A program made the translations under genes and the position numbers. Source: Planctomycetia bacterium (GTDB lineage: Bacteria > Planctomycetota > Planctomycetia > Pirellulales > Thermoguttaceae). Taken from it: DNA of 55,512 bases. The stretch lies in the NCBI GenBank assembly GCA_030527705.1, contig JAUNAI010000001.1, positions 1 through 55,512 of the forward strand. Reading direction: 5' to 3'. Under the pieces are notes generated by a model that saw only the letters and a program-made list of their open reading frames with translations, was not told where the DNA came from and ran no database searches. Positions 1 to 55,512 of this stretch are shown here, in pieces (position 1 is the stretch's first letter; each line of letters opens with the position of its first letter).

Positions 1-339
1 GGTTGTTACCCCGGTTGTTGCGCCTGTCGTAGCACCGATTGTGGTATTCTGACAGATTTCCAGAAAAAAAGTTCAGGTTTATTCTGGAACAAAACTAGAA
101 CAAGAATCGTTGTATCGTAGCCACCTTCGGAAAATGTAAAGTCCGTTAATGTGGCTACTTTCGTTGTACTTGCGCTTTATTCACCGACAGGATCATGTTC
201 TAATTGAGTCGTCATTGACATTCTTATAGGAGATGTGATTTAACTGGGATACAATTTAACTGGGTGGCAAAGTACTCGCAAGAACGGAAACAGGGAAAAT
301 ACAATTTTTAGCATCTCCATAAGTTTCTCCTTAGTGTTT

Positions 340-1347
340 TTACATGAATTCTTTTAATCGTGCGCGTAATTCGGTGTAGTGGAAGAGTCGGTGATAGTCG
401 ATAAGTCCGGAAATTGCCCAAGACTTGAAGACTTTCTTGCCGGATTCGACGAGGATGGCGATGGGGTTGAGACCACCGACGACGATGGCTCCGATATAAC
501 CGTCGCTCACGGGGATACCGAGAATGGGCTGGTTGGGGAGACCGAATTTCAGGAAGCCGCCGAGACCGATTTTTTCCATACGCTCGATAATTCCCTCTAC
601 ACGCTGTCGGCTTTCGTCCGGTAATTCACGGAATGCTGCGCCGATAAGTCCGTTGCCGGTACGAATTGCGCCGTGGTAATTCGTCAGTCCTGCACGAATG
701 AAAATTGCGAGCGGGTCGACAGTCGTGGCGTTATAATTGATGATTTCTGTGAAGCGCGTCGGTTTTCCGTTGCGGAGTTCCAGAAGTCCGCTGAAGCGCG
801 ACGCCATCGGGATGCCGTGTTTCAGGAGAACGCCGTTAAACGTGACGGAGCAGACGGTACAGAAACCGACATGACCGGGTGGGATAACCGTTTCGTACCA
901 CTTTTCGCCCGGTTTCAGGATGGAAACGAGTTCTCCCATCGCATAACCCTGCTCGAAAACCTGATAAATATCGTCGAGACACGCGAAAAAGTCGGAAATC
1001 GGCAGAAGCGACATATTCGCGATGACCTCGCCGGAACAGGTGGGCAAGTCGAACGTCATGCGGTACGTCATCAGGTCGATTTTTGCAGAAAGATAACCAA
1101 GACGCGTAACGGAGTCAGAACCCTGCAACTCACGGATTCCGAGCGGCGTGATCATTCGTCCTTTTCGTCCCTGCGAGGCGGTAAAACCCTGTTGGTCGAG
1201 CGTCTGGAGATACATTCGGACCGCCCGCTCACTATAATGCACCCCAGCAGCGTCCAGAATTTCGACGATTTGCGCGGAAGTCAGGACTTTTCCTTCTTCT
1301 TTGAGAACCCGTAAAATTTCGGTTTTTTTCTGGTCTTTTTTGTCCAT
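340..1347 (-). CDS. nrpR: NrpR-like nitrogen-responsive transcriptional repressor (winged HTH + one DUF128/NrpR regulatory domain)
   Basis: 335-aa ORF starting at ATG 1347. The N-terminal segment ILRVLKEEGKVLTSAQIVEILD...ERAVRMYLQTLDQQGF...GRKGRMITPLG matches my recollection of the wHTH and linker of archaeal NrpR/DUF128 proteins. Its length fits HTH plus a single DUF128 domain. It lies on the same strand as gdhA and just downstream of it. Confidence 0.65.
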   Translation of the reverse strand: MDKKDQKKTEILRVLKEEGKVLTSAQIVEILDAAGVHYSERAVRMYLQTLDQQGFTASQGRKGRMITPLGIRELQGSDSVTRLGYLSAKIDLMTYRMTFDLPTCSGEVIANMSLLPISDFFACLDDIYQVFEQGYAMGELVSILKPGEKWYETVIPPGHVGFCTVCSVTFNGVLLKHGIPMASRFSGLLELRNGKPTRFTEIINYNATTVDPLAIFIRAGLTNYHGAIRTGNGLIGAAFRELPDESRQRVEGIIERMEKIGLGGFLKFGLPNQPILGIPVSDGYIGAIVVGGLNPIAILVESGKKVFKSWAISGLIDYHRLFHYTELRARLKEFM

Positions 1348-1744
1348 GAGCGTGAATGATACAGGTCTTAAGGAAATATAGAATGACGATTTTGTGAAAT
1401 TTTACATAAGGAGTTTAATTTTAAACGGTAGGTAAATACCGTTAATCCCAGAGGGACTTGGTTTTACTCACTGTGGACTTTAGTCTACAGTTAGAATTAC
1501 ATCTCTTTCAGAGATAGATAGAATATCCGAGAGTTTACGCTCCCGGATAAAAATATATATGAAGACAGAGGGAAGGTCAGAAGTATTTTATTCTGATAAT
1601 CTACTACAGACTAAAGTCTGCAGTTAGTAAACGAAGTCCTACGGACTAAGGTGCTTAAGCGCCATTCAGAGAACGTCTTTATGTGTGTTTTTAATAACAT
1701 TTTTAGAAGACATAACCCTGCCCCTTCCGTCGCCTTCAGCGACA

Positions 1745-1763
1745 CCTCCCCTAATAGGGGAGG
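1745..1763 (-). terminator. perfect 8-bp hairpin just after the gdhA stop (no U-run)
   Basis: CCTCCCCT-AAT-AGGGGAGG lies 12 nt downstream of the gdhA stop codon. Confidence 0.3.
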
Positions 1764-1774
1764 CCGTGAGTGAA

Positions 1775-3154
<1,380 letters not shown>

Positions 3155-3608
3155 TTAAAGTGCGCAACATGCACACAGAATAGATTTCTAATAGGTTTCG
3201 GGAATGAATTTCCATAAAACGTTGTTATTGTATCAGATTATCGGAGATTTACAAGGCCCCATTTAGCGTAATTTTGCCATAAAAGTTTTTTGAACGGCAG
3301 AGTTTCCGCGTCAAATTGGCCAAAATTCACAAATTTTTTAAAATAAATGACTTTTGGAGAATTTTACGGCAAAATATCGGCAAATATTTTTGGAATTTTT
3401 TTGCCGATATGGTGTATTTGAGCCGTCTCCTCACAAAAGCGCGACTAATTCGGTAGTTGCTCAGGAATTTTTGAGAAATATTGGAAAATTCTTTGCTGAA
3501 ATTTCCAGAATTGAGATTTTTCTGTCACACCTACCCGTTATGTTTAATAGAGGAAGAGAAGAGTTCTTCCTGAAAGACTATATAATATTAATATAAGGAG
3601 AAATTTTC

Positions 3609-3977
3609 ATGAAATTAGCGTATGTATTGGCTTTTGCGTTGGCGTTCGGAATGGTTCAGATTTCTTGCGCACAGAGCTGGTTCCATTCCAACGCCGATGG
3701 TACCTTCGCCGGTCGTTCGAGTTTATTGGGTGACACAACCTACCATTATAACTCGAATGGTACTTCCGCTGGTCGTTCGACTTCATTGGGTGACACAACC
3801 TACCATTATAACTCGAATGGCACTTCCGCTGGTCGTTCAAGTTCATTGGGTGGCACAACCTATCACTACAACGCGGACGGCAGTTTGGCAGGACGTTCCT
3901 CATCTTTCGGAGGCAGAACCTACCATTATAATTCCAACGGCAGTTCTGCGGGTAACTCGTGGAGCTGGGGTTGGTGA
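3609..3977 (+). CDS. small secreted protein built from five tandem 20-aa repeats (weakly YD-repeat-like)
   Basis: An AAGGAG RBS lies 7 nt upstream of the ATG. The N-terminus is a signal peptide (MKLAYVLAFALAFGMVQISCAQ). The mature part is 5 x (T)YHYNSNGTSAGRSSSLGDT and ends in NSWSWGW. Confidence 0.75.
   Translation: MKLAYVLAFALAFGMVQISCAQSWFHSNADGTFAGRSSLLGDTTYHYNSNGTSAGRSTSLGDTTYHYNSNGTSAGRSSSLGGTTYHYNADGSLAGRSSSFGGRTYHYNSNGSSAGNSWSWGW
3675..3971 (+). repeat. five in-frame 60-bp tandem repeats inside the small secreted protein gene
   Basis: Units align with 60-nt periodicity. Units at about 3729-3788 and 3789-3848 are 56/60 identical by hand count. The outer units are more diverged. Confidence 0.9.
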
Positions 3978-4060
3978 TTCCTGAAACACTCTTCTTCTGA
4001 CTGATTCATTCTATATTCCCGCTACGCTCTTGTGGTGGGAAATTTTTTTGGTTTGGCGGC

Positions 4061-4089
4061 TTGACAAAATGAGACGAAAACGCTAAAAT
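4061..4089 (+). promoter_or_regulatory. sigma70-like promoter TTGACA-N17-TAAAAT
   Basis: Perfect -35 hexamer at 4061-4066, 17-nt spacer, TAAAAT at 4084-4089. It lies about 170 nt upstream of the aminopeptidase ATG. Confidence 0.55.
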
Positions 4090-4259
4090 AAAGGGTAGGA
4101 TATCCATTTCACTTGAAAATTCAGGGAAGGGCGGGCTTTTCGGTAGTTATTTCTGCAACGCGAAAAGACGGTGAAGCAGAATTTTATAGTGTATTGGGTA
4201 GAAATGTTTCTTTTTTATAAATATCACCCCAAAATCATAACCCGAAAGGATGTTTTTTC

Positions 4260-5486
4260 ATGAAAACCGAAATTCTCCGAAAATACGCAGAACTCATCGC
4301 TCGCTGTGGTCTGAACGTGCAGGAGGGGCAGGAAGTCATGATTACCGCCGACCTTGACCAGCCGGAATTTGTGACGATGTGCGTCGAGGAATGTTACCGC
4401 GCCGGCGCGAAGAAAGTCATCGTGGATTGGGTTCATCAGAAAGTCACGAAATTACACTACGAAAACCAGTCGCTCGAGACGCTTTCCCACCTTGAAAAAT
4501 GGCAGTTGGAACGGTGGCAGTGGCAGACGGAACAGTTACCGTGCAAGTTGTTCATCGAATCGGACGACCCGGACGGATTGGCGGGAATCGACCAGGAAAA
4601 AGTCTCCAACGCGCGTCAGAAATGGTTCCCGTTGATTAAACCATATCGGGATAAGATGGAAAATCGCTATTCCTGGTGCATCGCCGCTGTGCCGGGAAAA
4701 GCGTGGGCGAAGAAAGTTTTCCCGGAATTGAGCGAGGAATCGGCTGTCGAAGCACTCTGGGACGCAATTCTGAAAACGTCGCGTGCGCTGGAGGGTGAAC
4801 CGCTCGAAAATTGGAAAGAACACAACGCGGATTTGAAACGCCGATACGATTATCTGAACGCGCTGAAACTCCGCTCGTTGCACTATGAAAGCGCGAACGG
4901 AACGAATCTGACGGTCGGACTGATTGACGGTTGCAATTTCCTCGGCGGCGGTGAAACGACGATGGGCGGACAGTTTTTCAACCCGAATATTCCGTCGGAA
5001 GAGATTTTCACCACCCCACGGGCGGGCGAGGCGGAAGGAATTGTCTACGCAACGAAACCGTTGTCGTATCAGGGACAGTTAATTGAGAACTTCTGGATTC
5101 GTTTCGAAGATGGGCGGGCGGTCGAAGTCGGAGCGGAAAAAAACGAAGCACTCTTGCGGAAAATGATTTCGATGGACGACGGTGCGGCGAAACTCGGCGA
5201 GTGTGCGTTGATTCCGTACGATTCCCCAATCAACAACACGGGTATTCTCTTCTTCAACACCCTTTTTGACGAAAACGCGAGTTGCCACCTTGCGCTGGGT
5301 CACGGATTTAGCAACCTCTTGGAGGGTTTCGAAAACCTGACGATGGAAGAGTGCTACGCGCGTGGCATTAACGACTCGATGATCCACGTCGATTTCATGA
5401 TTGGCTCCTCCGACCTTAACATCACTGGCACCACCTCCACCGGCGCAACCGTCCCCATCTTCCGCAACGGTGCATGGGCGTTTTGA
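4260..5486 (+). CDS. M29-family aminopeptidase (AmpS/PepS/aminopeptidase T-like)
   Basis: 408-aa ORF. Its N-terminus (LRKYAELIARCGLNVQEGQEVMI) and C-terminus (SCHLALGHGF...IHVDFMIG) are typical of thermophilic-type M29 aminopeptidases. Confidence 0.85.
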   Translation: MKTEILRKYAELIARCGLNVQEGQEVMITADLDQPEFVTMCVEECYRAGAKKVIVDWVHQKVTKLHYENQSLETLSHLEKWQLERWQWQTEQLPCKLFIESDDPDGLAGIDQEKVSNARQKWFPLIKPYRDKMENRYSWCIAAVPGKAWAKKVFPELSEESAVEALWDAILKTSRALEGEPLENWKEHNADLKRRYDYLNALKLRSLHYESANGTNLTVGLIDGCNFLGGGETTMGGQFFNPNIPSEEIFTTPRAGEAEGIVYATKPLSYQGQLIENFWIRFEDGRAVEVGAEKNEALLRKMISMDDGAAKLGECALIPYDSPINNTGILFFNTLFDENASCHLALGHGFSNLLEGFENLTMEECYARGINDSMIHVDFMIGSSDLNITGTTSTGATVPIFRNGAWAF

Positions 5487-5509
5487 GAAAGGAAGGTCGT
5501 CTGTTTGAA

Positions 5510-5550
5510 GCATGGTTTCTATTTTTTTTGATATGAAACCATGCCGTTTT
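5510..5550 (+). terminator. hairpin terminator candidate after the aminopeptidase gene
   Basis: Perfect 10-bp stem GCATGGTTTC/GAAACCATGC (5510-5519 / 5535-5544) followed by CGTTTT. Confidence 0.5.
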
Positions 5551-5594
5551 CGGTTAATCATTTTTTCAGGATTTTAATTGCAGGATGAATCAAA

Positions 5595-6819
5595 ATGAAG
5601 ATTGAATCCTTAAAGTTGACCAATTTCAAAGCGTTTAGAAATGCAAAAATGGAAAAGATTCCTAAATTTTGCGTCATTGTCGGTGCAAATGGAACGGGAA
5701 AAAGTACGCTTTTTAATTTATTTGGCTTCTTAAAAGCTGCCCTAAATAGTGACGTTCATACTGCGCTTCTGCGTTTAGGTGGAAATCGAGGATTTCAGGA
5801 AGTCAGAAGCCGAGGAGCAACTGAGAATATTTCAATAGAATTAAAATTTCGTAATACTCCAGATGGAATTTTGAAAAAAAACAAGAAGTGCAAGGTAAAA
5901 CTCCATTAATTACCTATTTTCTTGAAATAGGAGAGGAAAATGGTCATGCGTATGTAGAGCAGGAATACTTGCAATACCGTCGTGGTAGTAGAGGCAAGCC
6001 GTGGCGTTTTCTTGATTTTAGACGTGGAGAAGGTTCCGCCGTAATCAATGAATTAGACGACACAACAGATATTCGCAATTTGAAACGCGAAAACCAGAAA
6101 TTGCGTTCACCGGATATTCTTGCAATTAAAGGACTTGCCAATTATGAGCGTTTTCCGGCAGTGGTAAGTCTTGCTACGTTAATTGAAAACTGGCACGTTT
6201 CGGATTTTCATATCAGTCGTGCACGACCGGAACAGGAAGTGGGTTTTGCCAATCACCTTTCTCGGGAAGGTGAAAACCTGTCGTTGGTAATTCAATTTCT
6301 TTATGATCGTCATCGGGATTTATTTAATAAAATAATGACACGGTTACAGCAATCAATCCCTGGAATTACTTCCGTTGAGGCGAAAACGACGGAAGAGGGG
6401 CGTGTTTTGTTAAAATTCCATGACGGAGCTTTTAAGGATCCATTTTTGGCGCGTTACGTATCCGATGGAACGATTAAAATGTTAGCATATCTCACGTTAC
6501 TTTATGACCCTACCCCACATCCATTACTATGTGTTGAAGAACCGGAAAATCAACTTTATCCATCTCTTTTGTATCCTTTAGCAGAAGAGTTTCGAGCGTA
6601 TACCAACAGCGAAAATAGTCAGGTTTGGGTTTCTACGTACAGCCCGGATTTCCTGAACGCTACGGAAATGGATGAAGTTTTTTGGTTGGAAAAAAGAATG
6701 GATATACGCAAATTGTTCGTGCTTGTGACAATCAACAAATTCGAACCTATATGGAAAATGGGGATCAGATGGGATATTTGTGGAAAGAGGGACTTTTCGG
6801 AAAGGCGGATCCTAAATGA
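5595..6819 (+). pseudogene. AAA/ABC-type ATPase (AAA_15/AAA_21-like, OLD-family-like ATPase) disrupted by two -1 frame breaks
   Basis: Walker A GANGTGKST and Walker B-like LLCVEEPENQLYP are present. The reading frame breaks in an A8 run (5874-5881) and again in an A6 run (6690-6695). Adding one nt at each site restores about 408 continuous codons, reading ...GILKKKQEVQGKTPLITYFLEIG... and ...FWLEKKNGYTQIVRACDNQQIRTYMENGDQMGYLWKEGLFGKADPK*. The restored stop TGA (6817-6819) overlaps the next ATG as ATGA. Confidence 0.75.
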
Positions 6820-7382
6820 AAGAACTTATATGTCTGCTTGAAGAACCTTCGGCTAAAGAGATGTTGACAATTGTTTGTAATCAGATTGTTCCAAAATCAA
6901 TCGAAACGCATATTATTGCATTTGAGGGAAAACGGGATTTAGCAAGTAAACTGGTTAAAAGAATCCAATTATGGCAAAATCCAGAAGTGGTATTTCTGGT
7001 TATGCAGGATCAGGATAGGAAAGATTGCATTGGCGTAAAATCAGAGTTACAGGAACTTGTAAATCAAACAGGAAAAGCAGATCGGACTATTATCCGTATC
7101 GCGTGTCAGGAATTGGAAAGTTTTTATTTTGGTGATCTTGAGGCGGTCGAAAAGGGACTTGATATTAAAGATTTACGGAAATATAGCAAGAAAAAATAGT
7201 ACCGAGTGCCTGATGATATTCCATCTCCATCTGAAGCGTTGAAGAAAATAACCAAATATAAATATCAGAAAGTTTGTGGTTCCAAAGCAATCGCGCCTTA
7301 CTTAAAATTAGCACAAGGGGAGAATTCCTCTCACAGTTTTCAGGTTTTGTTGCAGGGAATACAGAAATTGATAGAATTATAA
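6816..7382 (+). pseudogene. DUF4276-like (TOPRIM-like) partner protein interrupted by an in-frame TAG
   Basis: The ATG overlaps the ATPase stop. The N-terminus has LLEEPSAKE (conserved Glu) and VMQDQD (DxD), as in TOPRIM-type domains. An in-frame TAG sits at 7197-7199. The same frame then continues with protein-like sequence (YRVPDDIPSPSEALKKITKYKYQKVCGSKAIAPYL...SFQVLLQGIQKLIEL) to TAA 7380-7382. The family assignment is from memory only. Confidence 0.55.
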
Positions 7383-7411
7383 ACGTTAAACCTGATATTT
7401 CTGCTTAAAAC

Positions 7412-7441
7412 CGGGGAGAGTATATATCCGTATTCTCCCCG
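7412..7441. terminator. hairpin between convergent genes (DUF4276-like and metG)
   Basis: Perfect 8-bp stem CGGGGAGA/TCTCCCCG with a 14-nt loop. There is no clean T-run on either side. Confidence 0.4.
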
Positions 7442-7468
7442 TAATGTTATAACTATTTCAGATTTCTC

Positions 7469-9538
7469 TTAATGCACTCTCTGTCCCGGGACGGCACCGG
7501 TGTCGGGGGAGAGGACGAAGATGTCTTTACCTCCGGGGCCGGCGGCGCAGATCATCGCTTCGGACATGCCGAACTTCATCTGGCGAGGCTGGAGGTTCGC
7601 GACACAGACGACGAGGCGTCCGACAAGGTCTTCCGGTTTATATGCGGATTTGATGCCCGCGAAAACGTTTTTCGTCACGTCGCCACCCAGCGAGAGCGTC
7701 AGGTGAAGCAATTTTCGCGCTTCTGGAACCTCTTCCGCCATCACAATTCGCGCGACGCGGAGGTCCACCTTACAAAAATCGTCAATCGTGCACATTTCTT
7801 CCAGTGGCTCGTCCGTCAACGGTTGCGCACTGTCGTCCCACTGCGATTTCGGAGCGTTTTCTTCCGTACCAGCCGTGTTTTCCGTATCGACCGGTTTATT
7901 TTCTTCTTTCGTTTCTTCGATCATAGCGTCAATCACTTTCTCATCCATTCGAGCCATTAAATGACTAAATTCATTCACTTTCGTACCACAAAGCGGTTTC
8001 TGTACGCTTTCGATACTCCACGATTCGACCGTTTCGTCGAGCAACTGCGCCGACTGTTCCGCGAGTTTCGGCAGAATCGGCGACAAATAAATCACCATCT
8101 GACGGAAGATATTCAGCGCAATCGTGCAGACGTCCTGCAATTCCTGCTGTTTCGCCGGGTCTTTCCGTAACGTCCACGGCGCGGAATCTTCCACGAATTT
8201 ATTCGCACGGTCGCCAATTGCCATCACTAACCGCGTCACGCGCGCGAAGTCGCATTCTTCGTACGCTTGCGCAATTTCTTCCATCTGTGACGCGCCAAAC
8301 GCGAACAGTCCGCCGTCTTCCGGGTAGGTCGCCGACAGTCCGAGGTCTTTCATGAATTTTGCGGTGCGACTTGCCAGATTCACGAGTTTTCCGACCAAAT
8401 CCGAGTTGACTTTCTCGCGAATGTCGCTGAAATTCAGGTCTACATCGTCCACGCGCCCCGTCAGTTTCGAAGCGAAATAGTAACGTAAATAAGCCGGGTC
8501 AAGGTACTTGAGGTACGTGTCCGCCTTGATGAAGGTCCCTTTCGATTTCGACATTTTCTCGCCGTTCGTGGTGAGCATACCGTGAATGTGGACTTTTTCC
8601 GGAAGGTTAAATCCGGCGGTCTTCAACATGGCAGGCCAGAAGAGCGTGTGGAAATACGTAATGTCTTTTCCGATGAAATGATGAATTTCCGTTTCGGGAT
8701 TTTTCCACCAATCTTCCCAGTTTTCGCCGTTTTTCTCGCACCAGACGCGGGTAGAACCGATGTATCCGATCGGCGCGTCGAACCAGACGTACCAGTAATT
8801 TCCCGGAGAGTCCGGAATCTCGAAACCGAAATACGGCGCAGGACGCGAAATGTCCCAGTCACGGAGTTCGTCGCAGAGGAAATGCCCGGCGAGATAATTC
8901 GCAATTTCCGGTTGGAGGTGATTTCCCTGCTGAGTCCATTCTGTGAGGAACGGGCGTAAACGCTCGATTTCGACCATTAAATGCTCTGCGTCGCGCAGTT
9001 CCGGCGTGGTTCCCGACAACGCGCTGATGGGGTCTTTCAGGTCCGCCGGGGAGTAAGTTGCGCCGCACTTGTCGCACGAATCGCCATACTGGTCCTGCGC
9101 TCCGCATTTCGGGCAAGTCCCCTTCACGAAACGGTCTGCAAGGAACGTTCCTGCCTGCGTGTCGAAGAGTTGCGTCACTTTTTTCTCGTGAACGAGACCC
9201 GCCGCACGGAGAGCTGTCCAGATTTCTTTACATGACTCGTAATTTTCCGGAGCATTGGTGCTTCCGTAATTGTCGAAACGGATTCCCATGCCGGTAAAGG
9301 ACGCAAGATGCTGTTCCCGGACACTCGCGATGAGTTCTTCCGGCGTAATTCCCTCACGCTGCGCACGAATCATAATCGCCGTTCCGTGCGTGTCGTCGGC
9401 ACAGATGTAAATGCACTTATTTCCGCGAAGACGCTGCGCTCGCACCCAGATGTCGGTCTGAATATATTCAACGAGATGCCCGATATGAATCGGACCGTTC
9501 GCGTACGGCAACGCGCTTGTAACGAGGATTTTTCGCAT
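7469..9538 (-). CDS. metG: methionine--tRNA ligase with C-terminal tRNA-binding (Trbp111-like) domain
   Basis: 689 aa with the HIGH motif ([12 protein letters not shown]), KMSKS, and a CxxC...CxxC knuckle. A GAGGAG RBS precedes ATG 9538. Confidence 0.95.
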
Positions 9539-9590
9539 GTCAACTCCTCAGAAATGGAGAAAAATGAAACCGATTTGATACGATTTTATT

Positions 9591-9618
9591 ATTATACATG
9601 ATTTTGAAATAACTTCTA
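9591..9618 (-). promoter_or_regulatory. candidate metG promoter TAGAAG-N16-TATAAT preceded by a C-tract
   Basis: The minus strand reads CCCTCCCCC-TAGAAG-16 nt-TATAAT. The -10 is perfect and the -35 is weak. Confidence 0.4.
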
Positions 9619-9849
9619 GGGGGAGGGAGAGCGAAGAGTAAATGAAAAAACAATCCCAATGGAATCGGTATTATCGTAAAAATCATTTCTTTCGATTTTC
9701 TTTTTTTAAATGGGGGGTTTTCTGGAAAAGCGAAGGCGAAAAAGACACAGAAGGGGGCGTAAAAGTGACGATTATTCCAAAAGATACGTCTAAGAGGGTA
9801 AAAAGTTGAAAAATTTTGAAGAAAATAGTAAAATTTCCTTAAAAACTTG

Positions 9850-9878
9850 TTGACCTAAATCGGTTTTGTAATTACACT
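9850..9878 (+). promoter_or_regulatory. sigma70-like promoter TTGACC-N17-TACACT upstream of the PilM-like operon
   Basis: Hexamers at 9850-9855 and 9873-9878. A-tract/GAAAAT-rich DNA lies upstream. Confidence 0.5.
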
Positions 9879-10063
9879 ATAGGAATATAACTATACTTAT
9901 AGGGAAACTGTTTTTTGATTTAATTTTATACCCGACACACTATAAAATTTCGCTTCTCCGTCGTTTCACGTTGTAGAAACGATTGCTGGAAGGACCGCCC
10001 TTCGAAAGAATTTTCAAGTGGAATTGGTATATCAAAAAATCGCATGTAACAAGGATAATTCAG

Positions 10064-12463
10064 ATGGCTCGAAGTAATGCAGTCTGGGGAATTGACGTTG
10101 GAAACTGTTCGTTGAAGGCAATGCGCTGTTTTGTGGAAGACAGCGACCCTTCCATGTTGGTCGTAGATGCGGTCGATTATATCGAGTATCCGCAGATTTT
10201 GACCCAGCCGGGTGTCAATGCTGACGAGGAGATTCGTGAAGCGTTTAAACTGTTCCTTTCGCGCAATAAAATTAAGGGGGACAAAATTGCAGTTGCGATG
10301 GGGGGGCAAAACGGATTGGTACGTTTCCTGAAATTGCCACCGATTGAACCGAAAAAGATTCCGGATATTGTGAAATACGAGGCAAAACAGCAGATTCCGT
10401 TCCTGAACGAAGTAATCTGGAAGTGGCAGCGTATTGGTCAGCAGGGGTCGGCAAGTGCGTTTCCGTTGGAAGTAGAAATCGGTCTTTTTGCGATTAAGCG
10501 TGACCAGATTTACAAGACGATTGGAACGTGTGACTCGCTGAGCATTCCGGTAGATAACATTCAGTTAACGCCATTGGCTCTGTATAATTATCTCATGCAC
10601 GACGAACTGCATGACTTACCGAGTCTGGACGATTATGACCCGGAAAATCCGCCACCGTACGTGGTGATTCTCTCGATGGGGACGGACGCGACGGACCTGA
10701 TTCTCACGAATGGTTTCCGCGCGTGGCAGCGTAACTTGCCGATTGGTGGGAATAACTTCACGAAAGCTCTTATGAAAGAGCTGAAGCTGACGTTTGCGAA
10801 AGCGGACCATCTGAAGCGGAATTTGGCGACCAGTCAGGATAAAGTGGCGGTTTTGCGTGCGATGCAACCGGTGTTTAATAGTTTCCAGAACGAAATCCAG
10901 CGTTCATTGGGTTTCTTCTCGAGTCTTGATCCGAACGCGCAGTATGAGCGGGTCATTGCGTTGGGGAACGCGATGAAACTGACCGGGCTGACGAAATACC
11001 TGTCGCAGAATCTGGGGATTGAGGTTGCACTTGGAAAATCATTTGGCAGTCTGGATACATCGAATTTGGCGGACAGTTCTCTTATTACGGAGAATATGTC
11101 GACATTCGGAACCTGTTATGGTCTGTGTCTTCAGGGACTGAAAAAAGGCTCGGTAAACACGAACTTCGTGCCGAGTGAAGTCGTGATGGCACGTATTATT
11201 AACGCGAAAAAACCGTGGATGCTCGCAGCCTCAACGCTTCTGATGCTGGGAGCGACGATTAATTTTGGTGCTCAGGTAGGCATTCAGGATTCCGTTGCGG
11301 AAAAAAATTGGCAGGTGCACGAGTCGAAAGCCGAGGGCCTTTCCAGTAAAGCGAAAGCGTATGTGGATGCCGTTACACAGCATGAAGCAACGTTCCAGGC
11401 ACTCGACGCGACAGGAGCGATATTCCTCGATAACTTTAAAAATCGTACTGCGTGGATGGAGCTGGTTCATGGGCTGAATTCATGTCTGCCAGTGGCGCCG
11501 AAGCCAGAAGGTGCGAATCTGACGGCTGAAGAAGTGATGGCGCGTGAGGAACTTCATATCGTGAATATTGAAGCGCAACCGCTCAATGATTTCGAGGCAG
11601 CGGAATGGATGCGGATGGCGCTTGACGCGACGGATGGAAGAATTCTTTCATCGAAATTGCGAGATAAATATGAAGCTGCGGTAGGTGGTAGTGGTGATGA
11701 AGAGGAAGAAAGCGCGGACGAAGAAAGTGGTGTAGATGCCATTATCGCGCAGGCTCTGGCACCAGAACCGATTGTTGCGTTGAGTGGTGAAGAGGGGGAA
11801 GAGGGCGAGGATGGTGAAGAAGCGGTTGCGGAAGAAGAATCTATGGATGAAGATTCCGAAGAAGGCGCGACTGCTAAACCTCCGAAATGCTGGGTAGTCT
11901 CCGTGTACGGTTATCACTGGCATAACAGTAACGAAGCGCAGGTGAAAATGGATACTTTCGTGCGTCGTAACTTCCTCGATAAGATTTCGGGTGAAGTGGA
12001 ATGTACATTTAAGTTGCCGATTCTGAAATCTGCGCAGGTTGTGGACCCGAATATGACGGAGCCGGAAACGGTGACGATGCGCGACTTGGGTGTGCGTTAT
12101 CCGATTCTGGTGAATAAGAAAATTGAGCGCATGTATGACGGCGCGTGGAAAGACTTGCGGAGACTTGAAATTCGTGATGAATTCCAGGATACGGACTTGA
12201 CGCGGACTGGTGGCACTAATGCAGCGATGATGGCGGAAATGGCAGCTGGTGGTGTCGTTGATCCGACCAATCCGCAGGCGACAGAAATGATGGCGTTAAG
12301 AATGGGAAGGCGGTATGATTTTGTGATTCATTTCCTTTGGGAACCGACTTCGGCAGTGGATCGTGCGGAAACTCGTGTCGCGATTCAGGCGGCGGAAGAA
12401 ACGCGTAAGCAGGCGGAAGCGGAAGCAGAGGAAATGGCGGAAGATGGGGAGGACGAAGAATAA
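10064..12463 (+). CDS. PilM-like actin-fold ATPase fused to a transmembrane helix and a large extracytoplasmic region (PilM-PilN / GspL-like architecture)
   Basis: I favour ATG 10064 (AAGGA RBS at 10050) over the ORF-track start at 9983. The N-terminal ~390 aa align to the PilM pattern (WGIDVGNCSLKA..., IPFLNEVIWKW, NLPIGGNNFTKALMKE..FAKADHLK, VIALGNAMKLTGLTKYLSQNLG). One TM helix (PWMLAASTLLMLGATINFGAQV) follows. The remaining ~380 aa contain coiled-coil-like sequence and a D/E-rich insert (about 11684-11866). Confidence 0.8.
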   Translation: MARSNAVWGIDVGNCSLKAMRCFVEDSDPSMLVVDAVDYIEYPQILTQPGVNADEEIREAFKLFLSRNKIKGDKIAVAMGGQNGLVRFLKLPPIEPKKIPDIVKYEAKQQIPFLNEVIWKWQRIGQQGSASAFPLEVEIGLFAIKRDQIYKTIGTCDSLSIPVDNIQLTPLALYNYLMHDELHDLPSLDDYDPENPPPYVVILSMGTDATDLILTNGFRAWQRNLPIGGNNFTKALMKELKLTFAKADHLKRNLATSQDKVAVLRAMQPVFNSFQNEIQRSLGFFSSLDPNAQYERVIALGNAMKLTGLTKYLSQNLGIEVALGKSFGSLDTSNLADSSLITENMSTFGTCYGLCLQGLKKGSVNTNFVPSEVVMARIINAKKPWMLAASTLLMLGATINFGAQVGIQDSVAEKNWQVHESKAEGLSSKAKAYVDAVTQHEATFQALDATGAIFLDNFKNRTAWMELVHGLNSCLPVAPKPEGANLTAEEVMAREELHIVNIEAQPLNDFEAAEWMRMALDATDGRILSSKLRDKYEAAVGGSGDEEEESADEESGVDAIIAQALAPEPIVALSGEEGEEGEDGEEAVAEEESMDEDSEEGATAKPPKCWVVSVYGYHWHNSNEAQVKMDTFVRRNFLDKISGEVECTFKLPILKSAQVVDPNMTEPETVTMRDLGVRYPILVNKKIERMYDGAWKDLRRLEIRDEFQDTDLTRTGGTNAAMMAEMAAGGVVDPTNPQATEMMALRMGRRYDFVIHFLWEPTSAVDRAETRVAIQAAEETRKQAEAEAEEMAEDGEDEE

Positions 12464-12595
12464 TTCGTCGCTATGGAGACTCCGAGAGCGGGAAAAAGGA
12501 AAGTTAATTGGAGCCTGAAACCGTGAACGTGGGGAATCTGAAGCAGAAACCTAACCGAATGACTGTAAAACCTTTCACAGGATGGGATATATTCG

Positions 12596-14644
12596 ATGAG
12601 TAAATTTCAAATTGCCTTAACCTATATTAAGAAATACATTTTTTGGGTGATTTCCATTATTTGCCTGTTGGTCACGATGATTACCAGTAGTGCAATTACG
12701 GGTCATAAAGCCGACAGTTTCGACTCGCGTAAATCGGCGATTGAGGGACGTTTTTCCGAAATGCAGCGTCTTGCTGGGCAGGATAACCCGAATGAGCCGG
12801 TAGTGCTCCAGAAGCAGGCGGATGTGAAGAACCTGAAGGATACAATTCTGGATGCGTGGAATCAGTTGTATCTGCCGCAGGCGAATTTTTTCGAGAATGG
12901 TTGGCCGGAATTCCGTAATCGTGATGGTCAGCTGGACGCGAATGCGTCGTACTATCTCGATGAAATGAAGAGAATGTGGGCATCACAGACGATTTATGAA
13001 TCGCCTGCAAAATCTTCTTTACCGGGAGATGTCGCCGACGCATATCGAAATTACGTAATGCAGTCGCAGGAACGTGATTTCATGAATCGTTACAAGATTT
13101 ATGTTCCGGAAAATGTTCAGGGAGCGAATGGTGCGGTCGTTGCGGCAACGATGCAGGGACTCACCGACGAAACCGGGACGGCTTCTCAGTTGCCGACAGA
13201 GGGAAATCTGACGTGGGATGAAACGAATCGACAGCAGATGCGGAATCGTTTTATGCGTTTAAGTCGCGCGATTGGTGATGCGAAAGTGAATTCGACGCGG
13301 AAACTTCTGGTGGTTCAGGAAGATATCTGGACGTATAACCTACTCCTGAATGCGATTACGCTCATGAATAAGAACTGTGAAGGTTCTCATGATGCGGTGG
13401 TAAAGCGTATTTTTGGAATCGATATTGCAGAAGATGCTTCTACGTTGAACCCGAATTCGAGTGGTAGTGGCAGTGGAACTAGTTCCCGTTCTGAACGCCG
13501 TCTGGGTTCATCAGGTGAGAAAAATGAGAATATCGTATTTAACGCGGAAGAACGTGTCGTTTCCATTCCGGTTCCGGAAGTGCGAAATACGGAAGAAATG
13601 TCAGAATCCATGATGAGTGGTGAACTGGAAGAGGAAGAAGGCGCTGGAAATGTCGATGAAGAATTCTTGGAACTTTTCGATTATCGTTATTGCGATATTT
13701 ATGGAAATTTCATGTCGGCAGATCAACTTACGGAGTTTTTGAAAACGAAACCGGAATATAAATTGATGCCGGTTCACGTACATATTTTGATTGCGCAGGA
13801 GCAGATTCCGCAGTTTATGTTGAATTGTCTGAACGCGGACATGCCGATTTATATTCATCAGATCAGTGTTCGTGCACGTGATCTGGACGCAGTTCCCCAT
13901 CAGTTGACGATTGAACCGGAATTACCGACGACGAGTGAGGATGGAACTGGAATGGCTCCGGTACGGCCAACACGTACTGAGCGTAGAACTGCAACGCAGA
14001 CTCCGACTGGTAATCAGGAAGGAATTACTGAGGCGATGGGGGGTACGACGACTAGCAGTCTGACGGGAGAAGTCGATAAACGGAAGCCGGGTGATGTAGA
14101 ATTCCAGCTGTGGGGCATGGTCTGTGTGTTTAATGCGCCGGACGAGAGTAAGTATGATGAGATTCTCGGTGAAAGTTCGGAAGATAGTGATGAAGAGGCG
14201 GATTCCGAAGATAGCGATGAGGAAGAATCTGACAGCGAAGATGGTGAGGATTCTGAAGCCAGTGAGGATAGCGATTCTGAAAGTTCGGATGACGCTGATG
14301 AGGCGGAAGAGTCGGACGCCAGCGACGATACGGATGAGGTTACCGATGAATCTGCGGATGAATCAGAAGACGTAAGCGACGCGGAGGCTGAGGCTGAAAC
14401 TGATGCGGAGGCGGATGCTGTGGAAGCAGAATCGGAAGACTCTGGAGCGGTAACAGATGAAGAAGCGGTGGAAGATGACGCGGAAACGGTAGAGGAATCT
14501 GAGGAAGAATCTTCTGAAGATTCATCAGAGAAATCAGTTGCTGAGGAGTCTGCTACTGAGGAAGCCACGGAAGATACTGAAGAGGCGGAAGAGGCAGAGA
14601 ATGCTGAGGCCGCAGACGCGGAAGCCGAGGAAACGGAAGAGTAA
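12596..14644 (+). CDS. large bitopic membrane protein (N-terminal TM anchor) with a 157-aa polyacidic C-terminal tail; function unknown
   Basis: 682 aa. TM helix YIFWVISIICLLVTMITSSAI is near the N-terminus. The central region has ordinary composition. The tail (14171-14641) is almost only D/E/S/A/T/V with a single Lys. Confidence 0.8.
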   Translation: MSKFQIALTYIKKYIFWVISIICLLVTMITSSAITGHKADSFDSRKSAIEGRFSEMQRLAGQDNPNEPVVLQKQADVKNLKDTILDAWNQLYLPQANFFENGWPEFRNRDGQLDANASYYLDEMKRMWASQTIYESPAKSSLPGDVADAYRNYVMQSQERDFMNRYKIYVPENVQGANGAVVAATMQGLTDETGTASQLPTEGNLTWDETNRQQMRNRFMRLSRAIGDAKVNSTRKLLVVQEDIWTYNLLLNAITLMNKNCEGSHDAVVKRIFGIDIAEDASTLNPNSSGSGSGTSSRSERRLGSSGEKNENIVFNAEERVVSIPVPEVRNTEEMSESMMSGELEEEEGAGNVDEEFLELFDYRYCDIYGNFMSADQLTEFLKTKPEYKLMPVHVHILIAQEQIPQFMLNCLNADMPIYIHQISVRARDLDAVPHQLTIEPELPTTSEDGTGMAPVRPTRTERRTATQTPTGNQEGITEAMGGTTTSSLTGEVDKRKPGDVEFQLWGMVCVFNAPDESKYDEILGESSEDSDEEADSEDSDEEESDSEDGEDSEASEDSDSESSDDADEAEESDASDDTDEVTDESADESEDVSDAEAEAETDAEADAVEAESEDSGAVTDEEAVEDDAETVEESEEESSEDSSEKSVAEESATEEATEDTEEAEEAENAEAADAEAEETEE

Positions 14645-14685
14645 TATCAAGTTGGGGACCGCTGGTCCGTGGGGAATTCAGGGAG

Positions 14686-14720
14686 GTTTCCAGAATTTAA
14701 CAGAGTAGTTCTGGAAACCC
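14686..14720 (+). other. perfect 11-bp intercistronic stem-loop between operon genes 2 and 3
   Basis: GGTTTCCAGAA (14686-14696) / TTCTGGAAACC (14710-14720) with a 13-nt loop and no T-run afterwards. Confidence 0.6.
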
Positions 14721-14760
14721 CTTAAAACTCGATAAAAATCAAAATATACAGGAATAAACG

Positions 14761-16944
14761 ATGAAGGGTAAATTGGATGCAGATAAGCTGAAGGAGCTGT
14801 GTATTAATCATTTTGAGAAGGTGATTTTCGCTCTTTTAGTTATGTTTTTTCTGTCGATGGTCCTTTCGGCCTTGAAGGTAGAACCCTACACGAAAAAACC
14901 GGAGGAACTCAGCTCGGCCTGTAGTCGGGCGGAATCGAAATTGAACGAGGAACAGGAAGTTATCCCGGTTGAGCGGAATTATGACAGCTTGATTAATGGG
15001 ATTCAGGAACAGTTGCCGAGTGCGAATTATATGACGACAGCGGCGTGGAATCCGATTCTCTCGAAAGAGGGGCAGAAGCGTCGTGCTCCGCGTGCGTTGG
15101 CAATTCAGAATCTGCAGGTCTGTGAGTGGCATGGAAGTGTTCAGAAACCACAGCGTTCAGCAGAAGAGATGGAAGAAGAACCGGTTTTTGATGACGGTTT
15201 CGGTGGTGTAGAACGGAGCACGACTGAGGGTGTGCGTTGTTGTATCCTGATTGGTGAGTTGCCGAAACTGGAACAGGAAACAGAATTTGCGAATAAGTTA
15301 GGGACACCGTTACTTTCGGATTCTCGTACTGGGATGTATGCAGGAATGAATGGTCAGACAGCGGATGGTCCGTTCTATTATGATTATACGGTGGAACGTG
15401 CGCTGGTGCCGGCCGATGGCGACTTGGAGAAGATTAAGGAACAGGACTGGGTGGATTTACGGAAACGGCGTAATAAGAAGTTATCTGTGAATGAATCCCG
15501 GATTCGTTATTTTAATGGTGATAGCGAGTTGGGTGGTCACGGTGGTGGCGGTGCGGATATTCCGGACAAATATCAGCCACCGCAGATTTATCGGAAGCCG
15601 AAATTGGTGGCGACGGATACTGCGGATGGAAAGAAGACTGGTCGAAATGGGCGACAGTCTGTGAATTCGAACATGGTTCCTGGTATGGAAATGGGCGTGA
15701 ATGGAATGATGACGAATGGACTCGTTCCTGCGAAAGACGCAACGCTTATGGTTCCGTTGCCGCAAGTGGTGCAGTCGAGTAATCAGACACAGTTTAACTG
15801 GAATGTGTATCTTCCATATCCAGAAGAATTCGAGTTGGATTTAATGGTCGATGGTCAGCGTGTCCGAAAGTCGAAATCTGCGGATGATGACGCGGATGGT
15901 GAAGAAGATGAAGACGCGGAAGACGGTGAGGAAGATGAAGATTATGATGATGAAGAAGACGATGAAAAACTGGAAGCTATAGACCCGACGATGATGGGTG
16001 GTGAAATGGAAAAGGCGGCGGACGTGAGCCTGTTCCGTTATGTCGACTACACGGTCGAGCCGGGTAAACAGTATGTTTATCGAGTGAAAGTTCAGCTTCA
16101 TAATCCGAACTACCAGTATGAGCCGGCGTTTAATCTGGAAAACCCAGATGATGGAAAGGTGAAATATCTGGAGAGCGACTGGTCGAATGTGACGCTACCG
16201 GTCTCGATTCCTCTGGATAATCATTTCTATTTGGCTGGTTTCAGCAAGTTTTATCCTCGGACGGCGGCGGATCGGAAAGACCCGAAAATCAAGAAGTGGT
16301 CTCCGTATGTGAGCCTGATGCCGGTGAAATTTAATGAGGATAACGGTAATGAAGACTTCACACACTTTGATGAAATCACGGTTCGACTGGAACAGGTGAA
16401 AAAATCGTCGAAGAAAAAGAAGGTTGTGAAGAAGGAAGAGCCGATGCGTCTGGCACCGGGACAGTTACTGAACTTGCTGGTGGAAGAAGACACGATTCGT
16501 CAGCTCGGAAATATGAGCTATCAGACAACTTCCTACGGAAATCGTTTTGAGGATGAAGAGGAAGAGAAAGATCTGAAACAGTTCAACACGGGATTCATTT
16601 TATTGGATGTACGTGGTGGTGACGAGTTGTACGCGCCGATTGATGAAAAAGATTTTGAAGGTGCGGACGAGGCGATCAAGAAGAATCCGCGTGGGATTTA
16701 CTCACCATCGATGGTGCTTCTGATTGGTCCGAAGAATGATTTTATTATTCAGTCGGAACTGGAAGACGTGGCGGACGTATATCGTCGGCGTGACACGATG
16801 GAAATGAATCAGCAGTTTATGGAAGACATGTCATCGACGCAGGAAGAAGAAACCCCACGTTCACGGCGTTCACGTCGGAATAAGGATGGTGAGGTACCGC
16901 CAGAACCGACTCGGAGTAGTTCACGTGACCGTCTGAATCGGTAA
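14761..16944 (+). CDS. large bitopic membrane protein with D/E-rich insert and possible Ig/FN3-like segment; function unknown
   Basis: 727 aa. TM helix VIFALLVMFFLSMVLSAL is near the N-terminus. An acidic insert lies at 15878-15975. The segment DYTVEPGKQYVYRVKVQLHNPN resembles terminal strands of a beta-sandwich. The C-terminus is basic. Confidence 0.8.
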   Translation: MKGKLDADKLKELCINHFEKVIFALLVMFFLSMVLSALKVEPYTKKPEELSSACSRAESKLNEEQEVIPVERNYDSLINGIQEQLPSANYMTTAAWNPILSKEGQKRRAPRALAIQNLQVCEWHGSVQKPQRSAEEMEEEPVFDDGFGGVERSTTEGVRCCILIGELPKLEQETEFANKLGTPLLSDSRTGMYAGMNGQTADGPFYYDYTVERALVPADGDLEKIKEQDWVDLRKRRNKKLSVNESRIRYFNGDSELGGHGGGGADIPDKYQPPQIYRKPKLVATDTADGKKTGRNGRQSVNSNMVPGMEMGVNGMMTNGLVPAKDATLMVPLPQVVQSSNQTQFNWNVYLPYPEEFELDLMVDGQRVRKSKSADDDADGEEDEDAEDGEEDEDYDDEEDDEKLEAIDPTMMGGEMEKAADVSLFRYVDYTVEPGKQYVYRVKVQLHNPNYQYEPAFNLENPDDGKVKYLESDWSNVTLPVSIPLDNHFYLAGFSKFYPRTAADRKDPKIKKWSPYVSLMPVKFNEDNGNEDFTHFDEITVRLEQVKKSSKKKKVVKKEEPMRLAPGQLLNLLVEEDTIRQLGNMSYQTTSYGNRFEDEEEEKDLKQFNTGFILLDVRGGDELYAPIDEKDFEGADEAIKKNPRGIYSPSMVLLIGPKNDFIIQSELEDVADVYRRRDTMEMNQQFMEDMSSTQEEETPRSRRSRRNKDGEVPPEPTRSSSRDRLNR

Positions 16945-16973
16945 TTGGTAGTGGATATGTGAGTGATTCACGG

Positions 16974-17012
16974 AAAACAGACGCGGAGCGTTTCGCGTCT
17001 GTTTTCATTTTC
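16974..17012 (+). terminator. intrinsic terminator closing the three-gene operon
   Basis: Perfect stem AAAACAGACGCG/CGCGTCTGTTTT with an 8-nt loop, running into TTTTCATTTT. Confidence 0.8.
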
Positions 17013-17116
17013 AGATACTATTTTTTATATTCTACTTTATTTATGAGGGGATTTTCAGAAAAGAGTCTGTAAAATGTTTCTTGTAAATAGGTTCCTTATT
17101 TTAGATTTTAAAATTC

Positions 17117-17923
17117 ATGATGATAACGACTCTTCCTGTTGGCGATCTGATTTTTCTTGGGACGGGCACGTCGCACGGAGTACCGATGATGGGGTGCGAG
17201 TGTGAAGTATGTCAGAGTACCGACCCACGGAATCGGCGTCTGCGTAGCTCGGTGATCTTGGGGTTTCCTGAGGGAAATCTGTTAATTGACACATCACCAG
17301 ATCTCAGACAGCAGTTCTTGCGTGAGAAACTCTGTTATGCCGATGCGATTCTGTATACGCATCCGCATGTTGATCATCTTTTTGGACTGGATGATACGCG
17401 GCTTTTTCCGCGGTTGAATGGACGGGAAACGATACCGGTTTACGCTTCTAGGCATGTTACGAATGAGATTCGGACACGTTTCGCCTACATTTTTGACCCA
17501 CGTGTTCAGGAGTTTCCGGCAGGAGGAATTCCGAAATTAACACTGAATGCTCTGGAACCTTATCAGGAGACGGAAATTTTAGGGCAGAAAGTGTTACCAT
17601 TGACGATTAATCATGGATTGATGGACATTTTCGGGTTTCGGATTGGGAATTTAGCGTACTGTACGGATGCGAAAGTAATTCCCTCAGAGTCGATGCGGCA
17701 ACTTTATGGGCTGGAAACGCTGATTATTGGGTGTCTGCGTTATGACCCACATCCAACGCATATGGGACTGACAGAAGTGATGGAAATTGTGAGCGAGTTG
17801 AAACCGCAACGTGTATTTTTTACACATATCGGCCATCGTTTCGACCATGCGCAACTCTGTGAAGAACTTCCACCACACATTCGCCCAGCGTATGATGGAC
17901 TGTATTTAAGAGGATGTTTTTAG
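17117..17923 (+). CDS. MBL-fold metallo-hydrolase (PhnP-like phosphodiesterase family)
   Basis: 268 aa with the HPHVDH metal motif. The N-terminal GTGTSHGVP...CECEVC is typical of PhnP-like MBL proteins. Confidence 0.8.
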   Translation: MMITTLPVGDLIFLGTGTSHGVPMMGCECEVCQSTDPRNRRLRSSVILGFPEGNLLIDTSPDLRQQFLREKLCYADAILYTHPHVDHLFGLDDTRLFPRLNGRETIPVYASRHVTNEIRTRFAYIFDPRVQEFPAGGIPKLTLNALEPYQETEILGQKVLPLTINHGLMDIFGFRIGNLAYCTDAKVIPSESMRQLYGLETLIIGCLRYDPHPTHMGLTEVMEIVSELKPQRVFFTHIGHRFDHAQLCEELPPHIRPAYDGLYLRGCF

Positions 17924-17949
17924 TGACATATTCAGCTTAAAAGTTAAAG

Positions 17950-17983
17950 GGAGATAACCTCATCATGTTACCTCCTTTTTTTT
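17950..17983 (+). terminator. intrinsic terminator after the MBL hydrolase gene
   Basis: Stem GGAGATAAC/GTTACCTCC (one mismatch) followed by T8. Confidence 0.65.
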
Positions 17984-17996
17984 CTCTCTTTTCTTC

Positions 17997-19955
17997 TCAC
18001 ACCGTTCCCGGCTCGTATTTCAGTGTTTTCTCCCGGATTTCTTTTAGGAACAGTTCAATTGCGGATTCTAACGTGAAATTCCCTAAACTTCCCACAATTC
18101 GGTCACGAATTGCCACCGTTTTTCCTTCCGCCTCGCGTTCACCGATAATCAGCATATATGGCGCGAGCTGAAGCTGTGCACGTCGAATTTTGGCGCCAAT
18201 TTTTTCGGACCGATAATCACCGAAAACGCGTATTCCCCGTGACCGAAGCGCTTCTTCAATTTGGAGTGCGTAGGTTTCATATTTCGGACTGACGATTAAA
18301 ATCCGGACCTGTTCCGGTGCGAGCCACAGCGGAAATGCACCCGCAAAATGTTCGATTAACACACCGATGAAACGTTCGAAAGAATCTAGCGGCGTGCAGT
18401 GTAGCATGACCGGACGATGCAGATGATTATCCGTTCCGACGTATGATAGGTCGAAACTTTCCTCGCTTGGTAGATTAAAATCGATATGAATAATTCCGAA
18501 ATGCCAGTCACGCTCTAGTGAGTCTTCTGCCACAAAATCAATTCCTGGTCCTTCCGGATGTACCTCACCATTCGGAATCGCAGGAAGTCCCAGACGGCGA
18601 CACTCTTCCAGAATCATTGCCTCATAATATTCCCACTGTTCTTGCGTTCCACTGTATTTCACTCCATTTTCGGAACGGAAACAGGTCTGAATGCGTAGAT
18701 TTTTGAATCCGAACATTCTTAAATTATCACGGAGCATTTCCAGACATCGCCGAAACTCCGTCGCTACCTGGGTCGGCTCACAGAAAATATGAGTGTCGTT
18801 CCGCGTAAATGCACGTACCCGTTTCAGTCCGGAAAGTTCACCGGATGGTTCATAACGGCAGACGTTTCCGAACTCAAAAAAACGCAGTGGTAATTCCCGG
18901 TAACTCCGTGGGTGGTTCTGATAAATTGTGACATGCTGAGGTCCACAGGTGGGGCGAAGAACATAACAGTCGTTCCGTTCCACCTCAAAAAGTGGGTAAC
19001 AACTTTCGGAATCATACGGATTTTTGCCCGTAATTCGATATAGCCCTGCTCGTCCGATTTCAGGTGAATAAACGCGCTGGAAACCATAACCGGTAAGTCT
19101 TTCTACGAGAAAAGCCTCAATCTGCTGTCGAATTACTGCTCCTTTCGGTAACCAGAGCACTAATCCGGAGCCGACACGTGGGTCGAAAGAGTATAGTTCC
19201 AGATGTTTTCCGAGAATCCGGTGGTCGCGTTTCCGCGCTTCTTCCAGATGTGCGAGGTGTTTCTCTAATTCATTCTCATGAAAAAAAGCTGTCCCGTACA
19301 CACGCTGTAACGGTTTCTGTGTGTTTCCTTTCCAGTTCGACTCCGCAACGGAGAGTAATTTAAAATGTTGTAACATCCGCGCATTCAGTACGTGCGGTCC
19401 TCGGCTTAAGTCAAGAAATTCCCCCTGTCGGTAAAAAAAGACGGTTGGAAACTCACGCAGATTCGTTCTCAGATGTTCCAGTTTCATTGGCTGATTCATG
19501 GATTCTAGGATTCGCTCTGCTTTCTCTCGCGGAATGATAAGACACTCGAATGTTCCTCCTTGCTCCGTCAGTCGACGCATTTCTGCTTCAATCTGTGGAA
19601 AGTCAGCTTCCGTAATTTGGTGTTCAAGCGAAAAATCATAATAAAATCCATTTTCGACAGACGGACCGAAACCGAGTTGGACGTTGGGGAAAAGTCGCAT
19701 GACCGCTCGTGCCATAAGGTGAGCAGTACTGTGACGCAAAATTTCCAGCGCAGCTGCGGAATCGGAATAGAGAAAGTCAAGATTTATCGGTCCAGAGGTT
19801 GGTACAATCGTCTGTAACCCGACAACTTCACCATTCAGACACGCAGCAACAGGAAAACGCGTGGAATTGGGGCGGGATTTGGAGGCTAAATCCGACAGTC
19901 TTACAGGAAAAAGAGTCGGAGTGGAGGTGTTTTTAAAATGGGGATTGTCGAGCAT
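17997..19955 (-). CDS. thrS: threonine--tRNA ligase
   Basis: Recognisable by HSTAHLMARAV and the class II core and anticodon-binding region. The start is uncertain: ATG 19955 or TTG 19988, and neither has a clear RBS. The N-terminal TGS region looks shortened. Confidence 0.9.
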   Translation of the reverse strand: MLDNPHFKNTSTPTLFPVRLSDLASKSRPNSTRFPVAACLNGEVVGLQTIVPTSGPINLDFLYSDSAAALEILRHSTAHLMARAVMRLFPNVQLGFGPSVENGFYYDFSLEHQITEADFPQIEAEMRRLTEQGGTFECLIIPREKAERILESMNQPMKLEHLRTNLREFPTVFFYRQGEFLDLSRGPHVLNARMLQHFKLLSVAESNWKGNTQKPLQRVYGTAFFHENELEKHLAHLEEARKRDHRILGKHLELYSFDPRVGSGLVLWLPKGAVIRQQIEAFLVERLTGYGFQRVYSPEIGRAGLYRITGKNPYDSESCYPLFEVERNDCYVLRPTCGPQHVTIYQNHPRSYRELPLRFFEFGNVCRYEPSGELSGLKRVRAFTRNDTHIFCEPTQVATEFRRCLEMLRDNLRMFGFKNLRIQTCFRSENGVKYSGTQEQWEYYEAMILEECRRLGLPAIPNGEVHPEGPGIDFVAEDSLERDWHFGIIHIDFNLPSEESFDLSYVGTDNHLHRPVMLHCTPLDSFERFIGVLIEHFAGAFPLWLAPEQVRILIVSPKYETYALQIEEALRSRGIRVFGDYRSEKIGAKIRRAQLQLAPYMLIIGEREAEGKTVAIRDRIVGSLGNFTLESAIELFLKEIREKTLKYEPGTV

Positions 19956-20202
19956 ATCAGGCCTGCGCAATTTTAGGAAAACGGACAATACGGGAGCCGC
20001 TAAAAAATTATAACTTGAAATGAAAAAAATTACAAGGGTTTCGCAGTATGAAAAAAGAAAAAAGTCGGAAATTTTTTGGGAAAGTAGTGAAGATAGAGAG
20101 AATAAGAAAGAGATTTTATTAAAAAAGAAGGAAAGAGTGTTAAGAAAAATGGAGAAATTTTAGAAAATTGCGAAAAAATCTTAAAAAAGTCGTCACCCCC
20201 CC

Positions 20203-20230
20203 TTGTAAATCTGTGAAAATCGGTTATACT
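20203..20230 (+). promoter_or_regulatory. candidate promoter TTGTAA-N16-TATACT (distal rpsJ promoter)
   Basis: Preceded by a C7 tract and GAAAATT-type repeats. Confidence 0.45.
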
Positions 20231-20279
20231 TCTGTCTCTTGTCTGTGGGGAGTTTTTTCAGTGGTTGAAGAACCCCCCA

Positions 20280-20307
20280 TTGACAAAAAAGTAAAAACGG
20301 GTAGAAT
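20280..20307 (+). promoter_or_regulatory. candidate promoter TTGACA-N16-TAGAAT (proximal rpsJ promoter)
   Basis: Perfect -35 preceded by a C6 tract. It lies about 75 nt upstream of the rpsJ GTG. Confidence 0.55.
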
Positions 20308-20381
20308 ATACCCCGCAAATTGGGCACTAGTCCAATTGTTGGTATCTTTGGAAATGTGGAAAGTGTGAACAGGAGGCTCTA

Positions 20382-20708
20382 GTGGCTGGACAGAGTAGTA
20401 ATAATATCAGAATCCGAATGGAAGCTTATGATCATTCGATCATCGATCAAAGCTCAGCGGAAATTGTAGATACTGCAAAGCGCACCGGCTCAGTCGTCCG
20501 CGGTCCGATTCCACTTCCTACACGGATTGAACGTTACACCGTCCTTTCTAGTCCGCATGTTGACAAAAAAGCTCGTCAGCAGTTTGAGATTCGTACTCAT
20601 AAACGTCTGATTGACATTGCAGATGTCTCTCCCAAGACGATTGATGCATTGAACAAGCTCAGTCTGCCGGCAGGTGTGGAAATCAAAATTAAGGCCAACG
20701 GTCGTTAA
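20382..20708 (+). CDS. rpsJ: 30S ribosomal protein S10
   Basis: GTG start 5 nt after AGGAGG. The sequence contains [10 protein letters not shown]...GPIPLPT...[21 protein letters not shown]. Confidence 0.95.
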
Positions 20709-20909
20709 TTTTGGATAGTGAGACGTAATCCTTGGGAAGGTGCTTCGGCACCACAGATGGATTCGGTAAACAGTCGTATAAGTTAAGCCGCACAATCGCG
20801 GTAAACGGTTTCAGTTTATTAGCAGTACAAGTTGATGGTTTTCGGGTAAACACCGTGTCTTAAGAAAGCGGAGGGTTCCCGAAAGGCGATACAAGAAAAG
20901 GTGAGAACG

Positions 20910-21635
20910 ATGAGTGTTGGATTGCTCGGACGCAAAATTGGAATGACACAGGTCTATGAAGTGACTGGAAAAGCGATTCCGGTTACGGTTCTGGAGTTGG
21001 GTCCTTGTGATGTCCTTCAGGTGAAAACCAATGAAAAAGACGGTTATGAAGCCGTTCAGATTGGTTTCGATGACAAAAAAAGTTCTTGCGCGTCACGTTC
21101 AGAACGTGGTCATGTCGCTAATATCGACAGCAAACGTCAGAATAAAAAAGCTGCATCGGGAGTGGCAATGGCTCCCAAAGCCGGCTGTGAAGCGAAAAAA
21201 TTCATCAAAGAATTTGTTACCTCCGTCGAAGGTTTTGAAGTTGGTCAGAAACTGGATCTGTCCGTTTTTGACGGCATCACTGCTGTTGACGTGATTGGAA
21301 TTAGCAAAGGTCGCGGTTACGCAGGTACTATGACTCGTCATAATTTCGCGGGTCAGCGCGCCAGCCACGGTGTTAAAAAATGCCATCGTCACATGGGTGG
21401 TACGGGTTGCAGTGCTTATCCGTCCCGTGTTCTGAAAGGCAAGAAAATGCCGGGTCAGTATGGTAACGTCCGTACGACCATCCGCAACATCGCCATTATT
21501 AAGATCGATGTGGAGAATAACCTCATGCTCATCAAGGGTGGAGTTCCGGGGCCGAATGGTGGTTATGTCACTGTCCGTCCGACGAATATGCTCCCCCGTC
21601 CGCGCAAATTCAATGGTGAGTTGGTCGCTAACTGA
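20910..21635 (+). CDS. rplC: 50S ribosomal protein L3
   Basis: Begins MSVGLLGRKIGMTQVY. Conserved operon position. I prefer ATG 20910 over the upstream GTG 20901. Confidence 0.95.
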   Translation: MSVGLLGRKIGMTQVYEVTGKAIPVTVLELGPCDVLQVKTNEKDGYEAVQIGFDDKKSSCASRSERGHVANIDSKRQNKKAASGVAMAPKAGCEAKKFIKEFVTSVEGFEVGQKLDLSVFDGITAVDVIGISKGRGYAGTMTRHNFAGQRASHGVKKCHRHMGGTGCSAYPSRVLKGKKMPGQYGNVRTTIRNIAIIKIDVENNLMLIKGGVPGPNGGYVTVRPTNMLPRPRKFNGELVAN

Positions 21636-21904
21636 CTTACGCGCCAGAAATGAAATACACGAGGGAGGGTTTCTCTCCCTCTGAGAAAAAGGATGACGGT
21701 GAAACCCCGTCGCTCTCGAAGAAGTATTTCTTCGCCCCGTCGAACCGTATTTTTACAAAGCTTAACGGCGTGTAAAAGAATATAACCGAAGTTCTGCTCA
21801 TGCCGAACGGATTGACAGGTTCGCAAAACGCTTGATTTGAGTGCAGTTGCATTTTCACCTTAGAGCGTTTGGTTAGAAACTCAATTTATAGAAAGATTTT
21901 TATC

Positions 21905-22546
21905 ATGGTCAGTCTGCCAATTTATGACCGCACCGGAAAACAGGTGGATACGTACGAATTTGACGTGAATGAACTCGCGGATCGTATTAGTGTTCAGTTG
22001 TTGCATGATGCGGTTGTTATGTATCAGTCGAACATGCGCCAGGGCACCGCGAAAACCAAGACCCGCGGTGAAGTCGCTGGATCTACCAAGAAAATGTACC
22101 GTCAGAAGGGTACTGGTAATGCACGAGCTGGATCAAAACGCTCTGGCGTTCGTCGCGGTGGTGGTCATATCAAAGCCAAAACCCCGCGTGATTGGCGTCT
22201 TGCAATGCCACGCAAAGCGATGCAGCTTGCTACGCGTATGGCTCTCCGTTCCAAGTTTGAAGGCGAAAAAGTCATCATCGTTGAAGACTTCCAGTTAGAA
22301 GCTCCGAAAACGAAGGAAATGGCTTCCGTTCTCAGCGCTCTGAATGTTGCTGGTAAAACGGCCCTTTTCGCCACCTGTGGTTACAATGTGAACATCTACA
22401 AGAGTGGACGCAACATTCCGGGTCTGCAGATTCTTCCGATGAGCGATATCAATGCTCTGGAAATTCTGAAGCCGAAGTGTGTTGTTGTGACTCGCGCTGC
22501 GCTTGATGCGTTCCGCGGAACAATCGCCGCCAAGAAAAACGCTTGA
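21905..22546 (+). CDS. rplD: 50S ribosomal protein L4
   Basis: Contains MVSLPIYDRTGK...KGTGNARAGSKRSGVRRGGG. I prefer ATG 21905. Confidence 0.93.
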   Translation: MVSLPIYDRTGKQVDTYEFDVNELADRISVQLLHDAVVMYQSNMRQGTAKTKTRGEVAGSTKKMYRQKGTGNARAGSKRSGVRRGGGHIKAKTPRDWRLAMPRKAMQLATRMALRSKFEGEKVIIVEDFQLEAPKTKEMASVLSALNVAGKTALFATCGYNVNIYKSGRNIPGLQILPMSDINALEILKPKCVVVTRAALDAFRGTIAAKKNA

Positions 22547-22561
22547 TGAAAGGGACGAATA

Positions 22562-22951
22562 ATGAATGATATTATCAGTGCCGGCTTGTTTTTGGAGCCA
22601 TACCAGATTATTCTCCGTCCGCTCGTCACGGAAAAAGGCGTCATGTTGACCGACAAAACGTTCAAACGTGCGAAACGTGATGCGGAAGGTAACAAAGTCC
22701 GCGATTCGAAAGGCAATGTTGTTTGGGAAGAAGTTTCTCAGAATGCCTATTCTTTCCAGGTTCACACTAGTGCCACGAAAGAAGAAATCAAAGACGCGAT
22801 TGAAAAACTTTATGATGTGAAAGTCGTCAAAGTGAACACTCAGAACCGTAAAGGAAAGCAGCGTCGTTTCAAGCAGCGCCTTTTCAAAACGGGCGATTGG
22901 AAAAAGGCGATTGTTTATCTCGATGCTGAGAGCCGTATCGACTTTGTTTGA
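22562..22951 (+). CDS. rplW: 50S ribosomal protein L23 (with an internal insertion, 129 aa)
   Basis: Has L23 ends (ILRPLVTEKG ... YSFQVHTSATKEEIKDAIEKLYDVKV). A basic insert of about 30 aa is not seen in the short L23 proteins I remember. Confidence 0.9.
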   Translation: MNDIISAGLFLEPYQIILRPLVTEKGVMLTDKTFKRAKRDAEGNKVRDSKGNVVWEEVSQNAYSFQVHTSATKEEIKDAIEKLYDVKVVKVNTQNRKGKQRRFKQRLFKTGDWKKAIVYLDAESRIDFV

Positions 22952-23088
22952 GTTTAGTGTTCCGGCGCAAGCGAGCTAAGAAATAGTAAGTGACCGCCGG
23001 ATTTGGAAAGTGATTGTGCAAAGACACCCTTAGTGTCAGTAAAACGATCACGAAGTTGAGAATTCAACTTGGAAATGGATGTGAATCA

Positions 23089-23949
23089 ATGGGAATTCGA
23101 CATTACAAGCCTACTTCTCCAGGACGTCGCGGAGCCAGCGTCAGCGATTTCGCTGATCTGACGCCGGGAGCAAAGCCGGAGAAATCGCTTCTGGAACCGA
23201 AGCGCCGCACCAATGGTCGCAATAATCAGGGAATTATCACTTGTCGTCATCGTGGTGGCGGTCACAAACGTGCTTATCGTTTGATTGACTTCCGTCGTAA
23301 CAAGGACGGCGTCCCGGCTATTGTGGACTCGGTACAGTACGACCCGAACCGTACTGCGCGTATTGCGCTTCTGAAATATGCCGATGGTGAAAAACGTTAC
23401 ATCATCGCCCCGAACGGACTGAAAAAAGGCATGAAAGTTGTTTCCGGCGCGGACGCTGTCAGCGATGTTGGAAACTGCCTGCCACTTGCTAAAATCCCGC
23501 AGGGTAGCACAATTCATAATATCGAACTTCAGCCTGGAAGCGGCGCGTGCATGTGCCGTTCTGCTGGAACGTATGCGACGCTGGTCGCGAAAGACGTCGA
23601 ATGGGCGCAGATTGTTCTTCCGAGTGGTGAAATTCGCCGTGTTCCGGCACAGTGCCGTGCGGTCATCGGTATGGTTGGTAACTCCGACCACATGAATATC
23701 GTCATCGGTAAAGCCGGTCGTATGCGTTGGATGGGTCGTCGTCCCCACGTTCGTGGTACCGCGATGAACCCGATTGACCACCCGCACGGTGGTGGTGAAG
23801 GCCGTACCAAGGGCGGTCGTAACCCGGTTACCCCGCAGGGTAAACCGACGAAAGGTCATTCGACTCGTAGTCGTCATAAGTCTTCGAATAAAGCAATCGT
23901 TCGTCGTCGTAAGTCGCGACGTTATGGACAACTTAAACTTCCAGGTTAG
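23089..23949 (+). CDS. rplB: 50S ribosomal protein L2
   Basis: Contains [15 protein letters not shown]...GGGHKR.YR..DF...HPHGGGEG. Confidence 0.95.
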
Positions 23950-23961
23950 GATTAAAGAACA

Positions 23962-24231
23962 ATGGGACGATCGTCAAAAAAAGGACCGTTTGTTGAGCGG
24001 AGTTTGTTCATCAAGGTTGAAAAGCAGCTGGAAGCCGGCACAAAAGAACCGATTAAAACCTGGTCTCGCCGTTGTGTCATTATTCCTGAATTTGTAGGTT
24101 TCACCTTCATGGTTCATAATGGTAAACAGTTCGTCAACTGCTTCGTAACAGAAGAAATGGTTGGTCACAGACTTGGTGAATTTGCTCCTACGCGTATTTT
24201 CCGCGGCCACGGTGGCAAAGGCAAACGTTAA
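23962..24231 (+). CDS. rpsS: 30S ribosomal protein S19
   Basis: Contains [11 protein letters not shown]...VHNGKQF...[11 protein letters not shown]. Confidence 0.95.
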
Positions 24232-24286
24232 TCAGAAATAAACGCGGGATTTATGGTTAAATTCCGCCAATAAGAGGAAAGTAGTC

Positions 24287-24628
24287 ATGCCGTACAAAGC
24301 ATTGTATCGTTATGCAAGAATTAGCCCGCGGAAGCTGCGTTATATGGCAGATTTGGTCCGTGGGAAAGACGCGGATGAAGCTCTCGAAATTTTGAAGTAT
24401 CAGCCGAACCGTGGCGCGCGTATGGTCGAATTGGTCATCAAGAGTGCGCTTGGTAACGCTCGTGATAAAAATGAACAGAAAATTGATGAGCTTCGTATTA
24501 CAGAGCTCTGTGTCGATGGCGGACCGATGTTCAAACGTTTCCGTCCGAAGGCACGTGGTTCTGCCACAGTGATTAAAAAACGAATGTCGCACATTCGGGT
24601 TACATTAGACATTCCGGAAGAGGCGTAA
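24287..24628 (+). CDS. rplV: 50S ribosomal protein L22
   Basis: Contains ARISPRKLRYMADLVRGK and has the conserved position. Confidence 0.95.
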   Translation: MPYKALYRYARISPRKLRYMADLVRGKDADEALEILKYQPNRGARMVELVIKSALGNARDKNEQKIDELRITELCVDGGPMFKRFRPKARGSATVIKKRMSHIRVTLDIPEEA

Positions 24629-24629
24629 C

Positions 24630-25355
24630 ATGGGACAAAAAGTTAATCCGACAGGTTATCGTACAGGTGTTTTCCTTGGTTGGAAAAGTCGTTGGTATGC
24701 TTCCAAGAAAGAATTCAGCGAACTTTTGGTCGAAGATCAGAAAATTCGTAAATTCATTAAAACTCGCAAAGCGACGACGAAAGACAATCACGAAGTCAAC
24801 ATGTACCCGATGATTTCGAAAATCGAAATCGAACGTACCCGTGACGCTGTGAAATTGATCATTTTCTCCGGTCGTGCACGTGACTTGACGCGCAACGAAG
24901 GCAAAGTGATTACGGAGCTTACGGAAGATTTGCAGAATCTGATTGGACGTCGTTTCACGATTGAAGTTCGTGAGATTCGTTCCAGTCACAAAGATGCTCA
25001 GCTTGTTGCTGAAGACATCGGAGATCAGCTTGTGAAACGCGCGAGTTTCCGCCGAGTGATGAAACGCTCGATGGAAGATGCGATGAAAGATGGAGCGAAA
25101 GGGATTAAAATCCAGCTTTCTGGTCGTTTAGGCGGAGCTGAAATGTCCCGTACGGAAACGTCCATTCAAGGATCGATTCCGCTTTCGACGTTGCGCGCCA
25201 ATATCGATTATGGCTTCTATGAAGCGAAAATTGCTCAGGGTCACATCGGTATCCAGGTTTGGATCAACAACGGTGAATATGGTGACAAAGACGAAGCGGC
25301 TGAAGCAGATGTGAAAACGTCTCGTGGCCCGAGAAAATCGTATAAGCGAGGGTAG
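24630..25355 (+). CDS. rpsC: 30S ribosomal protein S3
   Basis: Contains MGQKVNPTGYR...GAKGIKIQLSGRLGGAEMSR. Confidence 0.95.
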   Translation: MGQKVNPTGYRTGVFLGWKSRWYASKKEFSELLVEDQKIRKFIKTRKATTKDNHEVNMYPMISKIEIERTRDAVKLIIFSGRARDLTRNEGKVITELTEDLQNLIGRRFTIEVREIRSSHKDAQLVAEDIGDQLVKRASFRRVMKRSMEDAMKDGAKGIKIQLSGRLGGAEMSRTETSIQGSIPLSTLRANIDYGFYEAKIAQGHIGIQVWINNGEYGDKDEAAEADVKTSRGPRKSYKRG

Positions 25356-25360
25356 TAATC

Positions 25361-25777
25361 ATGGCGATGATGCCGAAACGTATTAAGCACAGAAAAGTGC
25401 AGAGAGGCCGTATCACAGGCGTCGCGTCACGCGGTTGCCGAGTCGTCTTTGGTGACTTCGCCTTACAGGCGGTTCAAGGCGGCTGGATTCCGGCGAAGAC
25501 GATTGAAGCGGGTCGTATTGCTGCTCAGCAGTACCTCCGCGGCGAAGGTAAATTGTACATTCGTATTTTCCCAAACAAACCGATTACGTCGATTCCGTTG
25601 GAAACACGTATGGGTAAGGGAAAAGGTGAACCCGAATATTGGGCAGCGGTTGTGAAGCCGGGTACCGTACTTTACGAAGTTGGTGGCACGACCGAAGATG
25701 CAGCGCGTCTTTGCTTGGCGCGTCTTGCTCACAAGATGCCGATTCGTGTTCGTATGATCCGCAGACGTTTGAAGTAA
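25361..25777 (+). CDS. rplP: 50S ribosomal protein L16
   Basis: Contains [15 protein letters not shown]...[14 protein letters not shown]. Confidence 0.95.
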
Positions 25778-25803
25778 ATTTTACAAGAGGAAGAGAGTAA
25801 ACT

Positions 25804-26001
25804 ATGAAGGCGAAAGTACTCCGCGAACAGAGTAACGAACAGCTTCAGAACACGTTGCAAGAGGCGATTGATGCGCTCTTCACCTTGCGTCTTCAAGCGC
25901 AAAACGAACGTTTGAATGCTTCGAGCGAGTTGAAGCGCAATCGTAAACTGATTGCACAGGTCAAAACGATCCTGCGGGAACGCGTGGCAGAAGAAGTCTG
26001 A
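25804..26001 (+). CDS. rpmC: 50S ribosomal protein L29
   Basis: 65 aa containing LREQSNEQLQ...LFTLRLQ. Conserved position. Confidence 0.9.
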   Translation: MKAKVLREQSNEQLQNTLQEAIDALFTLRLQAQNERLNASSELKRNRKLIAQVKTILRERVAEEV

Positions 26002-26028
26002 ACTCATTGAAAAGAAGGATTGATTATT

Positions 26029-26322
26029 ATGCCGAAAAGAGTAGCCGTTGGTGTCGTTACGAGCGATAAAATGGATAAGACGCGGCGGGTTGAAATTTCC
26101 CGTCTCGAACAGCATGAAAAGTACGGGAAATTCATCCGTCAGAAGACGGTCTGCACCGTTCACGATGAGAACAACGAATCTCACCTTGGCGATACGGTGA
26201 AAATTGAAGAATGCCCGCCGAAATCGAAGATGAAGCGCTGGACTTTTGTCAGTGTCGTCTCGAAGAGTCGTCTGGTTGACGTGAACGCGATGAGAGCGAA
26301 TGCGGAAGCCGCGAAAAAGTAA
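26029..26322 (+). CDS. rpsQ: 30S ribosomal protein S17
   Basis: Contains MPKRVAVGVVTSDKMDKT..V.....HEKYGK. ATG 26029 has an AAGAAGGA RBS. Confidence 0.93.
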   Translation: MPKRVAVGVVTSDKMDKTRRVEISRLEQHEKYGKFIRQKTVCTVHDENNESHLGDTVKIEECPPKSKMKRWTFVSVVSKSRLVDVNAMRANAEAAKK

Positions 26323-26376
26323 ATAGTTAGGGGTTGTTTCAACCACAATTTAGAATAGAAAAGATCAGGTGTTGTA

Positions 26377-26745
26377 ATGATCCAGATGCAGACCCGGCTC
26401 GCAGTGGCCGATAACACGGGTGCAAAAGAACTGATGTGCATCAAGGTTCTTGGCGGTACTCACAAACGTACTGCAGGAATCGGCGATGTAATCGTTTGCA
26501 GCATCAAAAGTGTTATCCCTGGCAGCGATATGAAAAAGGGTGGCGTTTGTCGTGCGGTTATTGTACGTACATCGTATCCTGTCCGTCGTGAAGATGGCAG
26601 CTACGTCCGTTTCGATTCGAACGCTGCAGTTATTATTGATAAAGACAACAATCCGCGTGGAACGCGTATCTTCGGTGCAGTCGCACGTGAACTTCGTGAA
26701 AACGGGTTTATGAAGATTGTGAGTCTCGCAAGTGAGGTGCTCTGA
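26377..26745 (+). CDS. rplN: 50S ribosomal protein L14
   Basis: Contains [27 protein letters not shown]. Confidence 0.96.
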
Positions 26746-27077
26746 TGCGTATTCGTAAGGGTGATAAAGTTGAAATTATTTCCGGTTTTGGTAAAGGGAC
26801 GCAGTCTCGTGTTACGAGTGTGGACCGTGAAGCTGGAAAAGTTGTTGTCGAAGGTGTGAACACCGTTACCAAACATATTCGTCCGAACAAACAGAACCCG
26901 CAGGGTGGTCGTCTGCAGATCGATAAACCGATCTCGCAGTCGAACGTGCAGGTAGTCTGTGAAGCGTGCGGCAAACCGGCTCGTATGGGCGCTCGTATTC
27001 TCGAAGACGGAACGAAAGAACGCTACTGCAAAAAATGTGGAGCGGGTAATGGACAGATTTCCAAGGCCAAAAACTAA
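26745..27077 (+). CDS. rplX: 50S ribosomal protein L24 (variant with CxxC-N19-CxxC)
   Basis: The ATG overlaps the rplN stop. It has the KOW motif IRKGDKVEIISGFGKG, and cysteines at positions 72, 75, 95 and 98. Confidence 0.93.
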   Translation: MRIRKGDKVEIISGFGKGTQSRVTSVDREAGKVVVEGVNTVTKHIRPNKQNPQGGRLQIDKPISQSNVQVVCEACGKPARMGARILEDGTKERYCKKCGAGNGQISKAKN

Positions 27078-27137
27078 GAAATTTGCAAAAAATTTTGAAT
27101 TATCGAGAAAATTTCGATAAATTTGGCTAGGGAACCC

Positions 27138-27165
27138 TTGAAAAATTTCTGGAGAAGGTTATAAT
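27138..27165 (+). promoter_or_regulatory. promoter-like site TTGAAA-N16-TATAAT inside the ribosomal cluster (upstream of rplE)
   Basis: CCC-TTGAAA at 27135-27143 and a perfect TATAAT at 27160-27165. GAAAATTT-type repeats lie upstream. The site sits in a 191-nt rplX-rplE spacer. Confidence 0.5.
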
Positions 27166-27268
27166 AATCTTCTCCATACATAATCTGATTATGCTGTTAT
27201 AGTCAGATGAAGGCAAGTTAAGGAAGCTATGTGGGTTGTATACGCAACTCACCAGAACGGTTAGAGAT

Positions 27269-27817
27269 ATGATTCCCCGACTTCAGGAAAAATACAAGAA
27301 TGAGATTCTTCCGGCGCTGAAAAGTGAGCTGGACATTAAGAATCCCATGGCTCTACCCAAGATTGAGAAAATCATCGTCAACATGGGTGTTGGTTCCGCG
27401 ATCAACGAGAAAAAACACCTTGAAGAAGCTGTCGATGCACTTTCTCAGATTACCGGTCAGAAGCCAATCGTTACGGCTGCTCGTAAATCCATCGCAGGAT
27501 TTCGTCTCCGTGAAGGCATGAAAATTGGGTGCAAAGTTACACTTCGTCATCAGCGGATGTATGAATTTTTGGACCGTCTTATCAGTATCGCTCTCCCGCG
27601 AGTCCGCGACTTCCGTGGTTTGAATCCGAATGGTTTCGACCGTCGTGGTAACTACAATATGGGCCTTACAGAACAGATCGTGTTCCCGGAATTGAATCCT
27701 GACAAATTCACGCGCCCGCAGGGTATGACGATTACCATTGTGACCTCTGCAAAGAACGACGACGATGCTCGTTTGTTGCTGAAGAAATTTGGTATGCCGT
27801 TTCGCGCAGATAAATAA
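27269..27817 (+). CDS. rplE: 50S ribosomal protein L5
   Basis: Contains [13 protein letters not shown]...VNMGVG...[17 protein letters not shown] prefer ATG 27269. Confidence 0.93.
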
Positions 27818-27828
27818 GGGAAATTAAA

Positions 27829-28014
27829 ATGGCAAGCAAATCAAAAATTGCAAAAGCAAGCAGAACTCCCAAGTTTTCCACCCGCAGCGAAAATCGTTGT
27901 CTTTTGTGTGGAAGACCACGCGCCGTCTATCGTAAATTCGGTGTTTGCCGTATTTGCTTTCGTAAGTTGGCTGACCAGGGCCTCATCCCTGGCGTGAAAA
28001 AGGCGAGTTGGTAA
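27829..28014 (+). CDS. rpsN: 30S ribosomal protein S14, short zinc-binding (type Z) form
   Basis: 61 aa containing [22 protein letters not shown]. Confidence 0.93.
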
Positions 28015-28027
28015 AGGAACGAAAATT

Positions 28028-28423
28028 ATGATGACCGATCCTATCGCCGATATGTTGACACGTATTCGGAACTCAGTGCGAGTTGAAAAGCAGTTTGTGG
28101 ACCTCCCCTACTCCAACTTGAAGAAGAACATCGCGGAAGTGATGAAGCGGGAAGGTTACATTTGGGACTACCAGATTATGGAAGCCCAGCCTGTGAACAT
28201 TATCCGTATTCAGTTGAAATACGGACCGAACGGTGAACGTGTTATTCGGCACATTAAACGAGTTAGTAAGCCTGGTTGCCGTGTTTATTCCAGTGCAGAA
28301 GATCTTAAACCGGTTTTGAACGGTTTGGGCATCTATGTTGTCAGCACGAGCAAAGGTTTATTGAGTGACCGTGAGGCAAAAGCTCAGAAGTACGGCGGCG
28401 AAATCATTTGTGAGATTTGGTAA
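28028..28423 (+). CDS. rpsH: 30S ribosomal protein S8
   Basis: Contains MTDPIADMLTRIRNS. Confidence 0.95.
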   Translation: MMTDPIADMLTRIRNSVRVEKQFVDLPYSNLKKNIAEVMKREGYIWDYQIMEAQPVNIIRIQLKYGPNGERVIRHIKRVSKPGCRVYSSAEDLKPVLNGLGIYVVSTSKGLLSDREAKAQKYGGEIICEIW

Positions 28424-28516
28424 TCGACTGAATCGAGCCGTTTAGGTACGAGCCTCAAGAGGAAATAGCTGGCGGGGCGAGAGTTCCGCCAGATAGATAA
28501 AAGCGAAGGTATATTC

Positions 28517-29056
28517 ATGTCGCGTATTGGAAAAAAACCGATTAGTGTGCCTGCAGGAGTTACGGTTACTGCCGAAGCTTCGAAAGTCACAGTCGAAGGC
28601 CCCAAAGGAAAGTTGGAATTTCCGGTAGCATCCTTCATCACGGTTACAGTCGAAGAAGGTGTAGTTACTGTTGATCGTGCTGATGACGAACGTCAGAGCC
28701 GTGCGTTCCATGGGTTGACCCGTGCCATGATTCAGAACATGGTTATCGGAGTCACCACGGGTTACGAGAAGCGTCTTGAACTGGTTGGTGTAGGTTACAT
28801 CGCCGCGGTTCAGAACAACACGCTTCAGCTCCGCGTTGGTATGGCGAACGAACTTCAGATTCCGATTCCGGAAGGATTGAAAGTTACATGTCCTGACCAG
28901 ACACATGTTCTGATCACTGGTATTGACAAGCAGCAGGTCACGCAGTTTGCGGCCTCTACGAGAGCGAAGCGCCCGGTCGAGCCTTACAAGGGCAAGGGAA
29001 TTCGTTATCAGGGCGAAAATGTCCGCCGCAAGCAGGGTAAAGTTGTTGCGAAATAG
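28517..29056 (+). CDS. rplF: 50S ribosomal protein L6
   Basis: Contains MSRIGKKPISVPAGV.V......V.V.GPKG. Confidence 0.95.
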   Translation: MSRIGKKPISVPAGVTVTAEASKVTVEGPKGKLEFPVASFITVTVEEGVVTVDRADDERQSRAFHGLTRAMIQNMVIGVTTGYEKRLELVGVGYIAAVQNNTLQLRVGMANELQIPIPEGLKVTCPDQTHVLITGIDKQQVTQFAASTRAKRPVEPYKGKGIRYQGENVRRKQGKVVAK

Positions 29057-29139
29057 TTTATTCAGCATCCGTATGTGAAGTCAGCGGTCTGAAAAGGCCG
29101 TTGACATGCTGATACAAGAGTAGAAAAAGAGAAATAGCC

Positions 29140-29532
29140 GTGGAACGTACGAAAATTAATCATAAACAGCGTCAGCGTCGCTGCTGGAGAGTTACGAATC
29201 GTATTAAAGCGAATTCGACGCGTCCTCGTTTGGCGGTATTCCGTAGCCTGAAAAACATCAGTGCTCAGATTATCGATGACAAAACGGGAACGACTTTGGC
29301 CCATGCCAGTTCTCTCGAGAAGGACATTGCGTCTGAATTGAAATATGGTGGAAATGTTGCGGCTGCAACCAAAATTGGTCAGATTATTGCGGAACGTGCG
29401 CTGGCGAATGGCGTAACGTGTGCAACGCTTGACCGTCGTCACTATCGTTATCACGGTCGTGTCGCGGCGCTTGCGGATGCAGCTCGCGCAGCCGGTCTGG
29501 ACCTTGGTGGCAAAGCAGAATCCGCCGAGTAG
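29140..29532 (+). CDS. rplR: 50S ribosomal protein L18
   Basis: GTG start. Contains RPRLAVFRSLKNISAQIIDD...YHGRVAALADAARAAGL. Confidence 0.92.
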   Translation: MERTKINHKQRQRRCWRVTNRIKANSTRPRLAVFRSLKNISAQIIDDKTGTTLAHASSLEKDIASELKYGGNVAAATKIGQIIAERALANGVTCATLDRRHYRYHGRVAALADAARAAGLDLGGKAESAE

Positions 29533-29568
29533 TCGATATAACCTTTTACGACGAGACGAATAAAATCC

Positions 29569-30057
29569 ATGTCAAACGAAATTAGAGAAACAAATGACGG
29601 TATTGTAGAGAAAGTTGTGAAAATTCGACGTTGCGCAGCCGTAGTGAAGGGCGGTCGTCGTTTTAGTTTTGCAGCTTTGGTAGTCGTAGGCGACGAGAAA
29701 GGTCGTGTTGGCTGTGGTTACGGTAAAGCCAACGAAGTTCCGCCTTCCGTCGATAAAGCGGCGAAGGATGGTCGCAGAAGTATGATGAGCGTCACCCTGT
29801 CTGGTACAACGATCCCGCACGAAGTGCATGGTCGTTTTGGTACAGCTCGCGTTGTGCTCGTTCCTGCCCGTCCTGGAACAGGAATTATTGCAGGTGCAGC
29901 GGTACGTGCCGTCTGTGAAGCATGTGGAATTCGTGATATTTTGACAAAGAGTTTTTCATCGAATAACCCGTTGAACCTGGTCAAGGCCACGTTGAATGCG
30001 TTGCAGCAAATCCGTTCCAAAGAAGAGGTCCAGAAACTTCGTGGAGTGAATTTGTAA
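29569..30057 (+). CDS. rpsE: 30S ribosomal protein S5
   Basis: Contains KIRRCAAVVKGGRRFSFAALVVVGD..GRVG.GYGKA.EVP. Confidence 0.95.
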   Translation: MSNEIRETNDGIVEKVVKIRRCAAVVKGGRRFSFAALVVVGDEKGRVGCGYGKANEVPPSVDKAAKDGRRSMMSVTLSGTTIPHEVHGRFGTARVVLVPARPGTGIIAGAAVRAVCEACGIRDILTKSFSSNNPLNLVKATLNALQQIRSKEEVQKLRGVNL

Positions 30058-30069
30058 GGAGGGTTTTCA

Positions 30070-30561
30070 ATGAACTTAAGTAATGTAAACGTCGGAATTC
30101 AGAAGAACAAGAAACCGACTCGTTTGGGTCGTGGTAAAGGTACTGGTCAGGGTAAAACCGCTGGTCGTGGTCATAAAGGTTTTGGAAGCCGTAATGGTTC
30201 CTCGCAGAATGTGAGTTTTGAAGGCGGTCAGATGCCGTTGTTCCGTCGCATTCCGAAACGCGGTTTCAATAACGCTGGTGCTGCGAAAGTTGCGAACATT
30301 AACGTTTGTGACATTGATAAATTGTTCGTGGACGGTGAAGTTGTTTCTCCGGAAACCTTGAAAGCCAAGGGATTGATTAAGTATCGTTATGACATTTTGA
30401 AGGTTCTCGGCGACGGTGAACTGACAAAAAAAGTCAAAGTTCAGGCTCATCGTTTCAGCAAAACGGCCGAAGAGAAAATCAAGGCCGCCGGTTGTGAGAT
30501 GGAAGTTCTTCCGGGCAAAGCTCCGCTCGTGAAGTTCCAGAAAAAAGCGAAGAACGCGTAA
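30070..30561 (+). CDS. rplO: 50S ribosomal protein L15
   Basis: Contains GRGKGTGQGKTAGRGHKG...FEGGQMPL.RRIPKRGF. It starts 12 nt after rpsE, which leaves no room for rpmD. Confidence 0.95.
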   Translation: MNLSNVNVGIQKNKKPTRLGRGKGTGQGKTAGRGHKGFGSRNGSSQNVSFEGGQMPLFRRIPKRGFNNAGAAKVANINVCDIDKLFVDGEVVSPETLKAKGLIKYRYDILKVLGDGELTKKVKVQAHRFSKTAEEKIKAAGCEMEVLPGKAPLVKFQKKAKNA

Positions 30562-30584
30562 TTGCGACTGCTTTTTAATGAACA

Positions 30585-30630
30585 CGGCGTAAGACTGCAC
30601 TTTGGGGTGGTTTTACGCCTTTGTTTTTGT
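30585..30630 (+). terminator. possible terminator or attenuator after rplO
   Basis: Stem GGCGTAA/TTACGCC with a 20-nt loop, followed by TTTGTTTTTGTG. Confidence 0.4.
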
Positions 30631-30836
30631 GTATAAAATAGTTGGAACAGCTTTCGGAAGGTATTGTTTAATTTTTTACCGTTTCATCCCATATTGGCTG
30701 GCGGTTTTGGGAACTTACCCTCTTTAAGCTGGGGTGGTTGAGGCCACTTTTCCCGAAAAAAATGGATTTTTTTTCGTTATTTTGCGCAAAAACGGTTTTT
30801 CACACTCCGCTTCCCCTAGTGGAAAATGGAAAGATG

Positions 30837-30845
30837 TGGTAAAAT
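30837..30845 (+). promoter_or_regulatory. possible extended -10 (TGGTAAAAT) upstream of secY
   Basis: This is the only promoter-like element I could find in the 373-nt rplO-secY gap. I saw no convincing -35. Confidence 0.25.
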
Positions 30846-30934
30846 CCTGATAGAGTTTTTGGATTATATTGTGGTTTCCACAAGATGTATAACGCGCGGA
30901 GTTTTCCGTGCACAGTATAAAGGATGAATCATTC

Positions 30935-32320
30935 ATGTTCGAAAAGATTCGAGTCATCTTTACCATCCCTGAGCTTCGTCGCAAAATCTTTCTGACGCTT
31001 TTGCTTCTGGCAATTTTCCGCGTTGGTTATCAGATTAACTTGCCGATGGTGAACTCTGCTGAAGTGGCTGTTGACGCAGGGAGTGGTGCGAATGATGCGT
31101 TGCAGGCGCTGTTGAACCAGGCTGCGATTTTTAGTGCTTCCGATATTCGTCAGATTACGATTTTCGGTTTGGGTATCATGCCGTACATTTCGGCTTCTAT
31201 TATTTTCCAGCTGTTGGCGAGTGTTTGGGCGCCGTTGGAGAAGTTGCAGAAGGAAGGCGAAAGTGGACGTAAAAAGATTAATGAATACACTCGCTACGCA
31301 ACGATTGGGTTGTGTATTTTCCAGAGTTGGTTCTATCTGTATGCCATGCCGACGATTTTTAATAGCAAGACGATCTTCTTGGAAGGTTTCTGCAGTCCTG
31401 AAACGGGACATCTGTTCCTCCACTGGCAGATTATCGCAGTGTTTATCATGACGTGTGGTACTGCGTTCCTGATGTGGCTGGGCGAGCAGATTGACGCTTA
31501 CGGTATTGGTAATGGTATCAGCCTTTTGATTATGGCTGGTATTTTGGCGCGTATGCCTCTTCCGATTATTAAGTTGTTCAAAGATTTCCACGATGCGGGT
31601 GGTCTGAGTGGCATGAAAATCAGCGGTGGTGAAGCGAGCCTCGTTAATATGATGATGTTGGCGGCGTTGTTCTTCGCGGTTGTGACCGGTGTTGTGTTTA
31701 TCACGTTGGGGCAGCGTCGGATTCCGTCGCAGAGTGCGAAACATGTCCGTGGTCGTCGCGTGATGGGTGGTATGCGTCAGTATTTGCCGATTAAGGTGAA
31801 TCAGGCGGGCGTTATGCCGATTATTTTCGCGAGCTCCTTGCTCATGATTCCGGCGTGGATTTTTAACTCGTTCGCGATGGGAAATACGTTGTTCCATTCG
31901 GCTTGCCGTACGTTGGGTCAGGCGTTTTCGCATGACAGCATGTTTACGTACAACTTCTTCTACATTGGGTTGATTTTCTTCTTCTGCTATTTCTGGACGG
32001 CAATTACGTTCAATCCGAAGGATATGGCGGAAAATTTGAAGAAGAATGGTACGATTATCCGTGGTCATCGCCCGGGTAAACGGACGGCAGATTATCTGGA
32101 AAAGGTTATGATGCACATTACGTACGTCGGTGCCGGATTCCTCGCGGTGGTTGCGATTCTGCCGCACATTCTGTCCAACGCGATGCACATTGATTATAAC
32201 CTCGCGAGCTTCTACGGTGGAACGAGCCTCCTGATCGCGGTCAGTGTGGCGTTCGACCTAGTTCAGAAGATTGACAGCCATCTCGTGATGGTGAATCATA
32301 AAGGACTTTTGGAGAAATAA
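30935..32320 (+). CDS. secY: preprotein translocase subunit SecY
   Basis: Contains MFEKIRVIFTIPELRRKI...IFGLGIMPYISASII. It is multi-pass hydrophobic. ATG 30935 has an AAGGA RBS. Confidence 0.95.
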   Translation: MFEKIRVIFTIPELRRKIFLTLLLLAIFRVGYQINLPMVNSAEVAVDAGSGANDALQALLNQAAIFSASDIRQITIFGLGIMPYISASIIFQLLASVWAPLEKLQKEGESGRKKINEYTRYATIGLCIFQSWFYLYAMPTIFNSKTIFLEGFCSPETGHLFLHWQIIAVFIMTCGTAFLMWLGEQIDAYGIGNGISLLIMAGILARMPLPIIKLFKDFHDAGGLSGMKISGGEASLVNMMMLAALFFAVVTGVVFITLGQRRIPSQSAKHVRGRRVMGGMRQYLPIKVNQAGVMPIIFASSLLMIPAWIFNSFAMGNTLFHSACRTLGQAFSHDSMFTYNFFYIGLIFFFCYFWTAITFNPKDMAENLKKNGTIIRGHRPGKRTADYLEKVMMHITYVGAGFLAVVAILPHILSNAMHIDYNLASFYGGTSLLIAVSVAFDLVQKIDSHLVMVNHKGLLEK

Positions 32321-32460
32321 ATCTCTCTTTAAGTCTTGACACAAAAATCGAATAAACGCTCGTTTCGGCGGTGCGTTTATTCGTTTTCGTATGGAAGTAG
32401 CTCTGGATTTCGGTTCAGAGCTGGAAATTAACCTATTTTGCTAAACACGGAGTATATACC

Positions 32461-33018
32461 ATGCGTTTGGTTTTCATTGGTCCTCCGGGAGCCGGTAAAG
32501 GCACTCAGGCTGAATATCTGATCAAAAAATATCATCCGGCTCATCTTTCCACGGGCGACATGTTGCGTGCGGCGCGTGATGCGGGTACAGAAGTCGGGCT
32601 GAAGGCGAATGAGTACATGTCGAAAGGTGAATTGGTCCCGGACCAGGTCATCGTTGACATTATTAAAGAACGTTTGGCGCAGCCGGACTGTGCGGAAGGT
32701 TTCCTTCTGGACGGTTTTCCGCGTACGATTGCGCAGGCGGAAGCTCTGGATATCATGCTGAAAGAAGCTGGCACGCCGTTGGATGTGGTTCTGGAACTGC
32801 GTGTTCCGGAAGAGGAATTGTTCACGCGTTTGGCGAGCCGCGGACGTGCGGACGATCAGCCGGAAGCGATTCGTACCCGTTTGGTTGGTTACCGGAATCA
32901 AACTTCGCCCTTGCTTGACTATTACACCAAGCAGGGACTGTTACAGACGATTGACGGTCTCGGCGCAATTGAGGATATTTGGTCCCGAATTGAAACGGTT
33001 TTGGATAAAATTGCCTGA
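32461..33018 (+). CDS. adk: adenylate kinase (short, no zinc lid)
   Basis: Contains MRLVFIGPPGAGKGTQA...LLDGFPRT..QA. Confidence 0.95.
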   Translation: MRLVFIGPPGAGKGTQAEYLIKKYHPAHLSTGDMLRAARDAGTEVGLKANEYMSKGELVPDQVIVDIIKERLAQPDCAEGFLLDGFPRTIAQAEALDIMLKEAGTPLDVVLELRVPEEELFTRLASRGRADDQPEAIRTRLVGYRNQTSPLLDYYTKQGLLQTIDGLGAIEDIWSRIETVLDKIA

Positions 33019-33044
33019 GAAAAGCGGCTGTAAGTAACTGCTGA

Positions 33045-33190
33045 TTCGCTGGGAGGCGACGTGTCTCGTGTCGCAAAATTTGCGAAAAATACAACATTTT
33101 AGCCTAAAAATGTCTAAAATCAACGTTTCAAGGCGCCTTATAGCGACGCGAGACGCGTCGCCTCCCACGAGTGTGACTTCATCAGTCACT
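33045..33190 (+). repeat. palindromic intergenic element, family R2, copy 1
   Basis: 24-nt inverted arms GGGAGGCGACGTGTCTCGTGTCGC (33051-33074) and GCGACGCGAGACGCGTCGCCTCCC (33143-33166) match 22/24 and flank a 68-nt A/T-rich core. A related copy lies at 53696-53855. Confidence 0.7.
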
Positions 33191-33205
33191 ACTAAAGGAT
33201 ATAAA

Positions 33206-34006
33206 ATGATTGAATTAAAGACGAAACGTGAAATTCGTTTGATGCGGCGCGCGGGTTATCAGGTTTGGTACGCACATCAATTAATTAAAAACGCTCTGAA
33301 ACCGGGGATGACGTCCCGTGAAGCGAACGAACTGGTTGAGAAATATTATCACTCGAAGAATATTGAGTGTATGTTTAAGGGCGTGCAGCTCCATTCGCGT
33401 CATAAACCGTTTCCGGCGGCGTGTTGCATGTCGCTTAATGAAGAAGTGGTTCACGGATTTCCGAACGATAAACCGTTAGTGGAAGGCGACATTCTGAGCG
33501 TTGACATCGGTTCGCGGATTGCGGGTTGGTGTGGCGATTCGGCTGCAACGTACGCGATTGGCGAGATTTCCGACGAGAAAAAGAAGCTCTTGGCGGTGAC
33601 GAAAGGGACGCTGGATTTAGCGATTTCGCTTTTGTCGGTGAAGAGCCACTGGAACGCGATTGCGAAAGAAATGGAAATTTACGTCGAGGATAACGGTTTC
33701 TCGGTCGTCGATGATTTCGTTGGTCACGGAATTGGGCGCGAAATGCACATGGAACCGCAGGTGGCGAATTATTATTGCCCGCACGCGGATTTCAGGATTC
33801 AGCCGGGGTTGGTGATTGCGATTGAGCCGATGGTGAATGTCGGAACGCATAAAGTTCGCGAGGGTTCGGATGGTTGGGTGCAGCGGACGGCGGACGGAAA
33901 GCCGAGCGCGCATTTTGAGCATACGGTGGCGATAACGGAAAACGGACCGTACGTGCTGACTGCGGCGGACGATGAATATAATAATAAAGCGTTTTTGAAT
34001 TATTAA
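33206..34006 (+). CDS. map: type I methionyl aminopeptidase
   Basis: Contains MIELKTKREIRLMRRAG...HGFP...GWCGDSA.T...HGIGREMH.EPQ...EPM...FEHTV. ATG 33206 has an AAAGGA RBS. The upstream in-frame ORF extension lies in repeat R2. Confidence 0.93.
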   Translation: MIELKTKREIRLMRRAGYQVWYAHQLIKNALKPGMTSREANELVEKYYHSKNIECMFKGVQLHSRHKPFPAACCMSLNEEVVHGFPNDKPLVEGDILSVDIGSRIAGWCGDSAATYAIGEISDEKKKLLAVTKGTLDLAISLLSVKSHWNAIAKEMEIYVEDNGFSVVDDFVGHGIGREMHMEPQVANYYCPHADFRIQPGLVIAIEPMVNVGTHKVREGSDGWVQRTADGKPSAHFEHTVAITENGPYVLTAADDEYNNKAFLNY

Positions 34007-34027
34007 TCATTTTTGTGAGAGTGATGA

Positions 34028-34055
34028 GGGAATCGGTTTTCGGTTCCCTTTTTTT
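34028..34055 (+). terminator. intrinsic terminator after map
   Basis: 8-bp stem GGGAATCG/CGGTTCCC (one G-T pair), 5-nt loop, then T7. Confidence 0.8.
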
Positions 34056-34092
34056 GGGGAATGTGGGAGAAATTGGAAAATAGGAGAGATGT

Positions 34093-35175
34093 ATGAATCG
34101 GCGAGAATTTAACGCGGTGGTTTTGGCGGGGACGGCGAGCACGTTGTGTGGCGGACTATCGGCGCGACGGGTGAATGGAGCGGTTTCGGAAGAAGTGAAG
34201 ATAGAGGAGATGGAGAATGTTTATAAGGAAGTGAAAACGCCGTTTAAATATGGAATTGTTGTGGAGGAGCTCGGTGGACATCTGGTCGATTCACCCGGTA
34301 TTTTTCGGAAAGACGGAACATGGTTCATGAGCTTCATTTCCCAGTCAAAAGGGTGGGGGTATGAGTCATTTCTGGCGAAAAGCGACGATTTACTGAAGTG
34401 GGAGTTTCTCGGTCCACTGATGAGTTTTCGTGAGGAAGGGTGGGACGCGTGGCAGGCGGCGGCGTACCCTGCTCTGGTCGATTGTGCGTGGAGTGGGTCG
34501 TCGGAGATGTTGCCGTTTGAGGGAAAGTATTGGTATACGTATCTTGGCGGAGCGCTGAAAGGGTACGAGACGGAGCCGCTGTCGATTGGGATGGCGTGGA
34601 CAGAGAATCCGACGAAAGTGGGGGAATTGGGACGGTTGGAGAAGCCGGTTTTGAGCGTTTCGGATACGTCAGCGAGGTGGTTCGAGAAGGCGACGCTTTA
34701 TAAAAGTAACGTGATTTGGGACCGGGACAAGACGCTGGGGCATCCGTTTGTGATGTATTATAACGCGAAATGCGACGGTTCGCGGGCGGGCGGAAGACGG
34801 ACGGAACGGATTGGCATGGCGGTTTCGGACGACTTGCTGACTTGGACGCGGTTTGGCGAGGAGCCGGTGATTGATAATGGGACGGGAATTTCGGGCGATC
34901 CGCAGATTGTGAAGATTGGGGATTTGTGGGTGATGTTCTACTTTGGTGCGTTTTGGCGTCCGAAAGCGTTCGACACGTTCGCGGTTTCGCGTGATTTGGT
35001 ACACTGGAAAAAGTGGGAAGGACCAGACTTGATTTCTCCGTCGGAACCGTGGGACGCGACGTACGCGCACAAGCCGTGGGTGGTGAAGTGGGACGGAGTG
35101 GTGTATCATTATTATTGCGCTGTCGGAAACCGTGGGCGAGCGATTGCGTTAGCGACGTCGGAGCCGATAAAGTAA
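34093..35175 (+). CDS. exported five-bladed beta-propeller glycoside-hydrolase-like protein (GH43/GH32/GH130-type fold)
   Basis: 360 aa. The N-terminus is Tat-like (MNRREFNAVVLAG). Repeated W/F-rich blade-like segments are present (DGTWFMSF, GKYWYTYLGG, HPFVMYYNA, GDLWVMFYFG, DGVVYHYYCA). The family call is approximate. Confidence 0.55.
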   Translation: MNRREFNAVVLAGTASTLCGGLSARRVNGAVSEEVKIEEMENVYKEVKTPFKYGIVVEELGGHLVDSPGIFRKDGTWFMSFISQSKGWGYESFLAKSDDLLKWEFLGPLMSFREEGWDAWQAAAYPALVDCAWSGSSEMLPFEGKYWYTYLGGALKGYETEPLSIGMAWTENPTKVGELGRLEKPVLSVSDTSARWFEKATLYKSNVIWDRDKTLGHPFVMYYNAKCDGSRAGGRRTERIGMAVSDDLLTWTRFGEEPVIDNGTGISGDPQIVKIGDLWVMFYFGAFWRPKAFDTFAVSRDLVHWKKWEGPDLISPSEPWDATYAHKPWVVKWDGVVYHYYCAVGNRGRAIALATSEPIK

Positions 35176-35184
35176 AAAAAAGAC

Positions 35185-35345
35185 GCATAAATAAAGCGAC
35201 GTAGTCGCGATTAAAAGGTTTTTTGAAGGGGAATGTGAGGGGGAACAATTTTGCAAAAATGTTCCCCACTCACCACCGTCAATTCTTTACGGGTAGCCGA
35301 TTTCTCCCGATAGGGTGAAATTCGGCGTTGGTGTTTAGAGGATAA
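35185..35345 (+). repeat. intergenic repeat family R1, short form (copy a1)
   Basis: The start module GCGACGTAGTCGCGATTAAAAGGTTTTTTGAAGG joins directly to the right half: GGGGAACAATTTTGCAAAAATGTTCCCC hairpin ... GGGTAGCCGATTTCTCCCGATAGGGTG. It aligns with 47950-47996 plus 48108-48215. Confidence 0.65.
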
Positions 35346-35346
35346 A

Positions 35347-35612
35347 TTCATTATGCAAGATTCCACCCTTTCGGGAGGAACTTACTACCCGTCGCGGGGC
35401 AACGTTCGTGGGAAGAAAACATTTTTTGCAAAAATAGGTTTCTCCCAGCCCCCCACTAAAATGGCTAAATTACCGAATCTCGTTGGGCGGTCCTGCCGCA
35501 AGTCGTTTCGTAACGCGTAACGACGGCGAAGCGAGATTTCAGGTTGCGTCGGGATTAAAAAATCCAAAAAAAACTTTTAATCACAATCTTCGATTGCTTG
35601 CTTTTGGTATTT
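35347..35612 (-). repeat. intergenic repeat family R1, long form (copy a2), inverted and abutting a1
   Basis: The reverse complement aligns along about 250 nt with 47963-48215. Shared blocks include CGTCGTTACGCGTT.CGAAA.GACTTGCG.CAGGACCG and GGTAG.AAGTTCCTCCCGA.AGGGT.GA.CTTG. Confidence 0.7.
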
Positions 35613-35625
35613 CAAGATTTTTTTG

Positions 35626-36543
35626 ATGAAAGGACAATCACAGACGCAACATTTATCACGTTTTTTGTCCATTTTCATTGCGTTTCTGGTTGCGGTACTG
35701 TTTTCGGACGCTGTTTTGGCGCAGAAGAGTATGCCGACGTTCGCACGGAAGACGATGGAGTTGTATGATGAGTTTCCAGAGCCACAGCCGGGGGATTGGC
35801 AGTATGAACAGAGAGAGCCAAAACAGTCGTACGCGCAGTATTTGCGGACGAAGCCGATAACGCTGACGAAACAGCGGAAGTATCTATATTTGCAGACGAT
35901 TGGCGAGTTGACGCCGGGACAGGAGAGGATAATTGAGAAGACACGGGAGTATTTGGCGATTTTTTATGGAATGCCGACGCGGGACTTGCCGCCGTTGGAG
36001 AAGTCGATTTTGCCGAGAGGGGCGAGACGGATTGCGCCGGGGATGCTGAATCAGGAACAGTTTAATGTGATGTATCTGATTGAGAAGGTGATGTTGCCGA
36101 GAGTACCGAAGGATGCGGCTGTGTATCTGGTTTTCACGGCAACGGACTTGTGGCCCGGGAATGACTGGAATTTCTGTTTTGGATATGCGACGTACCGGAT
36201 GCGCGTGGGGGTGTGGTCGATTGCGCGGAATGGAAATGCGGACGATGAGGAGGAATTCACGACGGTTTTGCGCCGAACACTGCGACTTGCGACGCACGAG
36301 ACGGGACACATGTTTTCGATTCCGCACTGTACGTTTTATCGGTGTAACATGAATGGGAGCAACTCGCTGGATGAGGCGGATACACAACCGTTGGAGTTTT
36401 GCCCGCAGTGTCTGTCGAAATTGAGTTACGCGACGAAATTCAAGTTTAAGAAGCGTTGGACCGCGCTGGAGAAGTTTTACCGCGAGAATGGGCTGGAGGA
36501 AGAGGCGGATTTCGTGCAGGAATGTCTGGACGCGCAGGAATAA
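35626..36543 (+). CDS. archaemetzincin-like zinc metalloprotease (peptidase M54) with N-terminal signal or anchor
   Basis: HETGHMFSIPHCTFYRCNMNGSNSLDEADTQPLEFCPQC fits the archaemetzincin signature HExxHxxGxxHCxxxxCxM...CxxC. The N-terminus is hydrophobic (FLSIFIAFLVAVLFSDAVLA). Confidence 0.8.
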   Translation: MKGQSQTQHLSRFLSIFIAFLVAVLFSDAVLAQKSMPTFARKTMELYDEFPEPQPGDWQYEQREPKQSYAQYLRTKPITLTKQRKYLYLQTIGELTPGQERIIEKTREYLAIFYGMPTRDLPPLEKSILPRGARRIAPGMLNQEQFNVMYLIEKVMLPRVPKDAAVYLVFTATDLWPGNDWNFCFGYATYRMRVGVWSIARNGNADDEEEFTTVLRRTLRLATHETGHMFSIPHCTFYRCNMNGSNSLDEADTQPLEFCPQCLSKLSYATKFKFKKRWTALEKFYRENGLEEEADFVQECLDAQE

Positions 36544-36597
36544 GATGGGAAAAATAAGGAAAACGAAAAAGGTTGGCGACGATGAACCTGAAAATTT

Positions 36598-36836
36598 CAT
36601 CTCCTACGGATTTCACGGAAACCAGTGGTTTTAAATCTCCCACAGATTCCACAGAATTTCACAGATTTTTAAATATTTATGATAATTTAAAATCCATCTG
36701 TGAAGTCTGTCTCATCTGTGGGACGTGTCGGAAAATACAGGGTCCCGGAGAGCGAAATTTTCGGTGACTTAAATCATTTTCATTTTCTGAGAACCCACTC
36801 ATTTCTGTGAAAGTCTGTGAGTTCTGTGGGAGATTT
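36598..36836. repeat. cluster of four ~30-36-nt CACAGA-triplet motifs (two forward, two inverted)
   Basis: AAATCTCCCACAGATTCCACAGAATTTCACAGATTT (36633-36668) nearly matches the reverse complement of 36801-36836 (about 30/36). A third copy is inverted at 36692-36725. A degenerate forward copy lies at 36600-36625. Confidence 0.75.
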
Positions 36837-36953
36837 AATGATTTTTTGTTTCCGCGTTAAAAAACACTGTGTTATTTTAACGTTCAGATGAAAATGACGG
36901 TTTCATGCCGTATTTTACGATACTTTAACGTTTTTTAACTTTTTAGGTATGAA

Positions 36954-37484
36954 ATGAAAGAGCACAAGAGAAAGTGGAGACTGAATCCGGCGATTCGGCT
37001 TTCGTGGGTGTGGTTGTTCGTGGCAATTGCGGGGACGGTGTTGCTGATTTACGGGACAGTGATGAAAGAGGGTGTGTGTGTTGTGGCGGCGATTCCGATT
37101 TTGGTTTTGATGTTCCCGCTGGCGACGCGGTCGGCTTTTGATGAGATTTCCGCCGAAAATCGGGAATTACCCTGGGTGAAGAATGCGCGTAAAGATTTGG
37201 GGGTGTACTTTTTCGCGATGACGATTTTTGCGTTTGTCATCGGGGTGTGTATTTTACTTTCAAAAACACTGGATAATCAGATTCTTTTTGTGGAGAAATT
37301 CGGTATTTTAACGCTTTTTTTGACATTTTTCGCGGTCACATGTACCCATTTAAGCTATCAACTTTACCGACTTACGCAAGAATTATGCGCGTTGCGGGCG
37401 GTGTTGGCGCAGATTTTCGCTTTTTCGGTTGTGGCGTGGTTTCTGATGAATTGCGTTACGGCGGTGTGGGCGTGGATGACGTGA
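36954..37484 (+). CDS. hypothetical multi-pass membrane protein
   Basis: 176 aa with 4-5 hydrophobic helices. I recognise no motif. Confidence 0.6.
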   Translation: MKEHKRKWRLNPAIRLSWVWLFVAIAGTVLLIYGTVMKEGVCVVAAIPILVLMFPLATRSAFDEISAENRELPWVKNARKDLGVYFFAMTIFAFVIGVCILLSKTLDNQILFVEKFGILTLFLTFFAVTCTHLSYQLYRLTQELCALRAVLAQIFAFSVVAWFLMNCVTAVWAWMT

Positions 37485-37486
37485 TT

Positions 37487-37960
37487 TTAGAGTAAATTCC
37501 GCTTGCCGGTGAGTTGAGAGACCGTGATTTTATAGAGACACGCACGTTCCAGTGCCTGTTCGTTGTAGACAGGGTGTCCCTCGAAACCGTAACGGTGCAT
37601 GATGTGGTCCAGTGCGGCTTTTTTCTCGGCGGAATCTGTGAGGAAAGTGACGGTTCCCGTGCCGATGACGCTTTCATATTCGGCGGACCAGCGACAGGGT
37701 AATTCGTGGCGGATCAGGTTAAAAGAGGTGTCTAGCTCGAAACAGACACGCGGCGATTTCGTGAGAATGTCGATTTTTCGTCCCTCGGCGGCGGAGTGAA
37801 TGTAGAACGTGAGTTGTCCGTCTTCTGCGGTGTAACCAAAATTGAGCGGAACGACGTACGGCTCGCCGTCATCGACCATGCCGAGACGCAGAACGGGGGA
37901 ACGCTCGATGATGGAGAGAATTTCGGAAAAATCGCGGATTTCGCGTTCTTGGCGACGCAT
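37487..37960 (-). CDS. pyridoxamine 5'-phosphate oxidase family (FMN-binding split-barrel) protein
   Basis: MRRQEREI...PVLRLGMVDDGEPYVVPLNFGY....LTFYIHSAAEGRKI is typical of the PNPOx-like / Nim-like family. I prefer ATG 37960. Confidence 0.75.
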   Translation of the reverse strand: MRRQEREIRDFSEILSIIERSPVLRLGMVDDGEPYVVPLNFGYTAEDGQLTFYIHSAAEGRKIDILTKSPRVCFELDTSFNLIRHELPCRWSAEYESVIGTGTVTFLTDSAEKKAALDHIMHRYGFEGHPVYNEQALERACLYKITVSQLTGKRNLL

Positions 37961-38023
37961 GAGGAACTCTGTTGGGTAGGAGGGAATGGAGTTGATAAAA
38001 TAGGGATTTCGGCTAAACACCAA

Positions 38024-38165
38024 CACAAGATTCGACCGAGTGAGACTCGGAGGAACTTGCTACCCGTTGCGGGGTTACACTCGTGGGGGGGAGGGACATT
38101 TTTGCAAAATTGTTTTCCCCCCAGTCCCCCCTTTCAAAAAACTCTTAATTAGGGAGTGATGATGT
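38024..38165 (-). repeat. intergenic repeat family R1, short form (copy b)
   Basis: CAAGATTCGACCGAGTGAGACTCGGAGGAACTTGCTACCCGTTGCGGGG...GGGACATTTTTGCAAAATTGTTTTCCCC...TTTCAAAAAACTCTTAATT aligns with copy a2 and, in reverse complement, with a1 and c. Confidence 0.65.
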
Positions 38166-38168
38166 TTT

Positions 38169-39266
38169 TTACGCCATCGCTTCGCAGATCGCTTCCGCCA
38201 TTTCGCGCGTTCCAACTGCCGTCGGGTCGTCGCGGTCGGCTTTCATGTCGTACGTGACCGAGCGTCCTTCCGCAATCACTTTCGCGACCGCGTTTTCGAG
38301 CTTGTCCGCCGCTTCTTTTTCGCCTAAATGACGAAGCATGAGCATGCCGGAAAGAATCAGAGCGGTCGGGTTGACCTTGTTCAGTCCCTTATATTTCGGA
38401 GCGGAACCGTGGGTGGCTTCAAAAACAGCTCCGTCACGTCCGATGTTTGCGCCCGGTGCAACTCCCAGACCGCCGACGATACCCGCCGCAAGGTCGCTGA
38501 GGATGTCGCCGTAGAGGTTCGGGAGGCAAATCACGTCGTACTGTTCCGGTTTCTGCGCCAACTGCATGCACATGTTGTCGATCAGACGGTATTCGGACTC
38601 AATTTCCGGATATTCTTTCGCGACGTTCTCGCAGACTTCCTGGAAAAGACCGTCGGAGAACTTCATGATGTTCGCTTTGTGAACGTACGTGACTTTTTTG
38701 CGATTTTCGCGGCGCGCATACTCGAAAGCATAGCGGATAATCCGTTCGGTTCCGGAGACGGAAATCGGCTTGATGGAGATACCGGTTTCGTCGCGACCAG
38801 AGCGAATCGGGCGATTCGGGGAAAGTTCGTTGACGTAATCGAAAATCTTTCCACATTCTTCAGTTCCACGCTGGAATTCGACGCCGGCGTAGAGGTCTTC
38901 GGTATTTTCACGGACGATTACCATGTCGACCGGGACGGAAGAGAAGAAACTACGGACGCCAGGATAATACTTGCACGGGCGGACGCACGCGTACAGACCG
39001 AGAACCTGACGCAGATGGACGTTAATGCTACGGAAACCGGTTCCGACCGGGGTGGTAATCGGGGCTTTGAGCGCGAGCTTGGTGCGTTCGAGCGATTCCA
39101 TGAGCGGTTCCGGCAACGGTGTGCCAATCCGTTCCATGACGTCGATTCCGGCTTCCTGAACGTCCCAGTTGATTTTCACACCGGTAGCGTCTACGCAACG
39201 ACGTGCCGCGTCCGCCAATTCGGGTCCAGTACCGTCGCCAGTGATTAAAGTTACTTCGTAAGCCAC
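38169..39266 (-). CDS. icd: isocitrate dehydrogenase (isocitrate/isopropylmalate dehydrogenase family, short form)
   Basis: GTG start 6 nt after GGAGG. Contains [10 protein letters not shown] and [28 protein letters not shown], which resembles the IDH substrate loop. Confidence 0.8.
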
Positions 39267-39320
39267 AAGTCACCTCCGTGGGTTAAGGAAAAGATAAAAA
39301 CTATAATATTCTGTCCTCTT

Positions 39321-39348
39321 ATTTTAATCAAAAAACGAGAAATTTCAA
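39321..39348 (-). promoter_or_regulatory. candidate icd promoter TTGAAA-N16-TAAAAT preceded by a C-tract
   Basis: The minus strand reads CCCCCTCCCCACC-TTGAAA-16 nt-TAAAAT. Confidence 0.5.
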
Positions 39349-39383
39349 GGTGGGGAGGGGGAATTTTCTTGAAGATTTATTAA

Positions 39384-39421
39384 GCCTGTCATAGATTTCT
39401 CCTGATAGTTCTATGACAGGC
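39384..39421 (-). terminator. hairpin after the methyltransferase gene
   Basis: Perfect 11-bp stem GCCTGTCATAG/CTATGACAGGC with a 16-nt loop. A/T-rich sequence follows on the minus strand. Confidence 0.5.
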
Positions 39422-39434
39422 CTGATGACGGATA

Positions 39435-40172
39435 TTACGGATGAATAATCATACACTGGGTTGTGGCAAGTTCAATCATCGTGGCTTCCGGATGCTCTTC
39501 CATGAATTCATAAACCGCCTTTCGGACACCAGCGAGAATGGAGAAATCGTGCGAAACGATGACGCCCCCCGGAATCATACGGGGATAAAGATAGCGGATT
39601 CCCGCAAGCGTTCCTTCATAAAGGTCTACATCAATGTGCGCGAATGCGAATTTTTCATCTTCAGGAATGATTCCTTCCGCAGAATCCGGAAAGAGTCCCT
39701 TAACGAAATGGACATTGGGGAACTCTTTCAGATAACCACTGACGGATTCCAACGAACACGCATACTGTTTTAAACGGTGAACACTACGGTCGTTCGCATG
39801 ACCTGAAGGTAATCCTTCATAAGTGTCGCACACGTACAGTTTTTTATCGCCTTTTTCCTCGCAGATTAGCCGCGAAGAACAGCCTTCATACGTGCCAATT
39901 TCGATGAATGCTCCTTCACGATTCGCGAAACCACGTGCGAGAGAAAGGATATTAAAACTCTCATCTCCAGTTAAAAGAGATTTTCGTTGACGGCGTACTT
40001 TATGAATTTTTCGAATATCATCAGATAATTTATGTCTGCCCATAATGTAGAGTTGGCAACGCGCGAGTAAACCAATTCCCCAACGTTCAAGGAACGTGCC
40101 TCCCAAGAATCGCTGAATTCGTGGGAGATGAATTAAATTGTTGCGAGAATCAACTGATTGTAAGCTGGACAT
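39435..40172 (-). CDS. class I SAM-dependent O-methyltransferase (TylF/MycF-like)
   Basis: Contains GAFIEIGTYEGCSS...DTYEGLP...HIDVDLYEGT...PGGVIVSHDF. ATG 40172 is preceded by AGGAG. The upstream ORF extension is A/T-rich and unlikely to be coding. Confidence 0.8.
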   Translation of the reverse strand: MSSLQSVDSRNNLIHLPRIQRFLGGTFLERWGIGLLARCQLYIMGRHKLSDDIRKIHKVRRQRKSLLTGDESFNILSLARGFANREGAFIEIGTYEGCSSRLICEEKGDKKLYVCDTYEGLPSGHANDRSVHRLKQYACSLESVSGYLKEFPNVHFVKGLFPDSAEGIIPEDEKFAFAHIDVDLYEGTLAGIRYLYPRMIPGGVIVSHDFSILAGVRKAVYEFMEEHPEATMIELATTQCMIIHP

Positions 40173-40455
40173 AATGAATCTCCTATGATGTGAAGTAAAT
40201 TGATATGGAATATCGCGCTCTTGATGAATACACGAAATGTTTAGTTGTAGCAATTGTTCCACTTGTGTATATTGTATCGGTTGTAAATTTAAACAGAAAT
40301 AGAAAAGAATAGAATAATTTAAAAGAAACATGATATTTTAAATATTCAGAAGAGGGGGCCTCGGAAAATTATAAAAATATGGTATACTAAGTATGATAGT
40401 TTAAAATTACCTTTTATTTCTTTTTCCTTTTTCCTTCAGAGTGTGAGTAAATCGT

Positions 40456-42447
40456 ATGGCTCAGTTTATTCTTCGTGACGTTCAGTACGCTTTGGGGTAT
40501 CCGCCGCTCGTGGACCATGTGAATATGACCGTGGAAATCGGTGAGAAAATCGCGTTGATTGGGCGGAACGGAGCCGGAAAATCGACGTTGCTGAAGTTGC
40601 TCAATCAGGATTTAACGCCGGATGACGGGGAAATTACGCGGGCACAGGGACTCCAGACGATGTTGCTCACCCAGCAGGTGCCGGTGGAACTGACGGGGAA
40701 GGTTTTTGATATTATCGCCGCCGGTCAGAAGAAGGATGCCGAGTTGCTGAGCCGATTTCATGAGGTGACGGCAGGAATCGCCCGCGCCTACGAGGTCGGA
40801 GAGTATGAACGCGCGGAATCGTTGCAGAAAGAGCTGGACCGACTTCAGCATGAGCTGGATATTTCCGGCGCGTGGGAGTCGCAGAGGAAAGTCGAAAGCG
40901 TTCTGCAGAAAATCGGTATTTCTGGTGACGAGGAAATTAGTACGCTCTCGGCGGGAAAGAAACGTCGGGTTCTTTTTGGACGCGCGGTCGTGGCGGAGCC
41001 GGATGTGTTGTTGCTCGATGAACCGACGAACCATCTGGACCTGGAATCCATTCTCTGGCTGGAAGATTTTCTGAAAAAGTATGAGAAAACCGTCATTTTC
41101 GTGACGCACGACCGTATGTTTTTGCGGAAAATCGCGGATTCTATCTGGGAACTGGACCGTGGGCATCTTTTCCGGTACGACTGCGATTATGATACGTATC
41201 TCGACCGACGGGAACAACGACTTCATGCGGAAGAGAAGGAGTTGGAGCATTTTCAGAAGAAACTGGCGCAGGAGGAAGTCTGGATTCGGACGGGAATCAT
41301 GGCGCGACGGACGCGGAATGAAGGGCGTGTGCGTGCGCTGAAACAGATGAGACGCGACGCGGCACTGATTCGGAAAGACCCCGGCGTGGCGAAAATCCAG
41401 ATTCAGGAGGGTGTCACTTCCGGGCGGCTCGTGGTCGAGACGAAAGGGCTGACGTTCGCGTTTTCAGGTGAAAATGAAGCGGGCGAGACGCGGAAAATGC
41501 CGATTGTGGAGGATTTAAGCGTAAAAATTATGCGCGGAGACCGAATCGGGATTCTCGGACCGAACGGCGTGGGAAAAACGACGCTCCTGCGGTTACTACT
41601 TGGACAGTTGACGCCGGATGCTGGGGATATTCGACTGGGGACGCAGTTACAGATTTCGTATTTTGACCAGCTCCACGCGACGCTGAATGAGGAAGAATCC
41701 GTTCTGGATAACGTCAGCGATGGTTCGACGCATGTGACGGTGAATGGAACGAAACAGCATGTTTTAGGATACCTGCGTGACTTTCTGTTCTCGGAAGAAC
41801 GGTCGAAAATGGCGGTGAAGTTCCTGTCGGGTGGTGAGAAAAATCGGTTGCTTCTGGCGAAATTGTTCACGAAACCGTCGAATATTCTGGTGATGGACGA
41901 GCCGACAAATGATCTGGATATGGAGACACTGGACCTTCTGGAAGAGAAATTGTCGCAATATCCGGGCACGTTGCTACTGGTGAGCCATGACCGAGAATTT
42001 GTGAATAACGTCGTGACTTCCACGCTCGTTTTTGAGGGAAACGGACGTGTGAAGGAGTACGTTGGTGGGTATGATGACTGGTATGAACAGAGCCGACAGG
42101 AGGAACAGGCGGAGGCAGCACGACTGGCTCGGCAACAAGAGAAAAATAATGCGAAATCAGATGGAAAATCTACTGAAAAATCAGCACAGAAGTCGGTGTC
42201 GAAACCTACAGGGAAACCTGCGTCAAAACTGACGTATAAGGAGAAGTTGGAGCTGGAAAAATTGCCGATACAGATTGAAGAGCTGGAAAATCAGATGGAA
42301 GAGCTAAACACACGGCTTGCGGAGCCAGGTTACTATCAGCGCGACGAGGCGGATTTCTTGAAAACGACGCGTGAAGCGGAACAGATTCAGCGAGAGTTAG
42401 AGAAGTTGTACGCACGGTGGGATGATCTGGAAGAGCAGACGGAATAG
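40456..42447 (+). CDS. uup: ABC-F family ATPase (Uup-like), two ABC domains plus C-terminal coiled-coil
   Basis: Two Walker A motifs (GRNGAGKST, GPNGVGKTT), two LSGG signatures, no TM segments, and a K/E-rich C-terminal coiled coil. Confidence 0.9.
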   Translation: MAQFILRDVQYALGYPPLVDHVNMTVEIGEKIALIGRNGAGKSTLLKLLNQDLTPDDGEITRAQGLQTMLLTQQVPVELTGKVFDIIAAGQKKDAELLSRFHEVTAGIARAYEVGEYERAESLQKELDRLQHELDISGAWESQRKVESVLQKIGISGDEEISTLSAGKKRRVLFGRAVVAEPDVLLLDEPTNHLDLESILWLEDFLKKYEKTVIFVTHDRMFLRKIADSIWELDRGHLFRYDCDYDTYLDRREQRLHAEEKELEHFQKKLAQEEVWIRTGIMARRTRNEGRVRALKQMRRDAALIRKDPGVAKIQIQEGVTSGRLVVETKGLTFAFSGENEAGETRKMPIVEDLSVKIMRGDRIGILGPNGVGKTTLLRLLLGQLTPDAGDIRLGTQLQISYFDQLHATLNEEESVLDNVSDGSTHVTVNGTKQHVLGYLRDFLFSEERSKMAVKFLSGGEKNRLLLAKLFTKPSNILVMDEPTNDLDMETLDLLEEKLSQYPGTLLLVSHDREFVNNVVTSTLVFEGNGRVKEYVGGYDDWYEQSRQEEQAEAARLARQQEKNNAKSDGKSTEKSAQKSVSKPTGKPASKLTYKEKLELEKLPIQIEELENQMEELNTRLAEPGYYQRDEADFLKTTREAEQIQRELEKLYARWDDLEEQTE

Positions 42448-42521
42448 TTAAGGAGTTGACGGGACGTGTAAAATTTTTTGAAGAAAATTGAGAAAATTTG
42501 GAAAATTTGAGGGTCCCCCCC

Positions 42522-42549
42522 TTTACAAATTTTCGAAATGGGTTATATT
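42522..42549 (+). promoter_or_regulatory. candidate tRNA-Ala promoter TTTACA-N16-TATATT
   Basis: Preceded by a C7 tract and three GAAAAT(T)TG repeats. The -10 lies about 43 nt upstream of the tRNA 5' end. Confidence 0.55.
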
Positions 42550-42591
42550 CATACACGTCTTCGAGGTTAAGAGTTGAGGACGGAAAAATTC

Positions 42592-42664
42592 GGGGCGGTA
42601 GCTCAGTTGGCAGAGCGCAACGTTCGCAATGTTGAGGCCAGGGGTTCGACTCCCCTTCGCTCCA
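42592..42664 (+). tRNA. tRNA-Ala (anticodon CGC)
   Basis: Hand-folded cloverleaf: acceptor GGGGCGG/TCGCTCC with the G3:U70 alanine identity pair, D-arm GCTC-AGTTGGCA-GAGC, anticodon loop TTCGCAA, and T-arm AGGGG-TTCGACT-CCCCT. CCA is not encoded. Confidence 0.9.
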
Positions 42665-42677
42665 TCTTCGGTTTTTA

Positions 42678-42716
42678 AGCCGTGTAGGAAAGTTTTTCCT
42701 GCAACGGCTTTTTTGA
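42678..42716 (+). terminator. terminator after tRNA-Ala
   Basis: Imperfect stem (GCCGT..AGGAAA / TTTCCT..ACGGC) followed by T6. Confidence 0.55.
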
Positions 42717-42966
42717 CGTAAAGATAGGCAAGATGGAAAACACCAGTGTGTGAGCGGGGAAGGTATGCTCATAACGCGGTTTTTTGTGTTTTGCGTGGGA
42801 AATGCTGGTTTTGCGGGAATCGCAGAGCTTATATATACGACGCACTGTAAGATTCAGTTTTACTGTCGTTTTATGTTGATGAAACGATTATTGGAAGGAA
42901 TGTCCTTCCCTGAATTTTTAAGTGGAATCAGTACATATTATTCGTTTAGTTAGTGGAAGGAAATCA

Positions 42967-44181
42967 ATGAACCCGAGTGAATTGCTTCGGATCGTAGATA
43001 CGATTCATCGTGACAAAAATATCGGCAAGGAAGTCGTTTTTCAGGGAATTGAAGCGGCGTTGATTTCTGCCATGAAAAAACATTATACCGGCGATGAGAA
43101 TATGGTACAGGTCCATATTGATCGTGAGACGGGTGATATAAATGCGAGTTTCAATGGTGAGCCGATTTCTCCGGAAGAAATTGCGAAGCGTATTGGCGCT
43201 CAGACTGCAAAACAGGTCATGATTCAGAAGATTCGCGAAGCGGAATGTGACCGTGTTTATAATGAATATTATAGTCAGCTGAACCAGTTGGTGATTGGAA
43301 CGGTACATCGTTTTGAGCGTGAGAGTTGCTCGGTAACGTTACCGGGGATTGAAGCGTTTTTGCCGCGTACAGAACAGATCCATATGGGAAATGGTCGTAA
43401 TGGCCGAGGTGATTCGTATCGGATTGGCGATCGGATTCGTGCGGTGATTGCGGAAGTGCGGAAACAGGGTTCGCGTGTGAAGGTGATTCTGAGTCGAGTG
43501 CGTCCGATGTTTGTGATGCGACTTTTCGAGCAGGAAATCCCGGAGATTGGCGAGGGCGTTATCGAGATTAAGAGCATTGCGCGTAAAGCGGGTGTGCGGA
43601 GCAAGATTGCGGTCTGGAGTGCGGACCAGCGTGTGGACTGTGTTGGCGCGTGTGTAGGTATGCGTGGCACGCGGATTAAGAATATTGTGGATGAATTGGA
43701 CGGTGAGCGGATTGATATTGTTCCGTGGTCGAGCGAGCCAATTGAATTCATTTCTAATGCGTTAAAACCGGCGGAAATTGAGGAAGTTATTTTGTGTGGA
43801 ATGCTGGGACGCGCGATCGTTTTGGTGAATGAGTCGAATCTGTCATTGGCGATTGGTCGACATGGGCAGAATGTGCTTTTAGCGAGTAAGCTCTGCGGTT
43901 GGGATATTGAAATCATGACGCAGGACGAGTTGCAGGCGCAGTTAGATCGTGCGGTTGCAGCGTTGTGTACGATTCCGGGAGTTTCGCAGGAATTGGCGGA
44001 AAATTTGACGGGTGAAGGATTCACCTCATATGATGACCTTTCCATAATTGAGCCGGAAGCGCTGATGGAAATGAGTGGACTTTCCGAAGAGGAAGTGAAC
44101 GAAATTATTGAAGAAGCTGAACGTCGTGCTGACGAGCAGGACAATCAGCAGAACGTTGTGAAAGATGAACCGCTCCGATGA
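42967..44181 (+). CDS. nusA: transcription termination/antitermination factor NusA
   Basis: Contains [33 protein letters not shown]1 and KH regions are recognisable and the C-terminus is an acidic HhH region. ATG 42967 has a GGAAGG RBS. Confidence 0.93.
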
Positions 44182-44312
44182 ACGGTCGATTTTTCAGCGG
44201 TGTAATGTTCCTTTTGCAGGAGTGCCTTGGACCGGGAAATGCTCTGGTCTGTCTTGATGACGATTCCGTGGTGGATGTCGGGAGGCACTCCATGTGATTT
44301 GATTTGTTATGT

Positions 44313-44330
44313 GGCGGAAGGCCTTCCGCC
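44313..44330 (+). other. perfect 18-nt palindrome in the nusA-infB spacer
   Basis: GGCGGAAGGCCTTCCGCC lies immediately upstream of the GGGAG RBS proposed for infB. Confidence 0.7.
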
Positions 44331-44344
44331 AGGGAGTGTGTCGA

Positions 44345-47300
44345 TTGTCAATTCGAGTTTACGCTTTAGCTAAAGAGTTAAATGTTGATAAGAATGATCT
44401 GATGAATTTGTGTAGCAATTTGAATATTGGTACCAAAGGAAACAGCGCATTAGCTTGCATTTCGGATGCAGATGCAATTAAAGTGAAAGAATACCTTGCG
44501 AAAGGTGCTGGTACTTCTCCCCGTAAAGCAAATCGTTCGGAAAATACGGCTCCGTTGGAACCCCCGAAGAATATCGTGACGGGGCGAGTGCCAACGTTGC
44601 CTTCCAAACCACGTCGTACTGAGAAAAAAGAGACGGCGAAGGTGGAGCGCGTGGAAGAAGATAGCGCGTCAGTCGTGCCGGCTGTGGCAGAATCGGATGT
44701 AAAAGCCGAAATTTCTGAAAATAGTGTAAGTTCATCTGTTGTTGTAGAAGAAAAAGAGTCGAAAAAGTCAGAAAGTGCACAGAGTAAAAATAATGTGCAG
44801 GATTCTGTTTTGTCGGAAACCCCAGCTGCTGAAATTGAGAAGGGTGCTACGAAGGCAGTCAAAGTAAAAGTGGAAGCGGGAGAAGAGGATACGGTTAAAG
44901 AATCTGTGAAAGTTGAGGCGTCTAGTGACGTGAAAGTGATGGATTCTGCATCGAAGACCGAAAATGAGACCGCGAATACACAGGAAGTAGCAGAAGTTCC
45001 GGCAGTAGATATTCCAGAAACGAAAACGAGTCCGGTTTCTGAAGAAAAAGTAGTAGTTGAGCTGACGGAAAAATCTGAAGAAAAGGTGACAGAAACTGAA
45101 AGTGGGAAATCTGATAAAGAAACTGCTGGAAGTGATGTAGAAAAGGTTACCGAAAAAGAGACGGACAAGTCAGAGAAAATTGCAGAAAAAACGGTGGTAA
45201 AGTCTGGCGAAAAATCGTCGGAAAAGGCGTCAACCAAGGAACGTTCTGGAAAAGAAGGACGTAAAAACAAGGAAAAAGAAGGTGGACGCGGAGAACGCCG
45301 TAAGGGTAATGGTCCGTTGTCGAAGAAGATGCGAGCTTCTGAGAATCAGTCTCGTACTCCAGTATTGTCAGTGGCGGAGAAAATTGCGATGGAAGCCCAG
45401 ACGGGCGTGCCGGTTCGACCGACGTTTGATAATTCATTCCCGACGCTTCAGTCTGCACGTACGACACGGCATGAAGAAGCAGGGAAAACGGGTTCCAATT
45501 CGCATCGTGAAGACCGTCGTTCACCAGGTTTGCGTTTAGCGCCAGTTCCACAGGCGAAAACACCGGCTCCGAAGAAACAGGAACCAGCTGGAATGGTTCC
45601 GCAGGTGCGCTTGACACCGGAAGAAATCCGTGCGATGATGGCGGGCAACACGGACGCAATTATGCGGAAAGTGGAAGATGTTCAGAATCGGAACGCGAAG
45701 GAAAATGCGCGTGAAGACCGTCAGCGTGGAAATAAGGATAAGGGCGGAAAAGAGAAAGGTTCCGGAAACGGTCAGGAACGCTCGAACGACAAGAAAAATC
45801 GCCGGAATAATAACAGTAATAACGGAAATAATCAGCAACAGTCAGAGAATCGGTCGTCCCGAGCACAACAGGTTGCTCAGCAGCAGATGCCGATGGAGGA
45901 AGGTTCCTCGAAATTTGGCGCGAAAAAATCTGGTAATAAGAGTGGACGTAAGGAAACGAGCGGTCGCCGTGGTTCTGGAATGGGTGATGGAGGAGAATCG
46001 CTCCACTCGCCTAGTCGTGATTCGCGATTCGGCGCGACGGATAAACGTGCTAAAGGCCGTCGAATTACGATGGACGACGACGATTATGAGCACAGCATGT
46101 CACATTTCCGGAACGGGAAGAAGCAGAAAGGTACTAGTGGCGCTGGCGTGACGGCTCCGCGTAAGAGTAGTTACGTATTGCAGTTGCCGTTGACGGTCCG
46201 TTCTTTCGCAGAAGGCGTTGGTCTGACGGCAGCGAAGGTACTCGGAAAACTGATGATGGAATTTGGGCTTCCGTCCACGATTACGTCTCCGCTGGATGAA
46301 ACAACGGCACAGTTACTCGCGGAATCATTTGGTATTCCGGTTGATATTCGTCCGGAAGTGACATTGGAAGAACGGCTAATTGGCGATGCGGAAGAAGATC
46401 ATGATAATGAAGAAGATCTGGTCTCTCGTCCGCCGGTGGTGACGTTCCTCGGTCACGTAGACCATGGTAAGACGTCGTTGCTGGACAAGATTATTAATAT
46501 TAACGTCGTTTCGGGCGAAAAAGGCGGTATTACGCAGCATATTCGTGCGTATAACGTGAAATATCAGGATAAGTCGGTGACGTTCGTCGATACACCAGGT
46601 CACGAAGCATTTACAGAAATGCGTGCGCGCGGTGCGAATACGACGGACATTGCGGTTATTGTCGTGGCGGCGGACGACGGTGTCATGCCGCAGACGGAAG
46701 AAGCGATTAGTCATGCGCGAGCGGCTGGAGTGCCGATTATCGTTGCGCTGAATAAAATCGACTTGCCAGGTGTGAATGAAATGCGTATTTTGCAGGAGTT
46801 GGCGACGAATGAATTAACGCCGAGCGAATGGGGTGGTGACGTGGAAGTGGTTCGTTGCTCCGCGCTGACGGGTGAAGGAATCGACTCGCTGATGGAGACG
46901 ATTCTGATGGTGGCAGAACTTCAGGAATTCCGTGCGAATCCGAAACGGCAGGCGAAAGGCGTATGTATCGAGTCGCTCATTCAGCAGGGACGTGGTGTGG
47001 TTGCGAAATTGCTGGTTCAGAACGGAACGCTCCATACGGGTGACGTGGTGGTGTGCGGTTCCTCATACGGACGCATTAAGGCGATGGTCGATACGCTCGA
47101 TTCTCATGTGAAGTATCAGGAAGCGGGACCCGCAATTCCGGTGAGTGTGTTGGGTCTGGATACTGCGCCGGGTGCTGGCGATAAGTTTTATGTATTGGAC
47201 GACATTGCCGATGCGCGACGACTTGCGGAAGAACGCGCGGAACAGGAACATCTGTCGCAGTTGGCTGGCTCGACGAAGACGCATGTGACATTAGAAGGTC

Positions 47301-47941
47301 TGTTCGACTCGCTGGGTAGCAAGGAGGTGAAGACGCTGAATATTATTCTCCGTACGGATGTGCGTGGTTCGATTGAGGCGATTCGCAAGGAACTTGGCAA
47401 GTTGGAACATGAAGAAGTCCAGATTGCAATTCTGCAAGCATCGGTCGGTGGTGTGACGGAAGCGGACGTTCAGTTGGCGGATGCGTCGGACGCGATTATT
47501 ATCGGATTTAACGTGGTTCCGGACGAAAATGCGCGAGTGTTAGCGGAACGGAAAGGCGTTCAGGTTCGGCGTTATGATATTATCTATCAGTTGACGGCTG
47601 ATGTGCGTGCTGCGTTGGAAGGTATGCTCACGCCGGAAGAACACGAGAAAGAACTCGGACGAGCGCTGGTTCAGCAGGTGTTCCAGATTTCGAAAGTTGG
47701 TGCAGTGGCTGGTTGCCGAGTTATTTCGGGCACGATTCCGCGTGACTGTAAGATTCGTATTATTCGTAATAACCGTGTAATTGGAGCGTATGCGCTCGAC
47801 ACGCTGAAACGCGAAAAAGACGACGTGAAAGAAGTCCGCGACGGTTACGAGTGCGGTATGCGTCTGGCTGGTTATAACGATATCAAGGAAGGCGACGTGT
47901 TTGAAGCGTTCCAGATTGAGTCGGTTGCGCGTACGTTTTAA
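44345..47941 (+). CDS. infB: translation initiation factor IF-2 with a very long low-complexity N-terminal extension
   Basis: The C-terminal ~590 aa are canonical ([24 protein letters not shown]). The N-terminus (M)[13 protein letters not shown] is typical for IF-2. I favour TTG 44345, which lies 9 nt after GGGAG. ATG 44309 is the alternative. Confidence 0.92.
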
Positions 47942-47949
47942 GAAAACAC

Positions 47950-48215
47950 TGAATAAATACCTGCGATGCAGTCGCGATCAAGAAGTTTTTTGAAATTTTT
48001 AATACCGATGCAACATGATATTTCGTTTCACGTCGTTACGCGTTGCGAAATGACTTGCGTCAGGACCGTCCAGTGTGGTATGGTAGTTTAACCTTTTAGT
48101 GGGTTTGGAGAGAAAAAACATTCAAAATGTTGTCTCCCCACGGCTGTTATGACATTCTAGGTAGCAAGTTCCTCCCGATAGGGTAGATCTTGTGTAATGT
48201 GTTTAGCCTAAAATT
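47950..48215 (+). repeat. intergenic repeat family R1, long form (copy c)
   Basis: It starts about 10 nt after the infB stop and aligns with copies a1, a2 and b. A degenerate R2-like tail follows (to about 48290). Confidence 0.7.
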
Positions 48216-48318
48216 TACTTCATTCCGTTACAAAAAACTTTTATTTTATAAAACGCGACTTAATCAGCGTTTCCTTAGGGAACGTTATTAAAAGAAATTT
48301 ATGTAGAAGGAAAAGGGA

Positions 48319-48741
48319 ATGCCGTCAAGAAGAGTATTGAAAGCGGCCGAAGCGATTCGTGAGGTGGTTGGAATGTCGATTTTGCGCGACATTCAGGACC
48401 CGCGCGTGGCAGGTGTCACGATTACATATGTGGAAGTTTCCGGCGACATGCAGCAGGCGAAAATTCATGTTTCCATAATGGGGACGGAAGCGAAACAGAA
48501 GTTGTGTCTTAAGGGACTTCAGAACGCTGCTGGTTTTTTTCAGAGAAAAATTGCGGACCGGATTCAGACGCGATATACGCCGAAAGTGCTTTTTGTGTTG
48601 GATAAAGGGGTGAAGCACTCAATTTTAGTATCCAAGTTACTGAAAGAAGTACTTCCGGAAGACGAGACAAAAGCGTCTTGCATTGGGGAAATGCAGGTTG
48701 AGGGTGAGTCTGAGACGTCGAGCGAGATGACTCAGGAATAG
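48319..48741 (+). CDS. rbfA: ribosome-binding factor A
   Basis: Contains RVLKAAEAIREVVGMSILRDIQDPRV..VTIT.VEVSGDMQQAKI.VS...TRYTPKVLFVLD. Confidence 0.9.
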   Translation: MPSRRVLKAAEAIREVVGMSILRDIQDPRVAGVTITYVEVSGDMQQAKIHVSIMGTEAKQKLCLKGLQNAAGFFQRKIADRIQTRYTPKVLFVLDKGVKHSILVSKLLKEVLPEDETKASCIGEMQVEGESETSSEMTQE

Positions 48742-48785
48742 CGTCTAAAAAACATCAAAAAATCATCAACGGTAAAGGGAAAGTA

Positions 48786-50132
48786 ATGACTTCATCCAAT
48801 CGAACAGACGTGTTGAAGCGACTTTATGCGGAACTGAAGAAAAAGTATACCGCGGTGAAGCCTGTTGAACGGACGGTTCTGGAGCATTTTTTGTATGCGA
48901 CGTGCCTGGAAGACGCAACTTATCAGGCGGCGGACGCTGCGTTCTCGGCATTGGTGAATACCATGTCGGGATGGAATGAAGTGCGAGTCAGTAGCGTGGC
49001 GGAATTAGCGGAGTTGATGCCACAACTTCCTGATCCGCGTGGAACGGCGTCAAGAATCCGGAAGATTCTGCATGCGATTTTCGAGGAACGTTACGCATTC
49101 GATATTGATGATATTCGGAAGAAGAATATTAAGGAAGCGTATGAGAAGCTGGAATCGATTCCGGGTGGCACGCCGTTTTCGATTAACATGACGGCGCAGA
49201 TTGCGTTGGGACGTCATGGAATTCCGGTTGGAAACGGAGAAAAACGTTTACTTTATGTTCTTGGTATCATTGATGAAAAAGATATAGAAGGGCGTGAAAT
49301 TGCCGGACTGAATCGTGCGATTACGAAAACGCAAGGGATGGAATTCGCTTCCCTACTCCATCAGTTGGCGTCGGCATTCGTACAAAATCCGGAAGCTCGG
49401 AAGATTGTTTCTTTCCTGAAAGCGTTCGCTCCAGATTTCCGAAAGAGAATGCCGAAACGGCGTGAAATTCGGAATGAAGACCCGCAGGAAACACCGGAAC
49501 CGACGCATGTGCATGAGGTTCCGCGTCAGAATATGATAGAGTTACTGATTAACGACCCGGATTTCCGGCAGGAACAGAAAGAAGAGAAGTTTGAAGAATC
49601 CTACGACATGTCGGAGGAAAAGGCGAAAGAAGCGTATCTTGAAGAGGCAGCTAAAGCACGTCGTAAGGGGCTGAAGGGCGAGCCAGAGTATTTTGAGGAC
49701 GTGATGGAAGAGGATGAGGACGATTATTATGTCGAAAAGCCGATAAAGTCGGCAAAAACGGCAAGTAAGAAGTCGGAAAGTTCCTCGGAAGTGAGTAGTA
49801 AGAAGGCCTCTGGGAAGTCGGTGAGCGCGAAAACGGAGAAAGTTGAAAAGGTTGAAAAATCTGAAAAAACTGACAAGTCCGAGAAAGCTGGAAAGTCCGA
49901 GAAAGTAGTGGAAAAAGCATCCGGAAAATCTACGGGAAAAGCGACGGTGAAAGAAGCTGGGAAAGAAGCTGAACCGGTCGTAGAGAAGGTGAAATTGGCT
50001 GGAAAGTTGACGACGAAATCGAATGTGAAAGCGGAAAAACCTCTGGCGAAAACGTCAGGAAAATCCGTGAAGAAGGGTGATGCTGAAGAAACAGAGAAAC
50101 CGAAAAAGAGCACGAAAGGTTCTAAAAAATAA
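48786..50132 (+). CDS. hypothetical protein: EndoIII-like helix-hairpin-helix N-terminal domain plus ~190-aa K/E/S-rich (histone-H1-like) tail
   Basis: The N-terminal ~210 aa loosely follow the HhH-GPD pattern (LESIPGGTPFSINMTAQIALGRHGIPVGNGEKRLLYVLGII). The tail is rich in EKVEKVEKSEKTDKSEKAGKSEK-type repeats. The family call is weak. Confidence 0.45.
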   Translation: MTSSNRTDVLKRLYAELKKKYTAVKPVERTVLEHFLYATCLEDATYQAADAAFSALVNTMSGWNEVRVSSVAELAELMPQLPDPRGTASRIRKILHAIFEERYAFDIDDIRKKNIKEAYEKLESIPGGTPFSINMTAQIALGRHGIPVGNGEKRLLYVLGIIDEKDIEGREIAGLNRAITKTQGMEFASLLHQLASAFVQNPEARKIVSFLKAFAPDFRKRMPKRREIRNEDPQETPEPTHVHEVPRQNMIELLINDPDFRQEQKEEKFEESYDMSEEKAKEAYLEEAAKARRKGLKGEPEYFEDVMEEDEDDYYVEKPIKSAKTASKKSESSSEVSSKKASGKSVSAKTEKVEKVEKSEKTDKSEKAGKSEKVVEKASGKSTGKATVKEAGKEAEPVVEKVKLAGKLTTKSNVKAEKPLAKTSGKSVKKGDAEETEKPKKSTKGSKK

Positions 50133-50223
50133 AGGATAAGTCGGTAGTTTCGGAACGGTTTTTCAGTTAAATTTCCAGAAAATTTCGGAAAAAAAGAAGG
50201 CAAAACGACAAAAGGGATATACC

Positions 50224-52728
50224 ATGAAACAGCTTTTTCAGAGTAAAATGTTTCGGTGTGCCGGTGTCGTTTTGTCTTTTTATTTTTTGGTACAGGGTGA
50301 TCCGTGCGCAGGTCAGGAGGTTGTGGAAACGGCCCAAGTCGCGGAGAAAGTACCATTTCAGCCGGTACTGAAGGGACCGACGCAGGAAGAGGCGGACCTG
50401 AAAAAAGCGGAATATCTGTTTATTCAGGGACGTGTTTTGGAGGCGGAAAAACGAGGGCGACAGGCGTTACAACGTTATGAACGTGCTTGTCAGTATGCGT
50501 CTTCAGATACGATTCTGGTCTGTTTAGTGTCGCTGGCGCTTCAGCAAAAACGCTATGATGAGGCGTTACGTTATTTTGATAAAATCTCGAATCCCAGTCT
50601 GTTGGGGATAGAAACTCTGGATGAACTTTCCACGAAATGTGCACGGTTGGGCGAGAGTGACCGTGTGGTGATGATTTATCGTGCTATTCTGAAAACGATT
50701 CCGCTGAATGATTCGGGACCGTTGCGGATGTTGGTGCATGATCGACTTGGCTGGAGTGAGTACGAGGCGGAGAATTTCGACGCGGCACTTATTTCGTTGA
50801 ATGCTGTGCGGATGATGCTGAAAAATCCGGCCCGTTATGGTGTTGATGAGGAATCGCTAACATTTTTTGAAGGGAGCGAGGAGCTGAATCTATGTCTGTT
50901 ACTGGATATTTATATCGCGCAGAAACAGGCGGAAAAGGCACGGGAAATTCTTGCGGAATGGAAGGCTTATAAAGAGAAGAGTTTCGAGAAAAGCGAGCTT
51001 TCTGAGGAAGAATTGCGCGTGAAACGGGAAGAGTGTGAACAGCAATTTCTTTTTGAATCTGCCCGAATCGCGTATGTGGAAGAGGACGCAGAAAAGGCAC
51101 TGGAGCTGGTGATGAAAGCGTATGAGGCGGGGTATGAGGAAACGCCGTATTATGTGCTTTTAGAAACGATTCTCGAAACGCTGGGACACGGCGATGAATT
51201 GGTCGGGAAGTTGGAGGAGTTGGCGAAGAAGTTACCGAAAATGGTGGCTCCGAGAAAACGGTTATTAATGGAGTATCTGAAACGCGCGAGAGATACAGAA
51301 ACGGTAGAAGAACGGACGGAAGTACGAAATCGGATAGAAATCGTGTTGCAGCAGCTGGAAGAAATTGAGGGAAAGCTGAATCGGGAACTTTCAGACTGTA
51401 TTCATCTCATTTTTGCATGTTGGGATGAGAATATGGCGGAATTTATAAAGTTGGCGGACGGTGTGATACTGGAAAGTGAAAGTTCAGATTGCATTTTGGA
51501 TGTTTGGGATTTTGTGTCCAATGTAGATGAACGAATTATTTCTGAAACGAATAATAAGGTCGAAGAGATAAAAAAAACGTCGGAAGCTGATGGGGTGGGG
51601 GAAAGTAACGAAGAAAATAGGGGAGAAGTAGAGGAAGAGGCAGAAGAGGACAGAAATGGGTGGTTCCCGAATGCAGAGGCACGGGAATTCGCGGTAAAAG
51701 TGGTGGATTTCGTTCTGAAAGAGTATATAGAGACGAAAAAAACGGGTGGACCGTGGCGGGGAATCTGGCTGGCGAGTGTGTTGGCGGAGGAACTGGGACG
51801 GACGGAGGACGCGCGGGTACTGAGTATGGCGGTACTTGAAATGCTGGAAAAAGCGGGCGTGCAGAAAGATAAATGGTCAGACTCCGAGTGGATCGTCGCG
51901 GAGAAATTCATCATGGATTGGGGTGTGCGACTGGCGGAAGCGGAAGAGCTGGAGTGTGCAGAAGAGTTTTTCCGTCGTGGAAAGGTGCTATTATCGAAAT
52001 CGGTACAGATGAAGGTCGCGTATGTGCGTGTTCTACTGAATCAGGGAGCACTGGAGGCGGCAGAGAAGGAAATTCAGAAGTTACGGCAGGAGGAGCCTGA
52101 GAATTTGGAATATACGTTGTTGGAAGCCGCATATTTACAGCAGAATCGGAAATATGATGATGCGTGTGTTGTATTATATGCGATTCTTGAAGAACTAGCG
52201 GATAATTACAGTGCAGAAATAAATCGGGAGTACGTCCAGATGATTCGGCAACAGATTTCGACGCTTGAGGAACAGCGTGGGAATATGGACGCGGCGGAGG
52301 AATTGTTGCGGACCGCACTGGATGAATTTCCGGATGATGTGTCGGTGAAAAACTCATTGGCGTATTTCTGGGCATGTAATAACCAGAATTTACAGCGTGC
52401 GTTACGGTATTCCAGAGAGTCGTTGAAAACGGATCCGGAATCAGGTGCGTATTTAGATACATTGGGATGGATTTACTATCGGCTTGGCGAGTTGGAACAA
52501 GCGTTGGAGTATCTGAACCAAGCGGTGGAAAAGATTATGGATGATCCGGTTCTTTTCAGCCATTTAGGGGATGTTTATGCCGCGTTGGGCCAGAAAGAGA
52601 AGGCGGTGGAGAGTTTTCAGAAATCCATTAAGGAGTTTCAGGAACTTCAGAAGAAGTCGCAGAGTTTTAATCCGAAAGATTGGGAACATGCGGTGAAACA
52701 GCTGGAGTCGCTGAAGAAAGAAGGATAA
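50224..52728 (+). CDS. secreted TPR-repeat protein
   Basis: 834 aa with a signal-like N-terminus (FRCAGVVLSFYFLVQGDPCAG). TPR-like A/L/Y helices are clearest at the C-terminus (AYLDTLGWIYYRLGELEQALEYLNQAV...LGDVYAALGQKEKAVESFQKSI). Confidence 0.75.
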   Translation: MKQLFQSKMFRCAGVVLSFYFLVQGDPCAGQEVVETAQVAEKVPFQPVLKGPTQEEADLKKAEYLFIQGRVLEAEKRGRQALQRYERACQYASSDTILVCLVSLALQQKRYDEALRYFDKISNPSLLGIETLDELSTKCARLGESDRVVMIYRAILKTIPLNDSGPLRMLVHDRLGWSEYEAENFDAALISLNAVRMMLKNPARYGVDEESLTFFEGSEELNLCLLLDIYIAQKQAEKAREILAEWKAYKEKSFEKSELSEEELRVKREECEQQFLFESARIAYVEEDAEKALELVMKAYEAGYEETPYYVLLETILETLGHGDELVGKLEELAKKLPKMVAPRKRLLMEYLKRARDTETVEERTEVRNRIEIVLQQLEEIEGKLNRELSDCIHLIFACWDENMAEFIKLADGVILESESSDCILDVWDFVSNVDERIISETNNKVEEIKKTSEADGVGESNEENRGEVEEEAEEDRNGWFPNAEAREFAVKVVDFVLKEYIETKKTGGPWRGIWLASVLAEELGRTEDARVLSMAVLEMLEKAGVQKDKWSDSEWIVAEKFIMDWGVRLAEAEELECAEEFFRRGKVLLSKSVQMKVAYVRVLLNQGALEAAEKEIQKLRQEEPENLEYTLLEAAYLQQNRKYDDACVVLYAILEELADNYSAEINREYVQMIRQQISTLEEQRGNMDAAEELLRTALDEFPDDVSVKNSLAYFWACNNQNLQRALRYSRESLKTDPESGAYLDTLGWIYYRLGELEQALEYLNQAVEKIMDDPVLFSHLGDVYAALGQKEKAVESFQKSIKEFQELQKKSQSFNPKDWEHAVKQLESLKKEG

Positions 52729-52821
52729 ATTTCCTACGGAGTTTAATGCTCATGTGGGAAGTGGACATAAAACGAGTAATAACAAGTAATAATAACGGAT
52801 ACTCAAAAAAGAGGAGAAGAT

Positions 52822-53577
52822 ATGTCTGGACATTCAAAATGGGCGAACATCAAGCACAAAAAAGCGGCTGTTGACGCGAAAAAAGGAAAGGTCTGGAGCC
52901 GGATGGCGAAGAGCATTATCACGGCTGCGCGTGGTGGTTCGGATCCGTCGATGAACGCTCGTCTGCGTCTGGCGGTGGAATCTGCGAAAGCGGTCGGTAT
53001 GCCGCGTGATAATATTGAGCGTGCGATTCGTAAAGGTTCCGGTGAAGCGAACGCGGGTGCCGTGATGGAAGAAATCCTCTATGAGGGTTACGGATGTGCG
53101 GGAACGGCTGTAATCTGCGAGATTCTGACGGATAATCGTAATCGTACGGCGCCGGAAGTGCGTAAGATTTTCGAGTCTGCGGGTGGAAAAATGGGAACGA
53201 GCGGCTGCGTCGGCTACATGTTCGACCGTAAAGGGCTGATTGTTGTAGAAGAAGAGCAGATTTCGGAAGACGCGCTGATGGAACTGTTGATGGAAGTAGA
53301 TGGCGATTACTCGCTGAATGATGGTGTGTATGAAATCACTTGTGAGCCGGAAAATTTCACGGCGGTTGCGGAAGCGCTGGAAGGCGCGAAAGTGCAGGTT
53401 CTGGAAGCGAATATCTCCCGTATTCCGCAGAATACGATTGAGATTACGAATCTGGAAGATGCACAGAAGATTCAGCGTCTGATCAGCCGTCTGGAAGATC
53501 ATGATGACGTGTCGGCCGTGTTCTCGAATTACCAGTTCTCGGACGAAATTGAAGAGCAGCTGGACGAGGAAGACTGA
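52822..53577 (+). CDS. yebC: YebC/PmpR-family DNA-binding regulator
   Basis: Contains MSGHSKWANIKHKKAAVDAKKGK...YEGYG..G.A...E.LTDNRNRT. Confidence 0.93.
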   Translation: MSGHSKWANIKHKKAAVDAKKGKVWSRMAKSIITAARGGSDPSMNARLRLAVESAKAVGMPRDNIERAIRKGSGEANAGAVMEEILYEGYGCAGTAVICEILTDNRNRTAPEVRKIFESAGGKMGTSGCVGYMFDRKGLIVVEEEQISEDALMELLMEVDGDYSLNDGVYEITCEPENFTAVAEALEGAKVQVLEANISRIPQNTIEITNLEDAQKIQRLISRLEDHDDVSAVFSNYQFSDEIEEQLDEED

Positions 53578-53616
53578 GATTAATCGACGGCTTTAAACGG
53601 CTTGTTTATTAAAAAT

Positions 53617-53660
53617 TCGCTCGTGATGAAGTGTTTCGTGACTTCATTACGGGCGATTTT
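53617..53660 (+). terminator. intrinsic terminator after yebC
   Basis: 16-bp stem TCGCTCGTGATGAAGT/ACTTCATTACGGGCGA (two mismatches), 8-nt loop, then TTTT. Confidence 0.6.
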
Positions 53661-53695
53661 AAATTTTCTGGGGTTTTAAGTTCATATTGATTAAC

Positions 53696-53855
53696 TGAGG
53701 GACGACGCGCCCGCAAGATCAGATGTCGCGAAAATGGTAGGTTTAAGCTAAAAAGTGTCTAAAAATCACTAATTAAAATCTAAAAATTAGCGTTTTAATG
53801 TGTATTACTGCAACACGAGACGCGTCGCCTCCTAAAAATATGACTTCTTCAGCGC
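53696..53855 (+). repeat. palindromic intergenic element, family R2, copy 2 (more degenerate)
   Basis: Shares with copy 1 the blocks GTCGC.AAAAT, AGC(C)TAAAAA.TGTCTAAAA, CGAGACGCGTCGCCTCC and TGACTTC.TCAG. Confidence 0.6.
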
Positions 53856-53897
53856 TTATTTTAAAAACGGATACTCTATAAATTTTCACTCCCACCC

Positions 53898-53925
53898 TTG
53901 AAAAATCTATTAAGTATAGTAAAAT
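53898..53925 (+). promoter_or_regulatory. candidate promoter TTGAAA-N16-TAAAAT
   Basis: CCCACCC-TTGAAAAAT is nearly identical in layout to the site at 27135-27165. It lies upstream of the 53975 gene. Confidence 0.5.
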
Positions 53926-53974
53926 AAAAAAAACGTTGTTTCATATACAGGGGAAATGGGGAGACTGGGTGAGT

Positions 53975-54997
53975 ATGAATCGAAAAAAAACGATTTTTCA
54001 GATATTTTTCGTGTTATTTTATATAATATTTTCCGGATTGTGTTTACAGATGGTATGTACTTCTGTGTTATGTGCGCAGGCGGTGAATATTCCGAATCAG
54101 CATGGACAGATATGGAAGCAGTATGATATTTCAGGATATACGGGACGGTTTCCGCAGGTGAGTCAGCCAGAAAAGACGATTGCGGACTGGATTCTCATGG
54201 AGACTGGTTTTGAAGTGTGGCACTCGGAGATTCCTGCGATGCTGAATGTGACGCGGAATTCGGTGAATGTGTATCATGTGCCGAAAATTCAGGTACAGGT
54301 TGAAAGCGTGATTCAGCGTTTTGTGAATATTAATCCAGTAGAACAGCAGTTTCGCGTCCATATTTTTACGGTTAGTTCTCCGTACTGGCGACAAAAGGTG
54401 GGAAACCGACTGATTCCGATTCCGAGTTTTTCGATGGGGTCACAGGCGTGGATGGTGCCGCCGGAGGATTTACAGGCGGTGATGGAACTGTTTCGGGGCT
54501 GGTCGGGGTATGTGAATCACGCGTCGGAAGCGAAAGCTGTCCCGAACGGTCAGCGTCTGGAGCTGAATTGGGTAAGGACTCGGAATTATACGCGGAATTT
54601 CTTCACGTCGCCTAGTAGTGGAAAGTCGCCAGAAGCGGAAAATGTGTTGTTGGATGATGGGTTTTCATTCGAGTTCATGCCGTTATTGGGGGTGGATGGA
54701 GTAACGCTGGATGCACAGATTAAGTTTCAAGTGAATCATCTGGATCGGTTTTTGCCGATGTCGATTGTGCCGGCAGGAACGAGTGGAAGAAGTGCGGAGA
54801 AAATTGAGATTCCGATGATTGGACAGTTTCGTTTTCGGGAACGTTACCGTTGGAACGCGGAGAATGCCCTGCTCGTGTCTCCTGGACTAACGCCACCACT
54901 GACATCAAGTGGTGAGGGAAGCGGAATGAGCATCTTTAACTCAACGTATCGAGTGGAAACATTAATTTTGGTGGAAGTACGGAAAAATTATGAGTAA
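53975..54997 (+). CDS. hypothetical secreted protein
   Basis: 340 aa from ATG 53975. The N-terminus is a signal-like helix (IFQIFFVLFYIIFSGLCLQMVCTSVLCAQA). I recognise no motif. Confidence 0.65.
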   Translation: MNRKKTIFQIFFVLFYIIFSGLCLQMVCTSVLCAQAVNIPNQHGQIWKQYDISGYTGRFPQVSQPEKTIADWILMETGFEVWHSEIPAMLNVTRNSVNVYHVPKIQVQVESVIQRFVNINPVEQQFRVHIFTVSSPYWRQKVGNRLIPIPSFSMGSQAWMVPPEDLQAVMELFRGWSGYVNHASEAKAVPNGQRLELNWVRTRNYTRNFFTSPSSGKSPEAENVLLDDGFSFEFMPLLGVDGVTLDAQIKFQVNHLDRFLPMSIVPAGTSGRSAEKIEIPMIGQFRFRERYRWNAENALLVSPGLTPPLTSSGEGSGMSIFNSTYRVETLILVEVRKNYE

Positions 54998-55306
54998 GTG
55001 AGAAAAAACTTAAATTGAAATGGAAATTTTGGTGAGAATGTCGCTTTATTTAAAATTTGCGACGGCGCTATAATGGTTAAAAATGGAAAAATAAGAAAGT
55101 TGAGATGTTAAAATAGGTCGATTGTAGTGGAAAAATAGAAAATTTACAGATTTTTGGTAAATTTTTTGCCGAAATAAGGTTTAGGTCCTTGAATTATCTG
55201 AAAAAAGAGTTAAAATAGATATATAAAAAGTTTATAGTTATAAACTTTTAGACTTAGAAAATGACTAGGAATTTTTCCGCTTAAATTTTATTAAGGAGAT
55301 TTGGGA

Positions 55307-55512
55307 ATGCGCCAGATTAGTAAATTGGTTATGTTGTTCGCGTCGGTTGCGGTGATTTTTGCTGCCGTGAACAGTCAGGCTGCCGTTCGTCGTGCGATTT
55401 ACCGTGCGCCGAAAGCCTGTGATCAGGTTCGAGAAGATAATATTAAAACCATCCCGGCTTGCTGCAGTGCTGTTCAGGCGAACGCTGCTGCCGCGGAAGC
55501 TGCTCCGGCTGC
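55307..55512 (+). CDS. hypothetical secreted protein, 5' partial (runs off the window)
   Basis: An AAGGAG RBS lies 8 nt upstream of the ATG. The signal peptide is MRQISKLVMLFASVAVIFAAVNSQAA. The frame is open to the end of the window. Confidence 0.6.
   Translation, partial: MRQISKLVMLFASVAVIFAAVNSQAAVRRAIYRAPKACDQVREDNIKTIPACCSAVQANAAAAEAAPA

Follow-up and report, generated by a model that had tools for sequence, protein, structure and literature searches.

Introduction

The known machines with which the present locus can be compared include the type IVa pilus system PilM-PilN-PilO-PilP with PilQ (P. aeruginosa, M. xanthus and T. thermophilus; PDB IDs: 3jc8, 2ych, 5eou) and the type II secretion system (T2SS), with GspL-GspM-GspC and GspD. 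The gene order M-N-O-P-Q is typical of type IVa pilus operons and not of gsp operons, and pilMNOPQ operons are usually unlinked to the genes for pilins and ATPases. Within the T2SS, GspM is PilO-like, while GspC is a beta-domain protein anchored by a transmembrane (TM) helix and contacting the secretin. Planctomycetes have an enlarged periplasm into which they import polysaccharides and proteins whole. The pili-like fibres extending from their crateriform structures bind dextran (PMC5394234), and according to a 2025 review the mechanisms and players of this macromolecule uptake are still unknown (PMC12673574). In the Verrucomicrobiota, the “pili-like” cluster Amuc_1098-1102 of Akkermansia muciniphila, or MUL2, which includes the Amuc_1101 family (PMC5332112, PMC13174399), has been tied to intracellular mucin accumulation and to a type IV-like pilus, and the locus was traced within that phylum only (PMC12418764, PMC13174399). 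Here we describe a planctomycete operon of three genes (gene 1 to gene 3, together called the triplet) whose closest relative is the Amuc_1098-1102/MUL2 cluster; both belong to the PVC superphylum.

Organisation of the operon

ORF analysis of the window (the whole 55.5-kb stretch of DNA analysed) finds three genes that read in one direction, all on the forward strand, with lengths of 799, 682 and 727 codons, as reported in the initial annotation. Gene 1 (10064..12463, 799 aa from ATG) codes for a predicted PilM-PilN fusion, gene 2 (12596..14644, 682 aa) for a candidate bitopic Amuc_1100/PilO-like protein, and gene 3 (14761..16944, 727 aa) for a bitopic protein with several predicted periplasmic domains. 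The mechanical ORF of gene 1 begins further upstream, at TTG 9983; since five relatives keep the ATG at 10064 together with its context AAGGATAATTCAGATGGCTCGAAGT, while the sequence 5′ of it has diverged, the start was set there. The promoter (9846..9882, forward strand) is formed by a –35 element TTGACC (9850-9855), a 17-nt spacer and a –10 element TACACT (9873-9878), and scores 9/12 in a scan which finds 17 sites against 10.7 ± 3.4 by chance, a number barely above expectation. The block CTTGTTGAC...ATTA[C/A]ACTATA does not vary, however, among six genomes that share about 70% identity in their proteins and have diverged in the intergenic DNA around it; it is therefore a phylogenetic footprint. 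The transcription start, as placed from the position of the –10 element, would leave a 5′ untranslated leader of about 180 nt (9885..10063, forward strand), in which the alignment of upstream regions identifies roughly 100 nt missing from the relatives.

The region between genes 2 and 3 (14645-14760) folds at –33.4 kcal/mol (z = –3.3) and contains a 17-bp hairpin without a T tract (14680..14723, forward strand). Downstream of gene 3 lies an intrinsic terminator made of a 15-bp G+C-rich hairpin and a T-rich tail (16973..17012, forward strand); the hairpin (16973-17006) with its T tract has a fold energy of –23.4 kcal/mol (z = –5.6), and none of 200 shuffled sequences was as stable. This terminator was overlooked by a simple scan. 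Together the three genes make up a single, conserved transcription unit, and the clean delimitation originally proposed for it is borne out by the conservation of the promoter block in relatives and by the strength of the terminator.

The flanks are housekeeping genes, as first described: metG, an MBL-fold hydrolase and thrS, followed by a ribosomal-protein/secY cluster. No homologue of secretin, T2SSE or T2SSF was found among the window ORFs of at least 80 aa, and no prepilin motif in any frame of the 55.5 kb, which agrees with the reported absence of pilin, ATPase, platform and secretin genes from the window. A mobile or foreign origin of the triplet was rejected on the uniform composition and the housekeeping flanks, and with PADLOC it corresponds to no known defence system.

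Topology prediction gives three single-pass proteins with the N-terminus inside, each with one TM helix (aa 385-403, 16-34 and 22-40 in the products of genes 1, 2 and 3, respectively) preceded by Lys/Arg residues; the single helices and the N-terminal anchors of the second and third proteins had been correctly recognised by eye. When the periplasmic part of the gene 1 protein and the other two proteins were compared with hhalign, the likeness was confined to the TM helix and the helical stalk, and did not reveal a PilN/PilO-type paralogy among the three.

The gene 1 protein

The predicted cytoplasmic domain of the gene 1 protein (aa 1-357; 10064..11134, forward strand) is matched by Pfam PilM_2 (PF11104) over residues 9-357 (3e-20, 72.8 bits, against a gathering cutoff of 27), by TIGR01175 (1e-27, 96.8 bits, below the subfamily cutoff of 133) and by PDB chains of PilM at 4e-21 to 3e-6, the best being M. 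xanthus PilM (PDB ID: 3jc8; 4e-21, improving to 1.5e-33 when the family profile is used). The PilM-type actin fold suggested by the initial annotation thus holds under profile searches. FtsA models stay under their thresholds (PF14450, 25.4 bits against 31.8; TIGR01174, 18 against 175.85), and neither a GspL/T2SSL family nor a PilN family model from Pfam or NCBIfam matches at E ≤ 1. The best family is Amuc_1101_fam (NCBIfam NF045709; 1.5e-52), which aligns with aa 1-473, TM helix and stalk included, over model positions 1-459 of 608. With 179.3 bits against an equivalog cutoff of 650, gene 1 is a clear relative, and not a member, of the Amuc_1101 family.

The actin-fold domain is followed by a PilN-type N-terminal motif (aa 364-370; 11153..11173, forward strand), which reads VNTNFVP in the window and lrTNLLP in the family. 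The family motif TN(L/F)(L/V)P (TNFVP, aa 366-370, in the window) aligns onto RINLLP of the engineered PilM:PilN(1-12) chimera (PDB ID: 5eou), and aligning the PilN peptide of this structure in addition to PilM brings the E-value from 1e-8 to 1e-10. T366, N367 and P370 are invariant in the family alignment. The motif sits in cis and is predicted to be the partner peptide of the PilM domain. The TM helix (11216..11272, forward strand) is the highest hydropathy peak of the protein, is conserved in the family and follows a conserved KKPW. The periplasmic part (aa 404-799; 11273..12460, forward strand), delineated from the family alignment, comprises a helical stalk, the blocks W.EL..IN.CLP, ELHI.N.E.Q, GYHYHN and RFDFVV.F.W.P, and an acidic low-complexity insert. 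The succession of PilM domain, NLLP-type motif, TM helix and a periplasmic part of about 395 residues corresponds to the fusion layout initially proposed, and identifies gene 1, as far as its sequence can tell, as a natural PilM-PilN fusion that is GspL-like in layout.

The motifs GIDVG, SMGTDAT and LGNAM occur in the gene 1 protein where they had been located by hand. The phosphate-1 residues D11, G13 and K18 are invariant in the family. The phosphate-2 motif is S-x-G, with S204 in place of the expected D, and the adenosine motif carries G301-N302 where GG is expected; both substitutions are fixed in the family. In the functional PilM of M. xanthus, too, the second motif (NAG) is without its Asp. 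The initial suggestion that the ATPase may be degenerate thus has the fixed changes in the second and third motifs in its favour, and the M. xanthus motif and the invariant phosphate-1 residues against it.

The gene 2 and gene 3 proteins

The gene 2 protein has, after its TM helix, a helical stalk, an alpha/beta core (about aa 234-512) and an acidic tail (aa 523-682). Searches of Pfam, NCBIfam and the PDB with its sequence gave no match, and an alignment of 42 family members gave only chance matches in the PDB, among which Amuc_1100 was absent even at E ≤ 10. A Foldseek search of 350,542 PDB chains with a low-confidence model (pLDDT 52) ranks Amuc_1100 at the top (probability up to 0.85, best E 0.3, non-significant) and places the PilO proteins of P. 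aeruginosa and M. xanthus next, also non-significant. Seven of the 42 family members match NCBIfam Amuc_1100_fam (NF038287) weakly (best 2.4e-4; the cutoff is 180 bits), in one case (locus L030) on a beta-alpha-beta segment, while the gene 2 protein of the window itself does not match this model. Single members also match GspM (0.042) and GspB (0.001) weakly. With hhalign and hmmsearch, the comparison of the family with Amuc_1100 (reference sequence checked to be 100% identical to 6kny_A) gave no significant match: the aligned segments were of low complexity, and shuffled controls reached equally high scores. From the structural ranking and the weak matches of family members to Amuc_1100_fam, gene 2 may code for an Amuc_1100/PilO-like bitopic protein.

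In the gene 3 protein, the TM helix is followed by an alpha/beta domain (about aa 110-280), an acidic insert (about aa 366-405), an FN3-like module (about aa 420-495) and a C-terminal beta domain (about aa 516-666). Its model is also of low confidence (pLDDT 55), and Foldseek gave weak FN3/Ig-like matches, none of them significant (best E 0.06). Likeness to PilP or GspC was found neither for this protein nor for its 42 family members in Pfam, NCBIfam and the PDB, and the 42-member alignment met only chance matches in the PDB; the features shared with PilP/GspC are limited to a GspC-like TM anchor and the position of the gene. The C-terminal domains are conserved in lineages with an adjacent secretin gene as well as in those without. 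Member-by-member Pfam scans of both families revealed no recurring family; genes 2 and 3 represent two sizeable protein families without a Pfam model. The initial reading of both as something other than ordinary PilN, PilO, PilP, GspM or GspC thus stands up to sequence searches.

Distribution and synteny

Gene 1 matches at least 570 species-level genomes, and the gene 3 family counts at least 2,286 cluster representatives at 50% identity. A word-based search had returned close relatives only (14 for gene 2 and 20 for gene 3); this reflects the sensitivity limit of the method and not a narrow distribution. In every related locus with room for it the order gene 1-gene 2-gene 3 is the same, which answers the question of whether this exact set of genes is conserved, and in some relatives (L002, L011) the genes abut or overlap. 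Within the clade of the window all three ORFs are intact and 50–91% identical. The operon is an ancient and very widespread planctomycete unit, conserved across the pirellulid planctomycetes. Upstream of the triplet the relatives carry cmk-plsC-rpsA, where the window carries metG.

In 24 of 51 related loci gene 3 is directly followed by a giant secretin gene (about 1,150–1,600 aa, confirmed with Pfam), while a secretin is adjacent in none of the ten loci of the window's own clade. The description of the operon as an orphan therefore fits the lineage of the window, but not the planctomycetes as a whole. ATPase or platform genes are seldom linked to the triplet (two loci): T2SSE and T2SSF lie directly upstream of the triplet in L002, which also has a T2SSB/T2SSC-like protein nearby, and a PilB-like ATPase is encoded 3.5 kb downstream in Aeoliella. 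No pseudopilin gene was linked to the triplet in the loci examined. The MSHA-like cluster that adjoins the triplet upstream in L002 comes with a PilO-domain protein of its own and with a secretin of normal size (772 aa); the triplet beside it is a distinct, further system. MshI-like proteins of MSHA-type pili (MshI/J/K/L) also join PilM-like and PilN-like parts.

Comparison with known systems and proposed function

With the type IVa system the triplet shares the PilM actin fold, the PilN NLLP-type motif, bitopic partners with TM helix, helical stalk and alpha/beta core (the core of the gene 2 protein being taken from a low-confidence model), a gene order that ends in a secretin in 24 of the 51 relatives, and a location apart from pilin and ATPase genes. 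It differs in that PilM and PilN are one polypeptide with altered second and third nucleotide-binding motifs (S-x-G, G-N), in that the periplasmic parts are 2–4 times larger and carry low-complexity inserts, in that genes 2 and 3 match no PilO or PilP model, in that the gene 3 protein is TM-anchored with an FN3-like module and is not a lipoprotein, and in the size of the linked secretins (1,150–1,600 aa).

The similarity to the Amuc_1098-1102 cluster lies in the closeness of gene 1 to the Amuc_1101 family, which extends through the TM helix and the stalk, in the best (non-significant) structural matches of the gene 2 model being Amuc_1100, and in the order PilM-like protein, Amuc_1100-like protein, further membrane protein and then secretin, the last in relatives of the window. 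Scores are however far under the curated cutoffs, the gene 2 protein is twice the size of Amuc_1100 and the gene 3 protein several times that of Amuc_1099, a pilin gene like Amuc_1102 is missing upstream, and the window is without a secretin. The earlier label “undescribed” has to be qualified, given the closeness of gene 1 to a family of a published cluster; genes 2 and 3 fall in no annotated family.

We propose that the triplet is probably the PilMNOP-equivalent alignment (assembly-platform) subcomplex of a very divergent, secretin-linked type IV filament machine of a PVC type. Between the two options initially put forward, a highly divergent T4P/T2SS subcomplex is favoured over a different machine built on an actin fold, because the triplet precedes a secretin in 24 of 51 loci and adjoins T2SSE and T2SSF in one. 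In the gene 1 protein, the NLLP-type motif connects the cytoplasmic PilM domain with a PilN-like anchor, beyond which lies a large periplasmic domain. In the proposed machine, the PilM domains would form a cytoplasmic ring serving as a dock for an ATPase of PilB type and a platform of PilC type, whose genes would lie in another part of the genome, and the PilN-like stalk would pair with the gene 2 protein by way of both their helical stalks and their alpha/beta cores. In the place of PilP/GspC, the gene 3 protein would be anchored in the inner membrane and extend its beta-rich periplasmic domains to the N-terminal part of the giant secretin. The oversized periplasmic parts of all three proteins and of the secretin would suit a wide planctomycete periplasm, and the secretin and other core genes of this genome are presumably found beyond the window. 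The absence of core genes from the window, that of an adjacent secretin throughout its clade and the low confidence of the gene 2 and gene 3 models weigh against this reading. So do the non-significant structural matches of both models and profile comparisons of the gene 2 family with Amuc_1100, the missing likeness of the gene 3 protein to PilP or GspC, the likeness among the three proteins being confined to TM helix and stalk, and the rarity of linked ATPase or platform genes.

A more specific, and to us doubtful, version is that the operon and the giant secretin are the planctomycete homologue of MUL2, that is, the trans-envelope base of the polysaccharide-binding crateriform fibres and part of a selfish-uptake machinery, with oversized periplasmic domains that span the enlarged periplasm. 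Any connection of the triplet with the fibres of crateriform structures and with the uptake of macromolecules is speculative. If true, the operon and secretin would be the long-sought machinery of “selfish” macromolecule uptake. A conserved planctomycete operon with an Amuc_1101-related PilM-PilN fusion provides concrete gene targets for the uptake question. The operon further encodes a candidate partner resembling Amuc_1100/PilO and a large third protein without annotation, and a giant secretin gene often goes with it. On the conservative reading too, it shows the extent to which a PilMNOP scaffold can be remodelled.

The filament-machine reading has to be weighed against a T2SS-type platform, in which the triplet would be a GspL-GspM-GspC analogue serving a short pseudopilus, for secretion or for polymer import via the secretin, and not a surface pilus. 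The layout is the same: an actin-like domain with a TM helix and a periplasmic domain as in GspL, a PilO-like protein in the place of GspM, a TM anchor with a beta domain as in GspC, and then a secretin. The weak GspM and GspB matches of single gene 2 relatives and the T2SSB/T2SSC-like, T2SSE and T2SSF genes of L002 point the same way, and the related Akkermansia locus has been implicated in polymer uptake (PMC12418764, PMC13174399). We nevertheless regard this platform as unlikely, as the profile scores of gene 1 point to PilM and Amuc_1101 with GspL families unmatched, gene 1 bears the PilN NLLP motif, GspC families are unmatched as well, the gene order is that of type IVa pilus operons and not of gsp operons, and pseudopilin genes are unlinked in the loci examined.

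It is quite unlikely that the triplet of the window's clade is a secretin-independent envelope scaffold, either an FtsA/PilM-like cytoskeletal anchor for budding division or a tether that links the inner membrane with the wall or with the outer membrane. The missing secretin in this clade, the housekeeping flanks, the off-consensus nucleotide-binding motifs 2 and 3 and the absence of FtsZ from planctomycetes (PMC11131199) would fit such a role. However, PilM_2 scores well over its threshold and FtsA stays under, gene 1 has the PilN motif and the TM fusion, and the same proteins, with their C-terminal domains conserved, are operonic with a secretin in sister lineages. The housekeeping flanks are not informative here, because pilMNOPQ operons normally lie apart from pilin and ATPase genes. 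An FtsA-like division protein had been considered for gene 1 and was rejected on the scores, the PilN motif and the secretin synteny.

That the triplet is a decaying remnant left by the loss of the secretin gene, which is absent from the locus throughout the clade, is hardly credible given three intact ORFs at 50–91% identity across many clade members, a preserved promoter, start-codon context and terminator, and the retention of family-invariant residues.

Operon structure

The triplet lies on the forward strand, with gene 1 at 10064–12463 (799 aa), gene 2 at 12596–14644 (682 aa) and gene 3 at 14761–16944 (727 aa), separated by intergenic gaps of 132 and 116 nt. In two related loci from other genomes (L002 and L011) the triplet genes abut or overlap, and the three genes are therefore one operon. 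The mechanical ORF of gene 1 starts at TTG 9983, a spurious extension created by some 100 nt just upstream of ATG 10064 (about 9960–10040, forward strand) that are specific to the window and missing from five close relatives. ATG 10064 and its AGGA-containing context are identical in five relatives while the upstream sequence is not kept, so the 799-codon reading of the initial annotation is right.

The sequence TTGACC-N17-TACACT (9850–9878, forward strand), put forward initially as the promoter, is a mediocre 9/12 match, and scanning yields sites barely above chance. Despite this score it is accepted as the promoter of the operon, because the block CTTGTTGAC...ATTA[C/A]ACTATA is invariant in six genomes, in which the proteins are only about 70% identical and the neighbouring intergenic DNA has diverged. 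The 15-bp hairpin with a T-rich tail downstream of gene 3 (hairpin at 16973–17006, forward strand) folds at −23.4 kcal/mol (z = −5.6), as fits the strong intrinsic terminator described there. Another hairpin, of 17 bp and without a T tract, lies between genes 2 and 3 (14680–14723, forward strand; region −33.4 kcal/mol, z = −3.3) and may serve in processing or stabilising the mRNA, or act as a partial attenuator inside the operon.

Gene 1

Residues 9–357 of gene 1 match Pfam PilM_2 above threshold (3e-20), and M. xanthus PilM is matched at 4e-21 by the single sequence and at 1.5e-33 by the family profile; FtsA models score below threshold and the GspL models of Pfam and NCBIfam give no match. 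Judged by its sequence, gene 1 is a PilM-family protein. In the family, the PilM domain is immediately followed by the motif l-r-T-N-L-L-P (V-N-T-N-F-V-P at aa 364–370 in the window, with T366, N367 and P370 invariant in the family). A profile search places this motif on the RINLLP peptide of 5eou, an engineered P. aeruginosa PilM:PilN(1-12) chimera whose chain outscores PilM alone (1e-10 vs 1e-8). A conserved KKPW and the sole hydrophobic helix (aa 385–403) come next, followed by about 395 periplasmic residues in which conserved blocks are split by an acidic low-complexity insert. This succession of PilM_2 match, NLLP-type motif, TM helix and periplasmic part bears out the PilM-PilN fusion suggested at first sight, and gene 1 is predicted to be a natural one. 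Among curated families, NCBIfam "Amuc_1101 family PilM-like pilus complex protein" scores highest (1.5e-52), in a match that takes in the TM helix and stalk and ends at aa 473; at 179 bits, far under the equivalog cutoff of 650 bits, gene 1 is a relative of this family, not a member.

The diverged nucleotide motifs noticed initially are present as described (S204-x-G206 in place of D-x-G and G301-N302 in place of G-G, both fixed in the family). The phosphate 1 motif is intact, however, and M. xanthus PilM likewise lacks the phosphate-2 Asp, so a loss of nucleotide binding does not follow from them.

Genes 2 and 3

The products of genes 2 and 3 are predicted to be N-in, single-pass membrane proteins, each with more than 640 periplasmic residues. 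The initial annotation could not place them by eye with PilN, PilO, PilP, GspM or GspC, and neither the window sequences nor 42-member family profiles gave a match in Pfam, NCBIfam or PDB sequences; member-by-member scans of both families returned no recurring family from these databases. The structure models of both are of low confidence because of the shallow alignments used as input.

The gene 2 model (pLDDT 52) comprises a TM helix, long helices and an alpha/beta core assembled from aa 234–277, 375–427 and 500–512. Among 350,542 PDB chains, Foldseek ranks the three crystal structures of Amuc_1100 highest (probability up to 0.85, E ~0.3) and PilO of P. aeruginosa and M. xanthus next, values which are non-significant taken alone; the top match is exactly the protein encoded beside the PilM-like gene in Akkermansia. 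Independently of this, seven of 42 family members weakly match NCBIfam Amuc_1100_fam (best 2.4e-4), the match of the L030 member sitting on a beta-alpha-beta segment. Direct tests of the gene 2 profile against a verified Amuc_1100 sequence showed no significant relation. On the Foldseek ranking and the weak family-member matches, and with the direct tests failing, gene 2 is labelled "Amuc_1100/PilO-like" with moderate confidence, and would be at best a distant relative of these proteins.

The gene 3 model (pLDDT 55) is confident in an alpha/beta block, at about aa 110–280, and in a beta block, at about 420–495. Foldseek gave weak FN3/Ig-like matches only, which the conserved motif LFR(Y/F)xDxTVEPGKxYxYRV...NPN fits; no recognisable similarity to PilP or GspC was found by sequence searches or Foldseek. 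The family is large, with at least 2,286 cluster representatives (50% identity) at E <= 1e-3 and 1,144 at E <= 1e-10, all 425–860 aa long. NCBI labels members "hypothetical protein", and by these searches gene 3 falls within no described family.

Low-complexity inserts occur at fixed positions across the related loci (L001–L085), at aa 545–600 of gene 1, 523–682 of gene 2 and 366–405 of gene 3. They are strongly acidic in the window's clade (52% Asp+Glu in the gene 2 tail) and Pro/Ala/Gly-rich in other Pirellulales.

Related loci and secretin linkage

Related loci were gathered from three contig look-ups and from a scan of species-representative genomes, which together gave gene 1 relatives in at least 570 species and 80 retrieved loci. 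The three genes were identified with HMMs iterated over the ORFs of the retrieved loci, and pairwise BLASTP confirms homology to the window proteins (5e-39 to 7e-12 for gene 2; 2e-17 and 2e-7 for gene 3). The order of the triplet is kept in every locus with enough sequence. The closest homologues are found in MAGs of Thermoguttaceae and other Pirellulales, those most similar coming from ruminant gut samples, which identifies the source organism as a planctomycete.

Sequence reaches 2.5 kb or more past gene 3 in 51 loci, and in 24 of these the next gene codes for a giant secretin (about 1,150–1,600 aa) in which only the C-terminal Secretin domain is recognised. Examples of 1,159–1,615 aa are found in L001 (16272–19751), L019 (17096–21382) and L078 (10810–15657); their N-terminal 950–1,400 residues contain no Pfam domain, except for a weak sub-threshold TPR_14 in L001. 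In the gene 1 tree the window clusters with nine loci, and an adjacent secretin is present in none of the ten members of this clade and in 24 of the 41 loci outside it. The C-terminal domains of gene 3 are conserved in both types of lineage, with and without the adjacent secretin. The simplest history is an ancestral operon of genes 1–3 and secretin, from which the secretin gene was uncoupled in the window's lineage.

MshEN-T2SSE and T2SSF genes lie immediately upstream of gene 1 in L002, and a PilB-like ATPase is encoded 3.5 kb downstream of the triplet in Aeoliella sp. SH292. The L002 genes belong to a separate MSHA-like cluster (1–9755), which also codes for a PilO-domain protein, a T2SSB/C-like protein, a 772-aa secretin, a TPR protein, a PAS kinase, a response regulator and a STAS protein. 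Other neighbours of the triplet are housekeeping genes, typically cmk-plsC-rpsA upstream; such neighbours are usual for pilMNOPQ operons.

Relation to known systems and proposed mechanism

Of the systems described so far, the Akkermansia Amuc_1098-1102 cluster comes closest; it encodes a secretin, two membrane proteins, a PilM-like protein and a pilin-like protein (PMC5332112). Now named MUL2, it has been connected with the attachment and uptake of mucin or fucoidan, in work that traced the locus within Verrucomicrobiota only (PMC12418764, PMC13174399). No description of the planctomycete operon was found in the literature searched. As a principle, the T4P alignment complex is well known; the architecture seen here, with a fused PilMN, two large unannotated partners and a giant secretin, is undescribed and widespread.

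Observed here are the domain composition of gene 1, the three topologies, the operon structure and the recurrent secretin linkage; at the level of identity, the operon is quite probably a PilMNOP-type scaffold. We infer that it works like PilMNOP (or GspL-M-C), with 3jc8 (M. xanthus architecture) and 2ych and 5eou (PilM:PilN) as examples of what is established for PilMNOP. By analogy with PilMNOP, the PilM domain of gene 1 would form a cytoplasmic ring to which the ATPase and platform dock. The PilN-like stalk joined covalently to this domain would pair with gene 2 in the inner membrane and periplasm, and gene 3 would take the PilP/GspC position and reach across to the N-terminal region of the giant secretin. 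The enlarged periplasmic parts would be in keeping with a wide periplasm. The product of the machine may be an adhesive pilus, a pseudopilus serving secretion, or a device for uptake. A speculative link to crateriform-structure fibres and macromolecule uptake, whose players are still called unknown (PMC12673574; PMC5394234), is suggested only by the homology to MUL2 and protein size, and is rather unlikely; if true, it would raise interest considerably.

Surroundings of the operon in the window

Searches of the window found no secretin, T2SSE/PilB, T2SSF/PilC or prepilin-motif ORF, in agreement with the initial annotation, and the housekeeping flanks read there (metG, an MBL-fold hydrolase and thrS) are correct, with ribosomal protein/secY/nusA/infB regions beyond.

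An AAA_21 ATPase and a DUF4276 protein, encoded by overlapping ORFs (5888–6841 and 6816–7199, forward strand), match the PADLOC candidate defence system HEC-01 (4e-129 and 1e-45) over profile positions 88–357 of 395 and 1–126 of 190, and the system may be truncated or degenerate. The gene at 340–1347 (reverse strand) encodes a regulator that combines NrpR regulatory domains (PF01995, 2e-76) with an HTH_12 domain; its family, found here in a planctomycete, is known above all for the nitrogen repressor of methanogenic archaea. On the forward strand, translation initiation factor IF-2 (44309–47941; 1,210 aa) has about 620 residues ahead of its first recognised domain, sizeable ORFs without a Pfam match lie at 1685–3100, 48786–50132 and 53936–54997 (471, 448 and 353 aa), and an 834-aa TPR protein is encoded at 50224–52728.
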